Of a stretch of 64,000 nt of DNA, positions 1-64,000 are shown piece by piece. Position numbers and translations under genes: made by a program. Numbering within the stretch: position 1 is the first letter of the stretch; every line of letters begins with the position of its first letter. The notes below the pieces were generated by a model. That model was given only the letters and a program-made list of their open reading frames with translations, did not search any database and was not told the DNA's origin. Location: positions 960,001 through 1,024,000 of the forward strand of contig CM000434.1 of assembly GCA_000165345.1 (NCBI GenBank), given 5' to 3'.

Positions 1-1
1 C

Positions 2-1159
2 CAGGAAGAGCTTGAGAGCAAGTTATTGGAGAGTAAACTATTAGAATTGGAAGCTGTTGATTCAGTTTTAGTATCAACAATTCAAACAACAGCAGCTTTA
101 GAGCAAAGAAAAAAGCGTGAAAATAAGAATTCTTGTATATCAGTACCAACTGGATCATTCTTAATTAGAGCTTTTTATAGTAATAATGGCGTAAATAATA
201 ATAATGGTAATCATTCAGATAGTACAAATGAAGATGAAAATAGTTCAGTAAATGGAGGACATTCTGGAAATGGAATTGAACATACAAATCACCTAATTAT
301 TTTTAATAATGAGGAGCTTGAAGAATACAAACATCTTGTATTGAGGTTTATGCATCAACAAAATGGAAATGATGATTATCATTTAATTGAAAATTATAAC
401 AATACAAATAATATAAAGAATGATGAAGTGGTTTCAGAAGCTGTTGTTAAATCACAAGAGATAATGGATTCTGTGAATACTACTGAAGGAATAAATGATC
501 ATCAATCAAAGAATTCAGTTTCTCAAACAATAACAACAGGATCAGGAAGAATTCCTTCAAGAGGAATTAAAAGAAGAGGGTCATTGAAGAATCAGACAGA
601 TATTACTATGAATGGAGGAGGAATCGAAGGTAATTCAACAACTGTTTTAGAGGGAGGTAGTACTTGTAGAAACACTACTGATGATCATTCATCTTCAATG
701 ACAATATCAGGTACAAATATTAATTCAAATTCAGGTAGTAGCTCATCATTAACAACAGCTTTGAATGGTGGAGGAGTGTTAGGACAGCATTCTTCTTCTA
801 ATAATAATAATAATCATAATAATAGCGGCAATGGAATTTCTTCATCATATGGAGGAGTTGTTAATGACGATACGGTCTCCTCAGGAGGAGCAATTGCAGT
901 ATCTGCAATGTTAGAGGGACTAATTACCTCAGTTAGAGGAAGCTCAGGAGACAAATATAGACAGCAGCAACTGATGCAAGCATATCCCCAGAATAGATTT
1001 GTATCTAAAAAGAAATGCAGAGAGACAAACGAAATCTTGGCAAAGTATGTTAATGATTTAGCCAGTGAGTATTGTCATCGCAATTTTGGGTCAAGCAACT
1101 TGGCTGATGGTTATATTAATGCTTTCAATAGTCATGTTTTGAAGAATTTTAATAAATAA
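2..1159 (+). CDS. 5'-truncated CDS (reading frame open to the window start; the annotated 'M' at 26 is a TTG). Encodes the C-terminal part of an N/S/G-rich low-complexity protein of unknown function.
   Basis: There is no in-frame stop from nt 2 to the TAA at 1157-1159. The track's first codon is TTG, not ATG. Composition is strongly N/S biased and I recognise no domain. Confidence 0.5.
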   Translation, partial: QEELESKLLESKLLELEAVDSVLVSTIQTTAALEQRKKRENKNSCISVPTGSFLIRAFYSNNGVNNNNGNHSDSTNEDENSSVNGGHSGNGIEHTNHLIIFNNEELEEYKHLVLRFMHQQNGNDDYHLIENYNNTNNIKNDEVVSEAVVKSQEIMDSVNTTEGINDHQSKNSVSQTITTGSGRIPSRGIKRRGSLKNQTDITMNGGGIEGNSTTVLEGGSTCRNTTDDHSSSMTISGTNINSNSGSSSSLTTALNGGGVLGQHSSSNNNNNHNNSGNGISSSYGGVVNDDTVSSGGAIAVSAMLEGLITSVRGSSGDKYRQQQLMQAYPQNRFVSKKKCRETNEILAKYVNDLASEYCHRNFGSSNLADGYINAFNSHVLKNFNK

Positions 1160-1522
1160 GGATTTGGAGATTTTCAATCCTCACTATATAAGTAAAGTAA
1201 ATATTATGACAATTCAAAACTTTTAGAAAAGATCCAATTTTATATGTCTAAAAGGCCTATTATTAATAAGATGATGATACCGATTATGATTAATAATTAT
1301 TATAATATCCTTTAATATCATACATATCTTATTTATAGTGAAGATATATAATTCAGGCTATGAGAAAAAAAAGTAAAGTCAAGTAGATCTGAAAATAGAA
1401 AAATTAATAAAGTTTTATGATTATAAACTTTTTCTTTTTATTTCTTTTAAAAAAATATAAATTAGAGCGAAGATCATTGCTCCAATTTTTTAAATCTTTT
1501 GCTTTCTACTTATAAATTTCTG

Positions 1523-1718
1523 ACACGTTGGGCGCCAAGCTGCATGAAAAAAACATGCTGCCGCCTAATTAGTGTTAGTTTGTATAGTTAGGCGCCAATG
1601 GTGAAATATTATATGCTTGTAATTTTAATTTAGTTGAGGGGTTTAGAGCTGGATGAGAAGAGGGATTTGGTATATTTGGGCTGGGAAGAGAGGAAGTGTG
1701 GAATTTTTGGCGGGAAAG
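1523..1718. promoter_or_regulatory. Cluster of E2F-like sites: GGCGCCAA at 1531 and 1591, GCCGCC at 1560 and TTTTGGCGGGAAAG at 1705..1718, plus ACACGT at 1523.
   Basis: The motifs are visible in the sequence. The cluster is intergenic, upstream of the ORF at 2049. Confidence 0.45.
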
Positions 1719-2048
1719 TCTATTAAAAGATATATAAATTTTAAAGGTACCGGTAATCAAAGCGATCAAAAAAAAAAATTTGTAACCAAAATATTTGGAG
1801 TAATTGGCATAGAGCAGAGTATGTTTTAGTACTTATTTGTTGAGTAGTATATGGAAATTTGTTTAATTGCAAGTATAAGATCCAGAAAAAAAAAACTGGA
1901 TGGGAAGACCCTGAAATCAAACTTAAGTCAAGTCTGAACCAAACTTGGACTAAAATATTATTTTGAAAAAAGAAATCTCTAAATAATATTAGTTGAAAGG
2001 AAAGAAATAGTTGTGAATTTTAGAGGATTTAGTATTTGAAGGTTTATA

Positions 2049-2522
2049 ATGTCAGAAAAGTACTGGAGTCGTCTACTTTTGGACGTTGCAACAAATGTTA
2101 GATCAATGCACGATGGAGTAAGCAGAATGCCATTTAATTATAGAGAAAATCAAAAGTATCCAGAATATTTGGATGATATTGGAGCTCTCTGTGCATGTAT
2201 TCGAGTCTTTCAAGATTCTCTCTCTCCTATTTCTCAGCATCTTGCATTACATCCATATGAGAAGATTTACAAAGACCCTATATCTATGCCTGACCTACTT
2301 ACAACAAGTATATCAGACCAGATGAGAGAAGAAATTAAAGCTTCAGAATCGATCGTAGAGGAACTTAAAGGTACTGATGATTTTGATCAGATGTTCTTTA
2401 AAGATATGGATAGAAGCCAAATATGCAACAGAATTAATGAATTCAATAATTCAATTATCAATATTTCTCAGACAATTTCTGACTTGGATTTACTGCAATT
2501 CAATGATAACACTAAAGCCTAA
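2049..2522 (+). CDS. Hypothetical 157-aa protein.
   Basis: ATG-initiated ORF with non-repetitive composition. A cluster of E2F-like motifs lies 330-520 nt upstream. I recognise no family signature. Confidence 0.45.
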   Translation: MSEKYWSRLLLDVATNVRSMHDGVSRMPFNYRENQKYPEYLDDIGALCACIRVFQDSLSPISQHLALHPYEKIYKDPISMPDLLTTSISDQMREEIKASESIVEELKGTDDFDQMFFKDMDRSQICNRINEFNNSIINISQTISDLDLLQFNDNTKA

Positions 2523-2814
2523 AGTCAATAAGTTCTCGTGATCACTATCAATCTACTTGAAGTTGTGAGAAACTAAGTTATTTTTAGATTTGCAAAGGTA
2601 ACAAACAATACACTAACAAGTTAATGATTAACATTTATATATAACTTCCATCTATTAATTGACTAATTATAGCTTATAATTGAAATTAATAATTATTAAT
2701 ACCTCCTTCTTTTTTCTTAAAGTTAAAAAATAATAATATTAAAAAGAAATAAGATTCACTTTTTTATCTTCTTCCAATGTTTTATTGGTTCTTCTGGAAT
2801 TCACTCATATTAAG

Positions 2815-3711
2815 CTAAATATTAAGCTTCAAAACTCCTCCTTTGCTTTGGACATTATTAACTCCAGAACCATCATCATCAAAAGTAGTTGTAATTAAAT
2901 CGACTTTTTCTTCATGTATTAAATTCATATCAACAGTATGATCATTAGCATCCCCCTCAGCATTTGCTAAACTAACCTTCTCTCCAGGTTTGAACGCTGG
3001 CATTCCCTTATAGGGACATCCAGAACATCTGAAAGCATCACCTAAGTAACAATTGCCACAACTTGAGCGAGCTGTACCTGTCTCAACTTTCTCCTGATAT
3101 ACCTTTCTTGCAGCTTCAACTCCAATTTCCTTCTCAAGATCAGCTCTTCCACAATTACAGTTGTTACAGGCTCTTTCTTTTGACTTACAACTTTCTTTTC
3201 CTTGTCCAAGAGGAACATAATTCTTGATATCTGGTACAGAACCCTCTAAGTCAATATCATCAACAAGTACTTTACCTTCTTCAGGTTTCCAACTGGGCTT
3301 TTCAGCTTTAATAACTATCTCAAAATCACTATCAGATGAATTTAATCCATCACCCTTCAATTTTTTTACCTTAATAAACCCAGAAAATAACAAATTCCTT
3401 TCAAAGGCTTTAACTTTATCAATAGAGTCTAGAGCCAATATATTCACTTTTAAAACTGATCCAAAATCCAACACCCCATAAAACTCTTTCAAAAATTCAA
3501 ATGTAAAGATTTCACCCAAAATTGATCCTGATGATAAATAAATGGATACAATTCTAAATTCTCCCTTCTTTACAATAGCTCTTAAATCAGATAAGGATGA
3601 AAACTTTCCAAATTTATCCTCTTCCTTCTTAATTCTATTCAGCTCTGACAAAAATACCTCACTCTCCTCTAATTTACTATCACTTTGATGAGTAATTATT
3701 AACTGAGTCAT
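2815..3711 (-). CDS. DRE2: Anamorsin/Dre2 (CIAPIN1-family Fe-S cluster assembly protein).
   Basis: The C-terminus carries the CIAPIN1 twin-cysteine motifs '[16 protein letters not shown]' and '[31 protein letters not shown]', which are diagnostic of anamorsin/Dre2. The gene starts at a true ATG at 3709-3711. Confidence 0.8.
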
Positions 3712-3860
3712 ACCAACAAATCCAGCAATATTTCTCTTAAAATGTTATTTTCTTCCTTTAACAATTTTATATTAATTTATTTCCTCGAAATTTACTTTGA
3801 ATTAGAAATTTTGGCGCCTTTTGACTTTTTTAAACCAATTAAAAATTTTTACATAGCATG

Positions 3861-3900
3861 ACCGGTATTGCAAGAAAAAATGTGCATGCAACACGTAATA
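3861..3900. promoter_or_regulatory. Composite upstream element 'ACCGGTATTGCAAGAAAAAATGTGCATGCAACACGTAATA', 150-190 nt upstream of the DRE2 start.
   Basis: It contains the ACCGGTATTGCAAGAAA word, which recurs at 35177, 20782 and 27811. It also contains the 18-nt TGCATGCAACACGTAATA word, which is repeated exactly at 6320..6337 upstream of NDC80. Confidence 0.5.
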
Positions 3901-3977
3901 GATGAAAAATATGATAAAACTTCTTTTTTAATAATAAATGTGGGGCAGGGTAAAGGAAGTATGTTTTGAATGAAAAT

Positions 3978-6068
3978 TTACTTTTTCCATTTTTCAACTT
4001 CAATTAACTTAGAATTATTCCTCAGTTTTACTTGATTTTTCAAATTAGAAATCGAATTAAGTGAATTTGAAAGATTTTGGATAATATACTCTTTAAGTTT
4101 AAAAATTGCCTCAGCATCTGACTGAATAACTTGTTTGCATTGAATAATTTCATTTCTAGAATGGCTTTCTTGAAGATTGCTTTGTTGTTCAAGTTGAATA
4201 ATACGACTCTTTGCCTTCTCCAACCTTTTTAGAGCTTCATCTTTGTTACGTTCAAACTCTGCCTTATAACTCTTTACTTTTTCTTGAATTTGTTCTAATT
4301 GCCTCATCTCCCTTTTGTCACAGACTGATAAATCTCCATCCAAATTTTTGATCTTTTTCTCCAAAGCATCACATGCCTGTTTCTTTTGAATTATAGTATC
4401 TTTTGTACTCTTCATTATTTCACTGAATTGTACTTCTTGAGTTTTCAGTTTTCTCTTCCACATTTCAACTTCAACAATACATCTTTTGCAACTATGTTTC
4501 ATGTTACTCCAATTCTGTCCAATGATTCCATCGACTCCTTGAGATTTATCATTGCTTCCAGAATATGAAATATTTAAAGATAAAGGTTGAAGCAAATTGA
4601 ATGAACAAACTTCATTAGTTCTTATATCATTTGAGGTAATATTTGTAATTTCTTGATATATACTATTCCAAGCTCGACTTAAATTATATAAATTAGTTGA
4701 ATGTTCCTCAATAGATAATTCAATCTCCCAGTTTTCCTTTTCAGTATTTTCTCTTTCTGTCCTTAAATTACGTATTGTTTGTCTTTTGACTTTCATATCC
4801 TGATAAACTCTTGAAACATCATCCCTTTGTATTCCTTGATTGGCAATTCTCTTTTGAAGCTTTTCAATTTCATCCTCGATATCTCTCAACTCCTTCTTTT
4901 TTATGTTCAAAATATTTTCAGTATCATTACAAGAATTTTCCATTTGTCGAATAGAATTTTGACATTGACCAACAGCATGTTCCATTTTTAACAAATCCTG
5001 AGAAAGCGTGTGATTTCTTTGGAGCAATAACTCTCCTTCCTGTAATTCGTGATTGATTTTTTGGATTTCCATATTCATCTGTTCAAGTTCATGCTTTTTC
5101 TTCTCTAAAGCCTGTTGAGCCTGGTTCTTCCTTTCTCTGCAATAAGCTTCCAAAGTCTCATTTAGTAATCCTCCATCATTCTGACCATTCAGAAATAACT
5201 TATAACTCTCACTTAACCTTCTATTCAATGTTTGAGATAACAATTTTGACGAATCTAAATTATTGTTATTTCCTTCAAAATTTGGAAAACCATTCGCAAC
5301 ATTTGAATTTGCATGCTGAAAAATATTAGACAAAGTACTTGTTAGAGATGTATCTGCCATATAACCACCAAATTCTCCATCTTTGCTATAATTCAAATGT
5401 GGGAAGACAGCTTGTTCATAATCTAATAACTCGCAGAGCCATGTCATTGCTGCAATGTGTTGTGGCCAAGTATTTGGAGCTCCAGGTGCAATAATAGTTG
5501 TTTTATTAATAGTAATAGGATATCCTATATCTTTAAAGAACCTTGGAATCTCATCATCTGGCTTAGATATTTTTATTCTTGGATCATACTGGCTTATAAT
5601 AAATTGTAAAACTTCTAAATATAATGCTCTAGTTGGACTATTTAAAGTTTTTGGATTAATCTGATTTGGATATCCTCTCTTACTCAAAAATGTTAATATT
5701 GTCTTCAATCCTTCTCTTCTGCTATCTGAAATACTTCTCCCTTTTGATGATGACGCTGCTGCTGAGCTCATATTTCCAGTCATTGAAGATGTTCCTACTG
5801 CATTTGCTCCCCTTTGAGAATTTCCACCTCTAGATGATGAATATGCCCAAGCATTACTTGTATTATTTATATTATTACTATTGCCACCTTTCATTAATAA
5901 TGATGACGTGGCAAAATGTGTAGGTGATTGAGTCTTATTTTGCCCTATAGAAAACGATGTCATTACAACATCTTGGCTATTAAGATCTCCATTCTCTGAA
6001 TTATCTCTAAACCCTGTTGTTCTTCTCATTGAATTTTGGCCAAAAGGACGAAAAGCATTACTCGACAT
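3978..6068 (-). CDS. NDC80: Kinetochore protein Ndc80/HEC1-like: basic N-terminal tail, a calponin-homology-like region and a long C-terminal coiled coil.
   Basis: Calponin-homology-like region 'PTRALYLEVLQFIISQYDP...FFKDIGYP...WPQHIAAMTWLCELL' resembles the Ndc80 CH domain. About 450 aa of heptad-rich E/K/Q/L sequence follow. The N-terminus is S/T/R-rich. Confidence 0.6.
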   Translation of the reverse strand: MSSNAFRPFGQNSMRRTTGFRDNSENGDLNSQDVVMTSFSIGQNKTQSPTHFATSSLLMKGGNSNNINNTSNAWAYSSSRGGNSQRGANAVGTSSMTGNMSSAAASSSKGRSISDSRREGLKTILTFLSKRGYPNQINPKTLNSPTRALYLEVLQFIISQYDPRIKISKPDDEIPRFFKDIGYPITINKTTIIAPGAPNTWPQHIAAMTWLCELLDYEQAVFPHLNYSKDGEFGGYMADTSLTSTLSNIFQHANSNVANGFPNFEGNNNNLDSSKLLSQTLNRRLSESYKLFLNGQNDGGLLNETLEAYCRERKNQAQQALEKKKHELEQMNMEIQKINHELQEGELLLQRNHTLSQDLLKMEHAVGQCQNSIRQMENSCNDTENILNIKKKELRDIEDEIEKLQKRIANQGIQRDDVSRVYQDMKVKRQTIRNLRTERENTEKENWEIELSIEEHSTNLYNLSRAWNSIYQEITNITSNDIRTNEVCSFNLLQPLSLNISYSGSNDKSQGVDGIIGQNWSNMKHSCKRCIVEVEMWKRKLKTQEVQFSEIMKSTKDTIIQKKQACDALEKKIKNLDGDLSVCDKREMRQLEQIQEKVKSYKAEFERNKDEALKRLEKAKSRIIQLEQQSNLQESHSRNEIIQCKQVIQSDAEAIFKLKEYIIQNLSNSLNSISNLKNQVKLRNNSKLIEVEKWKK

Positions 6069-6692
6069 TTTCTTCCCTCGCTACCAACATCAATTCCTTG
6101 CTTCTCAATCTTGTGTGTTCTTACTTGTTTTTATATCAAGAGAAGACTTACAAATCCAACAATTTATATATTATTCACTTGCTTTTGCTCAATTTAATTT
6201 CCTGCCACCTTATTCAGATTTTTCTCTTCAAATCACTGTTTTCATAAATACCCCTATAATATGTGGTTGTTTTCATTCCCGCCCAAAAATGTTGTGGGGT
6301 ATTTTCATTTATGCAAAGCTGCATGCAACACGTAATATATTTGAGTATATGACCGCCAAGCATTTGTATAAGGCACATTTGTAAAAAAAAAAAAAGTTAG
6401 AACAGATAACTCAAATAATTATGAATAATAGGGTAGACACATTTTGAATAATTACTTAAAAATATCAATACAGTATTTTACCTTTCAAAACTAAACTAGG
6501 CTTAAATTAATTAATAAAATTGAAATTCAATCCATCTGCAAGAGCATTAATTTTATTATATAATATATATTTCATTTGCATGCAAAGCAAAATAACTAAA
6601 ATTGCATACAAAATCAGGCGGGAAATTTAGTGAATTAAAATGCACACAAATGATTATTGAGCTTTAATTGGCAAAAAATTGGGATTTTTTGT

Positions 6693-9600
6693 TTACCACA
6701 AGTCTACATCAATATCCAGATCAGTAAGTGCCACATTTGTATCATCAGCTTGGTTGGAAACCTCTTGTAAGAATGCTGGAGTTTGTACTTCTCCTTCATT
6801 CGCAAACCAGCTTGCCATTTCATCAAGTTTACTGGTTTTGACAGCATTCGCCTTTGGCGCCATATTTACTGTCAATTTTTGCTTTTGTAATGTAGGTCTG
6901 GATTCTGTTGTTCCTCGTTTAGGTTGGGAAACTGATTTCTTTTCTGATAGTTTAAGCTTGACTGTGCTTGCGCTCTTTTCTCTCTTTGCGAGATTTTCTT
7001 GCTTTTGTTTTAATCTTCGTTCTTCATCCAACTTTGTTTTACGTACGAGATCTACTGATGAAATGAAATTCCATAATACACGGAAATAATCTGGCCAAAC
7101 AATTCTTTGAATCGTATTTTGCGGTTCTCCCAAGTATAGTGCCATCTTTTCTAGATTTTCTTTAACACTTTTCATAGTTGCTACTAAATCTTCAATTCTA
7201 GGCTCAGTATCGGAAACAAAGTCTGCTAGAATCTTAGCAATGGGATCCTTTTCTCCCATAGGGCCGGCTCTCTCATTACTTTTCTGAGCTGATTTCATTG
7301 TATCTGTGACCTTATTTAAAGATCCATTCAGTGATTGAATTTCACCTTCAATAGCACCTAAATCGCATTTGGCTGCTTTCTCTACTAAAGCCAATGGCTC
7401 TGCCAAAGAAAGCAATTCTGGCTTATCTCTCCAAATAATCTCTGTGATATATTGAAGCAAAGTTTTAATAGGTTTAGTACTCGAACGAACTTCACATAAC
7501 TTTGATAGTGAACTCATTCTAAAACCTTTAGCTTCTCCCTTTTCTGTATTAAGATTCAAAACATTACCAACTGAAAGAATTATAGAAAATACTTTCTTAA
7601 GCTTTGAATTTGTCTTAATTTCGTTGCAAACTGTAATAATCTCTTGTAAAGGCGTCATTAATTCATTAAAGGAATTGTCAAACGAAAGAATAAACAGCTG
7701 AGCGTTCAAACGAGCGCCAAACATTGGAATACCAATCATTGCAGCTATAAATTGTTCAGGCTTATCCAACTGAGTCAAGTCACCTCCTGCATCAATATAC
7801 TCTTTTACGATTGCAAACTCTTCTGGAGTTGGGGTCATTAAAATCAAAGCTTCTGTAGCTTCTGTATCCAAAATCTTCTTATCAAGATCCAATATAGCAT
7901 CACGCAATTGTTGGAATGTATATGCACTGAACTTTGATAATGCAATACTTATATTGTATGCTCTCTTTGAGTCTGGTAAAATTTGCATGACCTTTGGCTT
8001 CTTTGTCGCCTCTGTCGCCTTCTTTGGTTTTGCTGATTCGATACCAAATACTTCCTCCAAATTTCCGAAATCCAACTTGATTGGTTCTTTAATATCCCAA
8101 ATTGTACCTTGAATATTCTCAACCTTATCCCAATGTAACTTCTTTGTCTTCGATTCTGGACCACTTGGCTTACTTCCTGTCTTTCCTCCAAATTTCCCTG
8201 CCTTTCCTTTTGGGGGTCCTTTTCCTGTTGGGGGTCCTTTCCCACCTGGTGGTCCTTTTCCCCCTGGAGGACCCTTTCCTCCTGGAGGTCCTTTCCCTTT
8301 CCCTGGTGGGCCCTTTCCTTTTGCTGGCGGCGTGCCCTTTGCCGGTGGCGCGCCCTTTGCCGGTGGCGCGCCCTTTGCTTCTGCTGGTTCTGCCTTTGGT
8401 TCTGTAGGAGCACCTTCTTTTGCTTGCGGTGGCGGAGATTTGTTAATAATGTTGTCCATTTTCCCAATACCATCCAGCAATCCAGATAATGCCTTTCCTG
8501 ACTTTACACCTGCTCCTACAATACCTGTGTATACCCCTCCATCCGAAGGTTTGTATTGAATCATTGAGCTAATAAGGGCGCCAACTCCGCTACCTTTAAG
8601 AAGTTCTATCACACCCTGTGAATCAGGAGAAGGAAGTCCCCATTTTGCTGATGCTGTAAGAGCAATTCTAGTTGAAGCGCATACAAATGGCTCAAGATCG
8701 ATCACATAAGGCAACTTTGTTACTACGTTACCCCCATCATCTAAAAATGAAATGCATGCAAGTCTTTCATTACCAGATTCTTCTACATCAGGTTTTGCTC
8801 CTTTAATCTTTGCTAAAATATCATCTGGAGGAAGTTGTTGATCGATACCTACTATCTGAGTCTGAGTTACTTTAACTTGTTTAGCCTCCTCCTTATCTTT
8901 ATTTCTTTGTCTAACTAAAGGAATCAATGCATTTGGAATCCATATTGATTCTTTGAAATAAGCCTTCATTTCTTCCTTACCTGCATAATCTACTAATGGC
9001 AAATAAAATGGTAAACCTGTACTCTCATCTTTTTCTATTTGAGTTAACAACTTCCCTTCTGGAGTTATACAAGGTTCTGGAATCTCCCATTTCTCCAAAA
9101 CTGTCTGAGCTTCTTCATTTATCATCATTGTCACTGACTGCTCTCCCATAACTGGGAATCCTCTTGTTAACTTTGGAATGTTTATTATAGGTAACTTCTT
9201 TCTTTCTGTCTTACTAAATGGAGGAAGAGAAAGCATTGTAGAAACTCCTAGATAGTCTGGACCTGTAATTCTTACTTTCAAGTGAGGTAAAATTGCTGTT
9301 GAACTCACTGTCATACTCTGAAATGACTCTCCATGTAGTGCTCTGATTCTTGAAGTGCATAAAAGTTGTTGAGTTTGGTTATTTGAAAATGGGGTACTTC
9401 TATTTAACCCTCTCAAATTCTTTGGATCAAATAAAAAAGTCTCCAATTGTCGATACCTTAATTGATCAATACTTGGACAAATTGGACTTGCTAATAATGG
9501 TGATTCCTCATACATTATTCTTGTTAATTTACTTGATTTTCCTAAGGTATCGGTAATTATTTCTTTTAAAGATCTCTCTGCTCTTGATTCTAGTGATTCT

Positions 9601-11609
9601 CTTGCATCAATACACTTGTTCTGAAGCTCATGAGCTATATAAGAGTCTGTACAACTGCTTACATTCTCTGTTAAGTATACTTGGGTATCTGCATCTAATA
9701 AAGTTATCAATTCTAATACATATCTTGTATCAGGATGATCAAATCCTAAGTTCTCTCTTCTATATTTATAAACCTCATTATAAAGCTCTAAAGCATATCT
9801 AAAGTTTCCAGCCTGGTGAAAAATACATCCCAAAGCTAGTATATTGTCTTGTACTAATGGAAACTCTCTGTTATTGTAGATCCTCATTAACATATCTAAA
9901 GCTACCATTATATGTTGTACTCCTTGTCTACAATCTCCAAGTAATCGATAAACTAATCCCAAATTTGAATAGCAATCAGCTACACGAGGATGAGGTGGAT
10001 TCTTATTATGATCTCCCAGAACCTGTTTTCTGATTTCCAGACAATTATGTAACATTTCCTTACATTTTTCAAAATTCTTTATTCTGAAATAGTAACTTGC
10101 TGCTGTAGAGTATGCATCACTCATAACTAAGTCTCCTGAACCATAAACTTCATTTACTAATGAAAGATATTTTTCAAGGTAAAATGCTGATGATGTATGA
10201 TCTCTATACATACTACATAGATCAGAGACTGTTAGTACCAGACTACATAATACTGAAGAATCACATGAAACTGATGGTCCTACAGCTGTAACATTTTGAG
10301 TTGAACCTCCAGATCCTGATAAATTTGAGATATTGCTAATATGAGAAGAATCATTTTTTGCATTTTTATTCTCAGAATTGCGATCTGCAACAGCTAAGAT
10401 GGTATTTTCCACAAGAAATCGAAGCTCTTTAAGATATTGTTCTCCTTTACGTAATTCTCCTGTTAAACCACAACATTTAGCAATAATGATTAATTCTACA
10501 ACCATTATACCTTCTAATGGGTGTCCAAGGTACTTGGATAGAAAAGCTCGAGATATTTCATAACAATGTAAAGCATTCAGCATGGCATCTGAGTATTGAG
10601 CTTTCAAAAACTTCTCTAAAGCTGAGCTTCTTAGTCTTTGAATGATTCTTTGAATTTCATGTATTTCTCCATCTCCACGTGATTCTTCAAGACGTTGTAA
10701 AAGAAGAAGGGAATCTGTCATAATTTCAAACTTCTCATTAACAATTTGAGGTCTGGCTTTTGTTGTTTGTCCAAATAAGAGATTATTCTTTTCAGAAGTT
10801 GTTAGTGTAAAGTGTCTACTTGCAAACTCTTCTTTAAATGTTTGACTTAAAGCTGCTAGTGAGTGTTCAGCAGCTTCTGTTAATGCTGGATCCAATACAC
10901 TTACGTGTAGATTAAACATATCATCTTCTCTTTGAGAAATTCGAGCATTTCTTCCTTCTTTTTTTTTCAAGTTACTTTTTCCAGGAGCTTTATCTTGGAA
11001 AAGTAGACGTTTAATAGGGCCAACATCAAAAGGAAGAGTTGATTCAACAAAGGTACTTCTATTACTTAATTCTGAGTAACGTCCATCTTTAGAGAGATTG
11101 TTCTTCAATAGTTTAGATTCACCATTAATAGTGGTTGCAGTAGAAGATGCTCCTGTTGAGCTGGAAGGTAGACTACTAGCTTTGGAATCTTTACTTATAC
11201 TTTTCAGAACAGTTTTTGCTGAGGCTGGCTTTGATGGTACGCTTACTGGAGGAGCGTGACCATTGGATACTGGTGTATCATTTAAAGGTTCTGATGAATT
11301 TTTAGGTATTGGGGCCTTTGGGGCTGGTTTTAATGCAGTAGGAGGTCCTTTTGAGACCTTTGGACCAGGAGGAGAGGGTGATGGAGAAGCTGACTTTGGT
11401 GGAGGTGGTGTTGATGGTTTTGGTGGAGGTGGGGATGATGGTTTTGGTGGAGGAGATTCTGAAAGGTTTGGAGAAGGAGTTGAAGATAATTTTGAAGGTG
11501 GTGGAATTTTCGTTGCTGGTTTCCCTCCAAGTGGTTTAGCAGGGGGAGGCGGTTTTTTTCCACCAGGAGGAGAAAGAGGAGCCTTGCCTGGCACACCCAA
11601 TTTTTTCAT
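6693..11609 (-). CDS. Formin (FH1-FH2) with a proline-rich N-terminus and TPR-like repeats before the FH1 region.
   Basis: FH1 region of (GKGPPGG)n and (AKGAPP)n repeats, followed by an FH2 signature ('KKLHWDKV...IWD', 'GIPMFGARLNAQLF', 'LNLNTEKGEAKGFRMSSL'). N-terminal TPR-like units include 'YSNLGLVYRLLGD'. The N-terminus has a 'PPPPKPSTPPPPK' stretch. Starts at a true ATG at 11607-11609. Confidence 0.8.
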   Translation of the reverse strand: MKKLGVPGKAPLSPPGGKKPPPPAKPLGGKPATKIPPPSKLSSTPSPNLSESPPPKPSSPPPPKPSTPPPPKSASPSPSPPGPKVSKGPPTALKPAPKAPIPKNSSEPLNDTPVSNGHAPPVSVPSKPASAKTVLKSISKDSKASSLPSSSTGASSTATTINGESKLLKNNLSKDGRYSELSNRSTFVESTLPFDVGPIKRLLFQDKAPGKSNLKKKEGRNARISQREDDMFNLHVSVLDPALTEAAEHSLAALSQTFKEEFASRHFTLTTSEKNNLLFGQTTKARPQIVNEKFEIMTDSLLLLQRLEESRGDGEIHEIQRIIQRLRSSALEKFLKAQYSDAMLNALHCYEISRAFLSKYLGHPLEGIMVVELIIIAKCCGLTGELRKGEQYLKELRFLVENTILAVADRNSENKNAKNDSSHISNISNLSGSGGSTQNVTAVGPSVSCDSSVLCSLVLTVSDLCSMYRDHTSSAFYLEKYLSLVNEVYGSGDLVMSDAYSTAASYYFRIKNFEKCKEMLHNCLEIRKQVLGDHNKNPPHPRVADCYSNLGLVYRLLGDCRQGVQHIMVALDMLMRIYNNREFPLVQDNILALGCIFHQAGNFRYALELYNEVYKYRRENLGFDHPDTRYVLELITLLDADTQVYLTENVSSCTDSYIAHELQNKCIDARESLESRAERSLKEIITDTLGKSSKLTRIMYEESPLLASPICPSIDQLRYRQLETFLFDPKNLRGLNRSTPFSNNQTQQLLCTSRIRALHGESFQSMTVSSTAILPHLKVRITGPDYLGVSTMLSLPPFSKTERKKLPIINIPKLTRGFPVMGEQSVTMMINEEAQTVLEKWEIPEPCITPEGKLLTQIEKDESTGLPFYLPLVDYAGKEEMKAYFKESIWIPNALIPLVRQRNKDKEEAKQVKVTQTQIVGIDQQLPPDDILAKIKGAKPDVEESGNERLACISFLDDGGNVVTKLPYVIDLEPFVCASTRIALTASAKWGLPSPDSQGVIELLKGSGVGALISSMIQYKPSDGGVYTGIVGAGVKSGKALSGLLDGIGKMDNIINKSPPPQAKEGAPTEPKAEPAEAKGAPPAKGAPPAKGTPPAKGKGPPGKGKGPPGGKGPPGGKGPPGGKGPPTGKGPPKGKAGKFGGKTGSKPSGPESKTKKLHWDKVENIQGTIWDIKEPIKLDFGNLEEVFGIESAKPKKATEATKKPKVMQILPDSKRAYNISIALSKFSAYTFQQLRDAILDLDKKILDTEATEALILMTPTPEEFAIVKEYIDAGGDLTQLDKPEQFIAAMIGIPMFGARLNAQLFILSFDNSFNELMTPLQEIITVCNEIKTNSKLKKVFSIILSVGNVLNLNTEKGEAKGFRMSSLSKLCEVRSSTKPIKTLLQYITEIIWRDKPELLSLAEPLALVEKAAKCDLGAIEGEIQSLNGSLNKVTDTMKSAQKSNERAGPMGEKDPIAKILADFVSDTEPRIEDLVATMKSVKENLEKMALYLGEPQNTIQRIVWPDYFRVLWNFISSVDLVRKTKLDEERRLKQKQENLAKREKSASTVKLKLSEKKSVSQPKRGTTESRPTLQKQKLTVNMAPKANAVKTSKLDEMASWFANEGEVQTPAFLQEVSNQADDTNVALTDLDIDVDLW
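8190..8400 (-). repeat. Coding tandem repeats (15-21 nt units, GGCGCGCCCTTTGCC-like) that encode the formin FH1 poly-proline tract.
   Basis: Several direct repeats of 'ggtggcgcgccctttgcc' and 'ggtcctttcc' units are visible in the sequence. On the minus strand they translate to GKGPPGG/AKGAPP. Confidence 0.7.
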
Positions 11610-12286
11610 AGTTGAATAATTTTTTTCTGTTTAAATATTAGTTAATTTAGACCTATTTGAGTATAACTCTTTAATTCTTTTCATTTATTGATTCTTTTTT
11701 TTTTTGACTCAGAGTTTTCCCAATCTAGAAAAGGGTCTAGATTGACATTTTCTTTCAATATTGAAGAAAAAAGCGTTATTCTTTGTAATTTGTTAGTTTT
11801 TTAATTTAGGGAATCTTAAAAATATCCACAAGAAATTTAAAAATAAAGAAAAAAAGAAAATGCACCCCTATCTCTGTGGTTTTTATAATTTTAAAATTTG
11901 TTGGGTATTTCCAGAAAATTTTCACCAGAGTTAGGGGTACTAATATATCTACATGCACACAAAGATATTATTGGTGTATTTTGGGAAAAAAAACAACAAA
12001 TATTTTTTTTGACAAGTTTTAGTGTTTGTTTTACTTTGAATTTTTACTATTGTATGTTCTTATTATCTTCTTTGTTAATTTCTATATCTTATAATTTTTT
12101 TTTTTGTAATTCAAAAACACATTTTAATTTATTTACAAATATGACGTGTGTGCATGGTAAGAAATTTATTGGGAATATTAATTTTTAAATTAATATGTTA
12201 AATGGAAAATATATTTAAAGAGAAATGAGAATAAAAGTAAAAAATTAATACATTTTTTTTTTAGATAAAAATATGAAATAGGATAA

Positions 12287-13312
12287 TTATCTAACAAGTT
12301 CCTTTAAAAAATGTTCGTAGTTAAATCCTCCATCATTAGATGGGAAATCCCTAATTAAAAAAAATAGTAAAAATGTTAAAAGCAGGTTGGGGGAGGCTGT
12401 TTGCATGCATTTACTTGCATGGCAAATTATCACTATACCGGCGTACATGCAAGATGTACAAATAGGCGGCATATGGCACGTATTGAAATATATGAACTTA
12501 CTTTAAAAGTATTTCAATTTCTTTATTGGTTAAAACTTCTCCTGTATTAGTTAATAGAGAAGTCAGCTGCTGGCTAGTGATTGATCCAGAGTTCTGTAAT
12601 ATTGGAAGAAATTGATGAATTAGAAATAATATTATAAATAGAAAATGGAGAAGTGGCACAAAGTATATTGAACTTACATTTGAGTCATACGATCTGAAAA
12701 ATTGAACTAGATTTTCAAAAGTGTCTTCTGGATGTACAATAGAATCACAAAATTTTACAAAAGCTTGTAAATCACATGTTTGACCAACACTTGCGACAAA
12801 TCTCTGGACTTCGCTTTCAGATGGCGCTAATCCCTAAAATTAGGAATAAAAGTGATGTTTAATTAATAATAAAAATGGAGTGGAAAACTGACCATTCTTC
12901 TAACAATTTCTCCAATTTTATTGGTTTGAATGGTTGGACCTCCTCCCTATAGTTTAAAAGAGAATAATGGTATTAAAAGATGATATTAAAGATTGCTTGG
13001 GATTAGGAGTTGGGGTTAATATGGCGGAGTAATGCATTTATTTCTCCATTTTACATATCCCAAGGATGACTTGGTAAAAGCTTAACTTACAGCAGCATCT
13101 CTGAATGAAAATTCAATTCTCTCTTTGGACTATAAATATGAAAAAAGAATTAATTTATTTGCAAAAAAAAAAAAAATTAAGTAATGATAATTAATAGTTA
13201 GTCATTTCTATGAGATTCAAGTTTCTTCCCTAGTTTCTCAAAATTCACTAAAGGAAGAAAAAATGGATGGAGCGTAACAATCAAAAGAACTTACAATCTT
13301 GAAAGGTGGCAT
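12287..13312 (-). CDS. Six-exon EF-hand (calmodulin / myosin-light-chain-like) gene of 140 aa. Exons in plus coordinates, 5' to 3' of the gene: 13312..13295, 13129..13091, 12946..12893, 12833..12678, 12593..12502, 12350..12287 (stop TAA at 12289..12287).
   Basis: Conceptual splicing gives 'MPPFKI|SKERIEFSFRDAA|GGGPTIQTNKIGEIVRRM|GLAPSESEVQRFVASVGQTCDLQAFVKFCDSIVHPEDTFENLVQFFRSYDSN|NSGSITSQQLTSLLTNTGEVLTNKEIEILL-K|DFPSNDGGFNYEHFLKELVR*'. This aligns along its length with calmodulin EF-hand pairs (for example FSFRD..GGGPTI..IGEIVRRMG versus [25 protein letters not shown]). Every exon is bounded by GTAAGT-type (or GTCAGT) donors and YAG acceptors, the phases are compatible, and stops flank each exon in frame. 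The track's ORF at 12287..12472 is the last exon plus readthrough of the intron. Confidence 0.7.
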
Positions 13313-13479
13313 CTAAATAACTGTATATAATTATTTTGCTTGCGATCTTCACACAAAATTGATAATCTATAAATTGTCTTTTTTTTTTAACTAAAATAAT
13401 TTGCTCTTGAATTTTTTCCCTCTTTATTTTTCATGCGCTTTTTTCTCTGTATAATAAAATCTTTATTTTATTTATTTCA

Positions 13480-13560
13480 AATATGCCGCCTTTTATTTCA
13501 CGACCAAATGGCAAAGCAGATAAAGGCGGGACTTTAGGGCGGGCAAATGTGCATGTTGAA
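13480..13560. promoter_or_regulatory. Bidirectional promoter core between the two head-to-head EF-hand genes, containing E2F-like GGCGGG motifs.
   Basis: 'atatgccgcc', 'aaaggcgggac' and 'agggcgggcaaatgtgcatg' lie between divergent ATGs at 13312 (minus) and 13878 (plus). Confidence 0.5.
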
Positions 13561-13877
13561 TCTTGTAATGTAAATTTTTCGATACCTTCGAAGTTAAAGA
13601 TTTAATAAAAATAAAAAAATTGTGAGGAATTTCAAAAAAAGAAAATTAAGCAAGAGTTAGAATTTAAATTGTTAAGATAAGAAGAATTTGTGACTGTAAT
13701 TGTTAAATATTGAGATACTGAACCTTTTATTTCTGAGAATTATTAAAGTGTAAGTGTGAGTTAATTTAGGGGACATTGATCAAAGAAAAAAAAGTATTGG
13801 CAAAACTGTTGTAATTGGGTTATTTAAATTTATTCATTTTTTTCTAAAAAAGGAGATTTAAAGTAAGAAAAGTAGAA

Positions 13878-14966
13878 ATGATTTCATTATTAAATGGAAC
13901 AGGATGTGTTTCTTGTACTTCTGGGTGCAAGGTTGTAATTGATGACTACAAAACTACAGGAAGAATAGAATATGGTGTATTTGTAGGATATTATTCTGAA
14001 AGTGAAGAAAGTGATTATGATGAATCAGATGTTGTTACTTTAGATAAGAAGCCTTCAAATATCCAAGATTCATCAAGTGCTGAAGCAGTCTCTATTGAAG
14101 ATGAATTAGAAGAAGGTGAAGCTGATATTATTAGAGAAATGTTTGATAATGCTTCATCTGGAGGAGAATGTTCATTAGATCAGACATGCCATTTAGCACA
14201 TAGAATGGGTCTAGCACCTTCTAAATCAGATCTTGAACAACTTAACGAAGAAACTGGTGGAAAAGTAACTTATGAAGATTTTGAAAGGTGGATTATGTCA
14301 ATTACACATCCAGAAGACCATATTGATTATATGGTTTCATACTTCAGAAAGTACGATTTGAGAGGAAATGGCAAGATTTCAAGACAGCAATTCATTTGGT
14401 TAACAAGTATTGGCGGTGATATTCTTACCAGAGAAGAAGCTGAAGCTATTCTTGATAAGTTGTCCATTGGAGGAGATGTGTACTATGAAGATTTACTCAG
14501 AAAAATTATGGATGTCGAAGCTTCTGATAAGCCTATGGTAAATATTGGAAACAAGAAATCAACGCCTACAAAAATGCCAACAACTAAAGTACTTGTGACA
14601 CAAGTTTCGACTACCATAAGAGATTTAGCTGATAATGAAGCATTCCTTCCTACTATTGATCTTCTTATGGCTTTAAAAGCAACCTATGGAAATGAATTAA
14701 CTGAAGCAGCTGCAAAAGAAGCCACAGATTGTTGTGAAAATCAGGATGAAGCTGCTAAATGTTTACAAGAATTCTACTCAGAGTGGGCACAAAATAAAGG
14801 TATGGTTTCTAGAAAAATTGTTAGAAGTCTACTTATGGTCTGGAAGGCTAAGTTAGACCAGGTTAGTGCTGAGGCTTGGATTACAAGCTTATGTGGAACC
14901 GATGAAAATATTGATATTCAAAGTGTTTTGAACAAGGTAGAATGCAAAACTAACGAGATAAACTAA
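13878..14966 (+). CDS. Intronless 362-aa EF-hand protein, a paralog of the six-exon gene above. The EF-hand core sits between an acidic N-terminal extension and a C-terminal extension.
   Basis: The core 'LAHRMGLAPSKSDLEQL...HPEDHIDYMVSYFRKYDLRGNGKISRQQFIWLTSIGGDILTREEAEAILDKLSIGGDVYYEDLLRKIM' is collinear with 'VRRMGLAPSESEVQRF...HPEDTFENLVQFFRSYDSNNSGSITSQQLTSLLTNTGEVLTNKEIEILLKDFPSNDGGFNYEHFLKELV' from the neighbouring gene. Confidence 0.7.
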   Translation: MISLLNGTGCVSCTSGCKVVIDDYKTTGRIEYGVFVGYYSESEESDYDESDVVTLDKKPSNIQDSSSAEAVSIEDELEEGEADIIREMFDNASSGGECSLDQTCHLAHRMGLAPSKSDLEQLNEETGGKVTYEDFERWIMSITHPEDHIDYMVSYFRKYDLRGNGKISRQQFIWLTSIGGDILTREEAEAILDKLSIGGDVYYEDLLRKIMDVEASDKPMVNIGNKKSTPTKMPTTKVLVTQVSTTIRDLADNEAFLPTIDLLMALKATYGNELTEAAAKEATDCCENQDEAAKCLQEFYSEWAQNKGMVSRKIVRSLLMVWKAKLDQVSAEAWITSLCGTDENIDIQSVLNKVECKTNEIN

Positions 14967-15264
14967 CTTGGAATATTTTAGCATTTTTTTCTTCATAAAT
15001 CTAAAACCTACTTATCCCTTTTTCAAAATCAATATAATCCAATTTTCCATTTTCCCCTTTTCTTACTTATAATTAAATTCTGCATGCATGCAATTAATAT
15101 TTTTTTTTAAAATTTGTGCAAATATTAACATATACCGGAGATTAGGCGCCAACTTATTTAATTTTTCTAATTAAATTTCTTGAATATTCAAAGAATATTG
15201 GGGTTTGAAAGTAAAAAATTAAGTTATCTAAGAACAAATAGTAATTATTTGTTCTAGATATAAA

Positions 15265-18200
15265 ATGAATGGAGGATTTAGGGGGAGAAACCATAATGTA
15301 ACAGAAGATCATTTGAATTACAATATACCAAATAACTCTATACAACCACAATATGTGAATGGCACGTCAACCCATGCTCTTGGAATCCAAGAAGCAACTA
15401 ATCTTACAAATTTAAGGGGAAATTTTATGGGGAATGATGGTTCTGACTATATTCCAGTTCAATTAAGAGCTGCTAATACTAATTTAAATACCAATCATTC
15501 CATTAGTCAGAATGTAAACCAGACAACCTATGGACAAAATCTCTATGATATTAATAGAAACGCTCCTGGACAAATGGGAACAAAGAGCTTTGGAGGATCA
15601 AGAATGGGAGTTGCTCAATCTAAGGGGATGGCTCACACTCAGCAAATTGGTATGCAGTATGGTGATTCTATGCAAAATGGGAATCAAGGCGCCAATATTG
15701 GAGCCATGCATGACTCTAATATTGCTTCTTATGGTGTTGCAGAAATGAGTTATAGGAGTGGAAATAGCAGTAGTAGTATTGGTAGTCAGGGTGTACATAA
15801 TAACATTGATTCCTCTGCTAATACTCAAAATGTCGATATCCACGATATTTCTATCCAGAATTCCTATATGAGTTCACAATCACAACCTAGAACAGTATCA
15901 AAATCGAGATCCATATCACATACTAGAACACAATCTCAGCCTGTAGCTATGGTTCATCAGCACCAATATCAACAACAACAGCAGCAACAGGTTCAACACC
16001 TTAATCATCAACAATACTTTCACTCTCAACAACAGCAGCAGCAGCGTATGCAGACCTTTTCTCAGTCTCAGACTCAGAACCAGACCCAAACTAAGACTCA
16101 GGCCCAAATCCATTCTCAGTCTCATTCCCAATCCCATGTTAAAGCCCCAAATCAGACTCAAACTCAAACTCAGGTTCATTCTCAAACCCAAATCCTATCT
16201 CAATCCCAGCCTCAATCTCGCTCTCATCTTCAGTCTCAGAGTTTGCCAGGTCCACAGTCCCAGACTTATTTTAGCCATACTCAGCCAAATAACAACATGC
16301 AGCCTCCTTCTCACCCGAGAACTCAACCATTACCACATCCCTACTCCCAAGGAAACCCAGGACATCAAGTATCATCTCAAAACTTCTCCAGTTCAAGCAT
16401 TCATCCAAATTTAGTATCAGCTCAAGGATCTCACGCACAAAAAAACTTCCAAAGCTTTTCATCTTCTAATATTAATCAGAGACAAATTGGAGACAATTTG
16501 AAAAATCCAAACCATGGAATTAATGTTGGACCTAATTCTATTTATACAAAAATAGATGATACCGGGGTGGGAACATCAGGAGTAGGAGGCAGTCAGTATA
16601 GGTCGAAGCCTTACTCTCAACAGAGTAATAAATACACTCATCAGCAACAAATGAATCCAGTAAACTCAATATTGCATCCAAACTATTCTCAATCTTACTC
16701 ACAGGGTTCTTCATCTAATTTAGGTGGATTGACAGAGACAGATTCTAAGACAATGTCACAATATATATCAACAATTGGATACAAGACAAGTAACATAGAT
16801 TTGGGAGTTTGTAGCTTTCAAGTCAACGTTCCAAACAATATTTCAGATGAATTAAGAAATTCTATTATTAGATTGGTTCCAAAAGAACAGCTCAACTCGG
16901 TATTTTTCCTTGTTTCATCATTAATTAGCAAGAGTATCAATTTTAGAGACTTTCATGTTCGTTTAATAGCTATTTTGAGGAGTAGTCAACTTGTTGAAAT
17001 TCTTGAAAATATGCTCAGAGATTACTTCCAACTAAGTACCTCTTCTTCAAATACAAATTACACTGGAATTGCTATTCATCAAGGTATCTCAGATTTAAGA
17101 GGTCAAATTTCTCATCCAATTACTACTAATAGCCAAGTTTCTGCAGGAAGATCTGACTATTTATTGGCATCACAATCTCAATACACATCTGGAATAGGCT
17201 CTAATAGTCAAATATATGATGGTACATTATTGAACTCTATGATTTCTCATGCTCACTCAAAAAAGTCTATTAGTAGACATGGAGGACATTATAATATGCA
17301 TGCAAAAGAGGATATATTATTACAGATGTTGAAACATGCAAGATCTAAATCTGTTGCAAGCTTTATAGGTATTGATATGACTGGACCTTCTTCTTATATT
17401 TCTAAAATAATCTCAAATAAAACTATACAAAACAAATCTATGGTATTGGAAGAAGAATCAATATCTCCAGAAACTCTTAATATTTATACGGAAAAACTTA
17501 ATAATTATGGTCGATACCTCCTTTCTTGTGATAGTTCACTTAACTTAGAATTTATGAATTCAAATCAACAATCTGTTACTTCTAAATTAGGGAAAATAGT
17601 TAAGTTTGGTACTCAGCCAGATTTAGAAAAATCAGTTTTCTCAAGTCAAGCAGTAAAGACAATCCATAAGTTAGCATCTTTCTATGTTAGGGATATACTG
17701 AAGTTCATCCTTAATGAGGAAAGTATAAGTAATGATAAGCTGAATGGTAAAGATCTTGAAGAAGAAGAAGAAGAAGAAGAAGAAAAAGGAAAAAAAAGGG
17801 AAGAGATACAACATAATCAAAGGGGACAAAGTGATCGTCAAATTATTGATGATCTGATTGGAAATAGTAATAGTATACAAGTTCAAAAAATGGAGAATTC
17901 AAAAACTGTTAGCCTTATATCTAAAGACTCAAGCTCTAATAATTCATGTAATTTTGGAATGGGTAAATCTATTGGAGGAAAAGGTCTGGGAATGAAGTTA
18001 ACTTTATCTGGTAACGTTTCCTCTGTAAAACCCATAATGATTACTAGTCTATGGTCATGTATATACAAATCCTTACGTTATAATATGAATAGATATAATG
18101 CATGCGAACCTAATGCTTTCCATAATATAATAATTAAGAATCGTCCAGGACATTCTAAAGAACAATGTTCGAATTATATTCTAATTCCAGAGTCAATGTA

Positions 18201-18267
18201 TAGAAGTGTTGAATCCTGGCTTCTTTCAAATGCTTATAATCAATGGGATAAACTTAGTATATTATAA
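15265..18267 (+). CDS. 1000-aa low-complexity protein, Q/S/N-rich with (QT/QS)n and poly-Q/poly-E tracts. The C-terminal third is non-repetitive. Function unknown.
   Basis: ATG at 15265. A hexanucleotide (CAGACT/CAGTCT) coding repeat spans 16051..16250 and a GAA repeat spans 17758..17784. I recognise no domain. Confidence 0.5.
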   Translation: MNGGFRGRNHNVTEDHLNYNIPNNSIQPQYVNGTSTHALGIQEATNLTNLRGNFMGNDGSDYIPVQLRAANTNLNTNHSISQNVNQTTYGQNLYDINRNAPGQMGTKSFGGSRMGVAQSKGMAHTQQIGMQYGDSMQNGNQGANIGAMHDSNIASYGVAEMSYRSGNSSSSIGSQGVHNNIDSSANTQNVDIHDISIQNSYMSSQSQPRTVSKSRSISHTRTQSQPVAMVHQHQYQQQQQQQVQHLNHQQYFHSQQQQQQRMQTFSQSQTQNQTQTKTQAQIHSQSHSQSHVKAPNQTQTQTQVHSQTQILSQSQPQSRSHLQSQSLPGPQSQTYFSHTQPNNNMQPPSHPRTQPLPHPYSQGNPGHQVSSQNFSSSSIHPNLVSAQGSHAQKNFQSFSSSNINQRQIGDNLKNPNHGINVGPNSIYTKIDDTGVGTSGVGGSQYRSKPYSQQSNKYTHQQQMNPVNSILHPNYSQSYSQGSSSNLGGLTETDSKTMSQYISTIGYKTSNIDLGVCSFQVNVPNNISDELRNSIIRLVPKEQLNSVFFLVSSLISKSINFRDFHVRLIAILRSSQLVEILENMLRDYFQLSTSSSNTNYTGIAIHQGISDLRGQISHPITTNSQVSAGRSDYLLASQSQYTSGIGSNSQIYDGTLLNSMISHAHSKKSISRHGGHYNMHAKEDILLQMLKHARSKSVASFIGIDMTGPSSYISKIISNKTIQNKSMVLEEESISPETLNIYTEKLNNYGRYLLSCDSSLNLEFMNSNQQSVTSKLGKIVKFGTQPDLEKSVFSSQAVKTIHKLASFYVRDILKFILNEESISNDKLNGKDLEEEEEEEEEKGKKREEIQHNQRGQSDRQIIDDLIGNSNSIQVQKMENSKTVSLISKDSSSNNSCNFGMGKSIGGKGLGMKLTLSGNVSSVKPIMITSLWSCIYKSLRYNMNRYNACEPNAFHNIIIKNRPGHSKEQCSNYILIPESMYRSVESWLLSNAYNQWDKLSIL
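16051..16250 (+). repeat. Coding hexanucleotide microsatellite (CAG-WCT)n that encodes the QTQTQ/QSQSH tract.
   Basis: Repeating 'cagactcag', 'cagtctcag' and 'caaactcaa' units are visible in the sequence. Confidence 0.7.
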
Positions 18268-18279
18268 GTAATTATTGTA

Positions 18280-18875
18280 TTATTTAGGTATAGAATAAGA
18301 GGGAGTTGACCAACTTTCTTCAACACATTCTAGTACTTTACTATTATACTTATTTCTTTCCTTAACATACATTTCAGAAGCTATAGTGTTTGCAGGAGAA
18401 TTAGGATTTGGATCACTCAATAAGGATTGTATTGAAGTTAATACAGAAGCAATATCAATCAAAGCACTCCATTGATTCTGAAGTATATCTAAACATATCC
18501 TCCCGTCTGGATATATATTGGGATGAAACATTTTACTTAAGAATCTTACATCTGGAGGTTTTGTTGGATATTCTTCAGAGAATTGCATAATTAAGTTAAA
18601 GGTGCCTATTGGGGTTGAAGTGTATAAGTTAAATTTCTTGATAATATTAGACTTACCACTTTCCCAGAAAGTATCTTTTGGACCATTAATGATTGCCTGA
18701 CAATACATCATATTTTGTGAAAATGGCATTACACGGATACCCTGGTATACCTCTTTTCTAAGCTTATTAATATCATTAACAATTCTCCTTCTCTATCAGA
18801 AAGAATAGTCACACACATAAGTTATATGATTCAGGAATTTCTTCAATATGTTAAACTTACTGCACTAGTTGACAT
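18280..18875 (-). CDS. RAD6: Ubiquitin-conjugating enzyme E2 of the Rad6/UBE2A type, two exons: 18875..18861 (MSTSA) and 18792..18280; intron 18860..18793 (68 nt).
   Basis: The spliced product begins 'MSTSARRRIVNDINKLRKEVYQGIRV...' (human UBE2A begins MSTPARRRLMRDFKRLQED). Later it reads 'FSEEYPTKPPDVRFLSKMFHPNIYPDGRICLDILQNQWSALIDIASVLTSIQSLLSDPNPNSPAN', which closely matches Rad6 around the catalytic Cys (HPN...C). The intron has a GTAAGT donor and a TGATAG acceptor. The ORF in the track (18280..18729) lacks the N-terminal roughly 26 aa of the UBC fold. Confidence 0.8.
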
Positions 18876-19132
18876 CCTGATTCTACCTAAATAGTAAACC
18901 TCTGATTGACGCTTATAAATTAGATTTATTGAATTTAATTAAGGAAACTCAAAAAAGAAAAAAACAAAGATAGACGTATTATAAGTTTAGAAGAGATGCA
19001 TTAATTAGATTTTGATTATATTTTCTCACGTTTTTATGTAATTTTTTTTTTTTTTAAGAATGACCTTTTTCTTCACAATTTTTATTCGAGGGTATTCCAC
19101 ATACTAGAATAAAAAGGAATAAAAAATTGCAT

Positions 19133-19159
19133 GTGCCCGCCCAAAATGGCCCGCCTAAA
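19133..19159. promoter_or_regulatory. Tandem E2F-like CCCGCC motifs (tgcccgcccaaaatggcccgcctaaag) in the divergent Rad6/RPL10 promoter.
   Basis: The motif is visible in the sequence and lies between the minus ATG at 18875 and the plus ATG at 19594. Confidence 0.5.
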
Positions 19160-19593
19160 GACGAGTATATAAAAATGTCTCAATTATAGATGATTAAGAT
19201 TAATTAATATTGAATGAGAGAAAGGTTGGTTGTTAAATAATAAAAAAAAGGTGAATAAAAAATAAAAAGACGAGACAACATAAATAATAAATAAAGGAAA
19301 TAATAGAAATTAATTAGGGTATATATATAGTGATTAAAAGAAGTGTATAGAGAACAAATAATTAAAGAATACACAAATAAATATAAATATAAATAAAAAA
19401 TAAGTTGATATTTATATAGGGTAAGGAATAAGTACTAAATAACATTTGAAATAGGAAATATATAGAAAATAAATTATACGTGTCGATTTTCGACTAAATT
19501 ACGAAACGTAAAATTTAAGGGAAAAAATAGCAATAGATCATCCAAAGTATTAATTATTATTTCTTTTAATTGATATTATTTGGAAGAGAAACA

Positions 19594-20262
19594 ATGGCAC
19601 GTCGTCCAGCAAGATGTTATAGATATTGCAGGGGAAAACCATACCCAAAGTCACGTTTCTGCCGTGGTGTACCAGACCCAAAGATTCGTATTTACGATGT
19701 TGGTAGAAAGAAGGCAGAATGTGATGCTTTCCCAGCAGTAATTCACTTGATTTCTGATGAATACGAACAAATTTCCAGTGAAGCTTTGGAAGCTGCTCGT
19801 ATTTCTGCTAACAAGTACATGATCAAGTTTTGTGGTAAGGATAACTTCCACTTAAGAATTAGAGTACATCCATTCCACGTACTCAGAATTAATAAAATGC
19901 TTTCATGTGCTGGTGCCGATAGGCTCCAGACTGGTATGAGAGGTGCTTATGGTAAACCAACAGGTACTGCTGCTCGTGTGAATATTGGTCAGGTCTTGAT
20001 GTCCATTAGATGCAAGGAAGATAAGACCCAGACTGCAGTAATGGCCTTGAGAAGAGCCAAATATAAGTTCCCAGGAAGACAAAAGGTCGTTGTCTCAGAC
20101 AAGTGGGGTTTCACTAAGTTCACCAAGGAGGAATACCTCAAATATCAAGCTGAGGGCAGAATTGTTCCTGATGGAGTTAACTGCAAATACATTAGTTGCC
20201 GTGGATCTCTTTCTAGAATCTTCCCAGAAGCTGCTAATATTAATATTCCACTTGATGACTAA
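19594..20262 (+). CDS. RPL10: 60S ribosomal protein L10 (uL16, QM).
   Basis: '[40 protein letters not shown]...' is the conserved eukaryotic RPL10 N-terminus. The track's start at 19570 is a TTG; the real ATG is at 19594. Confidence 0.9.
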
Positions 20263-22062
20263 GCAGTAGGGAGGTGATTGAATGAAGGAAATATATATTT
20301 ACTTTGTGGATTATTGGCAGCTGTTATCTTTATAACTCGCCATATGTCCCATTGTTAAGATATTTATTATTTTCAACATTTATTTCATTAATATCCAAGC
20401 ATAGAAGTAATATTAATAATTCTTATTACAATGTTTATAACAGTTTTTTGTTTTATTTCATTTCCGTGCCTTTTTTTGTTAGTTTCACAAGTGGGAGAAA
20501 ATGTATTTTAACTTAAATAATGTAATGGGTAAAAAATTTTTGGTTTTGTTATTCTATTTATCAAGAACAAACAAATCTCTTATTTTTCCCTCCATTGCTA
20601 ATAATATTTCCTTTGGGGGAAAATTCTCTAAAATTTTGATCCAAATGAATCTCCAATAGCACTGATATGACTGTCAATACTAGAAATTTGTGCAAAAATC
20701 TCATTCAAATATGCATGCTTAGATTTTTTGTTGACACGTGTGGCGGTAAAAGCATGCAAATTTGTAAATACGTGTTTTGCAGATTCGCCGTACCGGTATT
20801 GCCAGTGTGAATTTTAACCACATAAACATGAATATGTGCATGCACAATTAAATTAGTTGTGAGGAACTAATGCTAAATTTTTACAAACAATTAAAATAAT
20901 TAAAAATTTTAGAATTTGAAATTCAATAGTTTTACCTTCAATCTCAAGAAGGAATATGCAATATATATATATGCATGTAAATATATATTAAAATAAACAA
21001 GAATCAATGAAATGACAAACTTAATTCAAATTTTCATTTATTCAATAAGCTATTATTTAATGAAAAATTGCAATTTTTAAGTCATTTATGTTCAGAAAAA
21101 TTAGGCGCCAATGCATTCCTTCATAATATTTCCTATTCCACCCCCCACATTACATTTGTTTTACTTGTAATGCTATTTGTGCAAGAAGTATAAAGCATAT
21201 ACAATTTTTGGAAATAAGTCAAAATTAAGAAAGGAATAAAATTTGGGATTTGAATTATTCAAAACTTTAAGAGCACGATTTGTGAACAATTTGGTATTCA
21301 AAAAGAAAAAAAAACAAGTAAACTTCAGAATATAGGTCACCCAGAGACAAAAAATATAGTTCTATTATTTTCATTAATATAAAAAAGCGACATACCAAAA
21401 TATAAATGGAGTTTATATTATTATTATTATTGTTATCGGGTCTCAAATAAAAAAATAAACTTTACTTCAAAATCTAATTTTGTATTAATATTTAATTTAT
21501 TTGTATTGGCTATAAACTGATCCAAGCAATAATCTCAGGAAGATATAAATAAATACCAATTAATACAGAAGGCAATAATAATAATAATAATTTTTAACTT
21601 TCTAATAGTTTATTCATACTTTTACACGCAAATTTATATTTTCAGATTCTGGAATTATTGCAAGTTTTTCTGTCGCAGAATTTGGCGGGCATAATTTCAA
21701 GATAATTCTTATGGTTGATCATAATTAAAAATATTTTTTCATTTTTGCCAACAAATTTGTTGGCTGAAGAAATAATAAAAGATAAACATTAAATTAATCT
21801 AAAGGAAAAATTGGAATTACGAAGTTTTTTTTTCTAGGGTGGAATTAAGCTATAATTATTAAGAAGATCTAAAACACACAAAACATAAGATAATTAGAGA
21901 TCTGAATGAATAAGTTCTCATTTATATTTGCTCATATATAATATATCTTAATAAAAGATTATAATATATGAACATTGTTATATTTACACACATTTATCAC
22001 ATAAATTGCAAATTTCCCAAGTATTTTAATATCTTTGGGAATTCTACTTATAACTTACTTTC

Positions 22063-23577
22063 ATGCAGCCATTAAAAGATCCACTTAATGACAGAGTTGT
22101 AAAGGAGTCTGACCCTCCTCCTCCACTTCCAATTACTGAAGAATTGCTTTTTCCAAATGGAATTGAAGGTAATCCTGATTGGAGAATTCTTAAATCACAC
22201 TTATTAAGAGAGGGACGCGTAAGAAAAGATCATCTATTGGAAATTGTTAGAAGAACTTCTGAAATTACTGCAAACGAATCAAACCTCTTAAGATTAAGAG
22301 ATCCAATTACTGTTGTTGGTGATATTCATGGACAATATTACGATCTAGTTAAATTACTAGACGTTGGTGGTGATCCTGAAACTACACAATATCTATTCTT
22401 AGGAGATTATGTTGACAGAGGATCTTTCTCTATTGAGGTCTTATTGCTACTATATTCATTAAAGCTAAATTATCCAGATACTGTCTATTTACTTAGAGGA
22501 AATCACGAATGTAGACAAATGACAACTTTTTTCAATTTTCGTGATGAATGTGAATACAAGTATGATTCAACTGTACATGGATATTTTATGGAATCCTTTG
22601 ATACTCTTCCAATTGCTGCAATTATTAATGGAAAGTTCTTTTGCGTACATGGTGGACTTTCTCCTGAATTACGTTCAGTTGACCAAATTCTAACAATTAA
22701 TAGATTCCAAGAACCACCAAGATCCGGACTTTACTGTGATATTTTATGGGCTGATCCTATTGATGAAAAAGATGAAACTGAAACTTCTGAAGAACATTTC
22801 GTGACCAATGATGTCAGAGGATGCTCATATTTTTTTGCTACTCAAGCAAGTAACAAGTTTCTTGATCAAAATGGATTACTTTCTATTGTAAGAGCTCATG
22901 AGGCACAATTAGAAGGTTTTAAGATGCACAGTCCAAATGTAAAAACAAGATTTCCATCTGTAATCACAATTTTCAGTGCTCCGAATTATTGTGATGTATA
23001 TAATAATAAAGGTGCTATTCTCAAGTTTGAAAATAACACTTTAAATATACAACAATTCAATTTCTCTGCTCATCCATATTATTTACCAAACTTTTTGGAC
23101 ATATTTTCATGGTCTCTTCCTTTTGTATCGGAAAAAGTTACTGAAATGTTATATTCTATTATACAACCTGTTGCAACTTCTTCTTCTGAACCTATGGAAC
23201 TTGAAGAAGAAGATTTACCTGATGATGTACGTAGATTAATGGATGCATTTTGCATTAATGAAGATGGAAAGTTACCAGAAGAGGTTGCTAGTCTTGGTTC
23301 TTCAATTATTAGATCTGCACAACCAGCTTCTAGTGTTATTTCAAAGGAAAGAGCTGATACTCTCAGAAAGAAAGTTCAAAGTGTTGCTCGTATTATGAGA
23401 GTATTTTCAACTCTTAGAGAGCAAAATGAACTTATTGTTAAGCTCAAGGGTGTCACCCCTGGCCATAGAATACCCATGGGATTACTCCTTGGTGGAAGGG
23501 ATGCTCTTGAAAATGAATTAGAAAAGTTCAACAAAGTTAAAACTATGGATGCATACAATGAAAGAAGACCTTATTAA
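22063..23577 (+). CDS. CNA: Serine/threonine protein phosphatase 2B catalytic subunit (calcineurin A).
   Basis: PPP metallophosphatase motifs 'GDIHGQYYDL', 'GDYVDRG' and 'LRGNHEC', with N-terminal 'DRVVK..P' and flanks that align to calcineurin A. The roughly 150-aa C-terminal region is consistent with calcineurin-B and calmodulin-binding/autoinhibitory segments. Confidence 0.8.
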   Translation: MQPLKDPLNDRVVKESDPPPPLPITEELLFPNGIEGNPDWRILKSHLLREGRVRKDHLLEIVRRTSEITANESNLLRLRDPITVVGDIHGQYYDLVKLLDVGGDPETTQYLFLGDYVDRGSFSIEVLLLLYSLKLNYPDTVYLLRGNHECRQMTTFFNFRDECEYKYDSTVHGYFMESFDTLPIAAIINGKFFCVHGGLSPELRSVDQILTINRFQEPPRSGLYCDILWADPIDEKDETETSEEHFVTNDVRGCSYFFATQASNKFLDQNGLLSIVRAHEAQLEGFKMHSPNVKTRFPSVITIFSAPNYCDVYNNKGAILKFENNTLNIQQFNFSAHPYYLPNFLDIFSWSLPFVSEKVTEMLYSIIQPVATSSSEPMELEEEDLPDDVRRLMDAFCINEDGKLPEEVASLGSSIIRSAQPASSVISKERADTLRKKVQSVARIMRVFSTLREQNELIVKLKGVTPGHRIPMGLLLGGRDALENELEKFNKVKTMDAYNERRPY

Positions 23578-23986
23578 GATATTTATCATATCTTTTGTTT
23601 ATATCTCAAACTATCAAAGGAGTATAATTTCACGATTTTTTTTTTTTAAGTTTATCAAAGAAATACACTTTGTTTTACAACATTTAGACAGAACAAATAA
23701 AAAAAAAAAGAAACTCTGATGAAGTAATATATGTTTAATCTGCAATGGTTTATTTCTATCACATTTTCTCTTGTATCTTTATAATATATACAATATATAG
23801 AAAAAAAAAAAGAACTTAATTATGTGATTACTTTTAAATATATAGTTCTCGGGTACCGAAAAGCTAGTTATTAGCCATCCATTAACCCCTCTTTTCTTTC
23901 AACATTAATTCAATTGGTATAAACTCGGAAAAGAATCATATGATCAGTAATATGAGATTTCTTTTAATTATTTTCATAACATTAGC

Positions 23987-26900
23987 TCATCTTTTCTTTG
24001 CAGTAACAGTTCTCTTTGGTCTTCCAGGTCTTGGAATTCCTGTAGAAGATGAAGAAATTGTCACACCTATTTGGTTACTAGATCCTATTGGACTGCTAAT
24101 AGCTTCCAGAAAATTCTCTTGTGCTGCTGTATTTTCATTAGATGAAATATGGTTTTCATCAATTGGAGAGCTTTGATAAAAGTTTGATGATTTTAAAGAA
24201 TCTAGTGAGCCTTGCTTTTGCTCTGATTTTGAGGAAATTATTGAAGGATTTTTACTAAGATTTAAAGTATTTTCTGAATAAATATTCAAATTTTCATCAT
24301 TAATAATATTCTCTCGTTCTTTTCTCTTTTCTGATCTATCAATTCCATTTGGCTGTTGTACTTCTTCCCTTAAAAACAAATCAGAAGAGCCAACAGTTGT
24401 TTCTTGGATAAACTGAGAAATGTTTAATGATCTCATTTCATCGCACTTTACATTTCCCCAGTTGAAACAAGATAAATTTGGTAATTCCTCCCCTCGAAGA
24501 TTTAATTGAGAATTTAACATTTCATCGCCTTTTTTGTTCTCATCATTAAATGGATCCAACATTTTATGGGTTTGGTTAAAATCAATATTGGGTCTCGGTA
24601 AAGTTTCAATATAGTAATCAACATATTTCATTGGAGATAAACATCTTTCTCTTAAAATAGGAATACTGTAGCTTTGTCTCCTACTTGGAGTTTGTCCTGA
24701 GGCTGGGCTGGTCTTTGCAACAACATTCTCAATCTCTATTAATCCTTGAAGGACTTTATCTAGAATCTTGGGTAAGTCTTTTACCGGACTGGAAGAATCC
24801 TTCTTCTCATTATTTCCAGATTTTTCATGAGAGAAGTTTGAGAAAGCAGTAACTTCACCCAAAAGTTGAATCATATCATTAATCTTCACCTGAATATTAC
24901 TTTGGAAGGATGTCAAGTTATAACCAAAATAATCATCAATACATGATGATAATTCACTATAAGAGCTGTTCTGTAGATTCACTACAGATGAAACATTATT
25001 AACACAACTTTGAATTGAGCTAGCGCTTAATTCGGATATTTCTGTAAACTTGGAATTAATTTGATCAAATTGTTCATTCCTAATCTTGGAAAAGTCAGAA
25101 AATCCTTCAATCAACTTTTTCTCTCCAAGGTGAGAAATTGAATGAACAAGTTCTCCAAGCTCATTCTTTCTCTTTTCAAGACAGTCTGTCTGATCTTTAA
25201 CAAGCTCTAATTGAGCCAATTCTAATTGTTCAATTCGGCCATTAGTTTCACGAAGCAAATTCTTATTTGCTAAATACCCATTTTCTAATTCATTAATGAT
25301 CTTTTCTCTCAAATCATCCACTTGTTTGAAAAGCCTCTCCTTTTCATCAATCAAGGCTTTGGAAGTTTCTTCAACAAAGTTATCAACTAATTTACAGAAT
25401 TGATTTTTCATTCCCTTGGATTTCTCATCCAAACTTGATAATTGTTCAGAAAGACGTTGATCAATCTCAATTTGGTGTGACTTTGCAAGATGTTCAACAG
25501 AACCTACAAGCTGCTGAGAGAATACTGTATCTAATTGTGTTTCACATCCTTTTGAATGATCTTTGTAATCTTGAACAAGACTCTGACAACGTTCATTTGA
25601 GAGCTTAAGCCTTTCTAATTGATTAGTAATATCCATTGATATCTTTTCTGTATCAGTTGAGCAATCTACAAGTCCCTTTCTAATTTCATCTTTAATTCTA
25701 GTAGTTATTTCATCTTGAGTTTTAAGACATTTTTTTAAATTTTCCTTTGCATTATTCATACCAGCATAAAGTTCTTCTGTTAAAGATTGTTCTAGAGAAT
25801 CAGAGAGCATAGAGATAACGTTATTACAAAGCTTTTTTCCAGTGTCAATCATTCCAATGATTTCAACATGTGAAAGTTGGCTTTTATTTTTCCAGTGAAC
25901 AAGTAAATCCTGATTGAGATCATTATATAGAATTTCAAGGCATTCCCTAGTCTTTTTCTCAGTTAACTGAATATCACTAATAAGTTGTTGTTGGAGCTTA
26001 AATAGTTGAGTATTCTGAGAAGATTGGAAAAGCTCAGATCCAATAATTTTTCTATGTAATTTTCCAATGTTCTCTAAAGATTGATTCATTTGCATAAATA
26101 AGTCTTTATACTTTTCATGATAAAGCTTGGCATGTTTTGAAACATGAATATTAGCAAAGTCTCCAGCTCTAACACGTAAAGATTTCTCATTTAGTTGATC
26201 AGTAAGGCTATTAACAGTAGATTCCATTTCTTTATAAAGAGCATGTTGATTTTGGAGTTCAGATTCCATTTCAACAATTTCATTAGCCTGGGATTGAAGT
26301 TTGCTTTCCATCTCGTTAAACTGAGAAAGAGGTAAATAAACTCCATTCTTTTCTCTATTGCATTGTAGTTCTTGTTTAAGTTTTTCAATTTCACAATTCA
26401 TTTCTCTGATCATGACTTTCTTTGTCATCTTTTGATTGACTACTGGCATATTCTTAATATTCTTAGCTCTGTGAGCATAGTCTAAAGTATTAAGAGTTTC
26501 TTCGAGATAAATAGAGGAAGCCGTGATAGTTGCAATAATGCAAGTCTTTGTACGGCCTCCCAAACTATCCTGTAAAAGACGTGTTAGCTTTGAATCTCTA
26601 TAAGGAACATAACTTGAGTGTTCTACTAAGGCGTTAATTACACGACCTAATGTTAACAAGCTTTGATTAATCATTCCTGCTTCCTTAGCCCGATCTTTTA
26701 CTGCATTTGCTCCGCTTCTTTGAATATTCTCGGACCCTGCTAAGTCTACCAGGTTCAACTTTCCCACCTTTAAAACATCTTCTCCATCTATGTTTGTTTC
26801 TTTGGTGTGGATTGTAATTGTGAAAATACAATGACTTCTAGAAGATGATTTATTTAATAAAGTCTCAGCTGTTCGTCTTTTTCTCACTGCAGTGGAAAGT

Positions 26901-27541
26901 ATATTAAGTATGTCTTGTGCTTTATTTACAGGAATCTCCTCAAGTCGATCCACATTTAGACCTCTCTTACCAGCAATATCATCATAGATTCTTAAATTAA
27001 GCTTTTCATCACTCAATAAATCTGATAACTCCTCATTATATATCTCCAAATACGAAACTCGAACCCCATATTCCGTGTATTGACTTTCCAACCTCTCAAA
27101 AATAAGTTGCACAGCTCTTGGAATAATTCCTGCATGCTCAGTCAGTTCCAAATTACTTGATTCCAGATACTCCTTCATATCACCCTCCATTGTATAAGTC
27201 TTCCCAGTTCCTGTCTGTCCATATGCAAAGATTGTACAATTAAAACCTAATAGTACTTCATCCACAATAGGAACCACATATTGTTTAAAAAGCTCTCTTT
27301 GTGAAGTGAATGACCCACAAACTCCATCAAAAGTAAACAGCTTGGTAGAGTATGAGTCAAATTTACGACTCAAAGATTGGTGAGAGACAACAATTTCTTT
27401 GGAATCTGGCTTAACTTGCAAAACATTACTGTTACTAGGGTCTTTCTTTTCCTGTTCTGTCAAAGGTCTGCATCGAACAATTACCTTCACATTTACTCCG
27501 TTCTCCTCAATAGTATTCTGACGGGGTTTTGAATTCTTCAT
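23987..27541 (-). CDS. Kinesin motor protein, kinesin-5/BimC-like: N-terminal motor, long coiled-coil stalk and an S/T-rich basic tail.
   Basis: Motor motifs are P-loop 'IFAYGQTGTGKTYTM', switch I 'SSRSH', switch II 'LNLVDLAGSENIQRSGA' and 'KLTRLLQDSLGGRTKTCIIATI'. The stalk is about 700 aa of heptad-rich sequence. Confidence 0.8.
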   Translation of the reverse strand: MKNSKPRQNTIEENGVNVKVIVRCRPLTEQEKKDPSNSNVLQVKPDSKEIVVSHQSLSRKFDSYSTKLFTFDGVCGSFTSQRELFKQYVVPIVDEVLLGFNCTIFAYGQTGTGKTYTMEGDMKEYLESSNLELTEHAGIIPRAVQLIFERLESQYTEYGVRVSYLEIYNEELSDLLSDEKLNLRIYDDIAGKRGLNVDRLEEIPVNKAQDILNILSTAVRKRRTAETLLNKSSSRSHCIFTITIHTKETNIDGEDVLKVGKLNLVDLAGSENIQRSGANAVKDRAKEAGMINQSLLTLGRVINALVEHSSYVPYRDSKLTRLLQDSLGGRTKTCIIATITASSIYLEETLNTLDYAHRAKNIKNMPVVNQKMTKKVMIREMNCEIEKLKQELQCNREKNGVYLPLSQFNEMESKLQSQANEIVEMESELQNQHALYKEMESTVNSLTDQLNEKSLRVRAGDFANIHVSKHAKLYHEKYKDLFMQMNQSLENIGKLHRKIIGSELFQSSQNTQLFKLQQQLISDIQLTEKKTRECLEILYNDLNQDLLVHWKNKSQLSHVEIIGMIDTGKKLCNNVISMLSDSLEQSLTEELYAGMNNAKENLKKCLKTQDEITTRIKDEIRKGLVDCSTDTEKISMDITNQLERLKLSNERCQSLVQDYKDHSKGCETQLDTVFSQQLVGSVEHLAKSHQIEIDQRLSEQLSSLDEKSKGMKNQFCKLVDNFVEETSKALIDEKERLFKQVDDLREKIINELENGYLANKNLLRETNGRIEQLELAQLELVKDQTDCLEKRKNELGELVHSISHLGEKKLIEGFSDFSKIRNEQFDQINSKFTEISELSASSIQSCVNNVSSVVNLQNSSYSELSSCIDDYFGYNLTSFQSNIQVKINDMIQLLGEVTAFSNFSHEKSGNNEKKDSSSPVKDLPKILDKVLQGLIEIENVVAKTSPASGQTPSRRQSYSIPILRERCLSPMKYVDYYIETLPRPNIDFNQTHKMLDPFNDENKKGDEMLNSQLNLRGEELPNLSCFNWGNVKCDEMRSLNISQFIQETTVGSSDLFLREEVQQPNGIDRSEKRKERENIINDENLNIYSENTLNLSKNPSIISSKSEQKQGSLDSLKSSNFYQSSPIDENHISSNENTAAQENFLEAISSPIGSSNQIGVTISSSSTGIPRPGRPKRTVTAKKR

Positions 27542-28137
27542 ATAATTTTAACTTCAATTTATCTTCTCAAGTGGGTTTTTTTCTTTCTCTAAAGAGAGAA
27601 AACCAACTCTCCAATTTTCTTCCCTCTAGAATGTTAGTTTTCCAATTGGATTCGTAAAAATTTCTAAAATTTCTACAATTTATCAAAGTTATTCTTTTTC
27701 AGACAAAAATTGTAATTATTTGTCTTTCGTTATATTATTAATTAATTCTGCTAATTTTTGCTTACCCACATGTGCATGTGTTCATTTGGGCGCCAACGAC
27801 ATTTTGTTAATACCGGTATTGAAATTTGTAATAATACTGCTTCTTTTTGCCCCCCATTTCCTAGAAGCTTTCAAATGAGGGGCGCACACGCAATAAAAAT
27901 GGTTGGTTGGTTGTTGGGGGGCAGACTGACAATTTAGCAAGGCATCATCTAATAAGGCAAATTACACGTTGGAAGTGAATTTTGTGATTTGTAATTAATA
28001 ATAAATTTTTTCAAAAATAAGAAAAAACAAGGGAGATGCTGTTTTAATTGCAAAGAAAAGGTCAATTTATGCTAGATTAAAATAATTGAGTGTGTGCATG
28101 TTGGAAGAGAAGTTAATTAGGATTGTTACACCTACAT

Positions 28138-29235
28138 ATGAGTTCTTTTGTATCCACAAGCAGTAGTAGGTGCCAAACAGAAGAAAATGAGCTCGAACAA
28201 GCTATTAGAGAATGCAAGGAGCTGCTCCAGGATTCACCTCAGTTATTGTATGAGCATTCATATAAGAAATGGAATCGCATGATTAATAAGGGATTGGATT
28301 ACTTTGTCAAAGAACACCCAAAGACTCTAAGAAGAAGGTTAGCTAGAGGAGTACCACAAGACTTTAGATGGAAAATTTGGAACTCTTTATTACAGATTTC
28401 TTCTCTAGATGATGAGGATAAAATTAATGAAAAGGTTTCTCAAAGCTTAAGAAACTCGAATTTTTTTTTGGAAATATTTAATATCAATGACCAGAATTCT
28501 CCGAATTTTCAGTCTCCAACCATTAATTTTATATATTGTAATTATTACGATTATGCTGCCAAATTTCTAAACAAATATTCCCCTCTGATAAGTATTGATG
28601 TTCCACGAACTTTTCCAGAACTCAATATTTTTAGAGACCAAGCATCTCAGGAATGCCTTTTTAGAGTATTAAATGCTACTGCAAACCATATTCCTGATGT
28701 TGGGTATTGCCAGGGAATGAATTTTATTGCAGCTTTATTATTAATAACCAGTAACTTTGATCAAGAAAGAAGTTTCTATTCATTAATACTAATACTAGAA
28801 ACATATGGACTTTCTGGATTTTATAAAGATCAATTCCCACTATTAACCAAGTATATTCAAGCATTTGACACAATGTTTCAGACAAATATTCCCAAGCTTT
28901 GGAAACATTTTCAAGATGAAGGAATCTTTGATCCTGTTTATCTTCATCCTTGGTTCCTTACTCTATTTGTTTCAACTCTTCCGCTCAAAACTGTTGTCAT
29001 TATATGGGATTACTTGCTAGCAAATGGCCTTCAATCATTAATTTCCATAGCTATAGCGCTTCTTAAGACCCTTGAGTCCTCTTTGATTGGACAATCAATG
29101 GAAAATATTATCCAATTCTTTAAATCCCTTCGTATTTCAGTTGGGATAAATGACGTCACATGTGCTAGAATGTTGCTTTCAAAGGCAAAGAACATCCATA
29201 TTTCCGAAGAAATACTTGCTACTTTTAAGGTTTAG
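28138..29235 (+). CDS. TBC-domain Rab GTPase-activating protein.
   Basis: Arginine-finger region 'RRRLARGVPQDFRWKIW' and glutamine-finger 'YCQGMNFIAALLL' (the IxxDxxR / YxQ dual-finger TBC signature). The track's start at 28123 is a TTG; the first ATG is at 28138. Confidence 0.7.
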   Translation: MSSFVSTSSSRCQTEENELEQAIRECKELLQDSPQLLYEHSYKKWNRMINKGLDYFVKEHPKTLRRRLARGVPQDFRWKIWNSLLQISSLDDEDKINEKVSQSLRNSNFFLEIFNINDQNSPNFQSPTINFIYCNYYDYAAKFLNKYSPLISIDVPRTFPELNIFRDQASQECLFRVLNATANHIPDVGYCQGMNFIAALLLITSNFDQERSFYSLILILETYGLSGFYKDQFPLLTKYIQAFDTMFQTNIPKLWKHFQDEGIFDPVYLHPWFLTLFVSTLPLKTVVIIWDYLLANGLQSLISIAIALLKTLESSLIGQSMENIIQFFKSLRISVGINDVTCARMLLSKAKNIHISEEILATFKV

Positions 29236-29826
29236 CCTGATTTTCTTTACTCTTTACTTTTTTTTATAAAATAATTTTTAGCCATATATATTATTAACTT
29301 TTAATCTTTCCAATACATTTATTTATATTTTTCTAAACAAATACAATGCTTACTGCTTGTTTTTTCGTTATATCCTTCCTTTTATATAGTATCCTCTCTC
29401 CCCCTCCCAAATTCCCTCCTATATTAACTATCACTCATCCTTATATAGAATTATTTATCCTATAACTATTTAGACTGCATTTATTCGACAAATTATTTAA
29501 AAAAAAATAGAGCTTTGCTAATGTAAAATATGGTAAAAAAAACGTAATCCTGAAGACCAATCCTATTGATCACTTTTCTTAAATTAGTCGTTTTAAAATA
29601 ACAAAACAATCAAAACATACAAAATAAAAAAGATTTATGACTAACTTTGAAAAAAAAAATCATTTTTTACTAAACAATATCCAAAAATTTTCCCGCCTTT
29701 GCTATGAATTTTCTTATTAATCCTTGATTGTATAAATATAAATTATACAATTCTTAAAGAACTAATTCAAAAAATATTAATTAGTAAACTTTATTGTTAA
29801 TTATTATTTTGAGAGCTAGTTCTAGA

Positions 29827-31296
29827 ATGACAGTATTATATTCCTACATTTCTCTTTTATTCTTATTCTTACTCCAGTTTTCCTTTGGTTCTTCATTGAA
29901 ATCGAATCCTTTAGGAAACGAAAATAATTATCAAGCTTACTCAGATAGAAATCATTATTCTAGTAATAAGAAGGTGGGTCCAAAGGGAATTGTATCTCCC
30001 GGAGGGCTAGGTTCTAATCGTGCTAACTATAGTTATAATTCCCAAAGTGTTAATAATGGAGGAGCTTTATCGCACAGCCGAACAGTTCATTCTAGAAGTT
30101 CATTATCGCCTGGGAATCAGATTTTACTAACACAACCCAGTAGTTCTTATTCAACTTCGTCTCTAAATCCTTCTGTACAGTCCACTTTCTATAAATATTA
30201 TTTAGAATCTATTGGAAAAAGCCCCACTGCTCAAAGTAGTCAATATAACATATACGGACAAAGATTTTCTAATTACTCCCCATTAAATCCTCATCGTACA
30301 CCATTTTATGACTATTACTTAAGTTCCGTTGGTCAATCTTCCTATAGAAAAGATAGTGATCGTTCTTACGATAAAAATAAACAAAAACCTTTAACTAATT
30401 TGGGATATAATGATTCTAAGAAACAATGGAGAGAACAGAAATCTATTTATGGACAGACTCTCCCACATAAATCTCCTACTACTGATTTACAAATAATTAA
30501 TTCTAAAAGTAAACAATCTTTGAGATCCCAACAAGGCAGTACAACGAAAACTGAAACTTCTCATTCTGAAAAACCACATACTTCTGAATTGAAAGAAGTT
30601 ATTGAACGACTTTCAAATGAAACGTCTACTGTAAGAGGCCCAGTTATTGACAAACAACCATTAACTTTATCAGTTATTCTAATTGAAGAAGATTACCAGT
30701 CATTTAGACGTGTAAGTCGTTGTTGCATTTTAATTCAGGATTTTGTTGATATAGCATTAATGATAATTTCAAATATTGTAAAAACTTGGACTGGGAATTC
30801 TGAACTATTAGAGGAGATGTTAATTCAAGCAACCACAGCTTTTTCTATTCTTCACTCTTCATTATCTAGCTGTAAGACTAAGCTTTTGTCACTTGATCCA
30901 TCAAATAAGTTTGCATTATCTATAACTCATGGGCCGTACATTGACGAAGAAACTGTTAAACACTCTGAAAAAAGTTTGGATATTGAGGATGAGAAACAAT
31001 ATAAGACTGTGCTACGTTCAATTCGTAAAATCTCCTTCAAAGTTAATGAGAATTCAGATTTAATAACTAAAATTTTCAAACTAAAACAAATGGATCAGCA
31101 ATGCAAAGATTTTGGCATAAGTTCTTGCAGAAGAGCTCTTATAAATATTCTTAATATATATTCAAAGGTCTTGAAAGAAGAATTAGACAAGGCTCAGCTA
31201 GCTGCAGATATTTATACAGCAAATGAGATATTTGATGAATCAGCTCAGTCAGACTTTGATAAATATGTACTAAAAATTTCCGAATCATCCGATTAA
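29827..31296 (+). CDS. Secreted S/N/Y-rich protein with an N-terminal signal peptide. Function unknown.
   Basis: A hydrophobic N-terminus 'MTVLYSYISLLFLFLLQFSFGSS' follows the first ATG at about 29827. The N-terminal half is low-complexity S/N/Y/Q-rich and the C-terminal roughly 200 aa are non-repetitive. A TTTTCCCGCC E2F-like site lies at 29688..29697 upstream. Confidence 0.5.
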   Translation: MTVLYSYISLLFLFLLQFSFGSSLKSNPLGNENNYQAYSDRNHYSSNKKVGPKGIVSPGGLGSNRANYSYNSQSVNNGGALSHSRTVHSRSSLSPGNQILLTQPSSSYSTSSLNPSVQSTFYKYYLESIGKSPTAQSSQYNIYGQRFSNYSPLNPHRTPFYDYYLSSVGQSSYRKDSDRSYDKNKQKPLTNLGYNDSKKQWREQKSIYGQTLPHKSPTTDLQIINSKSKQSLRSQQGSTTKTETSHSEKPHTSELKEVIERLSNETSTVRGPVIDKQPLTLSVILIEEDYQSFRRVSRCCILIQDFVDIALMIISNIVKTWTGNSELLEEMLIQATTAFSILHSSLSSCKTKLLSLDPSNKFALSITHGPYIDEETVKHSEKSLDIEDEKQYKTVLRSIRKISFKVNENSDLITKIFKLKQMDQQCKDFGISSCRRALINILNIYSKVLKEELDKAQLAADIYTANEIFDESAQSDFDKYVLKISESSD

Positions 31297-33548
31297 TATA
31301 AGATCATTTGGTTTTGATTTGAAATTTTTTAATTGCTTGGAAGAAAACGCATTAATAAAGTCAGCAAAAATTTGAGACTTATACACAATTATTTCAATCA
31401 TAATCAATTGACATATCATTTATTCGGTCAATTTTATTGATTAATGCACGTTATAATCATTGTCATTACTTTGGATTTCTAGAATTGTCAGGGCCTATGC
31501 CGAAAAAACCACTATTATGGCGGGTAGTTAATAATTGGTGAATTATTTCCCTTTGTGCCACATTGATATTTAGGCGGTAAAGTGACAATTTATATTTTAA
31601 ATCTCGTTTTTATTGTAATTAATCGAGGGATTTTAAATGACAGATTTTCTATTACTATTGTAATTGATTATATTAACTACCTTATAATTTAGGTATTTAG
31701 TTTAGGCATTCGGATTTGAATGCTTTTTTTATGCTATATTCGCCGTTAAAGTGTGGCTGTGCAAGTATTTTCTGAGTATTGTTTAGAACTTAGACTTAGG
31801 TTGCGTGTTTAGTGTAGATTATTATCATTCTTAATGGGGGGTAATTTTAATTTACAGTCTAGTAAAAGCTTCGTTTTAGAGTCAAATTCAATATTATTGA
31901 AATTGTACATTATACTTGAAACCAAGATAGTTGATTTGCAAATTTATTCTCTACTACCGAATATTCCACTATTAGTTTTAGACCCACTAATATAGACGTT
32001 GGTTTTGAATTAAATAACTTAGATTTATTGAAATTGAGGAGAATATTTCCGATTAAGCATTATATTATTTTTATGATAAATTTGTTTCTAAGAGTGAAAA
32101 GATATGTATGTTATTAAATAATAATAAACCCTTAAAATAAGAATTATAATCGTAATTGCATCAATATATATTGCAATAATAAAAGTGTAAGACTAATTTT
32201 TAATTATTAGCTTACCAGTACTTTTTAATCAAGGCTGTTTATTTTATTTGATTTTTTTTTTTTTTTTTTTTAAGTTTAAATCACTCATTGCATTCCACCA
32301 GACTTAGATGAAGGTAGAATAGGAGACAATTTGTAATAAAGAAAATATTAATGTATTTATTTTTATATGTTCAAGAAACCTTTATTAGTTTGGTTTTAGT
32401 TAATGTTTAAGCCATTGAGATTTTGCTAATTGTGTAATTACTTTTTCAAAAAAAAAGTGAAATAGTATAAAAGCATATGAATGGGAGAATGAATAAAAAG
32501 TTTCTTGATATAACTTTTAAAGTAAAACTTCATTAAAATAGTTGAACAAAAGATTAACACAAGTATAAAAGATAAAATTTGGGTGAATAATTAGAAGATT
32601 TTATTTTTGCAGAAAAAAAAAGATGAATGATTTACTATTAATTTTTGCTTAAGCAATAAAATTCAATTATAAGAAGGAAGATCTACTAAAATTTTTGAAT
32701 ATATTCTTAATATTTATGCAGTCCATTATTAAGAAAATCAAATATGAAACATTAATTTTTAAATTTTGATTTAGTTTGAAATGAAACTTGATGTTAATTT
32801 CTTTCAGAAATAAAATTTAAAAGCTTCTCATAAGAGTATCTTTGAAGAAGTATTTTCATTTTTATTAAGTAGCATCTGGAAAATAAGAAATTCTCATTTT
32901 TTTTTTGTATATATCATACATTTTAAAACTTAATTTTTCTATTTTCTCATTTTACCGCCATAATCAGAAATACATGTTATTCCTTTTTTCTATTAAAAAA
33001 TTGGTTTCTTGCTAGTAATTCTTTTTTAATAGTTTTATACTCCTTTTCATTAAAGATTAAGTTTTAAATTATTTCTAAATCAGTAAATTTTTTTTTCTTT
33101 GTTCTCATTTCTTTCAGAATTATACTAATTTGTTAGTATTTGACAACTCAAACAGGCGGGCTGCCTTGCATGCATTTAATTTGTATTGAGTTTTTTTGCA
33201 TCTGATTTTTTCCCCACATTGTACACGTAAGCGATTTCAATTACGTGTTTTTGCGGTAATTAAAATAATAACTATATGCCGGCATTTACATGCCAAATAA
33301 TTTTAAAAAGAAGTGTAGGATTGCATGTGGATGCATGCGAGTAGAATTAGCTGGTGAATAACAAGGAGAGTGCATTAATTAATTTTTGATATGAAAACTT
33401 AGAAGGTGGAAGAAGAGATAAAGTTGAATATATTAATTTTTAGATAGGGTATAAATGTATATTTATATATATTTATATTTTTAATTGACAGTAATGTTTT
33501 AGAGTTGAGCAGATAAGAATCCCATATTATTGCTAAAAGGTGTAATAA

Positions 33549-35109
33549 ATGTTGAACTGGATACATCTGCAAAAGAATTCATCAACTAATCTGGGAGCAG
33601 ATTATGATGATGATGGTAATTATTGCATAAATAATGATAATAAAAGTAATAATATAAGTGATAGTAATGGAATAATAAGTAAGATAGGCAAAAGCATTAT
33701 CGGCAACAATGTTGAAAAAGAGAAAAATAACTTAGAAAATGAAGAATACGAAAAAGTGAAAAGAAAGTTCTTGCAAGTTTGCAATGAAATTAACGTAAAT
33801 ATAATTAAATTAATAAATAGTGTATTAGTTAAAGACGAAGATAATATAGAAAAGTTAGAAAAAAGAGATGAAAGAGAAAAAATTTTTGAGAAAGTTATAA
33901 GTTATAGAAAAGACTTTAATAATATCTTTAGCACTGAAAAGAAGGAATTGAGTTTGAGAGGACCATTGGACGAAATTAAATTTATATTTCTTGATTTGGT
34001 GGATAAACAAGAAAAAGAATTGAATTTGTGGTTAAATGATAGGAATCAACAAAAAATGGAATGGAATGAAAGAGTTGAACGTATTTATAAACAAATATTC
34101 ACTTTATCTGAAATTTTCTGTGATTCTTTACTTCTAAACATAACATGTGTACTAGGATATGTTTCAATGGAAGAGCACTCTTTATGGGTAAGCATAATTT
34201 CTTTGCTTATTGTATTTGAAATAAGAAGTTGTCAGCATACAGTTTTATTAAAAGAAAATGAATTAATTAATGAAATTGATCAAGAAAATTTTGTAATACT
34301 TGAATGGCTTAATAAAAATTGTGATGAATTTTTTTCATTATTACTTAAACAATACTCAATAATTCCAATCACATATAAAATTGGAGAAGTACTTAGAGAT
34401 ATATCTACTATATTAAATCTTGCACAAGGTCCAGGAATTGTTGATAAACAAAATAATAAAACTTTCCCAATCTCAGAATCATTCAAGAATAAAAGTAATG
34501 AAATTGCAGAACATTTAATATATAAACAAGAAATCTTCACCAATTTAATTAAATTATCAGGAAATCAATGTTTTGACATATCTTCTGATTCTATTTCAAC
34601 TTTAAGGTGTTATTTATTTGTTTCACCTAAAATTACGAATGAATACATATTAAAGAATCAACAAGATTTTTTTTCAAATATATTCAAAATTCTAATCCAA
34701 TCAACTGAATATGTACCACAAAGGCATGGTTTAAGATTGTTAAATCAGTTATTATCATTAAAAGAACTCTCAAAAGTAATGACAGCATTTTCAAGTAACT
34801 GTGAATATCTCAAAATTTTTATGAATTTGATCACATCTCACTTAAATACTACTTCATTCGAAGCATTTCATATTTTTAAGCTTTTTGTTGCAAATCCCAA
34901 TAAATCACCAGGAATTCAAAAGATTTTATTTAAAAATAAAGATAAAATAGTTGAATTCCTAATTCATTTCCAAACTTCCAGAACTGATCCACAATTCATT
35001 TCAGATAAACAGGTAAGTCACTTACTTCACACATCAATTATTTTGCTAATAATAACCTTCTATTATTTCAGTTTGTAATTAATAAAATTAAAGATTTAAA
35101 AGCAATCTA
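33549..35109 (+). CDS. MO25: Mo25/CAB39-family scaffold protein, two exons: 33549..35011 and 35071..35109; 59-nt intron 35012..35070.
   Basis: Mo25-family C-terminal armadillo-like region 'FEAFHIFKLFVANPNKSPGIQKILFKNKDKIVEFLIHFQTSRTDPQFISDKQ' (human CAB39: [52 protein letters not shown]). Splicing GTAAGT...TATTATTTCAG in phase 0 adds 'FVINKIKDLKAI*', matching the conserved Mo25 end 'YLVKQIRDLK'. Without splicing the ORF ends in a hydrophobic 'VSHLLHTSIILLIITFYYFSL'. Confidence 0.75.
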
Positions 35110-35255
35110 AAATAATTCCTATTTTATATAACCATTTTTGCACATTTTGGCGCCAAAATGTCACAGTGGGGAAGTCTGCGGTATTGCAAGAAATTACTAA
35201 AATAAAGAATTATACAAAAAAAGAAGTTTGTATTTGAAGTGATTATATTGACTTT

Positions 35256-38099
35256 ATGAGCACTTATAGTGTTTTTGAGCTTGGGAAACTGGATGAGAAG
35301 GATTTTTCTGCAATAGCATGGTTGAATAATGCATTAAGACGAAGAAATGTAACAGAAAATGGACGTCAATTGGAAGAAGAACTTCTTACAATTTCTCAAT
35401 CATGTATGTATACAATTACTGATTATAATGAACAAATTGAAACAAATATGGATGAAATAAATAACTTAATGACTAGTTTTATTTCTAAAAAAGAAGAAAA
35501 TAATAGAATTTGCAAAGAACTTAATTCAAAGATCAGTGAATTTTCTAATTTATTAATTTTAAATGAAGAAAAATACCTTAATAACAATAATATTGAAAAT
35601 ATATTATCTCTTTTTGAAAAGAAAGAAAAGCTTGAAACTGTTTCACAGATTCTAACAAATAACAGCAAATTTGAATTATTATTCAATGAAATTGAAAGTG
35701 TTCTAAATGACAAAGATACATTCTTATTATTAATTAAAGAACAAGGTCAAGATTTTCATGATATTATTAATAAGGTTTACTCTTTGAGACTTCTAGTCAG
35801 CAGTTTGGAATCAATACCAGAATTCTCTGCTAGAATAGAACGTTATAAAAGTCTTGAAAATACTATACTTAATATATTGGATGATTTCTTTCAAAGTAAA
35901 TTTACTAATGAAACTATTGAAGAAAATACTACTAATGAATTAATTCTAGTTTATTTCAAATTTGGTCATGAAACAAGATTATATAAGAAAACTATGAATA
36001 TTATTAATGAACAAATAGAACAGGTTTGGAAACTTTTATGGTCTTTAACTACTTTTGGATCACAAAATAAAGCATCAGAAATCGATCAATTTAAAAAAAT
36101 GGGCAAAAAAACAAATCAAAATGAAAAACATTCTTCTATTATCTTTCTTCCAGCTATTGAAGATTTAGAATCTGCCTATATTACACAAGATATATTCAGA
36201 ATTAGAGAAGATGAAGCTATTTCTAGATTCTTTTCATGGTTTTCTGAACTTATATGTTCAAGAAATCATATTATTGATCCAATATTATCAAGTAATCATA
36301 CTGCTATTACTATTTCAGAAGTTATCCAATCTATTATTCAGAAATTACTTGGAGTTTGTATTCCAGATATAAAAGAATTTATCAATATTGTAGTTAACTC
36401 AATCACAAGCTCTAAATTTATTTTTCCTGAAAATAATTCAGAAAGCTTTGAAATGGATTCAGATTCTATATTTGAAATGAATCATGATACAATATCAACA
36501 ATTGACGTTAAAGAAATTCGAACAATATGTGAAAGAATATGTAAATCAATCATTAATGGATTAGAACTTGTAATTATTCCTGATTTAAATAAACAAGGAA
36601 TATCAAATTTTATATCAAATCATTTGAATCAAGATCATCTTACTCATATTTCTGATATATTATTAATTAAAGGAAATTTTATACAATCACTTTTGCTTTG
36701 TGATATAGCATGGATTTTCCAAAGTATGAAAAACATTTCATCTAACTTAAAAACATTAATTATTAATCAGTCACCTGTTTCAGAGTATTCATCAGAAATT
36801 GAGTCTAAAAGTTCAATTTTAGTTGAAAGAATTGGAGTGTTACTTTCAAATGAAAGATTTGGTGATTATACACAACTTACTTTAATTCCTTTAGAAAATT
36901 ATATCATTTTCTTTATCTCAATTATTGATTACTCACTCAGATTTTTCCTTGAAAATGATTTAATTTACTTATTAAATCCTATTCAAAGTTCAGTTAGAAC
37001 TGAAACATTAAATTTGATTAAAAGTATTGAGAAGAAACAAAAGAATTCAAATCTGTTATTAACATCAGCTAATGTATTGGATAAAGATTTACTTTCATCA
37101 TGTTTTGCTTTTCATTTTTCATTAATGAAAACCAGAAAGATTTTTTATGATTTATTACAGACTTTAATAGTTCGTTGTAAATCAATATATTCTTCTTCAA
37201 CTGAATCAGAATCTCTTTTATCAAAGATATTTCATGATCAAATATGTTTTAATCAATATTCAATATTTCAAAGAATTCAAGAAACTATATCAGAATCTTT
37301 ATCTATTGAAATTCAAGCTATTCTTACTGGTCAAGAATCTTCTTTAAATCAGTCTAATTTTTTTGATAAATTTGGATCACAAATATTAATTTCTCAGATA
37401 CTCTCAGATTCTATTGATATTATTTCCCAATGTTGTTCATATCCAACTTTAGCATTTTTTGAAGGATATAACCGTCTTAATTCTTGGAGTAAAGAAAACA
37501 TTAATATTATTAAAGAAATTCATAATTTAAAAGATTCTAATGCACAATGTTTAGAAGAAGCTATAATATCCATTATCGAGAATTCAAGTATTCAACCATG
37601 TAGTTCTATTGTTTCTATTGGAGAATATTTATTAAATATTGTTGTAACTTTAGAATCTACATGTAATAATAATCCAGAGATGCAAAATCAAATAGAATCT
37701 GAAAATCTCATTCCAGAACTTGTTAAAAAGGTATCATATATTGTTGAAGATACATATAGACGTCAAATATTTGAAATTGAATACTTAAGTAAGCAAGGAT
37801 GCTTACAATTATATGTTGATTCTAAATATATTTTGAATATATTTGAGATACTTTTACTATATCATAAAAATCCTGAATTAGATAATTCTAATACTCAAAA
37901 AAAATTACAATCTGAAGAAATTATTCAAGATCATAAACAAAACAATAATGAGGTACCTGTTGGTAATGAAATTGTGTCTCTTAATAATGCTTTATTTATG
38001 ATCATCTCAAATACAACAATAGAATCTTCATCAAACAACAATCTTTTAGAATGGTATAATTCTTTGAAACAAAAGATAAAAAATACCGTCCAAGAATAA
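35256..38099 (+). CDS. Hypothetical 947-aa protein, I/N/S-rich and non-repetitive.
   Basis: ATG at 35256. Upstream motifs: TTGGCGCCAA at 35147..35156 and GCGGTATTGCAAGAAA at 35177..35192. I see no confident family signature. Confidence 0.5.
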   Translation: MSTYSVFELGKLDEKDFSAIAWLNNALRRRNVTENGRQLEEELLTISQSCMYTITDYNEQIETNMDEINNLMTSFISKKEENNRICKELNSKISEFSNLLILNEEKYLNNNNIENILSLFEKKEKLETVSQILTNNSKFELLFNEIESVLNDKDTFLLLIKEQGQDFHDIINKVYSLRLLVSSLESIPEFSARIERYKSLENTILNILDDFFQSKFTNETIEENTTNELILVYFKFGHETRLYKKTMNIINEQIEQVWKLLWSLTTFGSQNKASEIDQFKKMGKKTNQNEKHSSIIFLPAIEDLESAYITQDIFRIREDEAISRFFSWFSELICSRNHIIDPILSSNHTAITISEVIQSIIQKLLGVCIPDIKEFINIVVNSITSSKFIFPENNSESFEMDSDSIFEMNHDTISTIDVKEIRTICERICKSIINGLELVIIPDLNKQGISNFISNHLNQDHLTHISDILLIKGNFIQSLLLCDIAWIFQSMKNISSNLKTLIINQSPVSEYSSEIESKSSILVERIGVLLSNERFGDYTQLTLIPLENYIIFFISIIDYSLRFFLENDLIYLLNPIQSSVRTETLNLIKSIEKKQKNSNLLLTSANVLDKDLLSSCFAFHFSLMKTRKIFYDLLQTLIVRCKSIYSSSTESESLLSKIFHDQICFNQYSIFQRIQETISESLSIEIQAILTGQESSLNQSNFFDKFGSQILISQILSDSIDIISQCCSYPTLAFFEGYNRLNSWSKENINIIKEIHNLKDSNAQCLEEAIISIIENSSIQPCSSIVSIGEYLLNIVVTLESTCNNNPEMQNQIESENLIPELVKKVSYIVEDTYRRQIFEIEYLSKQGCLQLYVDSKYILNIFEILLLYHKNPELDNSNTQKKLQSEEIIQDHKQNNNEVPVGNEIVSLNNALFMIISNTTIESSSNNNLLEWYNSLKQKIKNTVQE

Positions 38100-38189
38100 C
38101 TTTTAAGAATTGATAAACATTATAAAGTAATAACTATATTAATCAAGAAAGATCATCATACCTATTATCATTATTTTAATAATAATATA

Positions 38190-38921
38190 TTAAATAATAA
38201 ATTTCTGTCTATTTTGTATCTTATTTCTGAATTCATCATGTGCTTTTTCCCAAGCTTGAAGAAATTTTTTATTTCTTTCTTCTTTATTAGATGATGTAAA
38301 CCTATTAAACTTTGAAATATCTGTCTCGATACTCCCTTTAAAAATTCTTTTCCACCATAATCTAATACTTGTATTCAATTCTTTCTTTTCTAATTCTAAT
38401 ACTAACATTTTATTAATTATTCTCTTATTTTGAACTTTATCAAATGATTCTACATCTTTAATTGACCAAAATATTGTATTATCATCATATTTTACTTCAT
38501 ATTCAAATTTTTCAAATAGTATTGTCTCTAATCCATACATTATTGTAATACTGTTCTCTGTTACATTTATTTTGAAATCCTTACTTTGCATTTCTGGACT
38601 AATTTCTATCACTATTGTCAAATCATTTTCTGTCTGAGTCCAATAATAACTTTTTCCATTCTTAGATTTCCCCCCAAACACGTAATCGTTTAAAGATGAT
38701 ATCTTCTCCCGTGATACGTGTCCAGGTTCTATTTTTTTTAATTCGTCCACTGTTACATTAGACTTTACCTTATTATCTTCTTCACTTTCTATTTGACCTC
38801 CAATAGTAATTGAGTGAGGAGAGTCAAATCTAGTCACATTACACCTTGAACCAAACTTTTCTGACTCTTCGTCACTGCTAATTTCTATTTTATCCCATTT
38901 TGAATAGTCAATCCCTGACAT
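38190..38921 (-). CDS. CS (p23/HSP20-like) domain protein with a Cdc37/SGS-like acidic N-terminal motif; a putative Hsp90 co-chaperone-type protein.
   Basis: The N-terminus 'MSGIDYSKWDKIEISSDEESE' resembles the Cdc37 N-terminus and the SGS-domain 'DYSxWDxIExSDDE' motif. The central 'YYWTQTENDLTIVIEISPEMQSKDFKINVTENSITIMYG' has the typical CS-domain beta-sandwich pattern. Confidence 0.5.
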   Translation of the reverse strand: MSGIDYSKWDKIEISSDEESEKFGSRCNVTRFDSPHSITIGGQIESEEDNKVKSNVTVDELKKIEPGHVSREKISSLNDYVFGGKSKNGKSYYWTQTENDLTIVIEISPEMQSKDFKINVTENSITIMYGLETILFEKFEYEVKYDDNTIFWSIKDVESFDKVQNKRIINKMLVLELEKKELNTSIRLWWKRIFKGSIETDISKFNRFTSSNKEERNKKFLQAWEKAHDEFRNKIQNRQKFII

Positions 38922-38952
38922 CCTTCGGTATTCTATAATTTGTCAGCTGTTC

Positions 38953-38990
38953 ATGGCGCCAGAAAGTCGCATGACTTTGGCGCCAATACC
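38953..38990. promoter_or_regulatory. Near-perfect palindrome carrying two inverted E2F-like GGCGCC sites in the bidirectional promoter of the CS-domain gene (minus) and GPN3 (plus).
   Basis: 'ggcgccagaaagtc gcat gactttggcgcc': the left arm is the reverse complement of the right arm with one extra base. Confidence 0.55.
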
Positions 38991-39184
38991 AATCTGACTA
39001 TAAATAAGGGTAAAGGAAAAGTAAAGTTGAAAGAAAAGTGGAAAAAGAGAGTTTTGGAGGATTGAATGTGTATAAATTCTAATATTTTCAATAAAGGTTG
39101 AGGGAAGAAATCTAACAAGAGATCTTACTTTTTTTCTTCTTGCTATTTTAGAATTTAATAAGACTAATTAGTCTTTAAATAGCT

Positions 39185-39988
39185 ATGAGATTCGCTCAAC
39201 TTGTGGTAGGTCCAGCAGGATCAGGAAAATCAACATACTGCTCTACCATCCAAAAACATTGTGAAGTTATTGGCAGAACATGCCATGTAGTTAACCTGGA
39301 TCCAGCTGCAGAACACTTTAACTACGTATCTCAATTAGATATACGAGATTTAATTTCATTGAATGATGTAATGGAAGAGATTCATCTGGGTCCAAATGGA
39401 GGCCAAGTATTTGCTATGGAATACTTTATAGAGAATTTGGACTGGCTAGAAGAACAACTAAATAAGAATTTTGGTGATAATGACTATGTACTGTTTGATT
39501 GTCCTGGGCAAATCGAACTATTTACTCATCTTCCAGTAATGAGAATTCTAGTGACAGCATTGCAAAGATGGGATTTCAGGATTTGTGGTGTTTATTGTTT
39601 AGATGTTGGGTTTCTTACGGATGCAAGTAAGTTTGTAGCAGGATCTGTCTCAGCATTAAGTACAATGATACAACTTGAAATACCACATGTAAATGTTATT
39701 ACAAAATGTGATATAGTCCAGGATGAGAATCTTGTTTCTAGTTTCCTTCAAAAGGATTCTCTTACTCTAATTAGTGATCTTGAAAAGGTGACTCCAAGTC
39801 ATATAATGCCTTTAAATGTTGCTCTAGCCAATCTTCTTGAAGATTATAGCATTGTTTCTTATGTTCCTCTAAAGCCTGATGATGAGGACTCTGTATCAAA
39901 TGTACTATTAAGTATTGATATGAATCTTCAATTCCACGAAGAGCAAGATCCAACCATGAACTTTGATATTAATGGTGATGAATATTAG
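39185..39988 (+). CDS. GPN3: GPN-loop GTPase 3 (GPN3).
   Basis: '[47 protein letters not shown]' carries the GPN motif in '[15 protein letters not shown]'. '[20 protein letters not shown]' aligns closely to human GPN3 ([23 protein letters not shown]...[12 protein letters not shown]...GPNGGLVFCMEYF...[16 protein letters not shown]). Confidence 0.85.
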   Translation: [267 protein letters not shown]

Positions 39989-40457
39989 ATTTCCTATTAA
40001 AAATCATACTCTTATTTAAATAAGAAGTATTAATTTCTTATTTTGACTTCCAAATTTAGTTATCTTAAAAGCTATTTTTTGACTATTCAACTTTCTAGTC
40101 TTATTAATTCTTCTATTTACGTTTTTCCTTAGTTTCTTAACTTTTTACAATATTATTTTTGTAGACACTATTTTTTAAAATTATGACATGATTTAGACTT
40201 TTTATAGCCAAAAACTTCTCAATCCCACATCTAACATGGAAATCTTTTTAATTCTATTATTATTTGATATGGCATTTCCCGCCAAATCCGCTTGGCGCCA
40301 TACGTGTCAAAATATTGATAACGGTACCTATGGTTAAATAGGAAGTTAATAATAAATCAAAATATAATTTTTTTTTTCAGTGGATAATTTAGAAAAGGAA
40401 AAATTAGGAGAGTTAAAGAAATTATAGAAAAGATTGTGAATTAAATAATGAGACCTC

Positions 40458-41828
40458 ATGAATAAACATAGAAATTTTTTAAGAAAGTTATGTTCTGGCC
40501 CGATATTATTATTAATAATTTTGAGCTTATCCAATAGTACTGAAGTGGATAAAGCTATTAATTTTAAAGAAAACTTACAATCAAAAGAATCAACATTTTC
40601 AACAGGGCTTAGAATACCAAATTATAATAATCATTCTGAAATTTGTAGATTATGTGGTTGTGACTCTACGAAGAATGTAAATGTAGAAGGTTTTAAATCT
40701 TTTACATGTAGTAACTGCAACAAATCCAAAATTCAAGAAGGAGATTGCATTTTGCAAGGAGCAATAAATGATTCAAACAATAACAAAACTGAACTAGTTC
40801 ATGGACTAGAAACTTCAGTTTTTGGAGATTATAGAAGTTTGTTCTTTGGGAAATCTGACTTTTTAACCAGTAGAAGCTATAGAAATAATCTATTGGCTCG
40901 TATTTTTGAACCAGAATTTACATGGGAAAATTTTTCACATGGAAGTATTAAAGATAATTGTAAAATATACAGAGATGAAAATGATGATTTTGAACATTTT
41001 AAGCTTAGTTTTACTTATACACTACATGGCGACCGAAATTGTACACGTCTTTTACTTCATTTTGTGAATAAACACACTGGAAGTACTCTATATAAGAATT
41101 TAAGTCCATTTAAAGAAATAGAAAGTGATTATGATTTAAATTCATTGATGGTTTTTAGGCATGATGATATCAAAGTTAGAGTAGATTCTCTTGAGAAGGT
41201 TAATCTTCACCAAGAATTCAATATCACTTCATACGACTCACCTCCCAAATTCCTATTTAGTTCTGAACAACAAGAATGGGTACCCGTTAGTTTACGGAAT
41301 CAAGAAATTATTGTTAATCCAAAAATTATTCATGAAAGGTTATTAATTATATTTCAGCTCATTAACTCCCAAAGTTCAACTCCAAGCTGCAAAATGGACA
41401 ATGTTAAAGTCGAAGTTGTTGTTCAATGTAAATCTGTAGCTTTCCCGCCAAACCCAAAATACAATAAGGATTTTGTTCAAGATAAACTTAAGAAAATGCA
41501 TTCTAAGTATGATGATAAAATTTTTAAGCTTTTCTTACAAAAATTTGAAGAAAAACTTATGCATGTTCTTGGCTCAATTCCTAATGCTCTACTCACTACA
41601 AATAGTAACAAGTTAATAACGAATACACCCTTGAGCAACTTTTCAATTCCTTGCAAAGAAGCTATTTATCTTGGCGATATTCCAAAGTTAATGACCAAAT
41701 TTAATTATACCTCTAAATTTAATGAACTTGCTAATTCTGGTTCCTATTCTACTTCAACACCAACTTTTGAAGATGTTGACGAAAATAAGCTTTTTAATGA
41801 CATCGAAGCTGCACTTAATACTAACTAA
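40458..41828 (+). CDS. Secreted cysteine-containing protein with a signal peptide. Unknown function, probably lineage-specific.
   Basis: Hydrophobic signal-like 'GPILLLIILSLSNS' near the N-terminus, many N-glycosylation-type NxS/T sites and several CxxC/CxC cysteines. E2F-like TTTCCCGCC at 40266..40277 and TTGGCGCCA at 40282..40290 lie upstream. Confidence 0.5.
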   Translation: MNKHRNFLRKLCSGPILLLIILSLSNSTEVDKAINFKENLQSKESTFSTGLRIPNYNNHSEICRLCGCDSTKNVNVEGFKSFTCSNCNKSKIQEGDCILQGAINDSNNNKTELVHGLETSVFGDYRSLFFGKSDFLTSRSYRNNLLARIFEPEFTWENFSHGSIKDNCKIYRDENDDFEHFKLSFTYTLHGDRNCTRLLLHFVNKHTGSTLYKNLSPFKEIESDYDLNSLMVFRHDDIKVRVDSLEKVNLHQEFNITSYDSPPKFLFSSEQQEWVPVSLRNQEIIVNPKIIHERLLIIFQLINSQSSTPSCKMDNVKVEVVVQCKSVAFPPNPKYNKDFVQDKLKKMHSKYDDKIFKLFLQKFEEKLMHVLGSIPNALLTTNSNKLITNTPLSNFSIPCKEAIYLGDIPKLMTKFNYTSKFNELANSGSYSTSTPTFEDVDENKLFNDIEAALNTN

Positions 41829-42284
41829 TCAAATCTATTCGTCTTAGATTTCTTTTATTATAATTCTAAACAAACAACAAACTAATATTTACATCTTCAA
41901 CTCTACATGCACTATTTAAATTTTCCCGCCTAAAATTGCTCGTATTTTTTAGAAGTTAGAAAAATTAACGCTTTAGTTTAATAATTAGGATCTACCATGT
42001 ATATCAATGAATTTCTTCTCTTCCATTCTGTGAAAACTCTTTTTTCCTCTTCATACGAGAATTGAAGTAATCCTTTGATAATTTATAAGGGAGGGTGAAA
42101 AGTTAGTTTTGGCGGTTAACATGGCCTAAGACACCCCTCTGGGCCTGTGAGTATAAGAAAGACCAGGAGGCCATTAATAATAAGAAAAGTGTAAAAAAGA
42201 AGATCAGTCCTTTATGGATATTAAGGATTGATAGAGTAGTGCTTGATCATCCTAAAGGAGGCTTGCGTTAAAAAAAAGGACCAA

Positions 42285-45200
42285 ATGGTTCGTAATGGTG
42301 ATCAAAGTCTTATAAACATATCATCTACAGACAAGTCTGATAAATGGGACTTGAAGCATAAAAATGAAGAAATTCCAACCAGAAAAGTGGTGGAGGAATC
42401 AAGTCTAGAATACTACGAGAGATCATCGCGCTCGGCCTCGCACTTTGGTAAGGTTTATAATGGACTATATCCAGTAGGTCCAAGATTACCAAGTTTCTCT
42501 TCATCCAATAAAAGAAGTAGGCTACAGAGTACATATAATGAGGATGAGTTCAGTTCCAGTTCAGCAAATAGTTCTGTTATAAATTCCGATGATAAAATGT
42601 ATATTGATTTTCCAATTCGAAATTTCTGGAAGATTGCAAAGACTCCTATAGACATGGAATCTCCCCAAATTGGGTATTGTCGAGGCTTTTATTATAGATT
42701 GTTAGTTCATCCCAGAGGAGGGAGTTGTAATGATTCTGAAAGCAGCTACTTGAGCGTGTTTTTGGAAGCACTTTACCATGAATCATATCCAGACGATTGG
42801 ATTTTTCCAAATGTTCGATTTCAACTTTCAGTTGTAAACTTTTTAGACCCCAAAGCAAATATCACGTCTTGGGCCCATTGGACATTTTCTCATGATGCAA
42901 TGAGTAGAGGATGGCATAAGATGGTTTCACATGTGAGACTCACTAGAGCTGCAGGTTTTGTTGATGACGAAGGAACCGTGTTAATTAGAGGTAGAGCTGA
43001 GCCTCCATTTCCGAGAATTTGGTCAAGATCTCCTAAATGTAGGCCATGGAGTATATGGGGTACCTTACCCTATAGAAATGCATCAGCATTGGCTCAGTAT
43101 AAGCCTTGTATTACCGGAACCCGCCAAGATCAGAACCAAGGCTGTTCTGATAAGCATGTTATTACAACAAATCTTTGTGCTTTTCATGAATTAGCAGAGA
43201 ATTCTAATAGAGGTCTTCTTTCTTGTAGAGCAGAATCACTATCTTCAGAAAGTTGTGGCATTTCTCAACATCAGTTAGAAGGCTCCTTATTAGTAGGGAG
43301 TACTCCTTTGTCAATTATGGATAGACTTTTATGGTCCAGTAGTAATTTGTTTGTTCCAACTTTAAGATCTCAGCTTAATGTGGACTTTGTTCCTGCATTT
43401 GTCCATTTGCTTTACCATATCAAAGAGTTTAGGAGGGCAATTTTCTCTTGGAACCCACGAATCCCTAAGAAATGTTCAACAAATCAAAATCCCAATTCTT
43501 CAGAAAGGTCAAAGAAGCATGATCCCAATCATTCTCCCGCCTCATTTATAGACCCCCAACAGCCACGTACATCCATTATTGAGGCTCTTCAGAAAACCTT
43601 TGCATATATGACTCTCTGGCCAATTGCCTATTCTGTCAAAAGATCTATCCGACATAGCTGGCAAGAAAGAATAGCCACAGATCCTTCTCTTGTGGACGAT
43701 TGGTGTTTCTCTAAATGTTGTAAATGTGGTGGTGAATTTGACTCTTATCCTAACAGTCCTGAAATGACTGACACTTCATCACTCCATACATCAAATAGCA
43801 GAAATGGCCGGCATTGTGCTTCCGATAAAAGTATTCCAACCCAGAGTTCTATTTTCAAAGAAAAGGAATGTCTCAGATGCAAATTACCTCCTGTTCCAGA
43901 TTGTTCTTGGATTATGAAAGCTTTATATATGAACGATTTACAAAGGATTGATGTTGCTGACCCTCTCATGCGCTTCCATTGCTTCATTTTTGGCGCCATT
44001 TATTTGGAGTCTGCACATGCAATTCTCCAGATTGCCGCGCATCACAGAAAGTCAATTCCACAGAATTTCAGGGGTTCAGAAAAGTTTGCCAATTTAGAGT
44101 CATCTGAAGGGAAGGATGAGTTTGAGAGATCCGAATTAACTGATGGTGAGTATAAAGAGTTTAGAGAGTCGGATGAAAGGAGTTTAGGATCACAAAGAAC
44201 TAGAGATCAGGAACAAAGTCGAGGCCAAGGCCGAGGTCAAGGTCAAAGCCAAAACCAAGATCAAGATCAAAACCAGTACTATGATCATGGACAAACACAA
44301 GGACGAGATATGAATATCTCAATCTCTTCTATTTTTGACTTAGAAGAGGATCTGAGAGTCCCAACAGAGTTTGATAATACTTGCAGAGTATTGTTTTCCA
44401 GTGTAGCTGAAGATGGAGGTGATTGCTTCTCTGACTACTCCACGTGCTGCCTTAGAGCTAAGCATATTCATTCAATCCCCAAAGCTATTGAGCATTATGC
44501 TCACAGATTTAAAAGATTCCCTGAAACACTTTTTATTTACTTCACTCCTCCAAAAAATGCCAAGAAGGGAGAGTTGTTTGACGTTCCTTTTAGGCTTGAA
44601 GCATCATTTTTATTGGAGAATTCCAATGTAAATGTAAATACAGGTATCGGAGTGGTTGATCAAGATTTTAAGGGTATAAAATCTGATAATCGTGGACAAA
44701 ACACTAATCAACAAGAGGATATTCAACCTCTTGTCACTGAACAATTCCAAGATGATGAAGTTATTGATGAAAGTACTCCAGACCTGAAAGGTAAAGTTAG
44801 AGGTAATAAAGAAGCAACAGGCTCTGAATCTGGTCAAAATACAACGAGCGTAGTTTTGGACAATAATGATTCTGCATTATGTGTTGAATCCAATGATGAA
44901 TACTCTTTAGAATACGTCTCAGAGGATGGATTTGATGAGAATCAGGACACCTCTATTCAATCTGATAGTCAGGACGATACAACAGGACATAAAAGTGATG
45001 TCAAATCTCCAAATTCTGAGAACTTCTTTGGATCTTCCAGCCAATATATGGAAAAATGGTACTCATTATATGGAGTGATCATTAAAGAAGGAGACGCTTC
45101 TGGAAGTAATTCTACAAGAAGTGTTCATCAACTTCTAATTAGACCTGAAGAAGATGGTCCATGGTTTAGAATTTGTGATGGTTTAGTTGAAAGACTTATA

Positions 45201-48200
45201 CCAAAGATTGAATTCACAGAGTGGAAATGTCATGGTGGATTCTTTTGTGCTGCTGCTGTATATATTGCTGAGGATTACATTGATTCAATTGCTGCAGGAG
45301 ACGTAATGGCTGATTGTGATATAAAGACTATTAACCCAAAGCTATATCAAGAGACTCTAGATCTTCTGGAAGTTTCTGAGGAAGAACTTCAGTATATCCC
45401 ATCTTGGGTATCTACACAAGTTAATACTTATGGTCCAAACAATGTACATTTGGAGATGCCTTCTTCAGAAGTTGATCATCTTGCAATGTGTGTAGATATT
45501 GCAAACGTTACTGTATGTGACTCAACAACATGTGTATTTGGACATCCTCTAATGGATGCTGGTTTATCAATTGATCCTTACTCTTTATGGATGCTTGTTG
45601 ATTATCGTTGGGGTTGGCCTTTAGTAAACAGCTACTTCCAACTCCAAGAACCTTTGGTTCAAGCTTTTTCAGCAGATCCTTCTGTTATACTTTCTGGGAG
45701 GACTATTCTCACTCCTTCAGCTCAAAAGCTACTCAATTCATTATCATTCAAATCTTTACGAGATTCTATACCAAAGTTTTGGAGCTTATTATTCGATATT
45801 ATGTTAGGACCAGATTTGGATTCTAAGGATCTTGATGCAATTCTACAAGTAGTTCCTCATCTTAGATCTCTATCTGCTAATATATTTCTTGAGATCCATA
45901 GGCTTTTGGAAGAATTTGGTATTTCTGAGGAATCTCAAGATCTTTTATTCTCCCAATCTGAGCTATACTCTGCTTTAGAACCTGATGTTAATCATTGTGA
46001 AATTAATAAAGATGATCTTCAAGATCAAGATCAAGATCAACAACATGATAAAGGCTGTCTAAAAGAGTATTTAAAGAATAACATTACAATCGAAGATAAA
46101 CTGGTACCTTATAATAAAGTAAAAATGATTTTATATCCTTCAATTCCTTCTCATCCTCCAAGCTTCCAACTAAATCAAAATGAAATCACTCCATCTTATA
46201 ATATTGCTCTAAACTTCATTAACAGGCTTCACATCCTTCTTTGGCCTCATCTTATACATTTTATCTATGAGCTTCTTCCTGTTGCAATTACTATCAGACT
46301 AAAAAGACTTCTTTTCAAGAGTAGTGACGACCTCTTATTTGATCCCAGACTTACTCCTGAAGATCTTTGTGCTAGATTCTTAACAGAATCCAAGTTTCTA
46401 TTAGAATCTAGCTGTTGTCCACTTAACTTGATTAGATTCTGTGATAACAAACAGCTTTTGAATGCTGCAATAAACCAGGTAGCAGCAGCTTTAGATATAC
46501 ATGGATCATCATATACAGCAGCTTCTTGTTCTTTATCTTGTCCTACTAATAGAATGATTGATAGATTTGCTTCAGAGCTTGGAAGTTCAAACTTTGTAGT
46601 CCCAATATTGGTATATATTACTCAAATATTACTTTCTGGAACATTATATAGAGTATCATCAAAATTACTTCCACCTGAAGCTTTGTATACTTGGCCTACA
46701 AGTTCTTCAAATCAAGAATCTTTGTCTTTAACAGGTATCGGGAATTTAATTAATCATAAAGATTCCACGCCTTCAAAACAGTCAACTGGATCAAAAAAGA
46801 GGAATTCTTCAAATAAGTCTTCTTCTGGTACAGCAAGTTCTAATGGATTAATTGTACCAAATCCACTCTCAGAAGCAATTCAACATCTTCAAGTGAATCA
46901 GGTATCATTCAGTCATATTGATCCTTATGTATTTATTCCTCTTCATACATTCCACGCTGTATCAACTCCTTTATTGGTAAACATCATCTTTGAAAATGAT
47001 CTTATAGGGAGGAAGTCTTTTGCATCTGAGAGTTTTCTATGTGCTTCCAGAGTCCTTCATGTAAATAGACTTGCAACAGTAAGACATTTATACTCAGCAA
47101 TAAGAAAAGTTCTATATCAACAATTTCTAGATACAAAGATTTCTAATAGTTTAGATACTCCAGATGTAACACCATTAGATACTCCTCAATCTAAGAATAA
47201 TAATGAACATAATACAATAGGAGGAAGACAACAATCTTCTGGTCATACTCATACTAATAAGAAGAATACAATATCAAATATTCCGATACCTATAGATTGT
47301 GAAGGTTTTGATTTAAGTTGGATACCAAGTAATCCATTGGATGTTTTCTGTCTTTACTCTTTAAGACCAGATACTGATCCAACAAGAAGAGGAAGACTTA
47401 AATATACTTATATGCAACCAAATGACTTTCTAGAGAATCATTATTATGGACCTCACAAATCTAATTATGTTACGTATTGTGATGTTGCAATTTTAATTTG
47501 TGTACCTCCAGAATTGAAGCTCCAAATACCTCCAGGATCTCAGAATTCGGATCATATAACAAAAAATTCTTCATCCCAAATGAATACAGTATCGGTATCT
47601 GGAGTAGGGGTACCGGGAAAAGCAGCAAGCTTAATGGGGTCAATATCAGCAGGAATTGGAGAATCTGATTCAGATTGTGCATGTTTGTATACTTGTCCAA
47701 GTCATATAGCTCATTCACCAGTATGTCAGAGTTCAAGGATGATAGAAAAGACTGTTCCAAAAATCGTCTCACCTTTATTCAAGGCTAAACTAATAGATCC
47801 TTTATGGTCAAGTACTAAATTCCCAATGAATGATGATTCAGTTGCTCCTCTTTTGATTTTTAAATGGTTTGATCAGACAACTTTGGATATTACACTGTTA
47901 AGTGCATCAATATGTGAAGCAAGAAAGTCTTTAAGAGATTGTATTGTTTCTTGGGTATTCCCTAGAGCAAGAAGAATGGGATTAATGCCTCAAAATTCTT
48001 CTAAAGAGACTCCAAATGCAGATGATTATACAGTTTTAGAGGAATGTCATATTAGAGTATGTCAAAATGTAAGAAGATGGACTTCATCAATAAAGAAAAT
48101 CAATAGAACAACAGGAGATGTATTTATTGTTCAAAAAAGATACAATAATTTGGGATCATCCCAACCTCTGATTTCTGATTGTTCATTTATATCACCCTTT

Positions 48201-51200
48201 ATATCAGCAGCATTATCATCTAATTCATATTCGGGTATTGTAGATGACTTTCCGCCTTCTCTTTCAAGGGATGAGTTATTAGCTATAATTACTAGTATGA
48301 ATACTAAGAAGATTAACCAGCTTGGGATCTTTAATACTCCAATTAAAGGTATATCAGGAAGCAATTCTCCAACAGTATTAGATCTAAAAAAGAATAGTTT
48401 GGATAGAACTTGGCCGATATCTGCATCTCCTATGGGAGGAGATCCTAAATTAACCTTTTCACAATTCTTTGATATTCTTAAGCATGGGGACGATTCTGGG
48501 GACTTTTTAGCATCCCAAATTGAGGATTTGGATATCTATTCATATCAGAATAGTAGTTGTAAGATTTCTATGGAAGATATTTCTTCATTAAAATCCGGTA
48601 CCGATCAAGGAAATTCATTGAATCAGGCAGAAAAAGGTAATCATTCTGTAACTGGAGTTAGTAATGAAACAACTTCAATAGATTTGAAGTCAGTTACAAC
48701 ATTTACTAATACAAATACAGTACAGATTTTAAATGCAAACAACTCTAATCAAAATGATTTATCTGCAATTTCTAGTAACTCTTTAATTGGAGGAACAGGA
48801 GTGGCGGGAACTTCTGGAGGTGGATCTAAGAAGAAGAAAAAAGCTTCCAAGAAGCTTCCTGGAATTCCATCACTACAGAAATCAAGCATTGTGAAGGCTT
48901 TAAATGCTCAGAGAAGACTAGAATCTCAATCTACAAGACTTGTAGATAATGATTCAGCTGATTTATCAGGATTGAGAGGGAGAGATCAAGGTCAAGATCA
49001 TGATCAAGATCTTGATCATGATCGGAGTCAGGGTCAGAATCAGAATCAGGATCAGGGTCAGGGTCAGGGTCAAGCCCAGGATCATGATCAGGATCAGGAT
49101 CAACATAGTAATCAGTATAATGAAGAGGAATCCAAACAGGATAATAAGGGAAATGAAAAACGCAAAGAAGGTCATAAAGAGAAGGATGTTGAAAGAAGTG
49201 ATATTAAAGTAAACAATTTATCTACAGCTTTGAAAAAGGATGCAAACTCTCCTGAATCTATGGATAAAGCTGGCTTGGAGGCTAAGCCTGATTCATCTTC
49301 TCCTTCTTCCTCCTTTTCTTATGGAACTGTATCTCTTAGACCAGAAAAGCTTCAGAAAGTTCCTGATGAACTTTTTGAAATCGCTCTTGAAAGCTTTTCT
49401 GGAGACTCATTCAGTGTCTCCAGCTTAGTTGGCCGTTTATTGGAGCGTGTTATATGCAGATTTTCTGAGATCTCAAATAGAAAAAAGGAAGACTCCTCAT
49501 CTCATATTTCTGAAACCTTTTCTGATTCTAATAATAGATCCGAATTCCTATTATGGATGAATGGATTAAATGATCTCGTATGTAACTTATCTTTGATTGG
49601 AGGTAGCAAAAAGATTGACCAAACTCTTATTCAAAGAGAAATCATACAACTCCTTAGAAGACTTCTCTCAACTGAGACAAGTTCTCAACAACTTTCTAGT
49701 GTTGCATCTGAAAGTCTTTCATCTATAATTAAATATTTAGAGGATGGAAATCTTGAGCCTTGTTTTAAATCAATAATTTACAATATTCCACAAGTTGGAT
49801 CAGGATCAAGATCATTAATATCGGTACCTGGTTTATTAAAAACGATACCCAAATATGGTAATAATTTTAATAAAGAATCATTTAATAATTATTATAATAA
49901 TATGTATAATATTTTAGTACCAGTACAACAAAGATCTGCTATTTTGTTCACAATATTATTAATTAAAAGTTTAACAATACTGTCTCCAAGTTCAATAATA
50001 GAGATGCATCTTGGATTACTTCCTAAGACGGATTATATAAGATCTAATTCATTAATTAAATCAACAGGTTATAAATCAATTAAGTCGTTTGTTTTGTTAG
50101 CATACTTTTTGAATGTTTTTGGAGTTAAAGATGCAATGGATGTTATTATTTCAATACAAGGAGTTAAAGGATTTGAGAATCTATTGATTAGGATGGCATC
50201 CTATACTATAGGCTTGAGACAATATGCAACTAGTAACTTTATTATAGAGAATATTGAAAAGCTTCATGATCATCATCCATCTTTAGATTGGGTATCGTCT
50301 TTAAGAATTACTGATAAGTTAGCAATCAGTGAGGAAGTTCTTAAGAAGACTTTGGAGACTATTTGTGATCATTTTTCTACAAAGAGTAATTCAGCTTTTG
50401 CTCAGAATAAGAAGACTTTGGATTTAATACAAAATGTTGAAGGAATTGTCAGATTCTCAGATATCAATGATTTTGCATATGAACAGGCTCAATTATTAGA
50501 AATGAGAAAAGTTGGAAAAGATTCTCCTCAAATATTAGTTAATAATGATGACTTATGTATAATACTTAAACCTCCTTTCTGGTATTGTCCAATAGAAGGT
50601 ACAGGGATGGATGAGGATGAACAAGATGAGGAGGATAAACAAGATGAACAAGAAGAAAGTGTAGAATATGAAGAAGAATTAGAATACAAAGAAGATGAAA
50701 CTGATGGTGATAAAATAGAAAATCAAAGAAATGATGACAAGAAAAGAAGAAAGGTAAAAAAGAAGCTTGATCATGATAATATCCAAGATGAAAACAATAA
50801 GGATGAGAAAACAGGTATAAGAAAAGATCTTAAGAATAAAGTATCGAGTATTATAATTAAAGAAGAAGATAATGATTCTGAAATTGAAGTTGAAAAAGAT
50901 AATAATAATAGTAATACTGATGAATTTGAGGAGATTCTAAATAGTGGAAGAATGGAAAGTATCTTGAACTTTTTGAAATTAAGATGTAAAGGAATAGGCT
51001 TAGATTTAAGAGGTAACGAGAAAATGATTAAAAGAATTGGATTAAAACTTGGAGTTGAGATTGGAGGTCCAATATTAATTTTAAAGAATGAAGATATGGA
51101 GAAATACTATAATAAGAATGAGATCTTGAATCAAATTCATTGTCAGTATATATTTTTATGCCATGGACAGATTCAGAATTCTTCTGATAGAAATGTCTCT

Positions 51201-53702
51201 TTATCAAATATTGTCTCAAATGCTTCAAATAGAATATTCTCAAAATGTCTTTCATCAGATGGAGGTGATTCTATTGCAAAATATAATGTTTGTGAACATA
51301 TCAAGTTTAAGAATTATAATAAAGGTTCTCCATCCACATTTTCTTTATGTACATGTATTTCAAAACCCGGTAACGTAAATAAGATTAGAGCTTATATGCA
51401 TCAAATTGGTCATACAATTGTTGGTGATTCTAAACATCTTGGTCAGAAACAACTAAGTTTGGATAGAAGATATTTTCCTAATATATTCTTTTATTGTACT
51501 CATTTGGAGATTCCTTTAATGCAAAATAATAATGTTAAAAAAGATGGTGATCATGAAATAGAGGAAAAGCGTGATGGGAATACAATAATATTGGATAGTA
51601 ATGCAATAATAAATAAAGAAAGTATTAAAGTTATGGCTCCAGTTTCAAGAGATATAATGGAACTTCTTGAGAATGATTTTGAAATTACAGAAAAGTTCTC
51701 AGATATGTACTTTTGTCATTTTTATAAGACTAATGTTGAACTTGAAAAGTTGGATAAAGCTGAAAAGACTTCACAAGTTACCCCTTCTGATGCTGATATA
51801 GAAACTAGAGTTGGGGATGATTTAGTAGAGTATAATGAAATTAAGGCTACAAATATGAAATCTGGTAATGTTATTATTAATGATGAAAAAGATAAAAGAA
51901 AATGTTCAGAAAGTACAGAAAATGATAATTTTGAGCCTCTTAGTATATCAAATACTCTGATAGCTTCTCTTCCTGGACTTGGATTTGGACTTACACCATT
52001 TCTTGGTATGCCTAATTCTCAATATGCTGCAAGTGTGAATTGTTCTCAAGATGAGAAATCATTGGAACGTAAACAAAACCAGCGATTATCATTATCTTCT
52101 TCTTCCTCCTCTTCTTCTTCCTCCTCTTCTTCCTCCTCTTCTTCTTCCTCCTCTTCTTCCTCCTCTTCCTCCTCTACTTCTTCTTCAGTTCATACTATGA
52201 TACCGCCAGATTCGGCTAGCTTATCTTCTCCAACTCCGGCATCAACTTTACATGCAAAGACAAATGCTGGAGTATTTACATCATTTGGATTTGGAAGGAA
52301 TTTTCTAACATCTTCTGTTGATAATTCAACAAACTCTGCAAGCATTGGAGGTGGGATTGGAAGAGTTGGAGGAGGAATTGGAAATATTAGAGGTGGAGGT
52401 ATATCATCTACTGGTGGTATGACAGTTAATAATACTGGTTTAAGGCATTTGGTATCTCAACACAACCAATCCGGAGGTGGAAATGGAGATGGAAGTAGTA
52501 TCATTAACAGCAATAGTAACAATAGTGGTAATAACAATAATAGTAGTTCTCTTCCTATAAAGACTCATCCAAGCTTGGTTTCTTGTCTTACAGAATTAAA
52601 CTCAAAATCAGATGGATCTGCACTGGGAATTGGACTAAGTACGAGCAATTTGGTGCCTGGAGGAGGAAATATCTTCCATCAACAAAACTTCATGCAGGGA
52701 ATAATGACAGGAGGAACAGGAGGAATAGGATTGGGAGGTATAGCAGGAAGTTTAGCAGGTGGAGCTGCAGGTGGGGTAACAGGTGGGGTTGCAGGCGGAG
52801 TGGCAGGTGGAGCTGCAGGAGGTTTAACAGGAGGTGGAGTAGCAGGAGTAGGAGTTTCACCATCACCAATTTTCCAACATCACGGGAACAATACAGCTGG
52901 AATTGTAAATAGTGGAAGATATGGAAGCTTAACAATGAACAGTGGTATTAGAATGGATGCAGGCACTGGTACGTTAGGTAATAATGCAGTACAAATGCAT
53001 CATCAACAGCATCAACAACAACAACAAAGTTCAGGGGCAAAACAGGGCTGGAATACTCAAGATCTGCTTCAAAATCCAAGATGGACTTCATCTGAAGTTA
53101 ATAACGATGGTTTTGGAGGTGGAGTCAATAGAATTGTAGGAGGAGGAGGAGGAGTCTCTGAAGAAATGAATGTAAATCAATGGAATAATGGAATTGGCGG
53201 GAATTTCAGAGCTTTAAACTCAAGAGGAATTAATAATTCTGGAGGATTAAACCTGTCAACAGTTAACTTGGTTACAGGAATAGGTATTGGCGGCAACATC
53301 GGTATCAATAGTAATATTGGTATTGGCAGTAATATTGGTAATGGAAATAGTACCACTGGATTAGGAAATATAAATGTAACAGAAGGTACCGGTATAACAA
53401 TTGGATCAGGAGTAACAATGGGACCAGGAGTAACAATAGGACCAGGAGTAACAATAGGACCAGGTTTATGGGGACAACATGCTGCCCAACAGCAACCCTC
53501 AATCATTGTTGATCCTCCGTCTCAGGGGAAACATTCGTCAATGCAACAACAAATTGGAGGAATTCCCAATATTGTCTCAAATCTACATGCCAAAAACATA
53601 CAAGACGGAATTAGTTCCCAAAGATTTGATACTTTTCCTCATGAAAGGGGTGAAACTACTGAGCATTTGGAATCTAGACAAGGAAAGAAATCTCCATTTT
53701 AA
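42285..53702 (+). CDS. Giant multidomain protein of about 3,800 aa. An N-terminal MATH/TRAF-like domain and a USP7-like ubiquitin-hydrolase-fold domain occupy about the first 1,000 aa. A long, largely low-complexity middle region follows. An RluA-family pseudouridine-synthase-like domain sits at nt 50547..51520, interrupted by an acidic insertion. The tail is poly-Ser and G-rich.
   Basis: MATH-like: 'FPIRNFWKIAKTPIDMESPQIGYCRGFYYRLLVHPRGG...SYLSVFLEA...VRFQLSVVNF'. USP-like: 'NLCAFHELAEN' (possible Cys box), 'FVHLLYHIKEFRRAIFSW', 'IIEALQKTFAYM' and a His-box-like 'YSLYGVIIKEGD...SVHQLLIRPEEDGPWFRICDGLVERL'. RluA-like: 'DDLCIILKPPFWYCPIEG' (compare LLVVNKPAGLxVHP), 'ILNQIHCQYIFLCHGQI' (compare K.YLALV.G) and 'SLCTCISKPGNVNKIRAYMHQIGHTIVGDSKHLG' (compare [33 protein letters not shown]). 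The whole frame is open with no stop under the standard code. The track's start at 42243 is a TTG; the first ATG is at 42285. Confidence 0.6.
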   Translation: MVRNGDQSLINISSTDKSDKWDLKHKNEEIPTRKVVEESSLEYYERSSRSASHFGKVYNGLYPVGPRLPSFSSSNKRSRLQSTYNEDEFSSSSANSSVINSDDKMYIDFPIRNFWKIAKTPIDMESPQIGYCRGFYYRLLVHPRGGSCNDSESSYLSVFLEALYHESYPDDWIFPNVRFQLSVVNFLDPKANITSWAHWTFSHDAMSRGWHKMVSHVRLTRAAGFVDDEGTVLIRGRAEPPFPRIWSRSPKCRPWSIWGTLPYRNASALAQYKPCITGTRQDQNQGCSDKHVITTNLCAFHELAENSNRGLLSCRAESLSSESCGISQHQLEGSLLVGSTPLSIMDRLLWSSSNLFVPTLRSQLNVDFVPAFVHLLYHIKEFRRAIFSWNPRIPKKCSTNQNPNSSERSKKHDPNHSPASFIDPQQPRTSIIEALQKTFAYMTLWPIAYSVKRSIRHSWQERIATDPSLVDDWCFSKCCKCGGEFDSYPNSPEMTDTSSLHTSNSRNGRHCASDKSIPTQSSIFKEKECLRCKLPPVPDCSWIMKALYMNDLQRIDVADPLMRFHCFIFGAIYLESAHAILQIAAHHRKSIPQNFRGSEKFANLESSEGKDEFERSELTDGEYKEFRESDERSLGSQRTRDQEQSRGQGRGQGQSQNQDQDQNQYYDHGQTQGRDMNISISSIFDLEEDLRVPTEFDNTCRVLFSSVAEDGGDCFSDYSTCCLRAKHIHSIPKAIEHYAHRFKRFPETLFIYFTPPKNAKKGELFDVPFRLEASFLLENSNVNVNTGIGVVDQDFKGIKSDNRGQNTNQQEDIQPLVTEQFQDDEVIDESTPDLKGKVRGNKEATGSESGQNTTSVVLDNNDSALCVESNDEYSLEYVSEDGFDENQDTSIQSDSQDDTTGHKSDVKSPNSENFFGSSSQYMEKWYSLYGVIIKEGDASGSNSTRSVHQLLIRPEEDGPWFRICDGLVERLIPKIEFTEWKCHGGFFCAAAVYIAEDYIDSIAAGDVMADCDIKTINPKLYQETLDLLEVSEEELQYIPSWVSTQVNTYGPNNVHLEMPSSEVDHLAMCVDIANVTVCDSTTCVFGHPLMDAGLSIDPYSLWMLVDYRWGWPLVNSYFQLQEPLVQAFSADPSVILSGRTILTPSAQKLLNSLSFKSLRDSIPKFWSLLFDIMLGPDLDSKDLDAILQVVPHLRSLSANIFLEIHRLLEEFGISEESQDLLFSQSELYSALEPDVNHCEINKDDLQDQDQDQQHDKGCLKEYLKNNITIEDKLVPYNKVKMILYPSIPSHPPSFQLNQNEITPSYNIALNFINRLHILLWPHLIHFIYELLPVAITIRLKRLLFKSSDDLLFDPRLTPEDLCARFLTESKFLLESSCCPLNLIRFCDNKQLLNAAINQVAAALDIHGSSYTAASCSLSCPTNRMIDRFASELGSSNFVVPILVYITQILLSGTLYRVSSKLLPPEALYTWPTSSSNQESLSLTGIGNLINHKDSTPSKQSTGSKKRNSSNKSSSGTASSNGLIVPNPLSEAIQHLQVNQVSFSHIDPYVFIPLHTFHAVSTPLLVNIIFENDLIGRKSFASESFLCASRVLHVNRLATVRHLYSAIRKVLYQQFLDTKISNSLDTPDVTPLDTPQSKNNNEHNTIGGRQQSSGHTHTNKKNTISNIPIPIDCEGFDLSWIPSNPLDVFCLYSLRPDTDPTRRGRLKYTYMQPNDFLENHYYGPHKSNYVTYCDVAILICVPPELKLQIPPGSQNSDHITKNSSSQMNTVSVSGVGVPGKAASLMGSISAGIGESDSDCACLYTCPSHIAHSPVCQSSRMIEKTVPKIVSPLFKAKLIDPLWSSTKFPMNDDSVAPLLIFKWFDQTTLDITLLSASICEARKSLRDCIVSWVFPRARRMGLMPQNSSKETPNADDYTVLEECHIRVCQNVRRWTSSIKKINRTTGDVFIVQKRYNNLGSSQPLISDCSFISPFISAALSSNSYSGIVDDFPPSLSRDELLAIITSMNTKKINQLGIFNTPIKGISGSNSPTVLDLKKNSLDRTWPISASPMGGDPKLTFSQFFDILKHGDDSGDFLASQIEDLDIYSYQNSSCKISMEDISSLKSGTDQGNSLNQAEKGNHSVTGVSNETTSIDLKSVTTFTNTNTVQILNANNSNQNDLSAISSNSLIGGTGVAGTSGGGSKKKKKASKKLPGIPSLQKSSIVKALNAQRRLESQSTRLVDNDSADLSGLRGRDQGQDHDQDLDHDRSQGQNQNQDQGQGQGQAQDHDQDQDQHSNQYNEEESKQDNKGNEKRKEGHKEKDVERSDIKVNNLSTALKKDANSPESMDKAGLEAKPDSSSPSSSFSYGTVSLRPEKLQKVPDELFEIALESFSGDSFSVSSLVGRLLERVICRFSEISNRKKEDSSSHISETFSDSNNRSEFLLWMNGLNDLVCNLSLIGGSKKIDQTLIQREIIQLLRRLLSTETSSQQLSSVASESLSSIIKYLEDGNLEPCFKSIIYNIPQVGSGSRSLISVPGLLKTIPKYGNNFNKESFNNYYNNMYNILVPVQQRSAILFTILLIKSLTILSPSSIIEMHLGLLPKTDYIRSNSLIKSTGYKSIKSFVLLAYFLNVFGVKDAMDVIISIQGVKGFENLLIRMASYTIGLRQYATSNFIIENIEKLHDHHPSLDWVSSLRITDKLAISEEVLKKTLETICDHFSTKSNSAFAQNKKTLDLIQNVEGIVRFSDINDFAYEQAQLLEMRKVGKDSPQILVNNDDLCIILKPPFWYCPIEGTGMDEDEQDEEDKQDEQEESVEYEEELEYKEDETDGDKIENQRNDDKKRRKVKKKLDHDNIQDENNKDEKTGIRKDLKNKVSSIIIKEEDNDSEIEVEKDNNNSNTDEFEEILNSGRMESILNFLKLRCKGIGLDLRGNEKMIKRIGLKLGVEIGGPILILKNEDMEKYYNKNEILNQIHCQYIFLCHGQIQNSSDRNVSLSNIVSNASNRIFSKCLSSDGGDSIAKYNVCEHIKFKNYNKGSPSTFSLCTCISKPGNVNKIRAYMHQIGHTIVGDSKHLGQKQLSLDRRYFPNIFFYCTHLEIPLMQNNNVKKDGDHEIEEKRDGNTIILDSNAIINKESIKVMAPVSRDIMELLENDFEITEKFSDMYFCHFYKTNVELEKLDKAEKTSQVTPSDADIETRVGDDLVEYNEIKATNMKSGNVIINDEKDKRKCSESTENDNFEPLSISNTLIASLPGLGFGLTPFLGMPNSQYAASVNCSQDEKSLERKQNQRLSLSSSSSSSSSSSSSSSSSSSSSSSSSSSTSSSVHTMIPPDSASLSSPTPASTLHAKTNAGVFTSFGFGRNFLTSSVDNSTNSASIGGGIGRVGGGIGNIRGGGISSTGGMTVNNTGLRHLVSQHNQSGGGNGDGSSIINSNSNNSGNNNNSSSLPIKTHPSLVSCLTELNSKSDGSALGIGLSTSNLVPGGGNIFHQQNFMQGIMTGGTGGIGLGGIAGSLAGGAAGGVTGGVAGGVAGGAAGGLTGGGVAGVGVSPSPIFQHHGNNTAGIVNSGRYGSLTMNSGIRMDAGTGTLGNNAVQMHHQQHQQQQQSSGAKQGWNTQDLLQNPRWTSSEVNNDGFGGGVNRIVGGGGGVSEEMNVNQWNNGIGGNFRALNSRGINNSGGLNLSTVNLVTGIGIGGNIGINSNIGIGSNIGNGNSTTGLGNINVTEGTGITIGSGVTMGPGVTIGPGVTIGPGLWGQHAAQQQPSIIVDPPSQGKHSSMQQQIGGIPNIVSNLHAKNIQDGISSQRFDTFPHERGETTEHLESRQGKKSPF
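48983..49105 (+). repeat. Coding hexanucleotide repeat (GATCAG/GGTCAG)n encoding a (DQ/GQ)n tract. A shorter copy lies at 44215..44278 in the same gene.
   Basis: Repeating 'gatcaaggtcaagatcatgatcaagat...cagggtcagggtcagggtcaa' units are visible in the sequence. Confidence 0.7.
52094..52190 (+). repeat. Coding (TCY)n microsatellite encoding a poly-serine run of about 32 residues.
   Basis: The run 'tcttcttcctcctcttcttcttcc...' is visible in the sequence and translates to S x32 in the giant ORF. Confidence 0.8.
53404..53466 (+). repeat. Three and a half tandem copies of an 18-nt unit (ggaccaggagtaacaata) encoding GPGVTI repeats.
   Basis: Near-identical consecutive 18-mers are visible in the sequence. 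Confidence 0.8.
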
Positions 53703-54220
53703 CAAGACAAAACAAAAAAATGTAACTTATAGCTTTTTCTTTTAAATTAAATATATATTTAAATTTGTCTCCCTTTTCTTTTTCTTTTTCTTCTTCTTCT
53801 TCTTCCTTATTTTTTTGGTCCTTTCAATATTTTGCATCCTCCATTTTTACATGCATGCAGAACTTTTGGCGCCACCCCACACTACCGGCATTGGATGCAT
53901 TTATTAGTAGTGGGCGAGGCACTCTAAGAGGTTTTTTTCTTTTTTTTTTTTATTATTTAAATTAAAATTCTAAAGTATTGGTAATAATAATCATAAAAAA
54001 AGTTTATATAATTATAACCACATTGATTAATATTTATTTCTAAATATTAATACTAATATTGTTTTCTATAAAATATCACTTCCTTGAATGTAATATTAAT
54101 ATCCTAATCTTCTTTCCCCTCTATATTAAAAATATTTCGAAAGAAGGGAATGAGGAAAAGTTGTTTAAGACATTAATAACTATTTGGAATAATTGTGTAT
54201 AAATAAGGGGGAAAAAAAGG

Positions 54221-56395
54221 ATGATTCCGAATGGATCAAAACTTGAGCTTGGAACTTTAGTATTAGGTTCTGAAACAGTAAGAAAAGGATGGAATGCATT
54301 TTCAACTTTAAATAATGCAATAGATGGAGTTAGAAAAGTGGCAAATGATGTAGTAGGATATAATAATTCAACAACAATAGGAAATGAGAATTATAAAGGA
54401 GAATTGGAAAATAATAAAATAGTAAGTATAATAGAGAAAATAGAAGTAGGACAGGTATATGGAAGATTAAAAAATGATTTAAAATTAATACAAATATTTG
54501 AAAGAGAAACAAAATCAATGGGAACTTTAGAAATTATTTCAATTAATAATAATTTAGACTTTTCATATTTAAATATAAGATGGAGACGAAAAATGGGTGA
54601 AAAATTAATTGATATACAAGGTAAAGATTCAAGCCTAAAATATAACTTAACAGCTGATGATGTAGGAACAATTATTATTATAGAAATATATCCAAAAGGA
54701 GAAGCAAATGATCCTTTAAATATTACATATTGTGAATTAGGACCTATAGAAATAGATGATACAACAAAGATATCTTTATCAAAATCTTTAAAAACAGGTC
54801 TTATTAGATTCCCTGTAGAAATTATAAAAGATGAATTTGAAAGCTTAATAAATCCAGAAAATTCTTCAAAAGAATTAAAAAATGATGAAGATTCAATAAT
54901 GACAAAAGATATTTTGGTAGTAACAAATGATGATGTTAAAGTAATTAAAAATGGAATGACAAGTTCAAATTCAAACTTTGAAAAGAAAATTGTATGGTCA
55001 GCAAAATACTTTGGTGGTAATATACATATTCAATTAAATCATCAATCATCATCTTGTCAAGAATTCACTCTTTGTTCTGGATACGATATTCATAAACAAA
55101 AGATATCAATTAAAACAACAAGTAGAAATGCTAGAGATATTGCAGCTTTAACAATTAGATGTTTAAATATTAGACACACAATATCATTAGAAGCTATAAT
55201 TGGAGGTGGAGTTTCCTGGATCCCAAAAAACTCAACAGTAAATGATTCAGATAATATGGAAATTGAAGAAAATAGAAAATTAAATATTTTTGCTTATATA
55301 GGACGTCTAGAAGATGAAATTGCAAATTTAGAGAATAACAAGGAAAAACTGAACGAAGATAAAAAACTTCTTCAAACTGAAAAAGCTATTTTAGAAAATG
55401 AATTAGCTGAGACAATTTCAGCTTATCAAGATATAATTTCTCAATATCAACAAGAAAAAGATACTAAAACCAATACTAACAAACAAACCAAAGAATTTAA
55501 CATAGAATTTGGGCTTGAAAAGAACACAGGAATTAAACAATCCAACAATAGTCCAAACAAAAAGTCGATTCAATCAAATTCAAATAATTCTCATAAATCT
55601 ACCTTACTACATGGTTACAGTGGTACCTATCCTATAAATAATTCAAAACAAGATGGATCTAGCAATTCAGAAAATAATAATAACTCACAGAAAAATGAAT
55701 CCATTCAACAAAATTCCACTGAAATTAATAAAATAATTGAAGAAAATGCTTCTCTTAAAGAGTCCATTTCTCAACTTAATAAAAAATTTGAAAATGAAAT
55801 TGGCGCCAAAGAGTCAATGGAGCGCATGCATGCAGAAATTGAAGAATTGCGCGGGAGATTGGAAAGGTCGGAAAAAGAAAAGGAAGACTATAAAAGATTA
55901 AATGAAAAATTAGATGGCGAAATCTTTGTTAAAAATCAAGAATTAGAGAGTATTAAGTTAGGACAATGTTTAAATTCGACTAGAAATATAGAAAAGATAC
56001 AGCAATTGGAAGATCGCATATTGGATCTTCAGAGTCAGAATTCTGAAAAACAACAAGCTATTCAAACTTTATCAACAGAAAAATCAAAGCTTCTAAAAGA
56101 CTTTTCATCATTAAAATTAGACTTTGATAAGCTTAAGGAGCAACATAATCAACTAAATAAGAGATACATAAGCTTAAATCTTGAGAATTCAAGAATTCAT
56201 GATCAAGAAAAATCATCAAAATTTGACAATGAACTCATGAATTCTGACTCTCAAAACAAAAATGACCAAGCTGTTGATATTACAAAACTAAAAAGTGAGC
56301 TTGAAGATTATAAGAAAACTAATTGTGAGCTTAACCAGACTATAACTCAACTTAAAACAAGAATACGAAGGTTAGCAATGATCAATTCTACTTAG
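54221..56395 (+). CDS. Hypothetical 724-aa protein: a globular N-terminal roughly 330 aa followed by a long coiled coil.
   Basis: ATG at 54221. The C-terminal half is heptad-rich (E/K/L/Q/N) with leucine-zipper-like spacing. Upstream motifs: CATGCATGCA at 53850..53859 and TTTTGGCGCCAC at 53865..53876. Confidence 0.5.
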   Translation: MIPNGSKLELGTLVLGSETVRKGWNAFSTLNNAIDGVRKVANDVVGYNNSTTIGNENYKGELENNKIVSIIEKIEVGQVYGRLKNDLKLIQIFERETKSMGTLEIISINNNLDFSYLNIRWRRKMGEKLIDIQGKDSSLKYNLTADDVGTIIIIEIYPKGEANDPLNITYCELGPIEIDDTTKISLSKSLKTGLIRFPVEIIKDEFESLINPENSSKELKNDEDSIMTKDILVVTNDDVKVIKNGMTSSNSNFEKKIVWSAKYFGGNIHIQLNHQSSSCQEFTLCSGYDIHKQKISIKTTSRNARDIAALTIRCLNIRHTISLEAIIGGGVSWIPKNSTVNDSDNMEIEENRKLNIFAYIGRLEDEIANLENNKEKLNEDKKLLQTEKAILENELAETISAYQDIISQYQQEKDTKTNTNKQTKEFNIEFGLEKNTGIKQSNNSPNKKSIQSNSNNSHKSTLLHGYSGTYPINNSKQDGSSNSENNNNSQKNESIQQNSTEINKIIEENASLKESISQLNKKFENEIGAKESMERMHAEIEELRGRLERSEKEKEDYKRLNEKLDGEIFVKNQELESIKLGQCLNSTRNIEKIQQLEDRILDLQSQNSEKQQAIQTLSTEKSKLLKDFSSLKLDFDKLKEQHNQLNKRYISLNLENSRIHDQEKSSKFDNELMNSDSQNKNDQAVDITKLKSELEDYKKTNCELNQTITQLKTRIRRLAMINST

Positions 56396-56627
56396 ATTTT
56401 AAACTTCTATCTTTTTCTTTAAGTCCAATTATCTCCAAATATTTATAAATCTATTTCTTATTTATTTATTATAGTTATTTAATTATTAAATAGTCCATTT
56501 ATTTATTTGTCCACCTTTTTTTACCTTTATATTTTGTGGCCTCACTTTTTGGCGCCAAGTGTGAATATTCATCTTTAAAGCTTTATTATGAACAGAAATC
56601 TATAGTTATGCAGACAAAGTGAAGAAT

Positions 56628-59600
56628 ATGCAAAGGGATGTAAATTTGAGGAGATACATTCTCCAAGTATTTTCTTCTCCAAATGTCGTAGCATTTGCTT
56701 CTGAAAAAGCCAGGAATATATTGGATAATGAATTTGGAGTATCACTTAATTCATTATTAAGGCCTCTTGGCGTGGAATCACCTTCAAAGTTTCTATGGCC
56801 TCCAAATGAAACTTCTAAAAGAAGTGAAGAATATACTTTAGATTATAACTGGCAAAATAGAATATGTAGAGAAAGTTGTCCAGCCTTCTTGTCTTTAAAA
56901 GAGGTATTCCAAAATAAACCAAAAGGATCACCAAATATATGGACTCCTCAAAATACTATTGAGGAAATTACTATTACTATGCAAGATAAAGAATATAGAA
57001 ATGATCATTTTGAGGTTAGATTTATATCTCTTTGTGATCATGAAAAAATCATACCGGAAAATGATAATCAAACAATATATTGTACAAATTTGGAAGCAAT
57101 AAAGTCTTATGGAGACTTTATTAAACAATTTCCATATAATGATCTTATTTCATCTAGTCTCCTTTATAGTGGAGGAAAGCAATTTGAATCAATGTTTAAA
57201 GAGTTTCTACAAGATGATTTTGAAATTAATGTTAATGATGATGTTATAGAATTTAATAGTGAATTACCTTTTTGGTTTGAAAGATGGTTAGAAGCTTTTA
57301 ATGAAAAATTCAACTTTTTAAATCATGAAAGTATATCTCAGCCTATAGGGGGTATCGTATTTGTTGATATTTCAGAAGATGATCCAATAGAATCTATTAT
57401 TGAAATTACTAATTCACTTAAAACTGGTAAAAATTTTGAAAAACTTGGAGGAAATCCTGGATACTATCTTTTTGGTAAAAAAAGTCATTTAGGATTCATC
57501 AATCATTCTAATTATTTATCCGATACCTGTAAGATCACGAAACCACATTATTTACAAGAATCATATTTGAATGATTTTCCACTCATTTATATATTTATTA
57601 ACGATGAAAAGTCGAATTTTGATTTAATGGAAACTGATCATAATATTATTTCAAGCTTTAAACTTTCATTTCCAGAAAGTATTTGTTATATTTGGAACAT
57701 TAAAGGTCATAATGCTTTGGGAGAAATTCAAGATCCAAGTAAAATTGTTTGGCCTGGAACGTTTTCACATCCATTTAAGGATTTTAATCCAACATTTTCT
57801 GCTAATAGATTCTTTGATTGTAATGAAATGGAACAACTTAATAGCTTTATTATTGATTCAATCAAAAATAGCTTTGTTCCTTGGTTAGAAGATACTATTA
57901 ATAGACTATGTAATCATGTAATTCAGTCAAGAAAAGGACTAAAAAATCATCTAAGAATTCTTTGGAGAAGACCTAGAAATGATACTAGTTCAAATTCAGA
58001 TGGACTACTTTCTAATCTTGGAGTTGGTTCAACATTTAGTAATATAGAAGAAAGATCACAAATTTTTGAACATGAAATCTCACTTTTCTCTTCTAAATCT
58101 AGTTCAAATGGAAATAATAGTTATAAAGGATCAAATACATCTACATGTGTATATTATTCTTCAGGATCTCTTGAAGGTCAAACAAGATTAGTTGCAGATC
58201 TATGTTTAGTATCAGGAATTTATTCTCAATCAATACATTATTATAAGCAGATATTGTCAGAATATAAGTTGGATAAATCATTCTTACATATTGGATCAGC
58301 ATTTTTCTCAATGGCAATTGCTGAGATACTTTCAGATTTTGATCTTGAGACGGTAACTGAATATTGTACAAATTCTTCAAATTCATTCTTAAAAAGTACT
58401 GATGAAATTGGTACTATTTCTGCTATTAAATCACTATTATTTCTCAGTTTGGTGATTTTAAACTCATTCAATTATAAAAAGAGATCTCAAGATCATATTA
58501 CAACTCAGGATGTTAATTCTTTTATGATCAATAATGTATGTAAGAATATTGTAAATGCTTTATCAAAGATATCTAATGAATTTCAAATTTCCCAACCAAA
58601 TCTAAGACCAAGATCTCTTTTCTCAATTAATAAGATGGATTCTCAAGATCATTCAAAAGATTCCATTACTAATCAATATTTATCAGATCTTAAATCGATA
58701 TCCGATATATCAAATATTTATAGAGAAAATTGTATTTTAAGTATATTTGGAGTAATAAACTATGTAATTTCAAGAGTTTTGTATTTATCATCAAGCTTAT
58801 CAAATTTGAACTTTAGAATTCACTTAGATCCAATAAATCTTTCACATTGTTGGAGTATCCATACAGCTCAAGCTGCTCAAGTTTTTCAAGATCTTGGACT
58901 TTTTGGAATATCTCTTAAACATTATTTAACAATTCTTCTTCATATGGATAGATTTTCATATAAACATATTCATAGATACCTTAAATTAAATTCTGCAAGA
59001 CTTTGTCAAAAACTTTCTTTACTTGCTCAATCAACTTTACTTTATTCAAGCTTAATACTAGATATTATTAATGATAAGATCTCATCAAATAATGTGATCC
59101 ATTCTAATCAAAATTCTAACCCCGAAACTTTATGGTTTCAAACTAATGAATCCAACTCTTTATCATTAGTTAATGAACAAGAAATTGAAATCAGTTTAAT
59201 TTGCTATAGAGAATTCATTCGATCTTTTGTAATATATAAACAAGGAGGATTAAAATCTATTACTCCAAGTTCAGAACAAAATGAATTATTTTCAACAATT
59301 TTATCAAATAAATTTTCAAATTTATCACTTTCTCAAACTCCAAGTACATTCCTTAAAATCCCACTTCCTCTCCTACTTGCTGTTGGAGCAGTACTTATTC
59401 TTGAGACGGACTATGAATCACTATTTAAAGCATTTGGAAAGAAAGAAAACAATACAATAAATCAAACAAAATGTACTTGTAATGAAAAAATTCCAAATAT
59501 ACTTGATCAAAAAAAGTTTTGTAATCATTATTTTAAACCTATGAATATAGAGGTACCGGGTACCATATTAAGATCGAGATCACAAAATGAAAATTTTCAA

Positions 59601-62423
59601 GTTTCAGGACAGAATTTGTTTAAGCCAATAAGTCCAAAACACTATAACAATAGAAATGAAGATGATTTTCAGAATTTACTTGAAAAAGTTAACCGACTAT
59701 TAGATCATGATTCTTTTCTGGAAAGCTCAGAAGCTGCAGAACTTAGATCTCAGTATATTTTAAGACGAATTAAGGAGAATAACTGCATAAAAAACACTAA
59801 TCATAACCAACCTCCTTTGGTAAACCCATCCCATTTTTCCAACTCTATCAGATTTTCATTTATTGGTAAAGTTTGTAGTATTGAATTTTACCTTTATAAT
59901 CCTCTTTCATTTCCAATAGTTTGTGAATCTCTACAAATATGGGGTCATTTAAGACTTCATGATGGATCTACTGCTAATAACCATACTATTAAAGATACTG
60001 GTAACTATAATATTGATCAGCCATCTAAAGGAACAGTTTTCTTTGAAAAATCTATTATTCTTAATCCTAATGAAACAATAATCCAGAAACTTTCTGTTAT
60101 TCCTTTTGAAGCTGGAGAATTATTCCTTGTTGGTATTTCATTCCTTTTAGATGGAAAAATACCAATTAGACAAAACTTTGGAACTACTTATATTAATCTT
60201 GACAGACGAATCTCATCTAAAATTGCACAAAATGCAAACCTTAATTTTTCCAACTCCAATAAAGAACACTTTGGAATACAAAGAATTAATATTCTTGGGC
60301 ACTCAAATAGTTCAACCATACATTTTGGAAATATCTCACAAAAATTACTCAATTCTAATCTTTTAATTAATTTGTCTCAAGATCAAGGTATCGATAGGTA
60401 TCGTAATTCTCAAGATCCACATAAAATAAAAGATGATCCAATTGAAAAGAATTCACCTGTTTTATATTCAGGAGTTTCATATACAATTCCAATAAGTATA
60501 TCCAATGAAAAAAATAACACCAATACTTCTTTAAAGGGTTCTACTTTGTTAGTAATTCCACATTTTTCCAATAATTTTAATATCCAAATGAGTTATAAAA
60601 ATCCTCCTCCTGAAATGCATAACTCAACTATTAATTTTAATAATTCCGGTTGTATTTTTAAACTACCAAATATTGAATTTCAAAAAGATCATGAATTTTA
60701 TCTTACATTATGGGTCAACTCTCAATGTTCTGGTAATGTTTACTTTTTGTTACTTAATTCCAATAAGCCATATGAAAATCTTGGAGTATCTGGTGATATC
60801 CCTTTATCTTCATCGTCATCATTGTTATCTTCCCCATCTTCTTCTTCAAGATCTAAAACTAATAGAAGTATTGTATTTGCCAGCTTATGTTTCTATTTCA
60901 GGGATTCTGTATCAATGTCTTGTACTGTTTTACCAGGGGAAGAGGAAACATTAAACAAACTTCTGCTTAGAATTAGAAACCAAGTTCCTAAAGAATTATT
61001 AATTTATGATATCTCTGCCTATCCAAGTAAATGGGTTGAAAAATACGATACAGAATTAAAAACGAATATTATTCAACAAACCCCAACTTTAACGTTATCT
61101 TTAAAAAATAATTCATCCAAAGAGTTTCTTAATGGAAATTTTTCTTCAAGTTATCAAATTAAGAGAATACCTCCGAATGGAACTTACCAGATCTTTTTGA
61201 ATCTTGAAACCAAAGATAAAATTACTTTTTCTATTTCAAAAATTAACCTAGTATTATCATGGATACTTAATGAAAATGATCAATCTTTAGATCATATTCA
61301 TTCTAATCATCCTCTTTCTGGACAAATCTCTATATATAATATTAATCTATTCGATCCTTATTCGATACCTTTTAATGGTAACAAAAATGATCAAGATAAA
61401 TATCAACCACTCTCTATTTCTATTAATATTAAAGATATTGATAATTTATCTGATCATTCTCCATTAAATGGAGATATTCATCTTGTTGAGACTAATATTA
61501 CATTAACAAATATTACAATACATTCAATTATTATCTGTAGTTTAATATGTAATTCCAAATTTCTTACATCCCAAGGCCTCCAAGATGATCTTCTATTACC
61601 TTCAGAATCTATTATTCAAAATCAAAATAACCAAGAAAATTCTACTATTTTAACTCAAGATGATCAAAATTTCTATCTAAATCAATCTATTTCTTCAGCA
61701 TTAGAATCTGGTGAACTTAAATGGGTTGGACCAACTGTTACCCATATTCAATTATATCCAAGATCATCTAAAAGATTAAAATTGATAGCAGTTGTTCCAT
61801 TTAAAGGTATATTTTCAACAAATACAATACAATTATTGATTAGAGAGAAATATCCATTCTTTCCTAATTATATTAAAACTGGTAATAAAGGAGATCTCAA
61901 GAATTATACCCATAAAAACTATAATTATAATATATTCTTTTATATTAGTTATATGAATTGGATACCTAAAATATTTATAAATTCAAATGACAAACTAATT
62001 TCTAGGTACCCTATAAAAACTGATCAAGATTATCTAATCCATACATTTTCTTTTTCTAAAGGAAAATCAAGTTATAGTGATAAGAACAATAATAGAAGCC
62101 TACTTCCAGCTTATATAGAGAATAAGGCTAATTCTAATAAGAAAACTGGAATATATGAATCGGATACAAAATCCTCTATTGAAGCTAAATCTAAAGAAAA
62201 CCTATTTATCCAACAAGATCATATTAGTAATATTAATAAACTAAATATAACAATTCTTGATAAATGGCTTAAAAATAACGAAATAGCCTTCGATAATGGA
62301 GGTAACATTAAAATGATCAATAATTCTAATGTATATAAAACTGTAAATCTTCCCCAAAACTATCTAAAGAGGAGACTAATCGTCCAAAGATCTCATCAAT
62401 CTTACTTTCTCATTAGAATGTAG
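56628..62423 (+). CDS. TRAPPC9: TRAPPII-specific subunit Trs120/TRAPPC9-like protein (about 1,930 aa).
   Basis: 'RLVADLCLVSGIYSQSIHYYKQILSEYKLDKSFLHIGSAFFSMAIAEIL' aligns with human TRAPPC9 '[48 protein letters not shown]'. Further on, 'FYLYNPLSFPIVCESLQIWG' aligns with 'LMVYNPMPFELRVENMGLL'. The track's start at 56619 is a GTG; the first ATG is at 56628. TTGGCGCCAA lies at 56549..56558 upstream. Confidence 0.65.
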   Translation: MQRDVNLRRYILQVFSSPNVVAFASEKARNILDNEFGVSLNSLLRPLGVESPSKFLWPPNETSKRSEEYTLDYNWQNRICRESCPAFLSLKEVFQNKPKGSPNIWTPQNTIEEITITMQDKEYRNDHFEVRFISLCDHEKIIPENDNQTIYCTNLEAIKSYGDFIKQFPYNDLISSSLLYSGGKQFESMFKEFLQDDFEINVNDDVIEFNSELPFWFERWLEAFNEKFNFLNHESISQPIGGIVFVDISEDDPIESIIEITNSLKTGKNFEKLGGNPGYYLFGKKSHLGFINHSNYLSDTCKITKPHYLQESYLNDFPLIYIFINDEKSNFDLMETDHNIISSFKLSFPESICYIWNIKGHNALGEIQDPSKIVWPGTFSHPFKDFNPTFSANRFFDCNEMEQLNSFIIDSIKNSFVPWLEDTINRLCNHVIQSRKGLKNHLRILWRRPRNDTSSNSDGLLSNLGVGSTFSNIEERSQIFEHEISLFSSKSSSNGNNSYKGSNTSTCVYYSSGSLEGQTRLVADLCLVSGIYSQSIHYYKQILSEYKLDKSFLHIGSAFFSMAIAEILSDFDLETVTEYCTNSSNSFLKSTDEIGTISAIKSLLFLSLVILNSFNYKKRSQDHITTQDVNSFMINNVCKNIVNALSKISNEFQISQPNLRPRSLFSINKMDSQDHSKDSITNQYLSDLKSISDISNIYRENCILSIFGVINYVISRVLYLSSSLSNLNFRIHLDPINLSHCWSIHTAQAAQVFQDLGLFGISLKHYLTILLHMDRFSYKHIHRYLKLNSARLCQKLSLLAQSTLLYSSLILDIINDKISSNNVIHSNQNSNPETLWFQTNESNSLSLVNEQEIEISLICYREFIRSFVIYKQGGLKSITPSSEQNELFSTILSNKFSNLSLSQTPSTFLKIPLPLLLAVGAVLILETDYESLFKAFGKKENNTINQTKCTCNEKIPNILDQKKFCNHYFKPMNIEVPGTILRSRSQNENFQVSGQNLFKPISPKHYNNRNEDDFQNLLEKVNRLLDHDSFLESSEAAELRSQYILRRIKENNCIKNTNHNQPPLVNPSHFSNSIRFSFIGKVCSIEFYLYNPLSFPIVCESLQIWGHLRLHDGSTANNHTIKDTGNYNIDQPSKGTVFFEKSIILNPNETIIQKLSVIPFEAGELFLVGISFLLDGKIPIRQNFGTTYINLDRRISSKIAQNANLNFSNSNKEHFGIQRINILGHSNSSTIHFGNISQKLLNSNLLINLSQDQGIDRYRNSQDPHKIKDDPIEKNSPVLYSGVSYTIPISISNEKNNTNTSLKGSTLLVIPHFSNNFNIQMSYKNPPPEMHNSTINFNNSGCIFKLPNIEFQKDHEFYLTLWVNSQCSGNVYFLLLNSNKPYENLGVSGDIPLSSSSSLLSSPSSSSRSKTNRSIVFASLCFYFRDSVSMSCTVLPGEEETLNKLLLRIRNQVPKELLIYDISAYPSKWVEKYDTELKTNIIQQTPTLTLSLKNNSSKEFLNGNFSSSYQIKRIPPNGTYQIFLNLETKDKITFSISKINLVLSWILNENDQSLDHIHSNHPLSGQISIYNINLFDPYSIPFNGNKNDQDKYQPLSISINIKDIDNLSDHSPLNGDIHLVETNITLTNITIHSIIICSLICNSKFLTSQGLQDDLLLPSESIIQNQNNQENSTILTQDDQNFYLNQSISSALESGELKWVGPTVTHIQLYPRSSKRLKLIAVVPFKGIFSTNTIQLLIREKYPFFPNYIKTGNKGDLKNYTHKNYNYNIFFYISYMNWIPKIFINSNDKLISRYPIKTDQDYLIHTFSFSKGKSSYSDKNNNRSLLPAYIENKANSNKKTGIYESDTKSSIEAKSKENLFIQQDHISNINKLNITILDKWLKNNEIAFDNGGNIKMINNSNVYKTVNLPQNYLKRRLIVQRSHQSYFLIRM

Positions 62424-62743
62424 TCAAAAAGATCCACTTGATAATTTTAAGTACGAAATTTCCTGTTTTAAAATAAATTATTACTATTATTATTATTATT
62501 ATTACTTTCTACTAAAAAAAGAATCTAAAAGACTAAGGATGTGTATTAAAGCTAGAAATGCATGCATGCATGCAATTATAACGGTATCGATTAAACCAGC
62601 TTAAGAATTTTCTTTTCTTGAGGGTGAAAAAAAAAAATTCACTCCTAGATTATCTCATTTTCTGTTGTATTCCTTTCTTAGAGTGTTACAAAAGTCCTGA
62701 ATATACTAAACTTAGTAAACATGTAATTAAAAAAATCAATAAT

Positions 62744-63334
62744 TTATCGATTTGCTTTAGCAACACGTTCTACCTCATCCTTTCTCTTAATAGCATAGCT
62801 ATTTGGATTTTCCTTGGCACAGTTCATAATTTCATCAGCCAAGCATTCAGCAATGGTCTTGATGTTTCTGAAAGCCTGAGTACGAGCACCAGTACAAATA
62901 AGATAAATAGCTTGGTTGACACGTCTCAATGGTGAAACGTCAACAGCTTGACGTCTGACAGCACCAGCAGAACCAATACTAGTAGAATCTTCACGAGGAC
63001 CTCCATTCTTAACAGCATCTACAAAGACTTGAATTGGATTTTGATCAGTGACGAGATGAATAATATCAAAAGCAGCACGAACTATACGTATAGCCTGGTT
63101 CTTTTTACCATTGTTTCTACCATGCATCATTAAAGAACATACAAGTCTTTCAACAATTGGGCAAAGAGCCTTTCTAAAACGCTTAACTTGGTATCTACCT
63201 GCAGTAACTGGAGCATATACGCAAGCCTTGTCCTTGACGGCAATGTAATCTACAAGAGATAAGTCAGAAACATTGACATCGTCATAAGACCACTTGCCGA
63301 ATAATTTAACATCAGAAGTAGAGAAAGTTGCCAT
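62744..63334 (-). CDS. RPS5: 40S ribosomal protein S5 (uS7).
   Basis: '[25 protein letters not shown]...[27 protein letters not shown]...[40 protein letters not shown]...[13 protein letters not shown]...[19 protein letters not shown]' is nearly collinear with human RPS5. Confidence 0.9.
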
Positions 63335-63649
63335 TTTGACTTCGTTTCTTAAACCAATTTTTTTAAATTAATTAATCCTTAAAAGTCTTTCCTTCTTAGT
63401 AAACTTGTACTAGAAATTCTCAACAAAGCTAATTCCTCTCAATTTAAAAAGCCTTTCTTGATTTATTTGTCAAATATTTTCTATTAGTTTTAATAGGTAG
63501 ACACGAAAATGTGTTTATTGAATAAATTTATTAATATTATTTTTTTAAAAAAATTTATTTTAAATTAAAAATTATTTATTTTATTTATTAATATTGTTTT
63601 ACTATGACTCGTCTAAATAAGCCGTCTCAAATATACATTCAGCGTGGAA

Positions 63650-63674
63650 TGCCCGCCTAAATTTTGGGCGGGCA
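63650..63674. promoter_or_regulatory. Inverted pair of E2F-like motifs (gcccgcctaaattttgggcgggc) about 320 nt upstream of RPS5.
   Basis: CCCGCC and GGCGGG arms flank 'taaattttg'. This resembles 'gcccgcccaaaatggcccgcc' upstream of RPL10. Confidence 0.5.
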
Positions 63675-63741
63675 GTTGGAATCATTAATATTAAATGTGG
63701 GAGAAAAAATTAAATGATTTTAATTAATTTGTTTAGAATAA

Positions 63742-64000
63742 TTAAAAATGATTATTAGTATTACTACTACTACTGCTATTACTACAATTTTTAGTATTTT
63801 GGTGATTACGCCTAGAATTTGGATAGATTCTTGTTGTAGTTCTTTCATTATCCTCTAAATGGTGTGAAGAGTTCCATTTAATACAAATACACACTCGTCT
63901 CGGATTATTTTGAGAATAGTCTTTGTGGCTAGTATCTTCATATTGTCTAATATTGTGGTCATACAATACAATCTGACTAATTGCGCAATTTTCACACGGG
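63742..64000 (-). CDS. 3'-terminal part of a minus-strand CDS whose 5' end lies beyond the window; K/N/S-rich tail.
   Basis: The frame is open from the window end down to the stop at 63742..63744. The track's 'M' at 63966 is a TTG codon. Composition is low-complexity, so this may not be coding. Confidence 0.3.
   Translation of the reverse strand, partial: PCENCAISQIVLYDHNIRQYEDTSHKDYSQNNPRRVCICIKWNSSHHLEDNERTTTRIYPNSRRNHQNTKNCSNSSSSSNTNNHF

What the first reader, a model, noticed from the sequence alone, without database searches (positions are those of the whole stretch)
12287..14966. Head-to-head pair of paralogous EF-hand genes sharing an E2F-motif bidirectional promoter
The intron-rich 140-aa gene (minus) and the intronless 362-aa gene (plus, 13878..14966) diverge from a 565-nt spacer carrying GGCGGG/GCCGCC motifs. 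Their EF-hand cores are clearly collinear ('RRMGLAPSESEVQRF...HPED...FRSYDSNNSGSITSQQL...NDGGFNYEHFLKEL' versus 'HRMGLAPSKSDLEQL...HPED...FRKYDLRGNGKISRQQF...IGGDVYYEDLLRKI'). This indicates an inverted duplication after which one copy kept or gained five introns and the other is intronless with long terminal extensions. The latter may be a retrocopy-like event, or reflect differential intron loss. A light-chain-like gene with an extended N-terminus beside a short one echoes the MLC1/MTIP versus ELC pairing of apicomplexan myosin A, which hints at co-regulated motor accessory subunits.
Basis: partly seen in the sequence, partly recalled or inferred. Interest (0 to 1): 0.6.

Follow-up and report, generated by a model that had tools for sequence, protein, structure and literature searches.

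The report
Paired myosin light-chain genes in Cryptosporidium
Two back-to-back Cryptosporidium parvum genes encode distantly related myosin light chains of two ancient types, next to the formin that nucleates actin for gliding; the pair and its promoter motifs are real but largely ordinary, apart from five retained ancient introns and an extra domain on one protein.

Summary
The window is C. parvum chromosome 6. A six-exon, 140-aa gene (S, minus strand) and an intronless 362-aa gene (L, plus strand) diverge from a 565-nt spacer carrying GCCGCC, two GGCGGG and TGCATG. The proteins share 33% identity over 123 residues.

Both proteins belong to the MLC1/MTIP-like light-chain superfamily, but to different ancient subfamilies, and they are not recent duplicates.
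- L is the MLC1/MTIP orthologue. It has the MTIP_N domain and an N-terminal cysteine-rich anchor. It also has an extra C-terminal domain, found full-length only in Cryptosporidium, that is most likely a second, degenerate MLC1-like module.
- S is not ELC-like. Its best solved relative is Toxoplasma MLC4, a light chain of MyoL in the preconoidal ring.

Four of S's five introns sit at the same position and phase as introns in a Babesia short-type gene and a coccidian MLC1 gene. S therefore kept ancestral introns and L lost them.

The pair, its flanks and the spacer's motif block are conserved in seven Cryptosporidium species. GGCGGG, however, lies upstream of most genes in this window, and bidirectional promoters are reported as common in this genome. 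S sits directly upstream of the formin CpFRM1. Interest is moderate.

The parts
12287..13312 (-). Gene S: 140-aa short light chain of the MLC4 type. Six exons: 13295-13312, 13091-13129, 12893-12946, 12678-12833, 12502-12593, 12287-12350. Five introns of 165, 144, 59, 84 and 151 nt, in phases 0, 0, 0, 0, 2.
   Evidence: Spliced model with GT..AG at every intron. The same gene is called in two NCBI assemblies. Exon structure is conserved in 7 species. Pfam gives EF-hand_7, with MTIP_N below threshold. The best PDB hit of the family profile is TgMLC4.
13313..13877 (.). 565-nt divergent intergenic spacer (GC 26%), the presumed shared promoter region.
   Evidence: The head-to-head arrangement is conserved in 7 species, with spacers of 265-682 nt.
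13485..13570 (.). Conserved motif block: GCCGCC (13485-13490), GGCGGG (13525-13530 and 13538-13543), and TGCATGTTGAATCT (from 13550).
   Evidence: Same order in all 7 species. In C. serpentis the proximal site is GGGGCGCC, and C. felis and C. serpentis lack the upstream CCGCC. The stretch TGCATG[TC]T.AATCT is nearly invariant. GGCGGG and GCATGC are published C. parvum upstream motifs, E2F-like and AP2_1.
13878..14108 (+). Gene L, residues 1-77: N-terminal extension with invariant Cys10, Cys13, Cys17 and RIEYGVFVGYYSE, followed by an acidic linker.
   Evidence: Invariant columns. It aligns with the Cys pair and the aromatic motif of coccidian MLC1 and haemosporidian MTIP N-extensions. HMMER alignments of other taxa's MLC1-like proteins extend into it. 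TgMLC1 C8 and C11 are palmitoylated and needed for GAP45 binding.
14109..14519 (+). Gene L, residues 78-214: canonical MLC1/MTIP module, four degenerate EF-hands.
   Evidence: Pfam MTIP_N 49.8 bits against a cut-off of 27. Top PDB sequence hits are TgMLC1 and PfMTIP, E about 1e-17. Foldseek top hits are 6tj5_B and 6ycy_B.
14586..14942 (+). Gene L, residues about 237-355: C-terminal extension, read here as a second, degenerate MLC1/MTIP-like module.
   Evidence: Highly conserved within the genus. hhalign against L's own core gives P 1.6e-4, collinear over 106 columns. Its HMM hits MLC1-like modules of other taxa, E 1.8e-8 to 3.6e-7, in a 171-sequence panel pre-selected for MLC1/calmodulin-like proteins. 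Against the whole PDB, six of its seven hits at E<=10, and all the best six, are MTIP chains (E 0.036-0.16). The AF2 model has helix-loop(beta)-helix pairs at pLDDT 73-88, and the Foldseek top 3 are MTIP, though not significant. No protein outside Cryptosporidium spans it.
6693..11609 (-). Context: 1638-aa TPR + FH1 + FH2 formin, most likely CpFRM1 (cgd6_4150). It lies directly downstream of S on the same strand.
   Evidence: Pfam FH2 259.8 bits plus TPR_12. CpFRM1 is reported as a chromosome 6 gene with TPR-like and FH2 domains. It is syntenic in all species examined whose contig extends that far.

Best explanation
The locus holds two ancient paralogues of the apicomplexan MLC1/MTIP-like myosin light-chain superfamily. 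They are transcribed divergently from one short intergenic region.

**Gene L (362 aa)** is the Cryptosporidium orthologue of TgMLC1/PfMTIP.
- Its N-terminal Cys-rich extension is inferred to be acylated and to tether the motor to the inner membrane complex and GAP45.
- Its central module is inferred to clamp the MyoA tail.
- A C-terminal domain, not found full-length outside Cryptosporidium, is a second, strongly degenerate copy of the same module. I infer that it binds another helix, either a further site on the myosin neck or a partner protein.

**Gene S (140 aa)** belongs to the short, anchor-less MLC4-type subfamily.
- Relatives occur in Toxoplasma (MLC4) and Babesia.
- By analogy with Toxoplasma, it is inferred to be a light chain of the MyoL-like protein at the preconoidal ring, where FRM1 also sits.
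- None of the EF-hand loops in either protein looks able to bind calcium.

**Evolution.** The split between the two subfamilies predates the apicomplexan radiation. S kept ancestral introns and L lost all of its introns.

**Regulation.** The shared spacer carries a conserved block of E2F-like GGCGGG sites plus a TGCATG element. This is the standard C. parvum promoter vocabulary and probably drives both genes.

**Shown versus inferred.**
- Shown: gene models, family assignment, conservation, intron homology and motif conservation.
- Inferred: binding partners, localisation, acylation and bidirectional promoter activity.
For: **Gene models and source.**

**L is MLC1/MTIP-type.**
- MTIP_N is above the Pfam threshold.
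- TgMLC1 and MTIP are the top PDB hits by sequence and by fold.
- The N-extension is homologous to those of other MLC1/MTIP proteins.
- Some sources already name the orthologues 'myosin light chain 1/MLC1'.

**S is MLC4-type.**
- The S-family profile has a single PDB hit at E<=1e-18: TgMLC4, E 3.8e-21. It shares the signature GLAPSE...G..CDL..F..FC...H.ED.
- The TgMLC4 fragment scores S 76 bits, P0065 74, P0091 71, Babesia short 61, TgMLC1 54, the L cores 36-38 and ELC 19.
- In the NJ trees, the smallest clade holding S and MLC4 has a median of 13.5 of 90 taxa, against 69.5 for S and L.
- TgMLC4 binds the MyoL neck in structure 9YA0, and MyoL has Cryptosporidium orthologues.

**Ancient divergence.**

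**Intron homology**.
- Babesia introns at YA|GG and VREL|GCAPSE match S introns 2 and 3, all phase 0.
- Coccidian MLC1 introns at FDPS|K (phase 0) and ALA|A (phase 2) match S introns 4 and 5.
- Hepatocystis MTIP has an intronless CDS.

**Second module in L.**. Proteins with an N-terminal anchor and two modules also occur in Siedleckia and in a metagenomic protein.

**Synteny and promoter footprint in 7 species.**. Published motifs.
Against: - Deep branches of the tree are unresolved. An exclusive S+MLC4 clade appears in 12% of bootstraps, the same as S+L. Orthology of S with TgMLC4 therefore rests on best-hit ranking and one motif signature.
- Only residues 31-141 of TgMLC4 align. Its C-lobe is divergent.
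- C. parvum S scores as high against calmodulin as against L by BLASTP.
- Evidence for the second module in L is individually weak. PDB E-values are 0.04-0.16, Foldseek E is at least 0.12, hhalign probability is 51%, the first 34 residues of the domain model have pLDDT below 50, and the panel behind the strongest E-values was pre-selected for MLC1/calmodulin-like proteins.
- It does not specifically match the second modules of the Siedleckia protein (E 1.7).
- No transcript, chromatin, localisation or interaction data for these two genes were available. Promoter sharing, acylation and myosin partners are untested.
Confidence: 0.68

Rival explanations
1. First reader's model. A Cryptosporidium-lineage inverted tandem duplication produced both genes. 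The short copy serves as the essential light chain (ELC) of MyoA and the long copy as MLC1/MTIP, and the two are co-regulated as subunits of one motor.
For: - The genes are adjacent, head-to-head, and collinear at 33% identity.
- L's core HMM ranks S second among single-module hits (92 bits, against 102 for P0021 and about 83 for the others).
- The pairing was not seen at the Babesia short-type locus or the coccidian MLC1 locus, so adjacency could be lineage-specific.
- S has the size of an ELC and, like an ELC, lacks an anchor.
Against: - S is no closer to L than to MLC1-like modules of other phyla-level lineages.
- S and L are sisters in 9.5-12% of bootstraps.
- S's best relatives are short-type proteins of Toxoplasma (MLC4) and Babesia. 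It shares a Cys-containing signature with them, and two intron positions with the Babesia gene.
- S against TgELC1 and TgELC2 gives 59 and 42 bits, and the C. serpentis orthologue gives 24 and 18 bits. An S+ELC clade appears in 0% of bootstraps.
- S lacks the calcium-binding EF1 loop of ELC1.
Confidence: 0.12
2. S is a generic calmodulin-like calcium sensor with no specific myosin role. Its resemblance to L is ordinary EF-hand similarity, and the adjacency is coincidental.
For: - S against P. falciparum calmodulin gives 78.6 bits and 32% identity, equal to S against L.
- Calmodulins dominate S's single-sequence PDB hit list.
- Several databases label the orthologues 'Calmodulin'.
Against: - The EF loops of S are degenerate. 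EF1 reads DAAGGGPTIQTN, EF3 ends in Gln rather than Glu as in MLC1 and MTIP, and EF2 and EF4 are vestigial (sequence).
- The GLAPS and HPED signatures and the EF2 deletion are shared with MLC1, MTIP and MLC4.
- With family profiles, MLC4 and MLC1 outrank calmodulin.
- C. serpentis S scores 47 bits against calmodulin and 71-77 against L.
- S falls inside the MLC1-like clade in the NJ tree.
Confidence: 0.08
3. The C-terminal 150 residues of L are an unrelated, genus-specific helical domain, for example a docking domain for a Cryptosporidium-specific partner, and not a decayed light-chain module.
For: - No protein outside Cryptosporidium spans it.
- Pfam finds nothing there.
- Foldseek E-values are not significant.
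- hhalign probability is only 51% against the core and 3-19% against S.
Against: - Independent weak signals all point the same way and are collinear over about 100 residues. Six of its seven PDB sequence hits, and all the best six, are MTIP chains. Its HMM hits MLC1-like modules at E 1e-8 to 1e-7. tblastn of S hits the C. serpentis C-terminus at E 1.5e-5. The Foldseek top 3 are MTIP and all top 50 are EF-hand proteins.
- The predicted secondary structure is two helix-loop-helix pairs with short beta bridges.
Confidence: 0.2

Closest known systems
TgMLC1 / PfMTIP, the regulatory-type light chain of apicomplexan myosin A (Pfam PF21550 MTIP_N; PDB 6TJ5, 6YCY, 2QAC)
   Same: - Gene L has the MTIP_N domain above threshold and about 30% identity over the whole module.
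- It has the same degenerate EF-hands, with Gln at EF3 position 12.
- It has an N-terminal extension with a Cys cluster and an aromatic motif aligned to those of MLC1 and MTIP.
- Its CDS is intronless, like the haemosporidian MTIP examined here.
   Different: - L carries about 150 extra C-terminal residues forming a second, degenerate module. MLC1 and MTIP end right after the fourth EF-hand.
- The N-extension motif reads EYGVFVGYY rather than NYFMWMPGFEW.
- Binding to MyoA and GAP45 is untested.
TgMLC4 (TGME49_294390), light chain bound to the MyoL neck in the Toxoplasma preconoidal ring P2 (PDB 9YA0)
   Same: - It is the best solved relative of gene S by family profile (E 3.8e-21), with about 36% identity over 106 residues.
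- It shares the motif GLAPSE...G..CDL..F..FC...H.ED.
- Both are short and lack a membrane-anchoring extension.
- MyoL and FRM1, its ring neighbours in Toxoplasma, both have Cryptosporidium orthologues, and CpFRM1 is the gene next to S.
   Different: - TgMLC4 is 172 aa with about 30 extra N-terminal residues, and its C-lobe does not align.
- Orthology has weak bootstrap support (12%).
- Localisation and partner of S are unknown.
TgELC1/ELC2 and PfELC, essential light chains of MyoA
   Same: They are small (about 134 aa), lack an anchor, bind a myosin neck, and have a shortened EF2 region.
   Different: - Identity to S is only 25%.
- ELC1 has a canonical calcium-binding EF1 (DTDGDGEISGRD) that S lacks.
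- ELCs lack the GLAPS, HPED and Cys signatures.
- ELCs never group with S in the trees.
C. parvum E2F-like (GGCGGG) and AP2_1 (GCATGC) upstream motifs, and bidirectional regulatory regions
   Same: The spacer carries two GGCGGG sites, a CCGCC and a TGCATG. These match published motif cores and lie 340-353 nt upstream of L and about 210-230 nt from S's ATG.
   Different: There is nothing distinctive. The same hexamer lies upstream of most genes in this window. No binding or accessibility data for this spacer were available.
Multi-module MLC1-like proteins: Siedleckia nematoides 395-aa protein, Besnoitia BESB_044770, TgMLC3
   Same: - They contain the same MLC1-like module, in some cases repeated.
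- The Siedleckia protein has the same layout as L: N-terminal Cys-rich anchor with an EVGVFVP motif, then module, linker and module.
   Different: - The second modules of those proteins are far less degenerate and show no specific match to L's C-terminal domain (E 1.7).
- TgMLC3 and BESB_044770 have unrelated long N-terminal regions.

Membership tests
MLC1/MTIP myosin A light chain | Pfam MTIP_N (PF21550) at or above the gathering score | tested here: met
   L scores 49.8 bits against a cut-off of 27. S scores 22.2 bits, below the cut-off, so S does not meet this feature.
MLC1/MTIP myosin A light chain | Apicomplexan-specific N-terminal extension with acylatable cysteines and a conserved aromatic motif | tested here: met
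   L has invariant C10, C13, C17 and EYGVFVGYY, aligned to the C8/C11 region and the YFMWMPGFEW motif of coccidian MLC1 and MTIP. HMMER alignments extend into it. S has no extension. Acylation itself is not testable here.
MLC1/MTIP myosin A light chain | Closest solved structures are MLC1 and MTIP rather than calmodulin or centrin | tested here: met
   For L, TgMLC1 and MTIP score E 6e-17 to 3e-14, and the next hit is centrin at 2e-8. The Foldseek top 15 are all MLC1 or MTIP.
MLC1/MTIP myosin A light chain | Protein ends after the fourth EF-hand (single module) | tested here: not met
   L continues for about 150 residues, conserved across the genus. This is the variant feature.
MLC1/MTIP myosin A light chain | Binds the C-terminal tail of MyoA and GAP45 | not testable with these tools
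MLC4-type short light chain (MyoL / preconoidal ring) | Best relative among solved structures is TgMLC4, with TgMLC4's best match in a reference panel being S | tested here: met
   The A1 profile's only PDB hit at E<=1e-18 is 9ya0_QA. The TgMLC4 fragment ranks S_parvum first at 76 bits, with L at 36-38 bits.
MLC4-type short light chain (MyoL / preconoidal ring) | Exclusive clade with TgMLC4 in a phylogeny | tested here: inconclusive
   NJ bootstrap support is 12%. S and MLC4 do usually sit in one small neighbourhood, median 13.5 of 90 taxa.
MLC4-type short light chain (MyoL / preconoidal ring) | Binds the MyoL neck and localises to the preconoidal ring | not testable with these tools
   Known only for Toxoplasma.
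Essential light chain (ELC) of MyoA | Specific sequence similarity to TgELC1, TgELC2 or PfELC | tested here: not met
   S against ELC1 gives 58.9 bits at 25% identity, and against ELC2 42 bits. C. serpentis S gives 24 and 18 bits. An S+ELC clade appears in 0 of 200 bootstraps.
Essential light chain (ELC) of MyoA | Functional calcium-binding first EF-hand (reported for TgELC1) | tested here: not met
   S's EF1 loop reads DAAGGGPTIQTN, with no acidic or polar ligands at loop positions 3 and 5 (sequence). The TgELC1 loop is DTDGDGEISGRD, and calcium binding at EF-I is reported in PMC4600101.
E2F-motif bidirectional promoter of C. parvum | Presence of the published E2F-like core GGCGGG in the divergent spacer | tested here: met
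   Two copies, at 13525 and 13538. The motif definition comes from PMC3734150.
E2F-motif bidirectional promoter of C. parvum | Conservation of the motif at orthologous positions | tested here: met
   One to three GGCGGG or GGGGCGCC sites lie next to TGCATG[TC]T in all 7 species.
E2F-motif bidirectional promoter of C. parvum | Open chromatin, E2F/DP binding, and divergent transcription from the same region | not testable with these tools
   No ATAC, RNA or ChIP data were accessible for this locus. The supplements were not held or were cut.

The most novel reading that the evidence does not exclude
Cryptosporidium keeps a compact three-gene motility cluster: CpFRM1, the MLC4-type gene S and the MLC1-type gene L. 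The cluster would be driven from one conserved E2F/TGCATG block, possibly with S and FRM1 on one polycistronic transcript. In this reading, L is a 'double' light chain whose second, degenerate module occupies a second site on the MyoA neck, for instance in place of or alongside an ELC. That would be a light-chain arrangement not described for any class XIV myosin.
Probability: 0.15. Interest if true: 0.65.

Novelty: new variant of a known kind. Interest (0 to 1): 0.4.

Why it matters
MyoA and its light chains are being pursued as drug targets across Apicomplexa, including Cryptosporidium (PMC13416249). No paper in the searched library describes the Cryptosporidium light chains.

- If L really carries a second built-in light-chain module, the Cryptosporidium MyoA lever arm or its anchoring differs from the Toxoplasma and Plasmodium models. 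Reconstitution and inhibitor work should then use the correct subunits.
- Assigning S to the MLC4 type gives a testable marker for the Cryptosporidium preconoidal ring, where actin nucleation by FRM1 has been imaged.
- S is absent, truncated or mis-spliced in several public annotations, so it is easily missed in proteomic and comparative studies.
- The locus is a clean case of one paralogue keeping five ancestral introns in a very intron-poor genome while its neighbour lost all of them.
- The promoter aspect adds nothing new beyond an example of a conserved E2F/TGCATG block.

Tried and rejected
1. **Word-indexed homologue searches** with L, S and a mixed short-type alignment returned only Cryptosporidium proteins and the sequences I had put in. 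They gave no named outgroups.
2. **The first NJ bootstrap** with Biopython timed out. I rewrote NJ in numpy. The deep nodes remained unresolved, so I do not claim a resolved phylogeny.
3. **The full-length AF2 model of L** is poor (mean pLDDT 56.8). I used it only for its confident segments and modelled the C-terminal domain separately.
4. **snoRNAs or other RNAs in S's retained introns.** Rfam found nothing credible (one miRNA-family match at E 0.21), and the introns are not conserved in sequence beyond close species. Rejected.
5. **P0091 as a coccidian MLC4 orthologue.** It hits TgMLC1 and MLC4 equally, so I left it as an unassigned short-type relative.
6. **Specific orthology between L's second module and the second modules of the Siedleckia and metagenomic proteins.** Not supported (E 1.7).
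7. **Head-to-head pairing outside Cryptosporidium.** It was absent within the flanks available for the Babesia short-type gene and the coccidian MLC1 gene. The Hepatocystis MTIP contig starts 109 nt upstream of the gene and is uninformative.
8. **Expression or chromatin data for the two genes.** Gene IDs other than cgd6_4150 could not be confirmed, and the supplements were absent or cut.
10. **Retrocopy origin of L.** There is no positive evidence. The conserved upstream block and the synteny are equally compatible with in-place intron loss, so this stays undecided.

Full report
**Source and gene models.** The 362-aa ORF at 13878..14966 is identical to a protein encoded on C. parvum chromosome 6 (BX526834.1, CP029785.1, CM109966.1). 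Window GC is about 30%. On the minus strand I assembled a six-exon gene: 13295-13312, 13091-13129, 12893-12946, 12678-12833, 12502-12593 and 12287-12350. Every intron is GT..AG, and the 423-nt CDS encodes 140 aa. Two recent NCBI assemblies call the same 140-aa gene over the same 1026 nt. The original chromosome 6 annotation and the Logan gene calls miss it. I call the genes S (short) and L (long).

**Is the similarity real and specific?** BLASTP of S against L gives 33% identity over 123 residues with one gap, E 1e-21. Profiles of the two families align with probability 99.6%, E 1.6e-24.
- Pfam places L in MTIP_N (49.8 bits, cut-off 27) plus an EF-hand pair. S matches EF-hand_7, with MTIP_N below threshold at 22.2 bits.
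- For L, the best solved relatives are TgMLC1 and PfMTIP (E about 1e-17), far ahead of centrin and calmodulin. Foldseek agrees.
- For S alone, calmodulin, TgMLC1 and TgMLC4 score alike. C. parvum S scores 78.6 bits against P. falciparum calmodulin and 77.0 against L. The plain pairwise score is therefore not above generic EF-hand similarity.
- What is specific is the shared signature: GLAPS, HPED, a 4-residue deletion in EF2, and Gln instead of Glu at EF3 loop position 12, as in MLC1 and MTIP.
- Family profiles rank MLC4 and MLC1 above calmodulin. In an NJ tree of 129 modules, S and L both fall in an MLC1-like clade separate from the calmodulin-like proteins.

**Conservation of the locus.** I fetched the orthologous loci from C. 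serpentis (gastric clade), C. ryanae, C. xiaoi, C. ubiquitum, C. felis and C. canis.
- S and L are head-to-head in all six. Wherever the contig reaches, the pair sits between the formin and the homologue of the 1000-aa gene.
- All five S introns are at the same positions and phases (0, 0, 0, 0, 2), with GT..AG, in all seven species.
- Intron lengths vary from 47 to 308 nt. Intron sequences are not conserved beyond close relatives, and Rfam finds nothing credible in them.

**Are S and L recent duplicates?** No.
- An exhaustive HMMER search with the L family profile found 162 proteins at E<=1e-3. Apart from Cryptosporidium orthologues, these are MLC1/MTIP-like modules. They include Hepatocystis MTIP, a Lankesteria gregarine protein, TgMLC3, a Besnoitia 983-aa protein, a Siedleckia 395-aa protein, a Babesia gibsoni 148-aa protein and a Chromera protein.
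- The S HMM scores L cores at 72-92 bits and modules from other taxa at 80-93 bits.
- In a BLASTP panel, S's best matches are short, anchor-less proteins: P0091 at 95 bits, P0065 at 87 and Babesia at 82. L follows at 77-82 and TgMLC1 at 74. L's best matches are TgMLC1 (77) and S (77).
- NJ bootstraps give S and L each as monophyletic (100% and 99.5%), but as sisters in only 9.5-12%.

**What S is.**
- The S-family profile has one PDB hit at E<=1e-18: TgMLC4 (TGME49_294390, chain 9ya0_QA), E 3.8e-21. The alignment shows GLAPSE(Q/A)E(V/I)..F...V.G.CDL..F..FC...VH.ED in both.
- In the reverse direction, the TgMLC4 fragment scores S_parvum highest (76 bits, 36% identity). P0065 scores 74, P0091 71, Babesia short 61, TgMLC1 54, the L cores 36-38 and the ELCs 19.
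- The Cys in 'G..C' is shared by the short-type proteins and absent from canonical MLC1 and MTIP.
- In bootstrapped trees, the smallest clade containing S and MLC4 has a median of 13.5 of 90 taxa, against 69.5 for S and L. The exclusive S+MLC4 clade has only 12% support.
[quoted passage not shown] MyoL is reported to have Cryptosporidium orthologues.
- S is not ELC-like. It is 25% identical to TgELC1, and the C. serpentis orthologue scores 24 bits. An S+ELC clade never appears. S also lacks the EF1 loop that binds calcium in ELC1.

**What L is.**
- The N-terminal 40 residues are almost invariant in the genus (C10, C13, C17 and RIEYGVFVGYYSE).
- They align with the CxxC and aromatic motif of coccidian MLC1 and haemosporidian MTIP. 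HMMER alignments to MLC1-like proteins of other taxa run into this region.
- In TgMLC1 the corresponding C8 and C11 are palmitoylated and required for GAP45 binding.
- Residues 78-214 are the canonical module.

**L's C-terminal extension.** Residues about 237-355 are highly conserved in the genus. No protein outside Cryptosporidium spans them. Several independent weak signals say this is a second, decayed copy of the same module:
- tblastn of S hits the C. serpentis C-terminus at E 1.5e-5;
- hhalign against L's own core gives P 1.6e-4, collinear over 106 columns;
- its HMM hits MLC1-like modules of other taxa at E 1.8e-8 to 3.6e-7, including TgMLC3, in a panel of 171 proteins pre-selected as MLC1/calmodulin-like;
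- against the whole PDB, six of the seven hits at E<=10, and all the best six, are MTIP chains (E 0.036-0.16);
- the AF2 domain model (pLDDT 73-88 over residues 35-131) shows two helix-loop(beta)-helix pairs, and its Foldseek list is entirely EF-hand proteins with MTIP in ranks 1-3, although E is at least 0.12.

The relic of the EF3 loop is still readable (NKGMVSRK against GNGKISRQ). A Siedleckia protein and a metagenomic protein have the same layout of anchor, module, linker and module. Their second modules do not specifically match L's.

**Introns.**
- The Babesia gibsoni short-type gene has an annotated 36-nt intron at VREL|GCAPSE. A second 36-nt GT..AG segment at YA|GG is present in the annotated protein but absent from a spliced version. 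Both align exactly with S introns 2 and 3, phase 0.
- A genomic contig of a TgMLC1-like coccidian gene has introns after FDPS (phase 0) and inside the last Ala codon of DALAA (phase 2). These match S introns 4 (YDSN|, phase 0) and 5 (ILL-K, phase 2) (and direct reading).
- All four introns seen in these two genes therefore coincide with one of S's five positions. With about 390 possible position-phase slots, each coincidence has a chance of about 0.013.
- S thus kept ancestral introns. L lost them, as did the one haemosporidian MTIP examined (Hepatocystis), whose CDS is intronless. Whether this happened in place or by retroposition cannot be decided.

**The spacer.**
- GGCGGG occurs 20 times in the window against 1.0 expected. 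Fifteen of the 20 are intergenic although only 24% of the window is, mostly 135-550 nt upstream of an ORF.
- In the seven species the spacer keeps one ordered block. In most species it starts with CCGCC. It then has one to three GGCGGG sites (GGGGCGCC in C. serpentis). A nearly invariant TGCATG[TC]T.AATCT follows 6-7 nt later.
- GGCGGG (E2F-like) and GCATGC (AP2_1) are published C. parvum upstream motifs.
- E2F motifs dominate sporozoite open chromatin, and more than half of regulatory peaks are annotated as bidirectional.
- The block is a genuine phylogenetic footprint, but of the generic kind for this genome.

**Context.** The 1638-aa gene downstream of S on the same strand has TPR and FH2 domains. 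It is almost certainly CpFRM1, cgd6_4150. The 677 nt between S's stop and its ATG are 21% GC and hold no E2F-like motif. In Toxoplasma, FRM1, MyoL and MLC4 are all components of the preconoidal ring P2.

**Verdict.** This is a conserved pair of ancient light-chain paralogues, MLC1/MTIP-type and MLC4-type, and neither a recent inverted duplication nor an MLC1/ELC pair. Partners, localisation, acylation and promoter sharing remain inferred.

Noticed in passing
window 6693-13312 (-): Gene S lies directly upstream of, and on the same strand as, the TPR+FH2 formin that is almost certainly CpFRM1 (cgd6_4150). The 677-nt gap (11610-12286) is 21% GC and has no GGCGG or GCGC motif. In Toxoplasma, FRM1, MyoL and MLC4 all sit in the preconoidal ring P2. 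FRM1, S and L therefore form a conserved three-gene motility cluster, and S-FRM1 could be a dicistron of the kind reported for C. parvum.
   Followed up: partly
window 13525/13538, 19136/19150, 63652/63667: GGCGGG sites often come in pairs 13-15 nt apart, on the same or opposite strands. This suggests paired E2F-like sites as a recurring promoter layout.
   Followed up: no
window 12351-12501 (intron 5 of S); L009, L010, L012 orthologous introns: In the intestinal-clade species (C. parvum, ubiquitum, felis, canis) intron 5 is long (138-156 nt) and contains GCATGC/TGCATG (AP2_1-like) motifs, several of them in C. canis. In C. serpentis, ryanae and xiaoi it is 62-80 nt and lacks them. This may be an intronic regulatory element.
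   Followed up: partly
L004, L002, L007, L008, L009, L010, L011, L012 (orthologous S genes): Gene S is absent from the original C. parvum chromosome 6 annotation. It is truncated, read through or mis-spliced in public models for C. ubiquitum (85 aa), felis (93), serpentis (88), meleagridis (130), bovis (168), xiaoi (182), canis (164) and ryanae (239). The correct products are 134-140 aa.
   Followed up: yes
L013 6001-6483: The Babesia gibsoni model BgAZ_110880 (148 aa) keeps a 36-nt in-frame GT..AG intron (VGYSSQPRRGLQ). A 140-aa version lacking it exists in a sequencing-run assembly.
   Followed up: partly
window 15265-18267 (+) and its upstream 14967-15264: A 1000-aa Gln/Ser/Asn-rich protein with no Pfam domain. 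It is syntenic but very variable in length across species (462-1224 aa). Its upstream region has GGCGCC (15145) and a TGCATGCATGCA run (15081-15092).
   Followed up: no
P0020 (711 aa, transcriptome), P0032 (Besnoitia BESB_044770, 983 aa), P0022 (Siedleckia, 395 aa), P0074 (462 aa, metagenome): Proteins carrying two or three MLC1-like modules exist in several apicomplexan lineages. Some have N-terminal Cys-rich anchors. I saw no description of them as a class in the papers searched.
   Followed up: partly

Follow-up and report, generated by a model that had tools for sequence, protein, structure and literature searches.

A giant Cryptosporidium protein that joins a diverged USP7-like module to an RluA-family domain, with degenerate active sites in both

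The stretch of DNA analysed here (the window, 64,000 nucleotides) carries the gene for a giant MATH / USP7-like / RluA-like protein, which is the Cryptosporidium ortholog in a family conserved across Apicomplexa. We consider it probable that this protein is a diverged USP7-like pseudo-deubiquitinase joined to an RluA-family domain and that it acts as a non-catalytic scaffold in this organism. According to this reading the first ~2,000 residues would be a diverged USP7 paralog, i.e. a MATH domain, a USP fold and a USP7-type UBL / ICP0-binding region, and after ~700 poorly conserved residues they would be followed by an RluA-family pseudouridine synthase domain. The pseudo-USP7 module would probably be an adaptor that binds peptides, ubiquitin or partners, in which case the highly conserved MATH/pseudo-USP7 part would recruit protein partners, and the still-conserved RluA fold might provide at most an RNA- or protein-binding surface. 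The features on which this reading is based are collected in Table 1.

Table 1. Features of the giant open reading frame, with positions in the window and the basis of each assignment
Feature	Position	Strand	Basis
Complete CDS, first ATG to stop	42285..53702	+	3,805 codons
MATH/TRAF-like domain, aa 110-229	42612..42971	+	Pfam PF22486 MATH_2
Cryptosporidium-specific insertion, aa 268-345, holds TNLCAFHELAE	43086..43319	+	gapped in Toxoplasma, Cystoisospora and gregarine orthologs
USP-fold module with long low-complexity inserts, aa 355-1035, predicted to be catalytically dead	43347..45389	+	hhalign, ortholog UCH matches
Codon GAC, Asp367, catalytic-cysteine column (USP7 Cys223)	43383..43385	+	HMM alignments to two real USPs, hhalign to USP7
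His-box equivalent, Val947 in USP7 His464 column, Cys964 in USP7 Asp481 column	45123..45176	+	hhalign register, column table
Counterpart of USP7 C-terminal UBL / ICP0-binding region, aa ~1560-1975	46962..48209	+	PF12436 in orthologs, BLAST colinearity
RluA-family pseudouridine-synthase-like module, aa 2745-3135	50517..51689	+	profiles, hhalign, Foldseek
Acidic/lysine-rich insertion, aa ~2773-2880, between motif I (KPPFW) and conserved NSGRMES / motif II	50601..50924	+	alignment
Codon GGA, Gly2923, RluA-family catalytic aspartate column (HRxD)	51051..51053	+	profile and hmmalign columns
Motif III GNVNKIRAYMHQIGHTIVGD, counterpart of GRTHQIRVH..GHP.VGD	51369..51428	+	hmmalign table
Low-complexity C-terminal tail: poly-Ser, Gly-rich AGGV repeats, VTIGPG six-residue repeats	51882..53699	+	tandem-repeat search

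Pfam was run on the protein as a whole and on ten segments of it. In the window protein, whole or in pieces, MATH alone was found (PF22486 MATH_2, 42 bits against a cutoff of 32, E 1.4e-10), while neither UCH nor PseudoU_synth_2 was matched, and USP7_ICP0_bdg gave no match on the window protein itself either. The assignments of these three families therefore rest on ortholog profiles. In other words, of the profile searches that an earlier note on this DNA had proposed (MATH, UCH and PseudoU_synth_2), the first succeeds on the window protein itself, and the other two succeed with the orthologs but not with the window protein alone. Searches of PDB by phmmer, whether with the whole protein or with the MATH segment, returned nothing useful, and a profile of the middle region found nothing there. 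The family MATH profile reached no solved MATH domain there at E <= 1, and so gives no indication of a particular affinity to the MATH domain of USP7. PF12436 USP7_ICP0_bdg was matched by 5 of the 9 aligned orthologs (best E 3.2e-8; the Selenidium protein P0035 scores 27.7 bits against a cutoff of 27), and the corresponding region was placed on the window protein via BLAST colinearity with the orthologs. The presence of this family in the orthologs suggests that the N-terminal ~2,000 residues correspond to a whole USP7-like module.

The USP fold was recognised by comparing a 14-ortholog profile with a profile of USP7 and two further USPs in hhalign (probability 97.4%, E 8.9e-12). The alignment comprises 283 columns and spans residues 8-343 out of the 347 of USP7, i.e. 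nearly the whole catalytic domain. A profile made from Cryptosporidium sequences only gave 61% and E 8e-5 with the register unchanged, and Pfam UCH matched 5 of 8 orthologs. Moreover, the relatives found among 1.84 billion proteins were apicomplexan and chromerid only, apart from two non-orthologs that are both ordinary, bona fide USPs. The significant alignment needed more orthologs as well as the 3-sequence USP profile: an earlier profile of the USP region retrieved a spurious de novo protein alone from PDB, and with USP7 alone it gave a 10% probability in hhalign, confined to the His box. An AF2 model of the region (9 sequences) had a mean pLDDT of 39 and was unusable; its Foldseek matches were non-significant (best E 0.58), many of the weak ones being USPs.

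In the window protein LNVDFVPAFVHLLYHIKEFRRAI takes the place of the Cys box, and Asp367 occupies its Cys column. As compared to USP7, Cys223 is replaced by Asp, His464 by Val and Asp481 by Cys. The Cys column holds Asp in 12 of the 14 orthologs, with His and Tyr in one each; across orthologs the His column varies between V, L, S, G, F and A, and the Asp column between C, G, S, I and E. Because nearly all members of the family have Asp instead of the protease nucleophile, the module is read as a pseudo-deubiquitinase, and judging from these residues it appears to be catalytically dead. The earlier note had located the His-box region correctly, as the hhalign register indicates, but its candidate for a catalytic N-x-C, TNLCAFHELAE, had to be rejected, since this string lies in an insertion found only in Cryptosporidium and the true equivalent of the Cys box is at Asp367.

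For the RluA-like module, the family profile retrieved RluC from PDB at 2.7e-16, followed by RluD, RPUSD1 and RluA, and a Cryptosporidium-only profile aligned to bacterial RluD-like proteins in hhalign with 98.3% probability and E 1.2e-14. An AF2 model of this region, for which the earlier note had suggested structure prediction, was moderately confident (mean pLDDT 51.8, 70-80 in the core), and the best 15 Foldseek matches were all RluA-family synthases, with TM values of 0.35-0.49; i.e. an RluA fold was returned. The similarity to RluA, RluC, RluD and RPUSD1-4 is thus one of profile as well as of fold.

The recognised active site of pseudouridine synthases comprises the catalytic Asp together with a basic partner residue and an aromatic one (PMC3973310). 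In the window protein the position of the catalytic Asp is occupied by Gly2923, which is indeed the Gly of LKLGVEIGG suspected earlier. The column holds Gly in 5 Cryptosporidium sequences and Asp in Toxoplasma, Besnoitia, Selenidium, Gregarina, the bacterial RluD-like proteins and C. muris. The HR and TSG residues and the Lys of KxY are likewise lost in the Cryptosporidium sequences examined, whereas Toxoplasma, Besnoitia, Selenidium and Gregarina retain them together with the entire HRxD motif. The synthase activity would accordingly appear to be lost in the window species, if the degenerate active site is a guide; since C. muris keeps the Asp, the loss may not be genus-wide. In coccidia and gregarines, on the other hand, the domain looks catalytically competent (HRxD, KxY, RTHQIR).

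A further difference from the RluA family is the insert of ~110 residues between motifs I and II, which was correctly described before as an acidic interruption of the module. It is strongly charged (44 D/E and 16 K in the 116 residues of aa 2773-2888) and has pLDDT values below 50. Besides the window protein, only C. hominis and P0002 have the insert, and it is missing from three other Cryptosporidium orthologs. What the window protein does keep of the family is the KP.F motif I, the active-site Arg (NKIR), the Tyr of KxY (CQY) and GHxxVGD.

The conservation within the genus follows the order MATH (90-99% identity, the most conserved part), His-box block (81-96%), RluA core (42-84%), C-terminal tail (13-61%) and acidic insert (2-33% to other Cryptosporidium). 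The fact that the first three stand above the insert and the tail is consistent with purifying selection on modules that are predicted to be dead. It could be argued that the RluA-like module of Cryptosporidium is a decaying remnant without a function of its own, that the MATH/pseudo-USP7 part is the essential one and that the synthase is being lost, as in piroplasms. The degenerate active site and the large disordered insert would agree with this, as would the lower conservation of the RluA core with respect to the MATH domain and the His-box block; moreover, the Theileria and Babesia orthologs keep the MATH, USP-like and UBL regions and show no match to the RluA profile. Nevertheless, the core is clearly more conserved than the insert and the tail, and motif III hardly varies among five Cryptosporidium species, which points to continued constraint. 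We therefore regard the remnant explanation as unlikely, though not negligible.

A considerably less probable explanation is that the protein truly has two enzyme activities, or that at least one module is active via non-canonical residues, i.e. His948 with another nucleophile in the USP-like part, and Glu2925 or another acid in place of the missing Asp in the synthase. It is true that His948 adjoins the aligned His column (Val947), whose register is a matter of sequence alignment, given the unusable AF2 model of the USP region and its non-significant fold search; it is also true that Glu2925 (VEIGG) is conserved and that the active-site Arg, the Tyr and the Asp of GD, the last in motif III, are in place. 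However, no conserved Cys is seen at or near the nucleophile column. An acid at the +2 position is present in active family members too (DLETSG, DKDTSG), so Glu2925 is not taken as a replacement for the catalytic Asp. The Asp of GLDLRG, which the earlier note had offered as a fallback, was rejected as well, being unconserved: the next Cryptosporidium species reads GIGLGRG at this place.

The gene itself is a single unbroken ORF at 42243..53702 (+) when read from an upstream TTG, in which case it has 3819 amino acids. The previously reported figure of 3,819 codons belongs to this start and not to the first ATG at 42285, from which 3,805 codons are counted; the frame is unbroken as had been described. 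At the local G+C content of ~31-39%, stops would be expected every ~12-14 codons, so a frame of this length (11.4 kb in A+T-rich DNA) is not due to chance, in agreement with the earlier conclusion. There are no other ORFs of at least 150 aa overlapping 42285-53702 on either strand. The flanking ORFs gave no Pfam matches, hence the genomic context provides no functional clue. The strings quoted before were all located in the protein: TNLCAFHELAE at aa 295, SVHQ at 946, WFRICDG at 960, ILKPPFWYCPIEG at 2760, GLDLRG at 2905, LKLGVEIGG at 2920, YIFLCHG at 2955 and IRAYMHQIGHTIVGD at 3034. That the long ORF is an artefact or consists of at least two genes, one for the N-terminal USP7-like part and another for the pseudouridine synthase, is hardly credible, for although the ~700-aa linker (aa 2050-2740) is poorly conserved, the frame has no break, gene models from Toxoplasma, Besnoitia, Hammondia and five further Cryptosporidium sequences show a colinear order, and the same order recurs within single transcriptome ORFs of Selenidium (marked 'complete') and Gregarina. 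A single polypeptide with MATH, USP-fold and RluA-type modules, as first proposed from the sequence, is thus supported by Pfam, ortholog profiles, hhalign and Foldseek.

The exact sequence of the window protein was absent from the protein collection searched. Its identity is 96% over 100% of the length to the C. hominis protein P0001, and 76% to P0002. The protein is colinear with its orthologs in Toxoplasma, Selenidium and Gregarina, and shares the domain order and the gene family with the apicomplexan orthologs; coccidia and gregarines keep the fusion, a point on which the earlier note had asked for a check. Judging from the search of 1.84 billion proteins, the fusion appears to be confined to Apicomplexa. 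It is possible, although we would place it slightly below even chances, that the whole family is an ancient pseudo-deubiquitinase, i.e. a USP7 paralog in which the nucleophile changed to Asp before the split of gregarines, coccidia and Cryptosporidium, and which was fused to an RluA synthase as a non-catalytic adaptor targeting RNA pseudouridylation. The synthase of most Cryptosporidium species would then have become a pseudoenzyme as well, leaving scaffolding or RNA binding to a 'double-dead' fusion under selection.

Homolog searches with two alignments brought up no Plasmodium ortholog, their yield being limited to a few fragments or to RluD-like proteins of bacteria; the Plasmodium member is linked to the family by names and literature only. 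This is PF3D7_0511500, annotated as 'RNA pseudouridylate synthase, putative', which we take to be the newer identifier of the gene formerly called PFE0570w. The largest P. vivax protein has been described as containing a pseudouridylate-synthase domain and a TRAF-like region (PMC10993292). With a piggyBac insertion in PFE0570w, listed as 'RNA pseudouridylate synthase', growth in the blood stage was attenuated by 57% (PMC2952599), and PF3D7_0511500 turned up in a gametocyte-conversion screen (PMC10269797).

The architecture, earlier thought not to have been described, is already known at the level of public annotation, given that the product names of the orthologs list its modules and that the P. 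vivax protein cited above has been reported. The GenBank name of a Cryptosporidium ortholog reads 'large having a MATH plus UBC hydrolase plus type I pseurousyn plus hexapeptide'. As to the 'hexapeptide' of this name, no Pfam family, hexapeptide families included, matched aa 3141-3805 at E <= 1 apart from noise; what the tail has is only simple six-residue VTIGPG tandem repeats. The Toxoplasma/Hammondia ortholog is called 'RNA pseudouridine synthase superfamily protein', for which MATH and PF00849 are precomputed, and that of Babesia 'MATH and LRR domain-containing protein'. Literature searches for the wording of the Cryptosporidium name, or for MATH plus pseudouridine synthase in Toxoplasma, turned up no study devoted to the protein. 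The new point is modest: it is the double-pseudoenzyme reading at the level of residues that is of value, and not the discovery of the fusion. Should the family indeed act via enzyme folds that are dead, it would offer a clean case in nature of a pseudoenzyme scaffold joining ubiquitin-system architecture to RNA modification. Cryptosporidium and Toxoplasma would make a natural pair for comparison, since both centres look dead in the former and the synthase looks intact in the latter.

Among known systems, USP7/HAUSP consists of MATH, a USP catalytic domain and five UBLs, and the window protein likewise has MATH at its N terminus; it differs in carrying several long inserts in this module and ~1,800 further residues that include the RluA domain. 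Compared with the RluA family, its domain is conspicuous for being part of a 3,805-aa protein. Pan2 (USP52) consists of a pseudo-UCH domain fused to a DEDD exonuclease, in which UCH and Exo form one rigid unit (PMC7116106). It is a precedent for a dead USP fold joined to an RNA enzyme; here, however, the partner is a pseudouridine synthase and not an exonuclease, the N-terminal domain is MATH and not WD40, and with ~1,700 residues between the modules there is no indication of their packing against each other. USP39/Sad1 is another catalytically dead USP fold, found in the tri-snRNP. A chain of USP39 (3jcr_V) occurs among the non-significant fold matches of the USP-region model.

The reading best supported by the sequence comparisons is that the window protein is a conserved apicomplexan giant joining a pseudo-USP7 module to an RluA domain, and that the window species has lost the synthase nucleophile in addition. 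The MATH, USP-like and RluA-like architecture proposed in the earlier note agrees with the domain and profile evidence. In the protein search the C. hominis protein was 96% identical over its full length, further Cryptosporidium orthologs ranged from 76% down to about 53%, and distant colinear relatives were found in Toxoplasma (6,535 aa), Cystoisospora, Gregarina and Blabericola; the exact window sequence was absent from the collection searched. These matches place the window in Cryptosporidium, near C. parvum/hominis. The architecture had been thought undescribed, but several Cryptosporidium orthologs are publicly named 'large having a MATH plus UBC hydrolase plus type I pseurousyn plus hexapeptide', i.e. 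the product names already spell the domains out, and we therefore count it as known. Other public names are 'RNA pseudouridine synthase superfamily protein' (Toxoplasma, C. felis) and 'MATH and LRR domain-containing protein' (Babesia, C. hominis). What is modestly new, and testable, is the lineage pattern together with the residue-level reading as a 'double pseudoenzyme'.

Pfam places PF22486 on the N terminus with 42 bits (threshold 32). No solved MATH domain was reached by the single sequence or by the family profile, so a special affinity to the MATH domain of USP7 stays unsupported. Pfam found no UCH in the window protein; of 8 orthologous segments, 5 did match the family (best E 1.2e-9; Blabericola 34.1 bits, cutoff 23.9). 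When a 14-ortholog profile was compared by hhalign with USP7 and two USPs, the probability was 97.4% (E 8.9e-12) over 283 columns, i.e. residues 8-343 of the 347-residue USP7 catalytic domain, whose sequence was checked to be identical to PDB 6m1k; a Cryptosporidium-only profile left the register unchanged (61%, E 8e-5). In other words, the expected UCH match fails on the protein itself and holds through its orthologs. An exhaustive family-profile HMM search over 1.84 billion representative proteins returned 41, the identifiable ones being apicomplexan or chromerid relatives and two bona fide USPs (one USP47-like with UCH at 198 bits, one with UCH plus DUSP), while several more are unnamed fragments. 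The AF2 model of the USP region had a mean pLDDT of 39 and gave no significant match in a fold search. PF12436 (USP7_ICP0_bdg) matches 5 of 9 orthologs in a segment colinear with window aa ~1560-1975 (best E 3.2e-8; Selenidium 27.7 bits, cutoff 27), and does not match the window protein itself. Because MATH, USP fold and USP7_ICP0_bdg-type region occur together, the N-terminal ~2,000 residues are predicted to be a diverged USP7 paralog.

Whichever alignment is used, the window protein has Asp in the column of the catalytic Cys ('LNV-D367-FVPAFVH' vs 'GAT-C-YMNSLLQ'); 12 of 14 orthologs have Asp there, the two exceptions being B. duncani with His and Porospora with Tyr. Val947 and Cys964 stand in the USP7 His464 and Asp481 columns, both variable among orthologs; His948 adjoins Val947, in a register taken from sequence alignment only. 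The Cys box suggested earlier, 'TNLCAFHELAE', was rejected, as it lies inside an insertion missing from non-Cryptosporidium orthologs. An insert of the USP-like module carries a Cys cluster, kept in Cryptosporidium and paralleled in Toxoplasma by 'CCCRCK ... CLCCD', which may be a zinc-binding element; its position differs from the usual USP 'fingers'.

The family profile of aa 2721-3140 matched RluC (E 2.7e-16) and also RluD, RPUSD1 and RluA in the PDB, and a Cryptosporidium-only profile matched bacterial RluD-like proteins (98.3%, E 1.2e-14, 239 columns). With the AF2 model (mean pLDDT 51.8, core 70-80) the best 15 Foldseek matches were all RluA-family synthases (E down to 8e-6), with low TM scores. 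Pseudouridine synthases have as recognised active-site residues the catalytic Asp with its basic partner, plus one that is aromatic (PMC3973310). The catalytic column reads HR[TIL]-D-[LK][ED]TSG in Toxoplasma, Besnoitia, Selenidium, Gregarina and the bacterial RluD-like proteins, and LKL-G2923-VEIGG in the window protein, the Gly being where the earlier note had put it; four other Cryptosporidium sequences also have Gly, and C. muris has Asp. HR, TSG and the KxY Lys are gone from all six Cryptosporidium sequences examined, which retain the motif-III Arg, GHxIVGD and the KxY Tyr (Phe in two species). Since C. muris keeps the Asp while the flanking HR is already lost throughout, the alignment suggests that the active site decayed step by step in Cryptosporidium. 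The aligned catalytic columns of both modules are in keeping with the suspected dead enzymes. The acidic insert, correctly recognized before, is common only to the window protein, C. hominis and the 76% identical ortholog.

The fusion is kept in several lineages. It is complete in six sequences from Cryptosporidium and in those from Toxoplasma, Hammondia, Besnoitia, Gregarina and the archigregarine Selenidium (one complete transcriptome ORF). In piroplasms the orthologs run to about 2,500-2,800 aa, with the MATH, USP-like and USP7-UBL regions retained; the RluA profile matched neither P0034, P0036, P0037 and P0039 (Theileria equi, Babesia bigemina, B. duncani, T. parva) nor the chromerid relative P0056 (Vitrella), and the synthase part seems to have been lost in the piroplasm lineage. 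No Plasmodium ortholog was among the matches returned by homology searches with the family alignments and profiles. PFE0570w and PF3D7_0511500 are taken to be one gene which, going by its name, is presumably a member of this family. In the literature both carry the name 'RNA pseudouridylate synthase' and have piggyBac phenotypes listed (PMC2952599; PMC10269797), and the largest P. vivax protein is described as having a pseudouridylate synthase domain and a TRAF-like region (PMC10993292).

The regional differences in identity (Table) argue that purifying selection is still acting on both 'dead' folds, and the tighter constraint on the N-terminal module fits its being the only one retained in piroplasms. 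That the RluA-like part is a decaying remnant, as its lost motifs might indicate, is rather unlikely beside the identity of its core. Catalysis by non-canonical means, for which the retained Arg and Tyr could speak, is improbable. The pseudo-USP7 and RluA giant would most likely serve as a non-catalytic adaptor or scaffold; Pan2, whose pseudo-UCH domain is joined to an RNA enzyme, is a precedent for such a pairing (PMC7116106).

An artefactual ORF, or two genes, is extremely improbable. The single frame inferred earlier was borne out, and all quoted peptides were found in place. There is no second, overlapping ORF of 150 aa or more. At this G+C (0.29-0.39 vs 0.24-0.31 in the flanks) a stop is expected about every 12-14 codons, so a chance frame is taken to be excluded. 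The start given before is the first ATG, while the count of 3,819 codons fits the TTG. Pfam gave no match at E <= 0.001 on either flanking ORF, and no hexapeptide family matched the C-terminal tail despite the public name. G+C peaks over the conserved parts (0.37-0.39 at 42-46 kb and 52-54 kb; 42001-54000 vs surroundings). The D/Q/G-rich tracts are weakly conserved across species.

Features of the locus, with identity of protein regions to other Cryptosporidium orthologs
Feature	Strand	Window position	Residues	Identity	Remark
Flanking ORF	+	40458-41828	456 aa		~450-520 bp from big gene
Main ORF from TTG	+	42243-53702	3,819 codons		
Main ORF from first ATG	+	42285-53702	3,805 codons		
Flanking ORF	+	54221-56395	724 aa		~450-520 bp from big gene
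MATH			110-229 (PF22486)	0.90-0.99	highest of all regions
Cys cluster		43800-44030	~505-580		'CCKCGG ... ECLRCK'
D/Q/G-rich tract			~640-680		'QGQGRGQGQSQNQDQDQ', within USP-like module
His-box block				0.81-0.96	
UBL-like region				0.56-0.88	
D/Q/G-rich low complexity		48983-49103			GATCAG-type hexanucleotide repeats
RluA core				0.42-0.84	
RluA catalytic column		51051-51053	G2923		C. muris P0005, aa ~2440: TFD-DEISG, Asp kept
Acidic insert				0.02-0.33	
C-terminal tail				0.13-0.61	
Tail repeat		52095-52186			~30 Ser codons
Tail repeat		52743-52849			AGGV-type, Gly-rich
Tail repeat		53395-53464			'VTIGPG', 18-nt unit x 3.9
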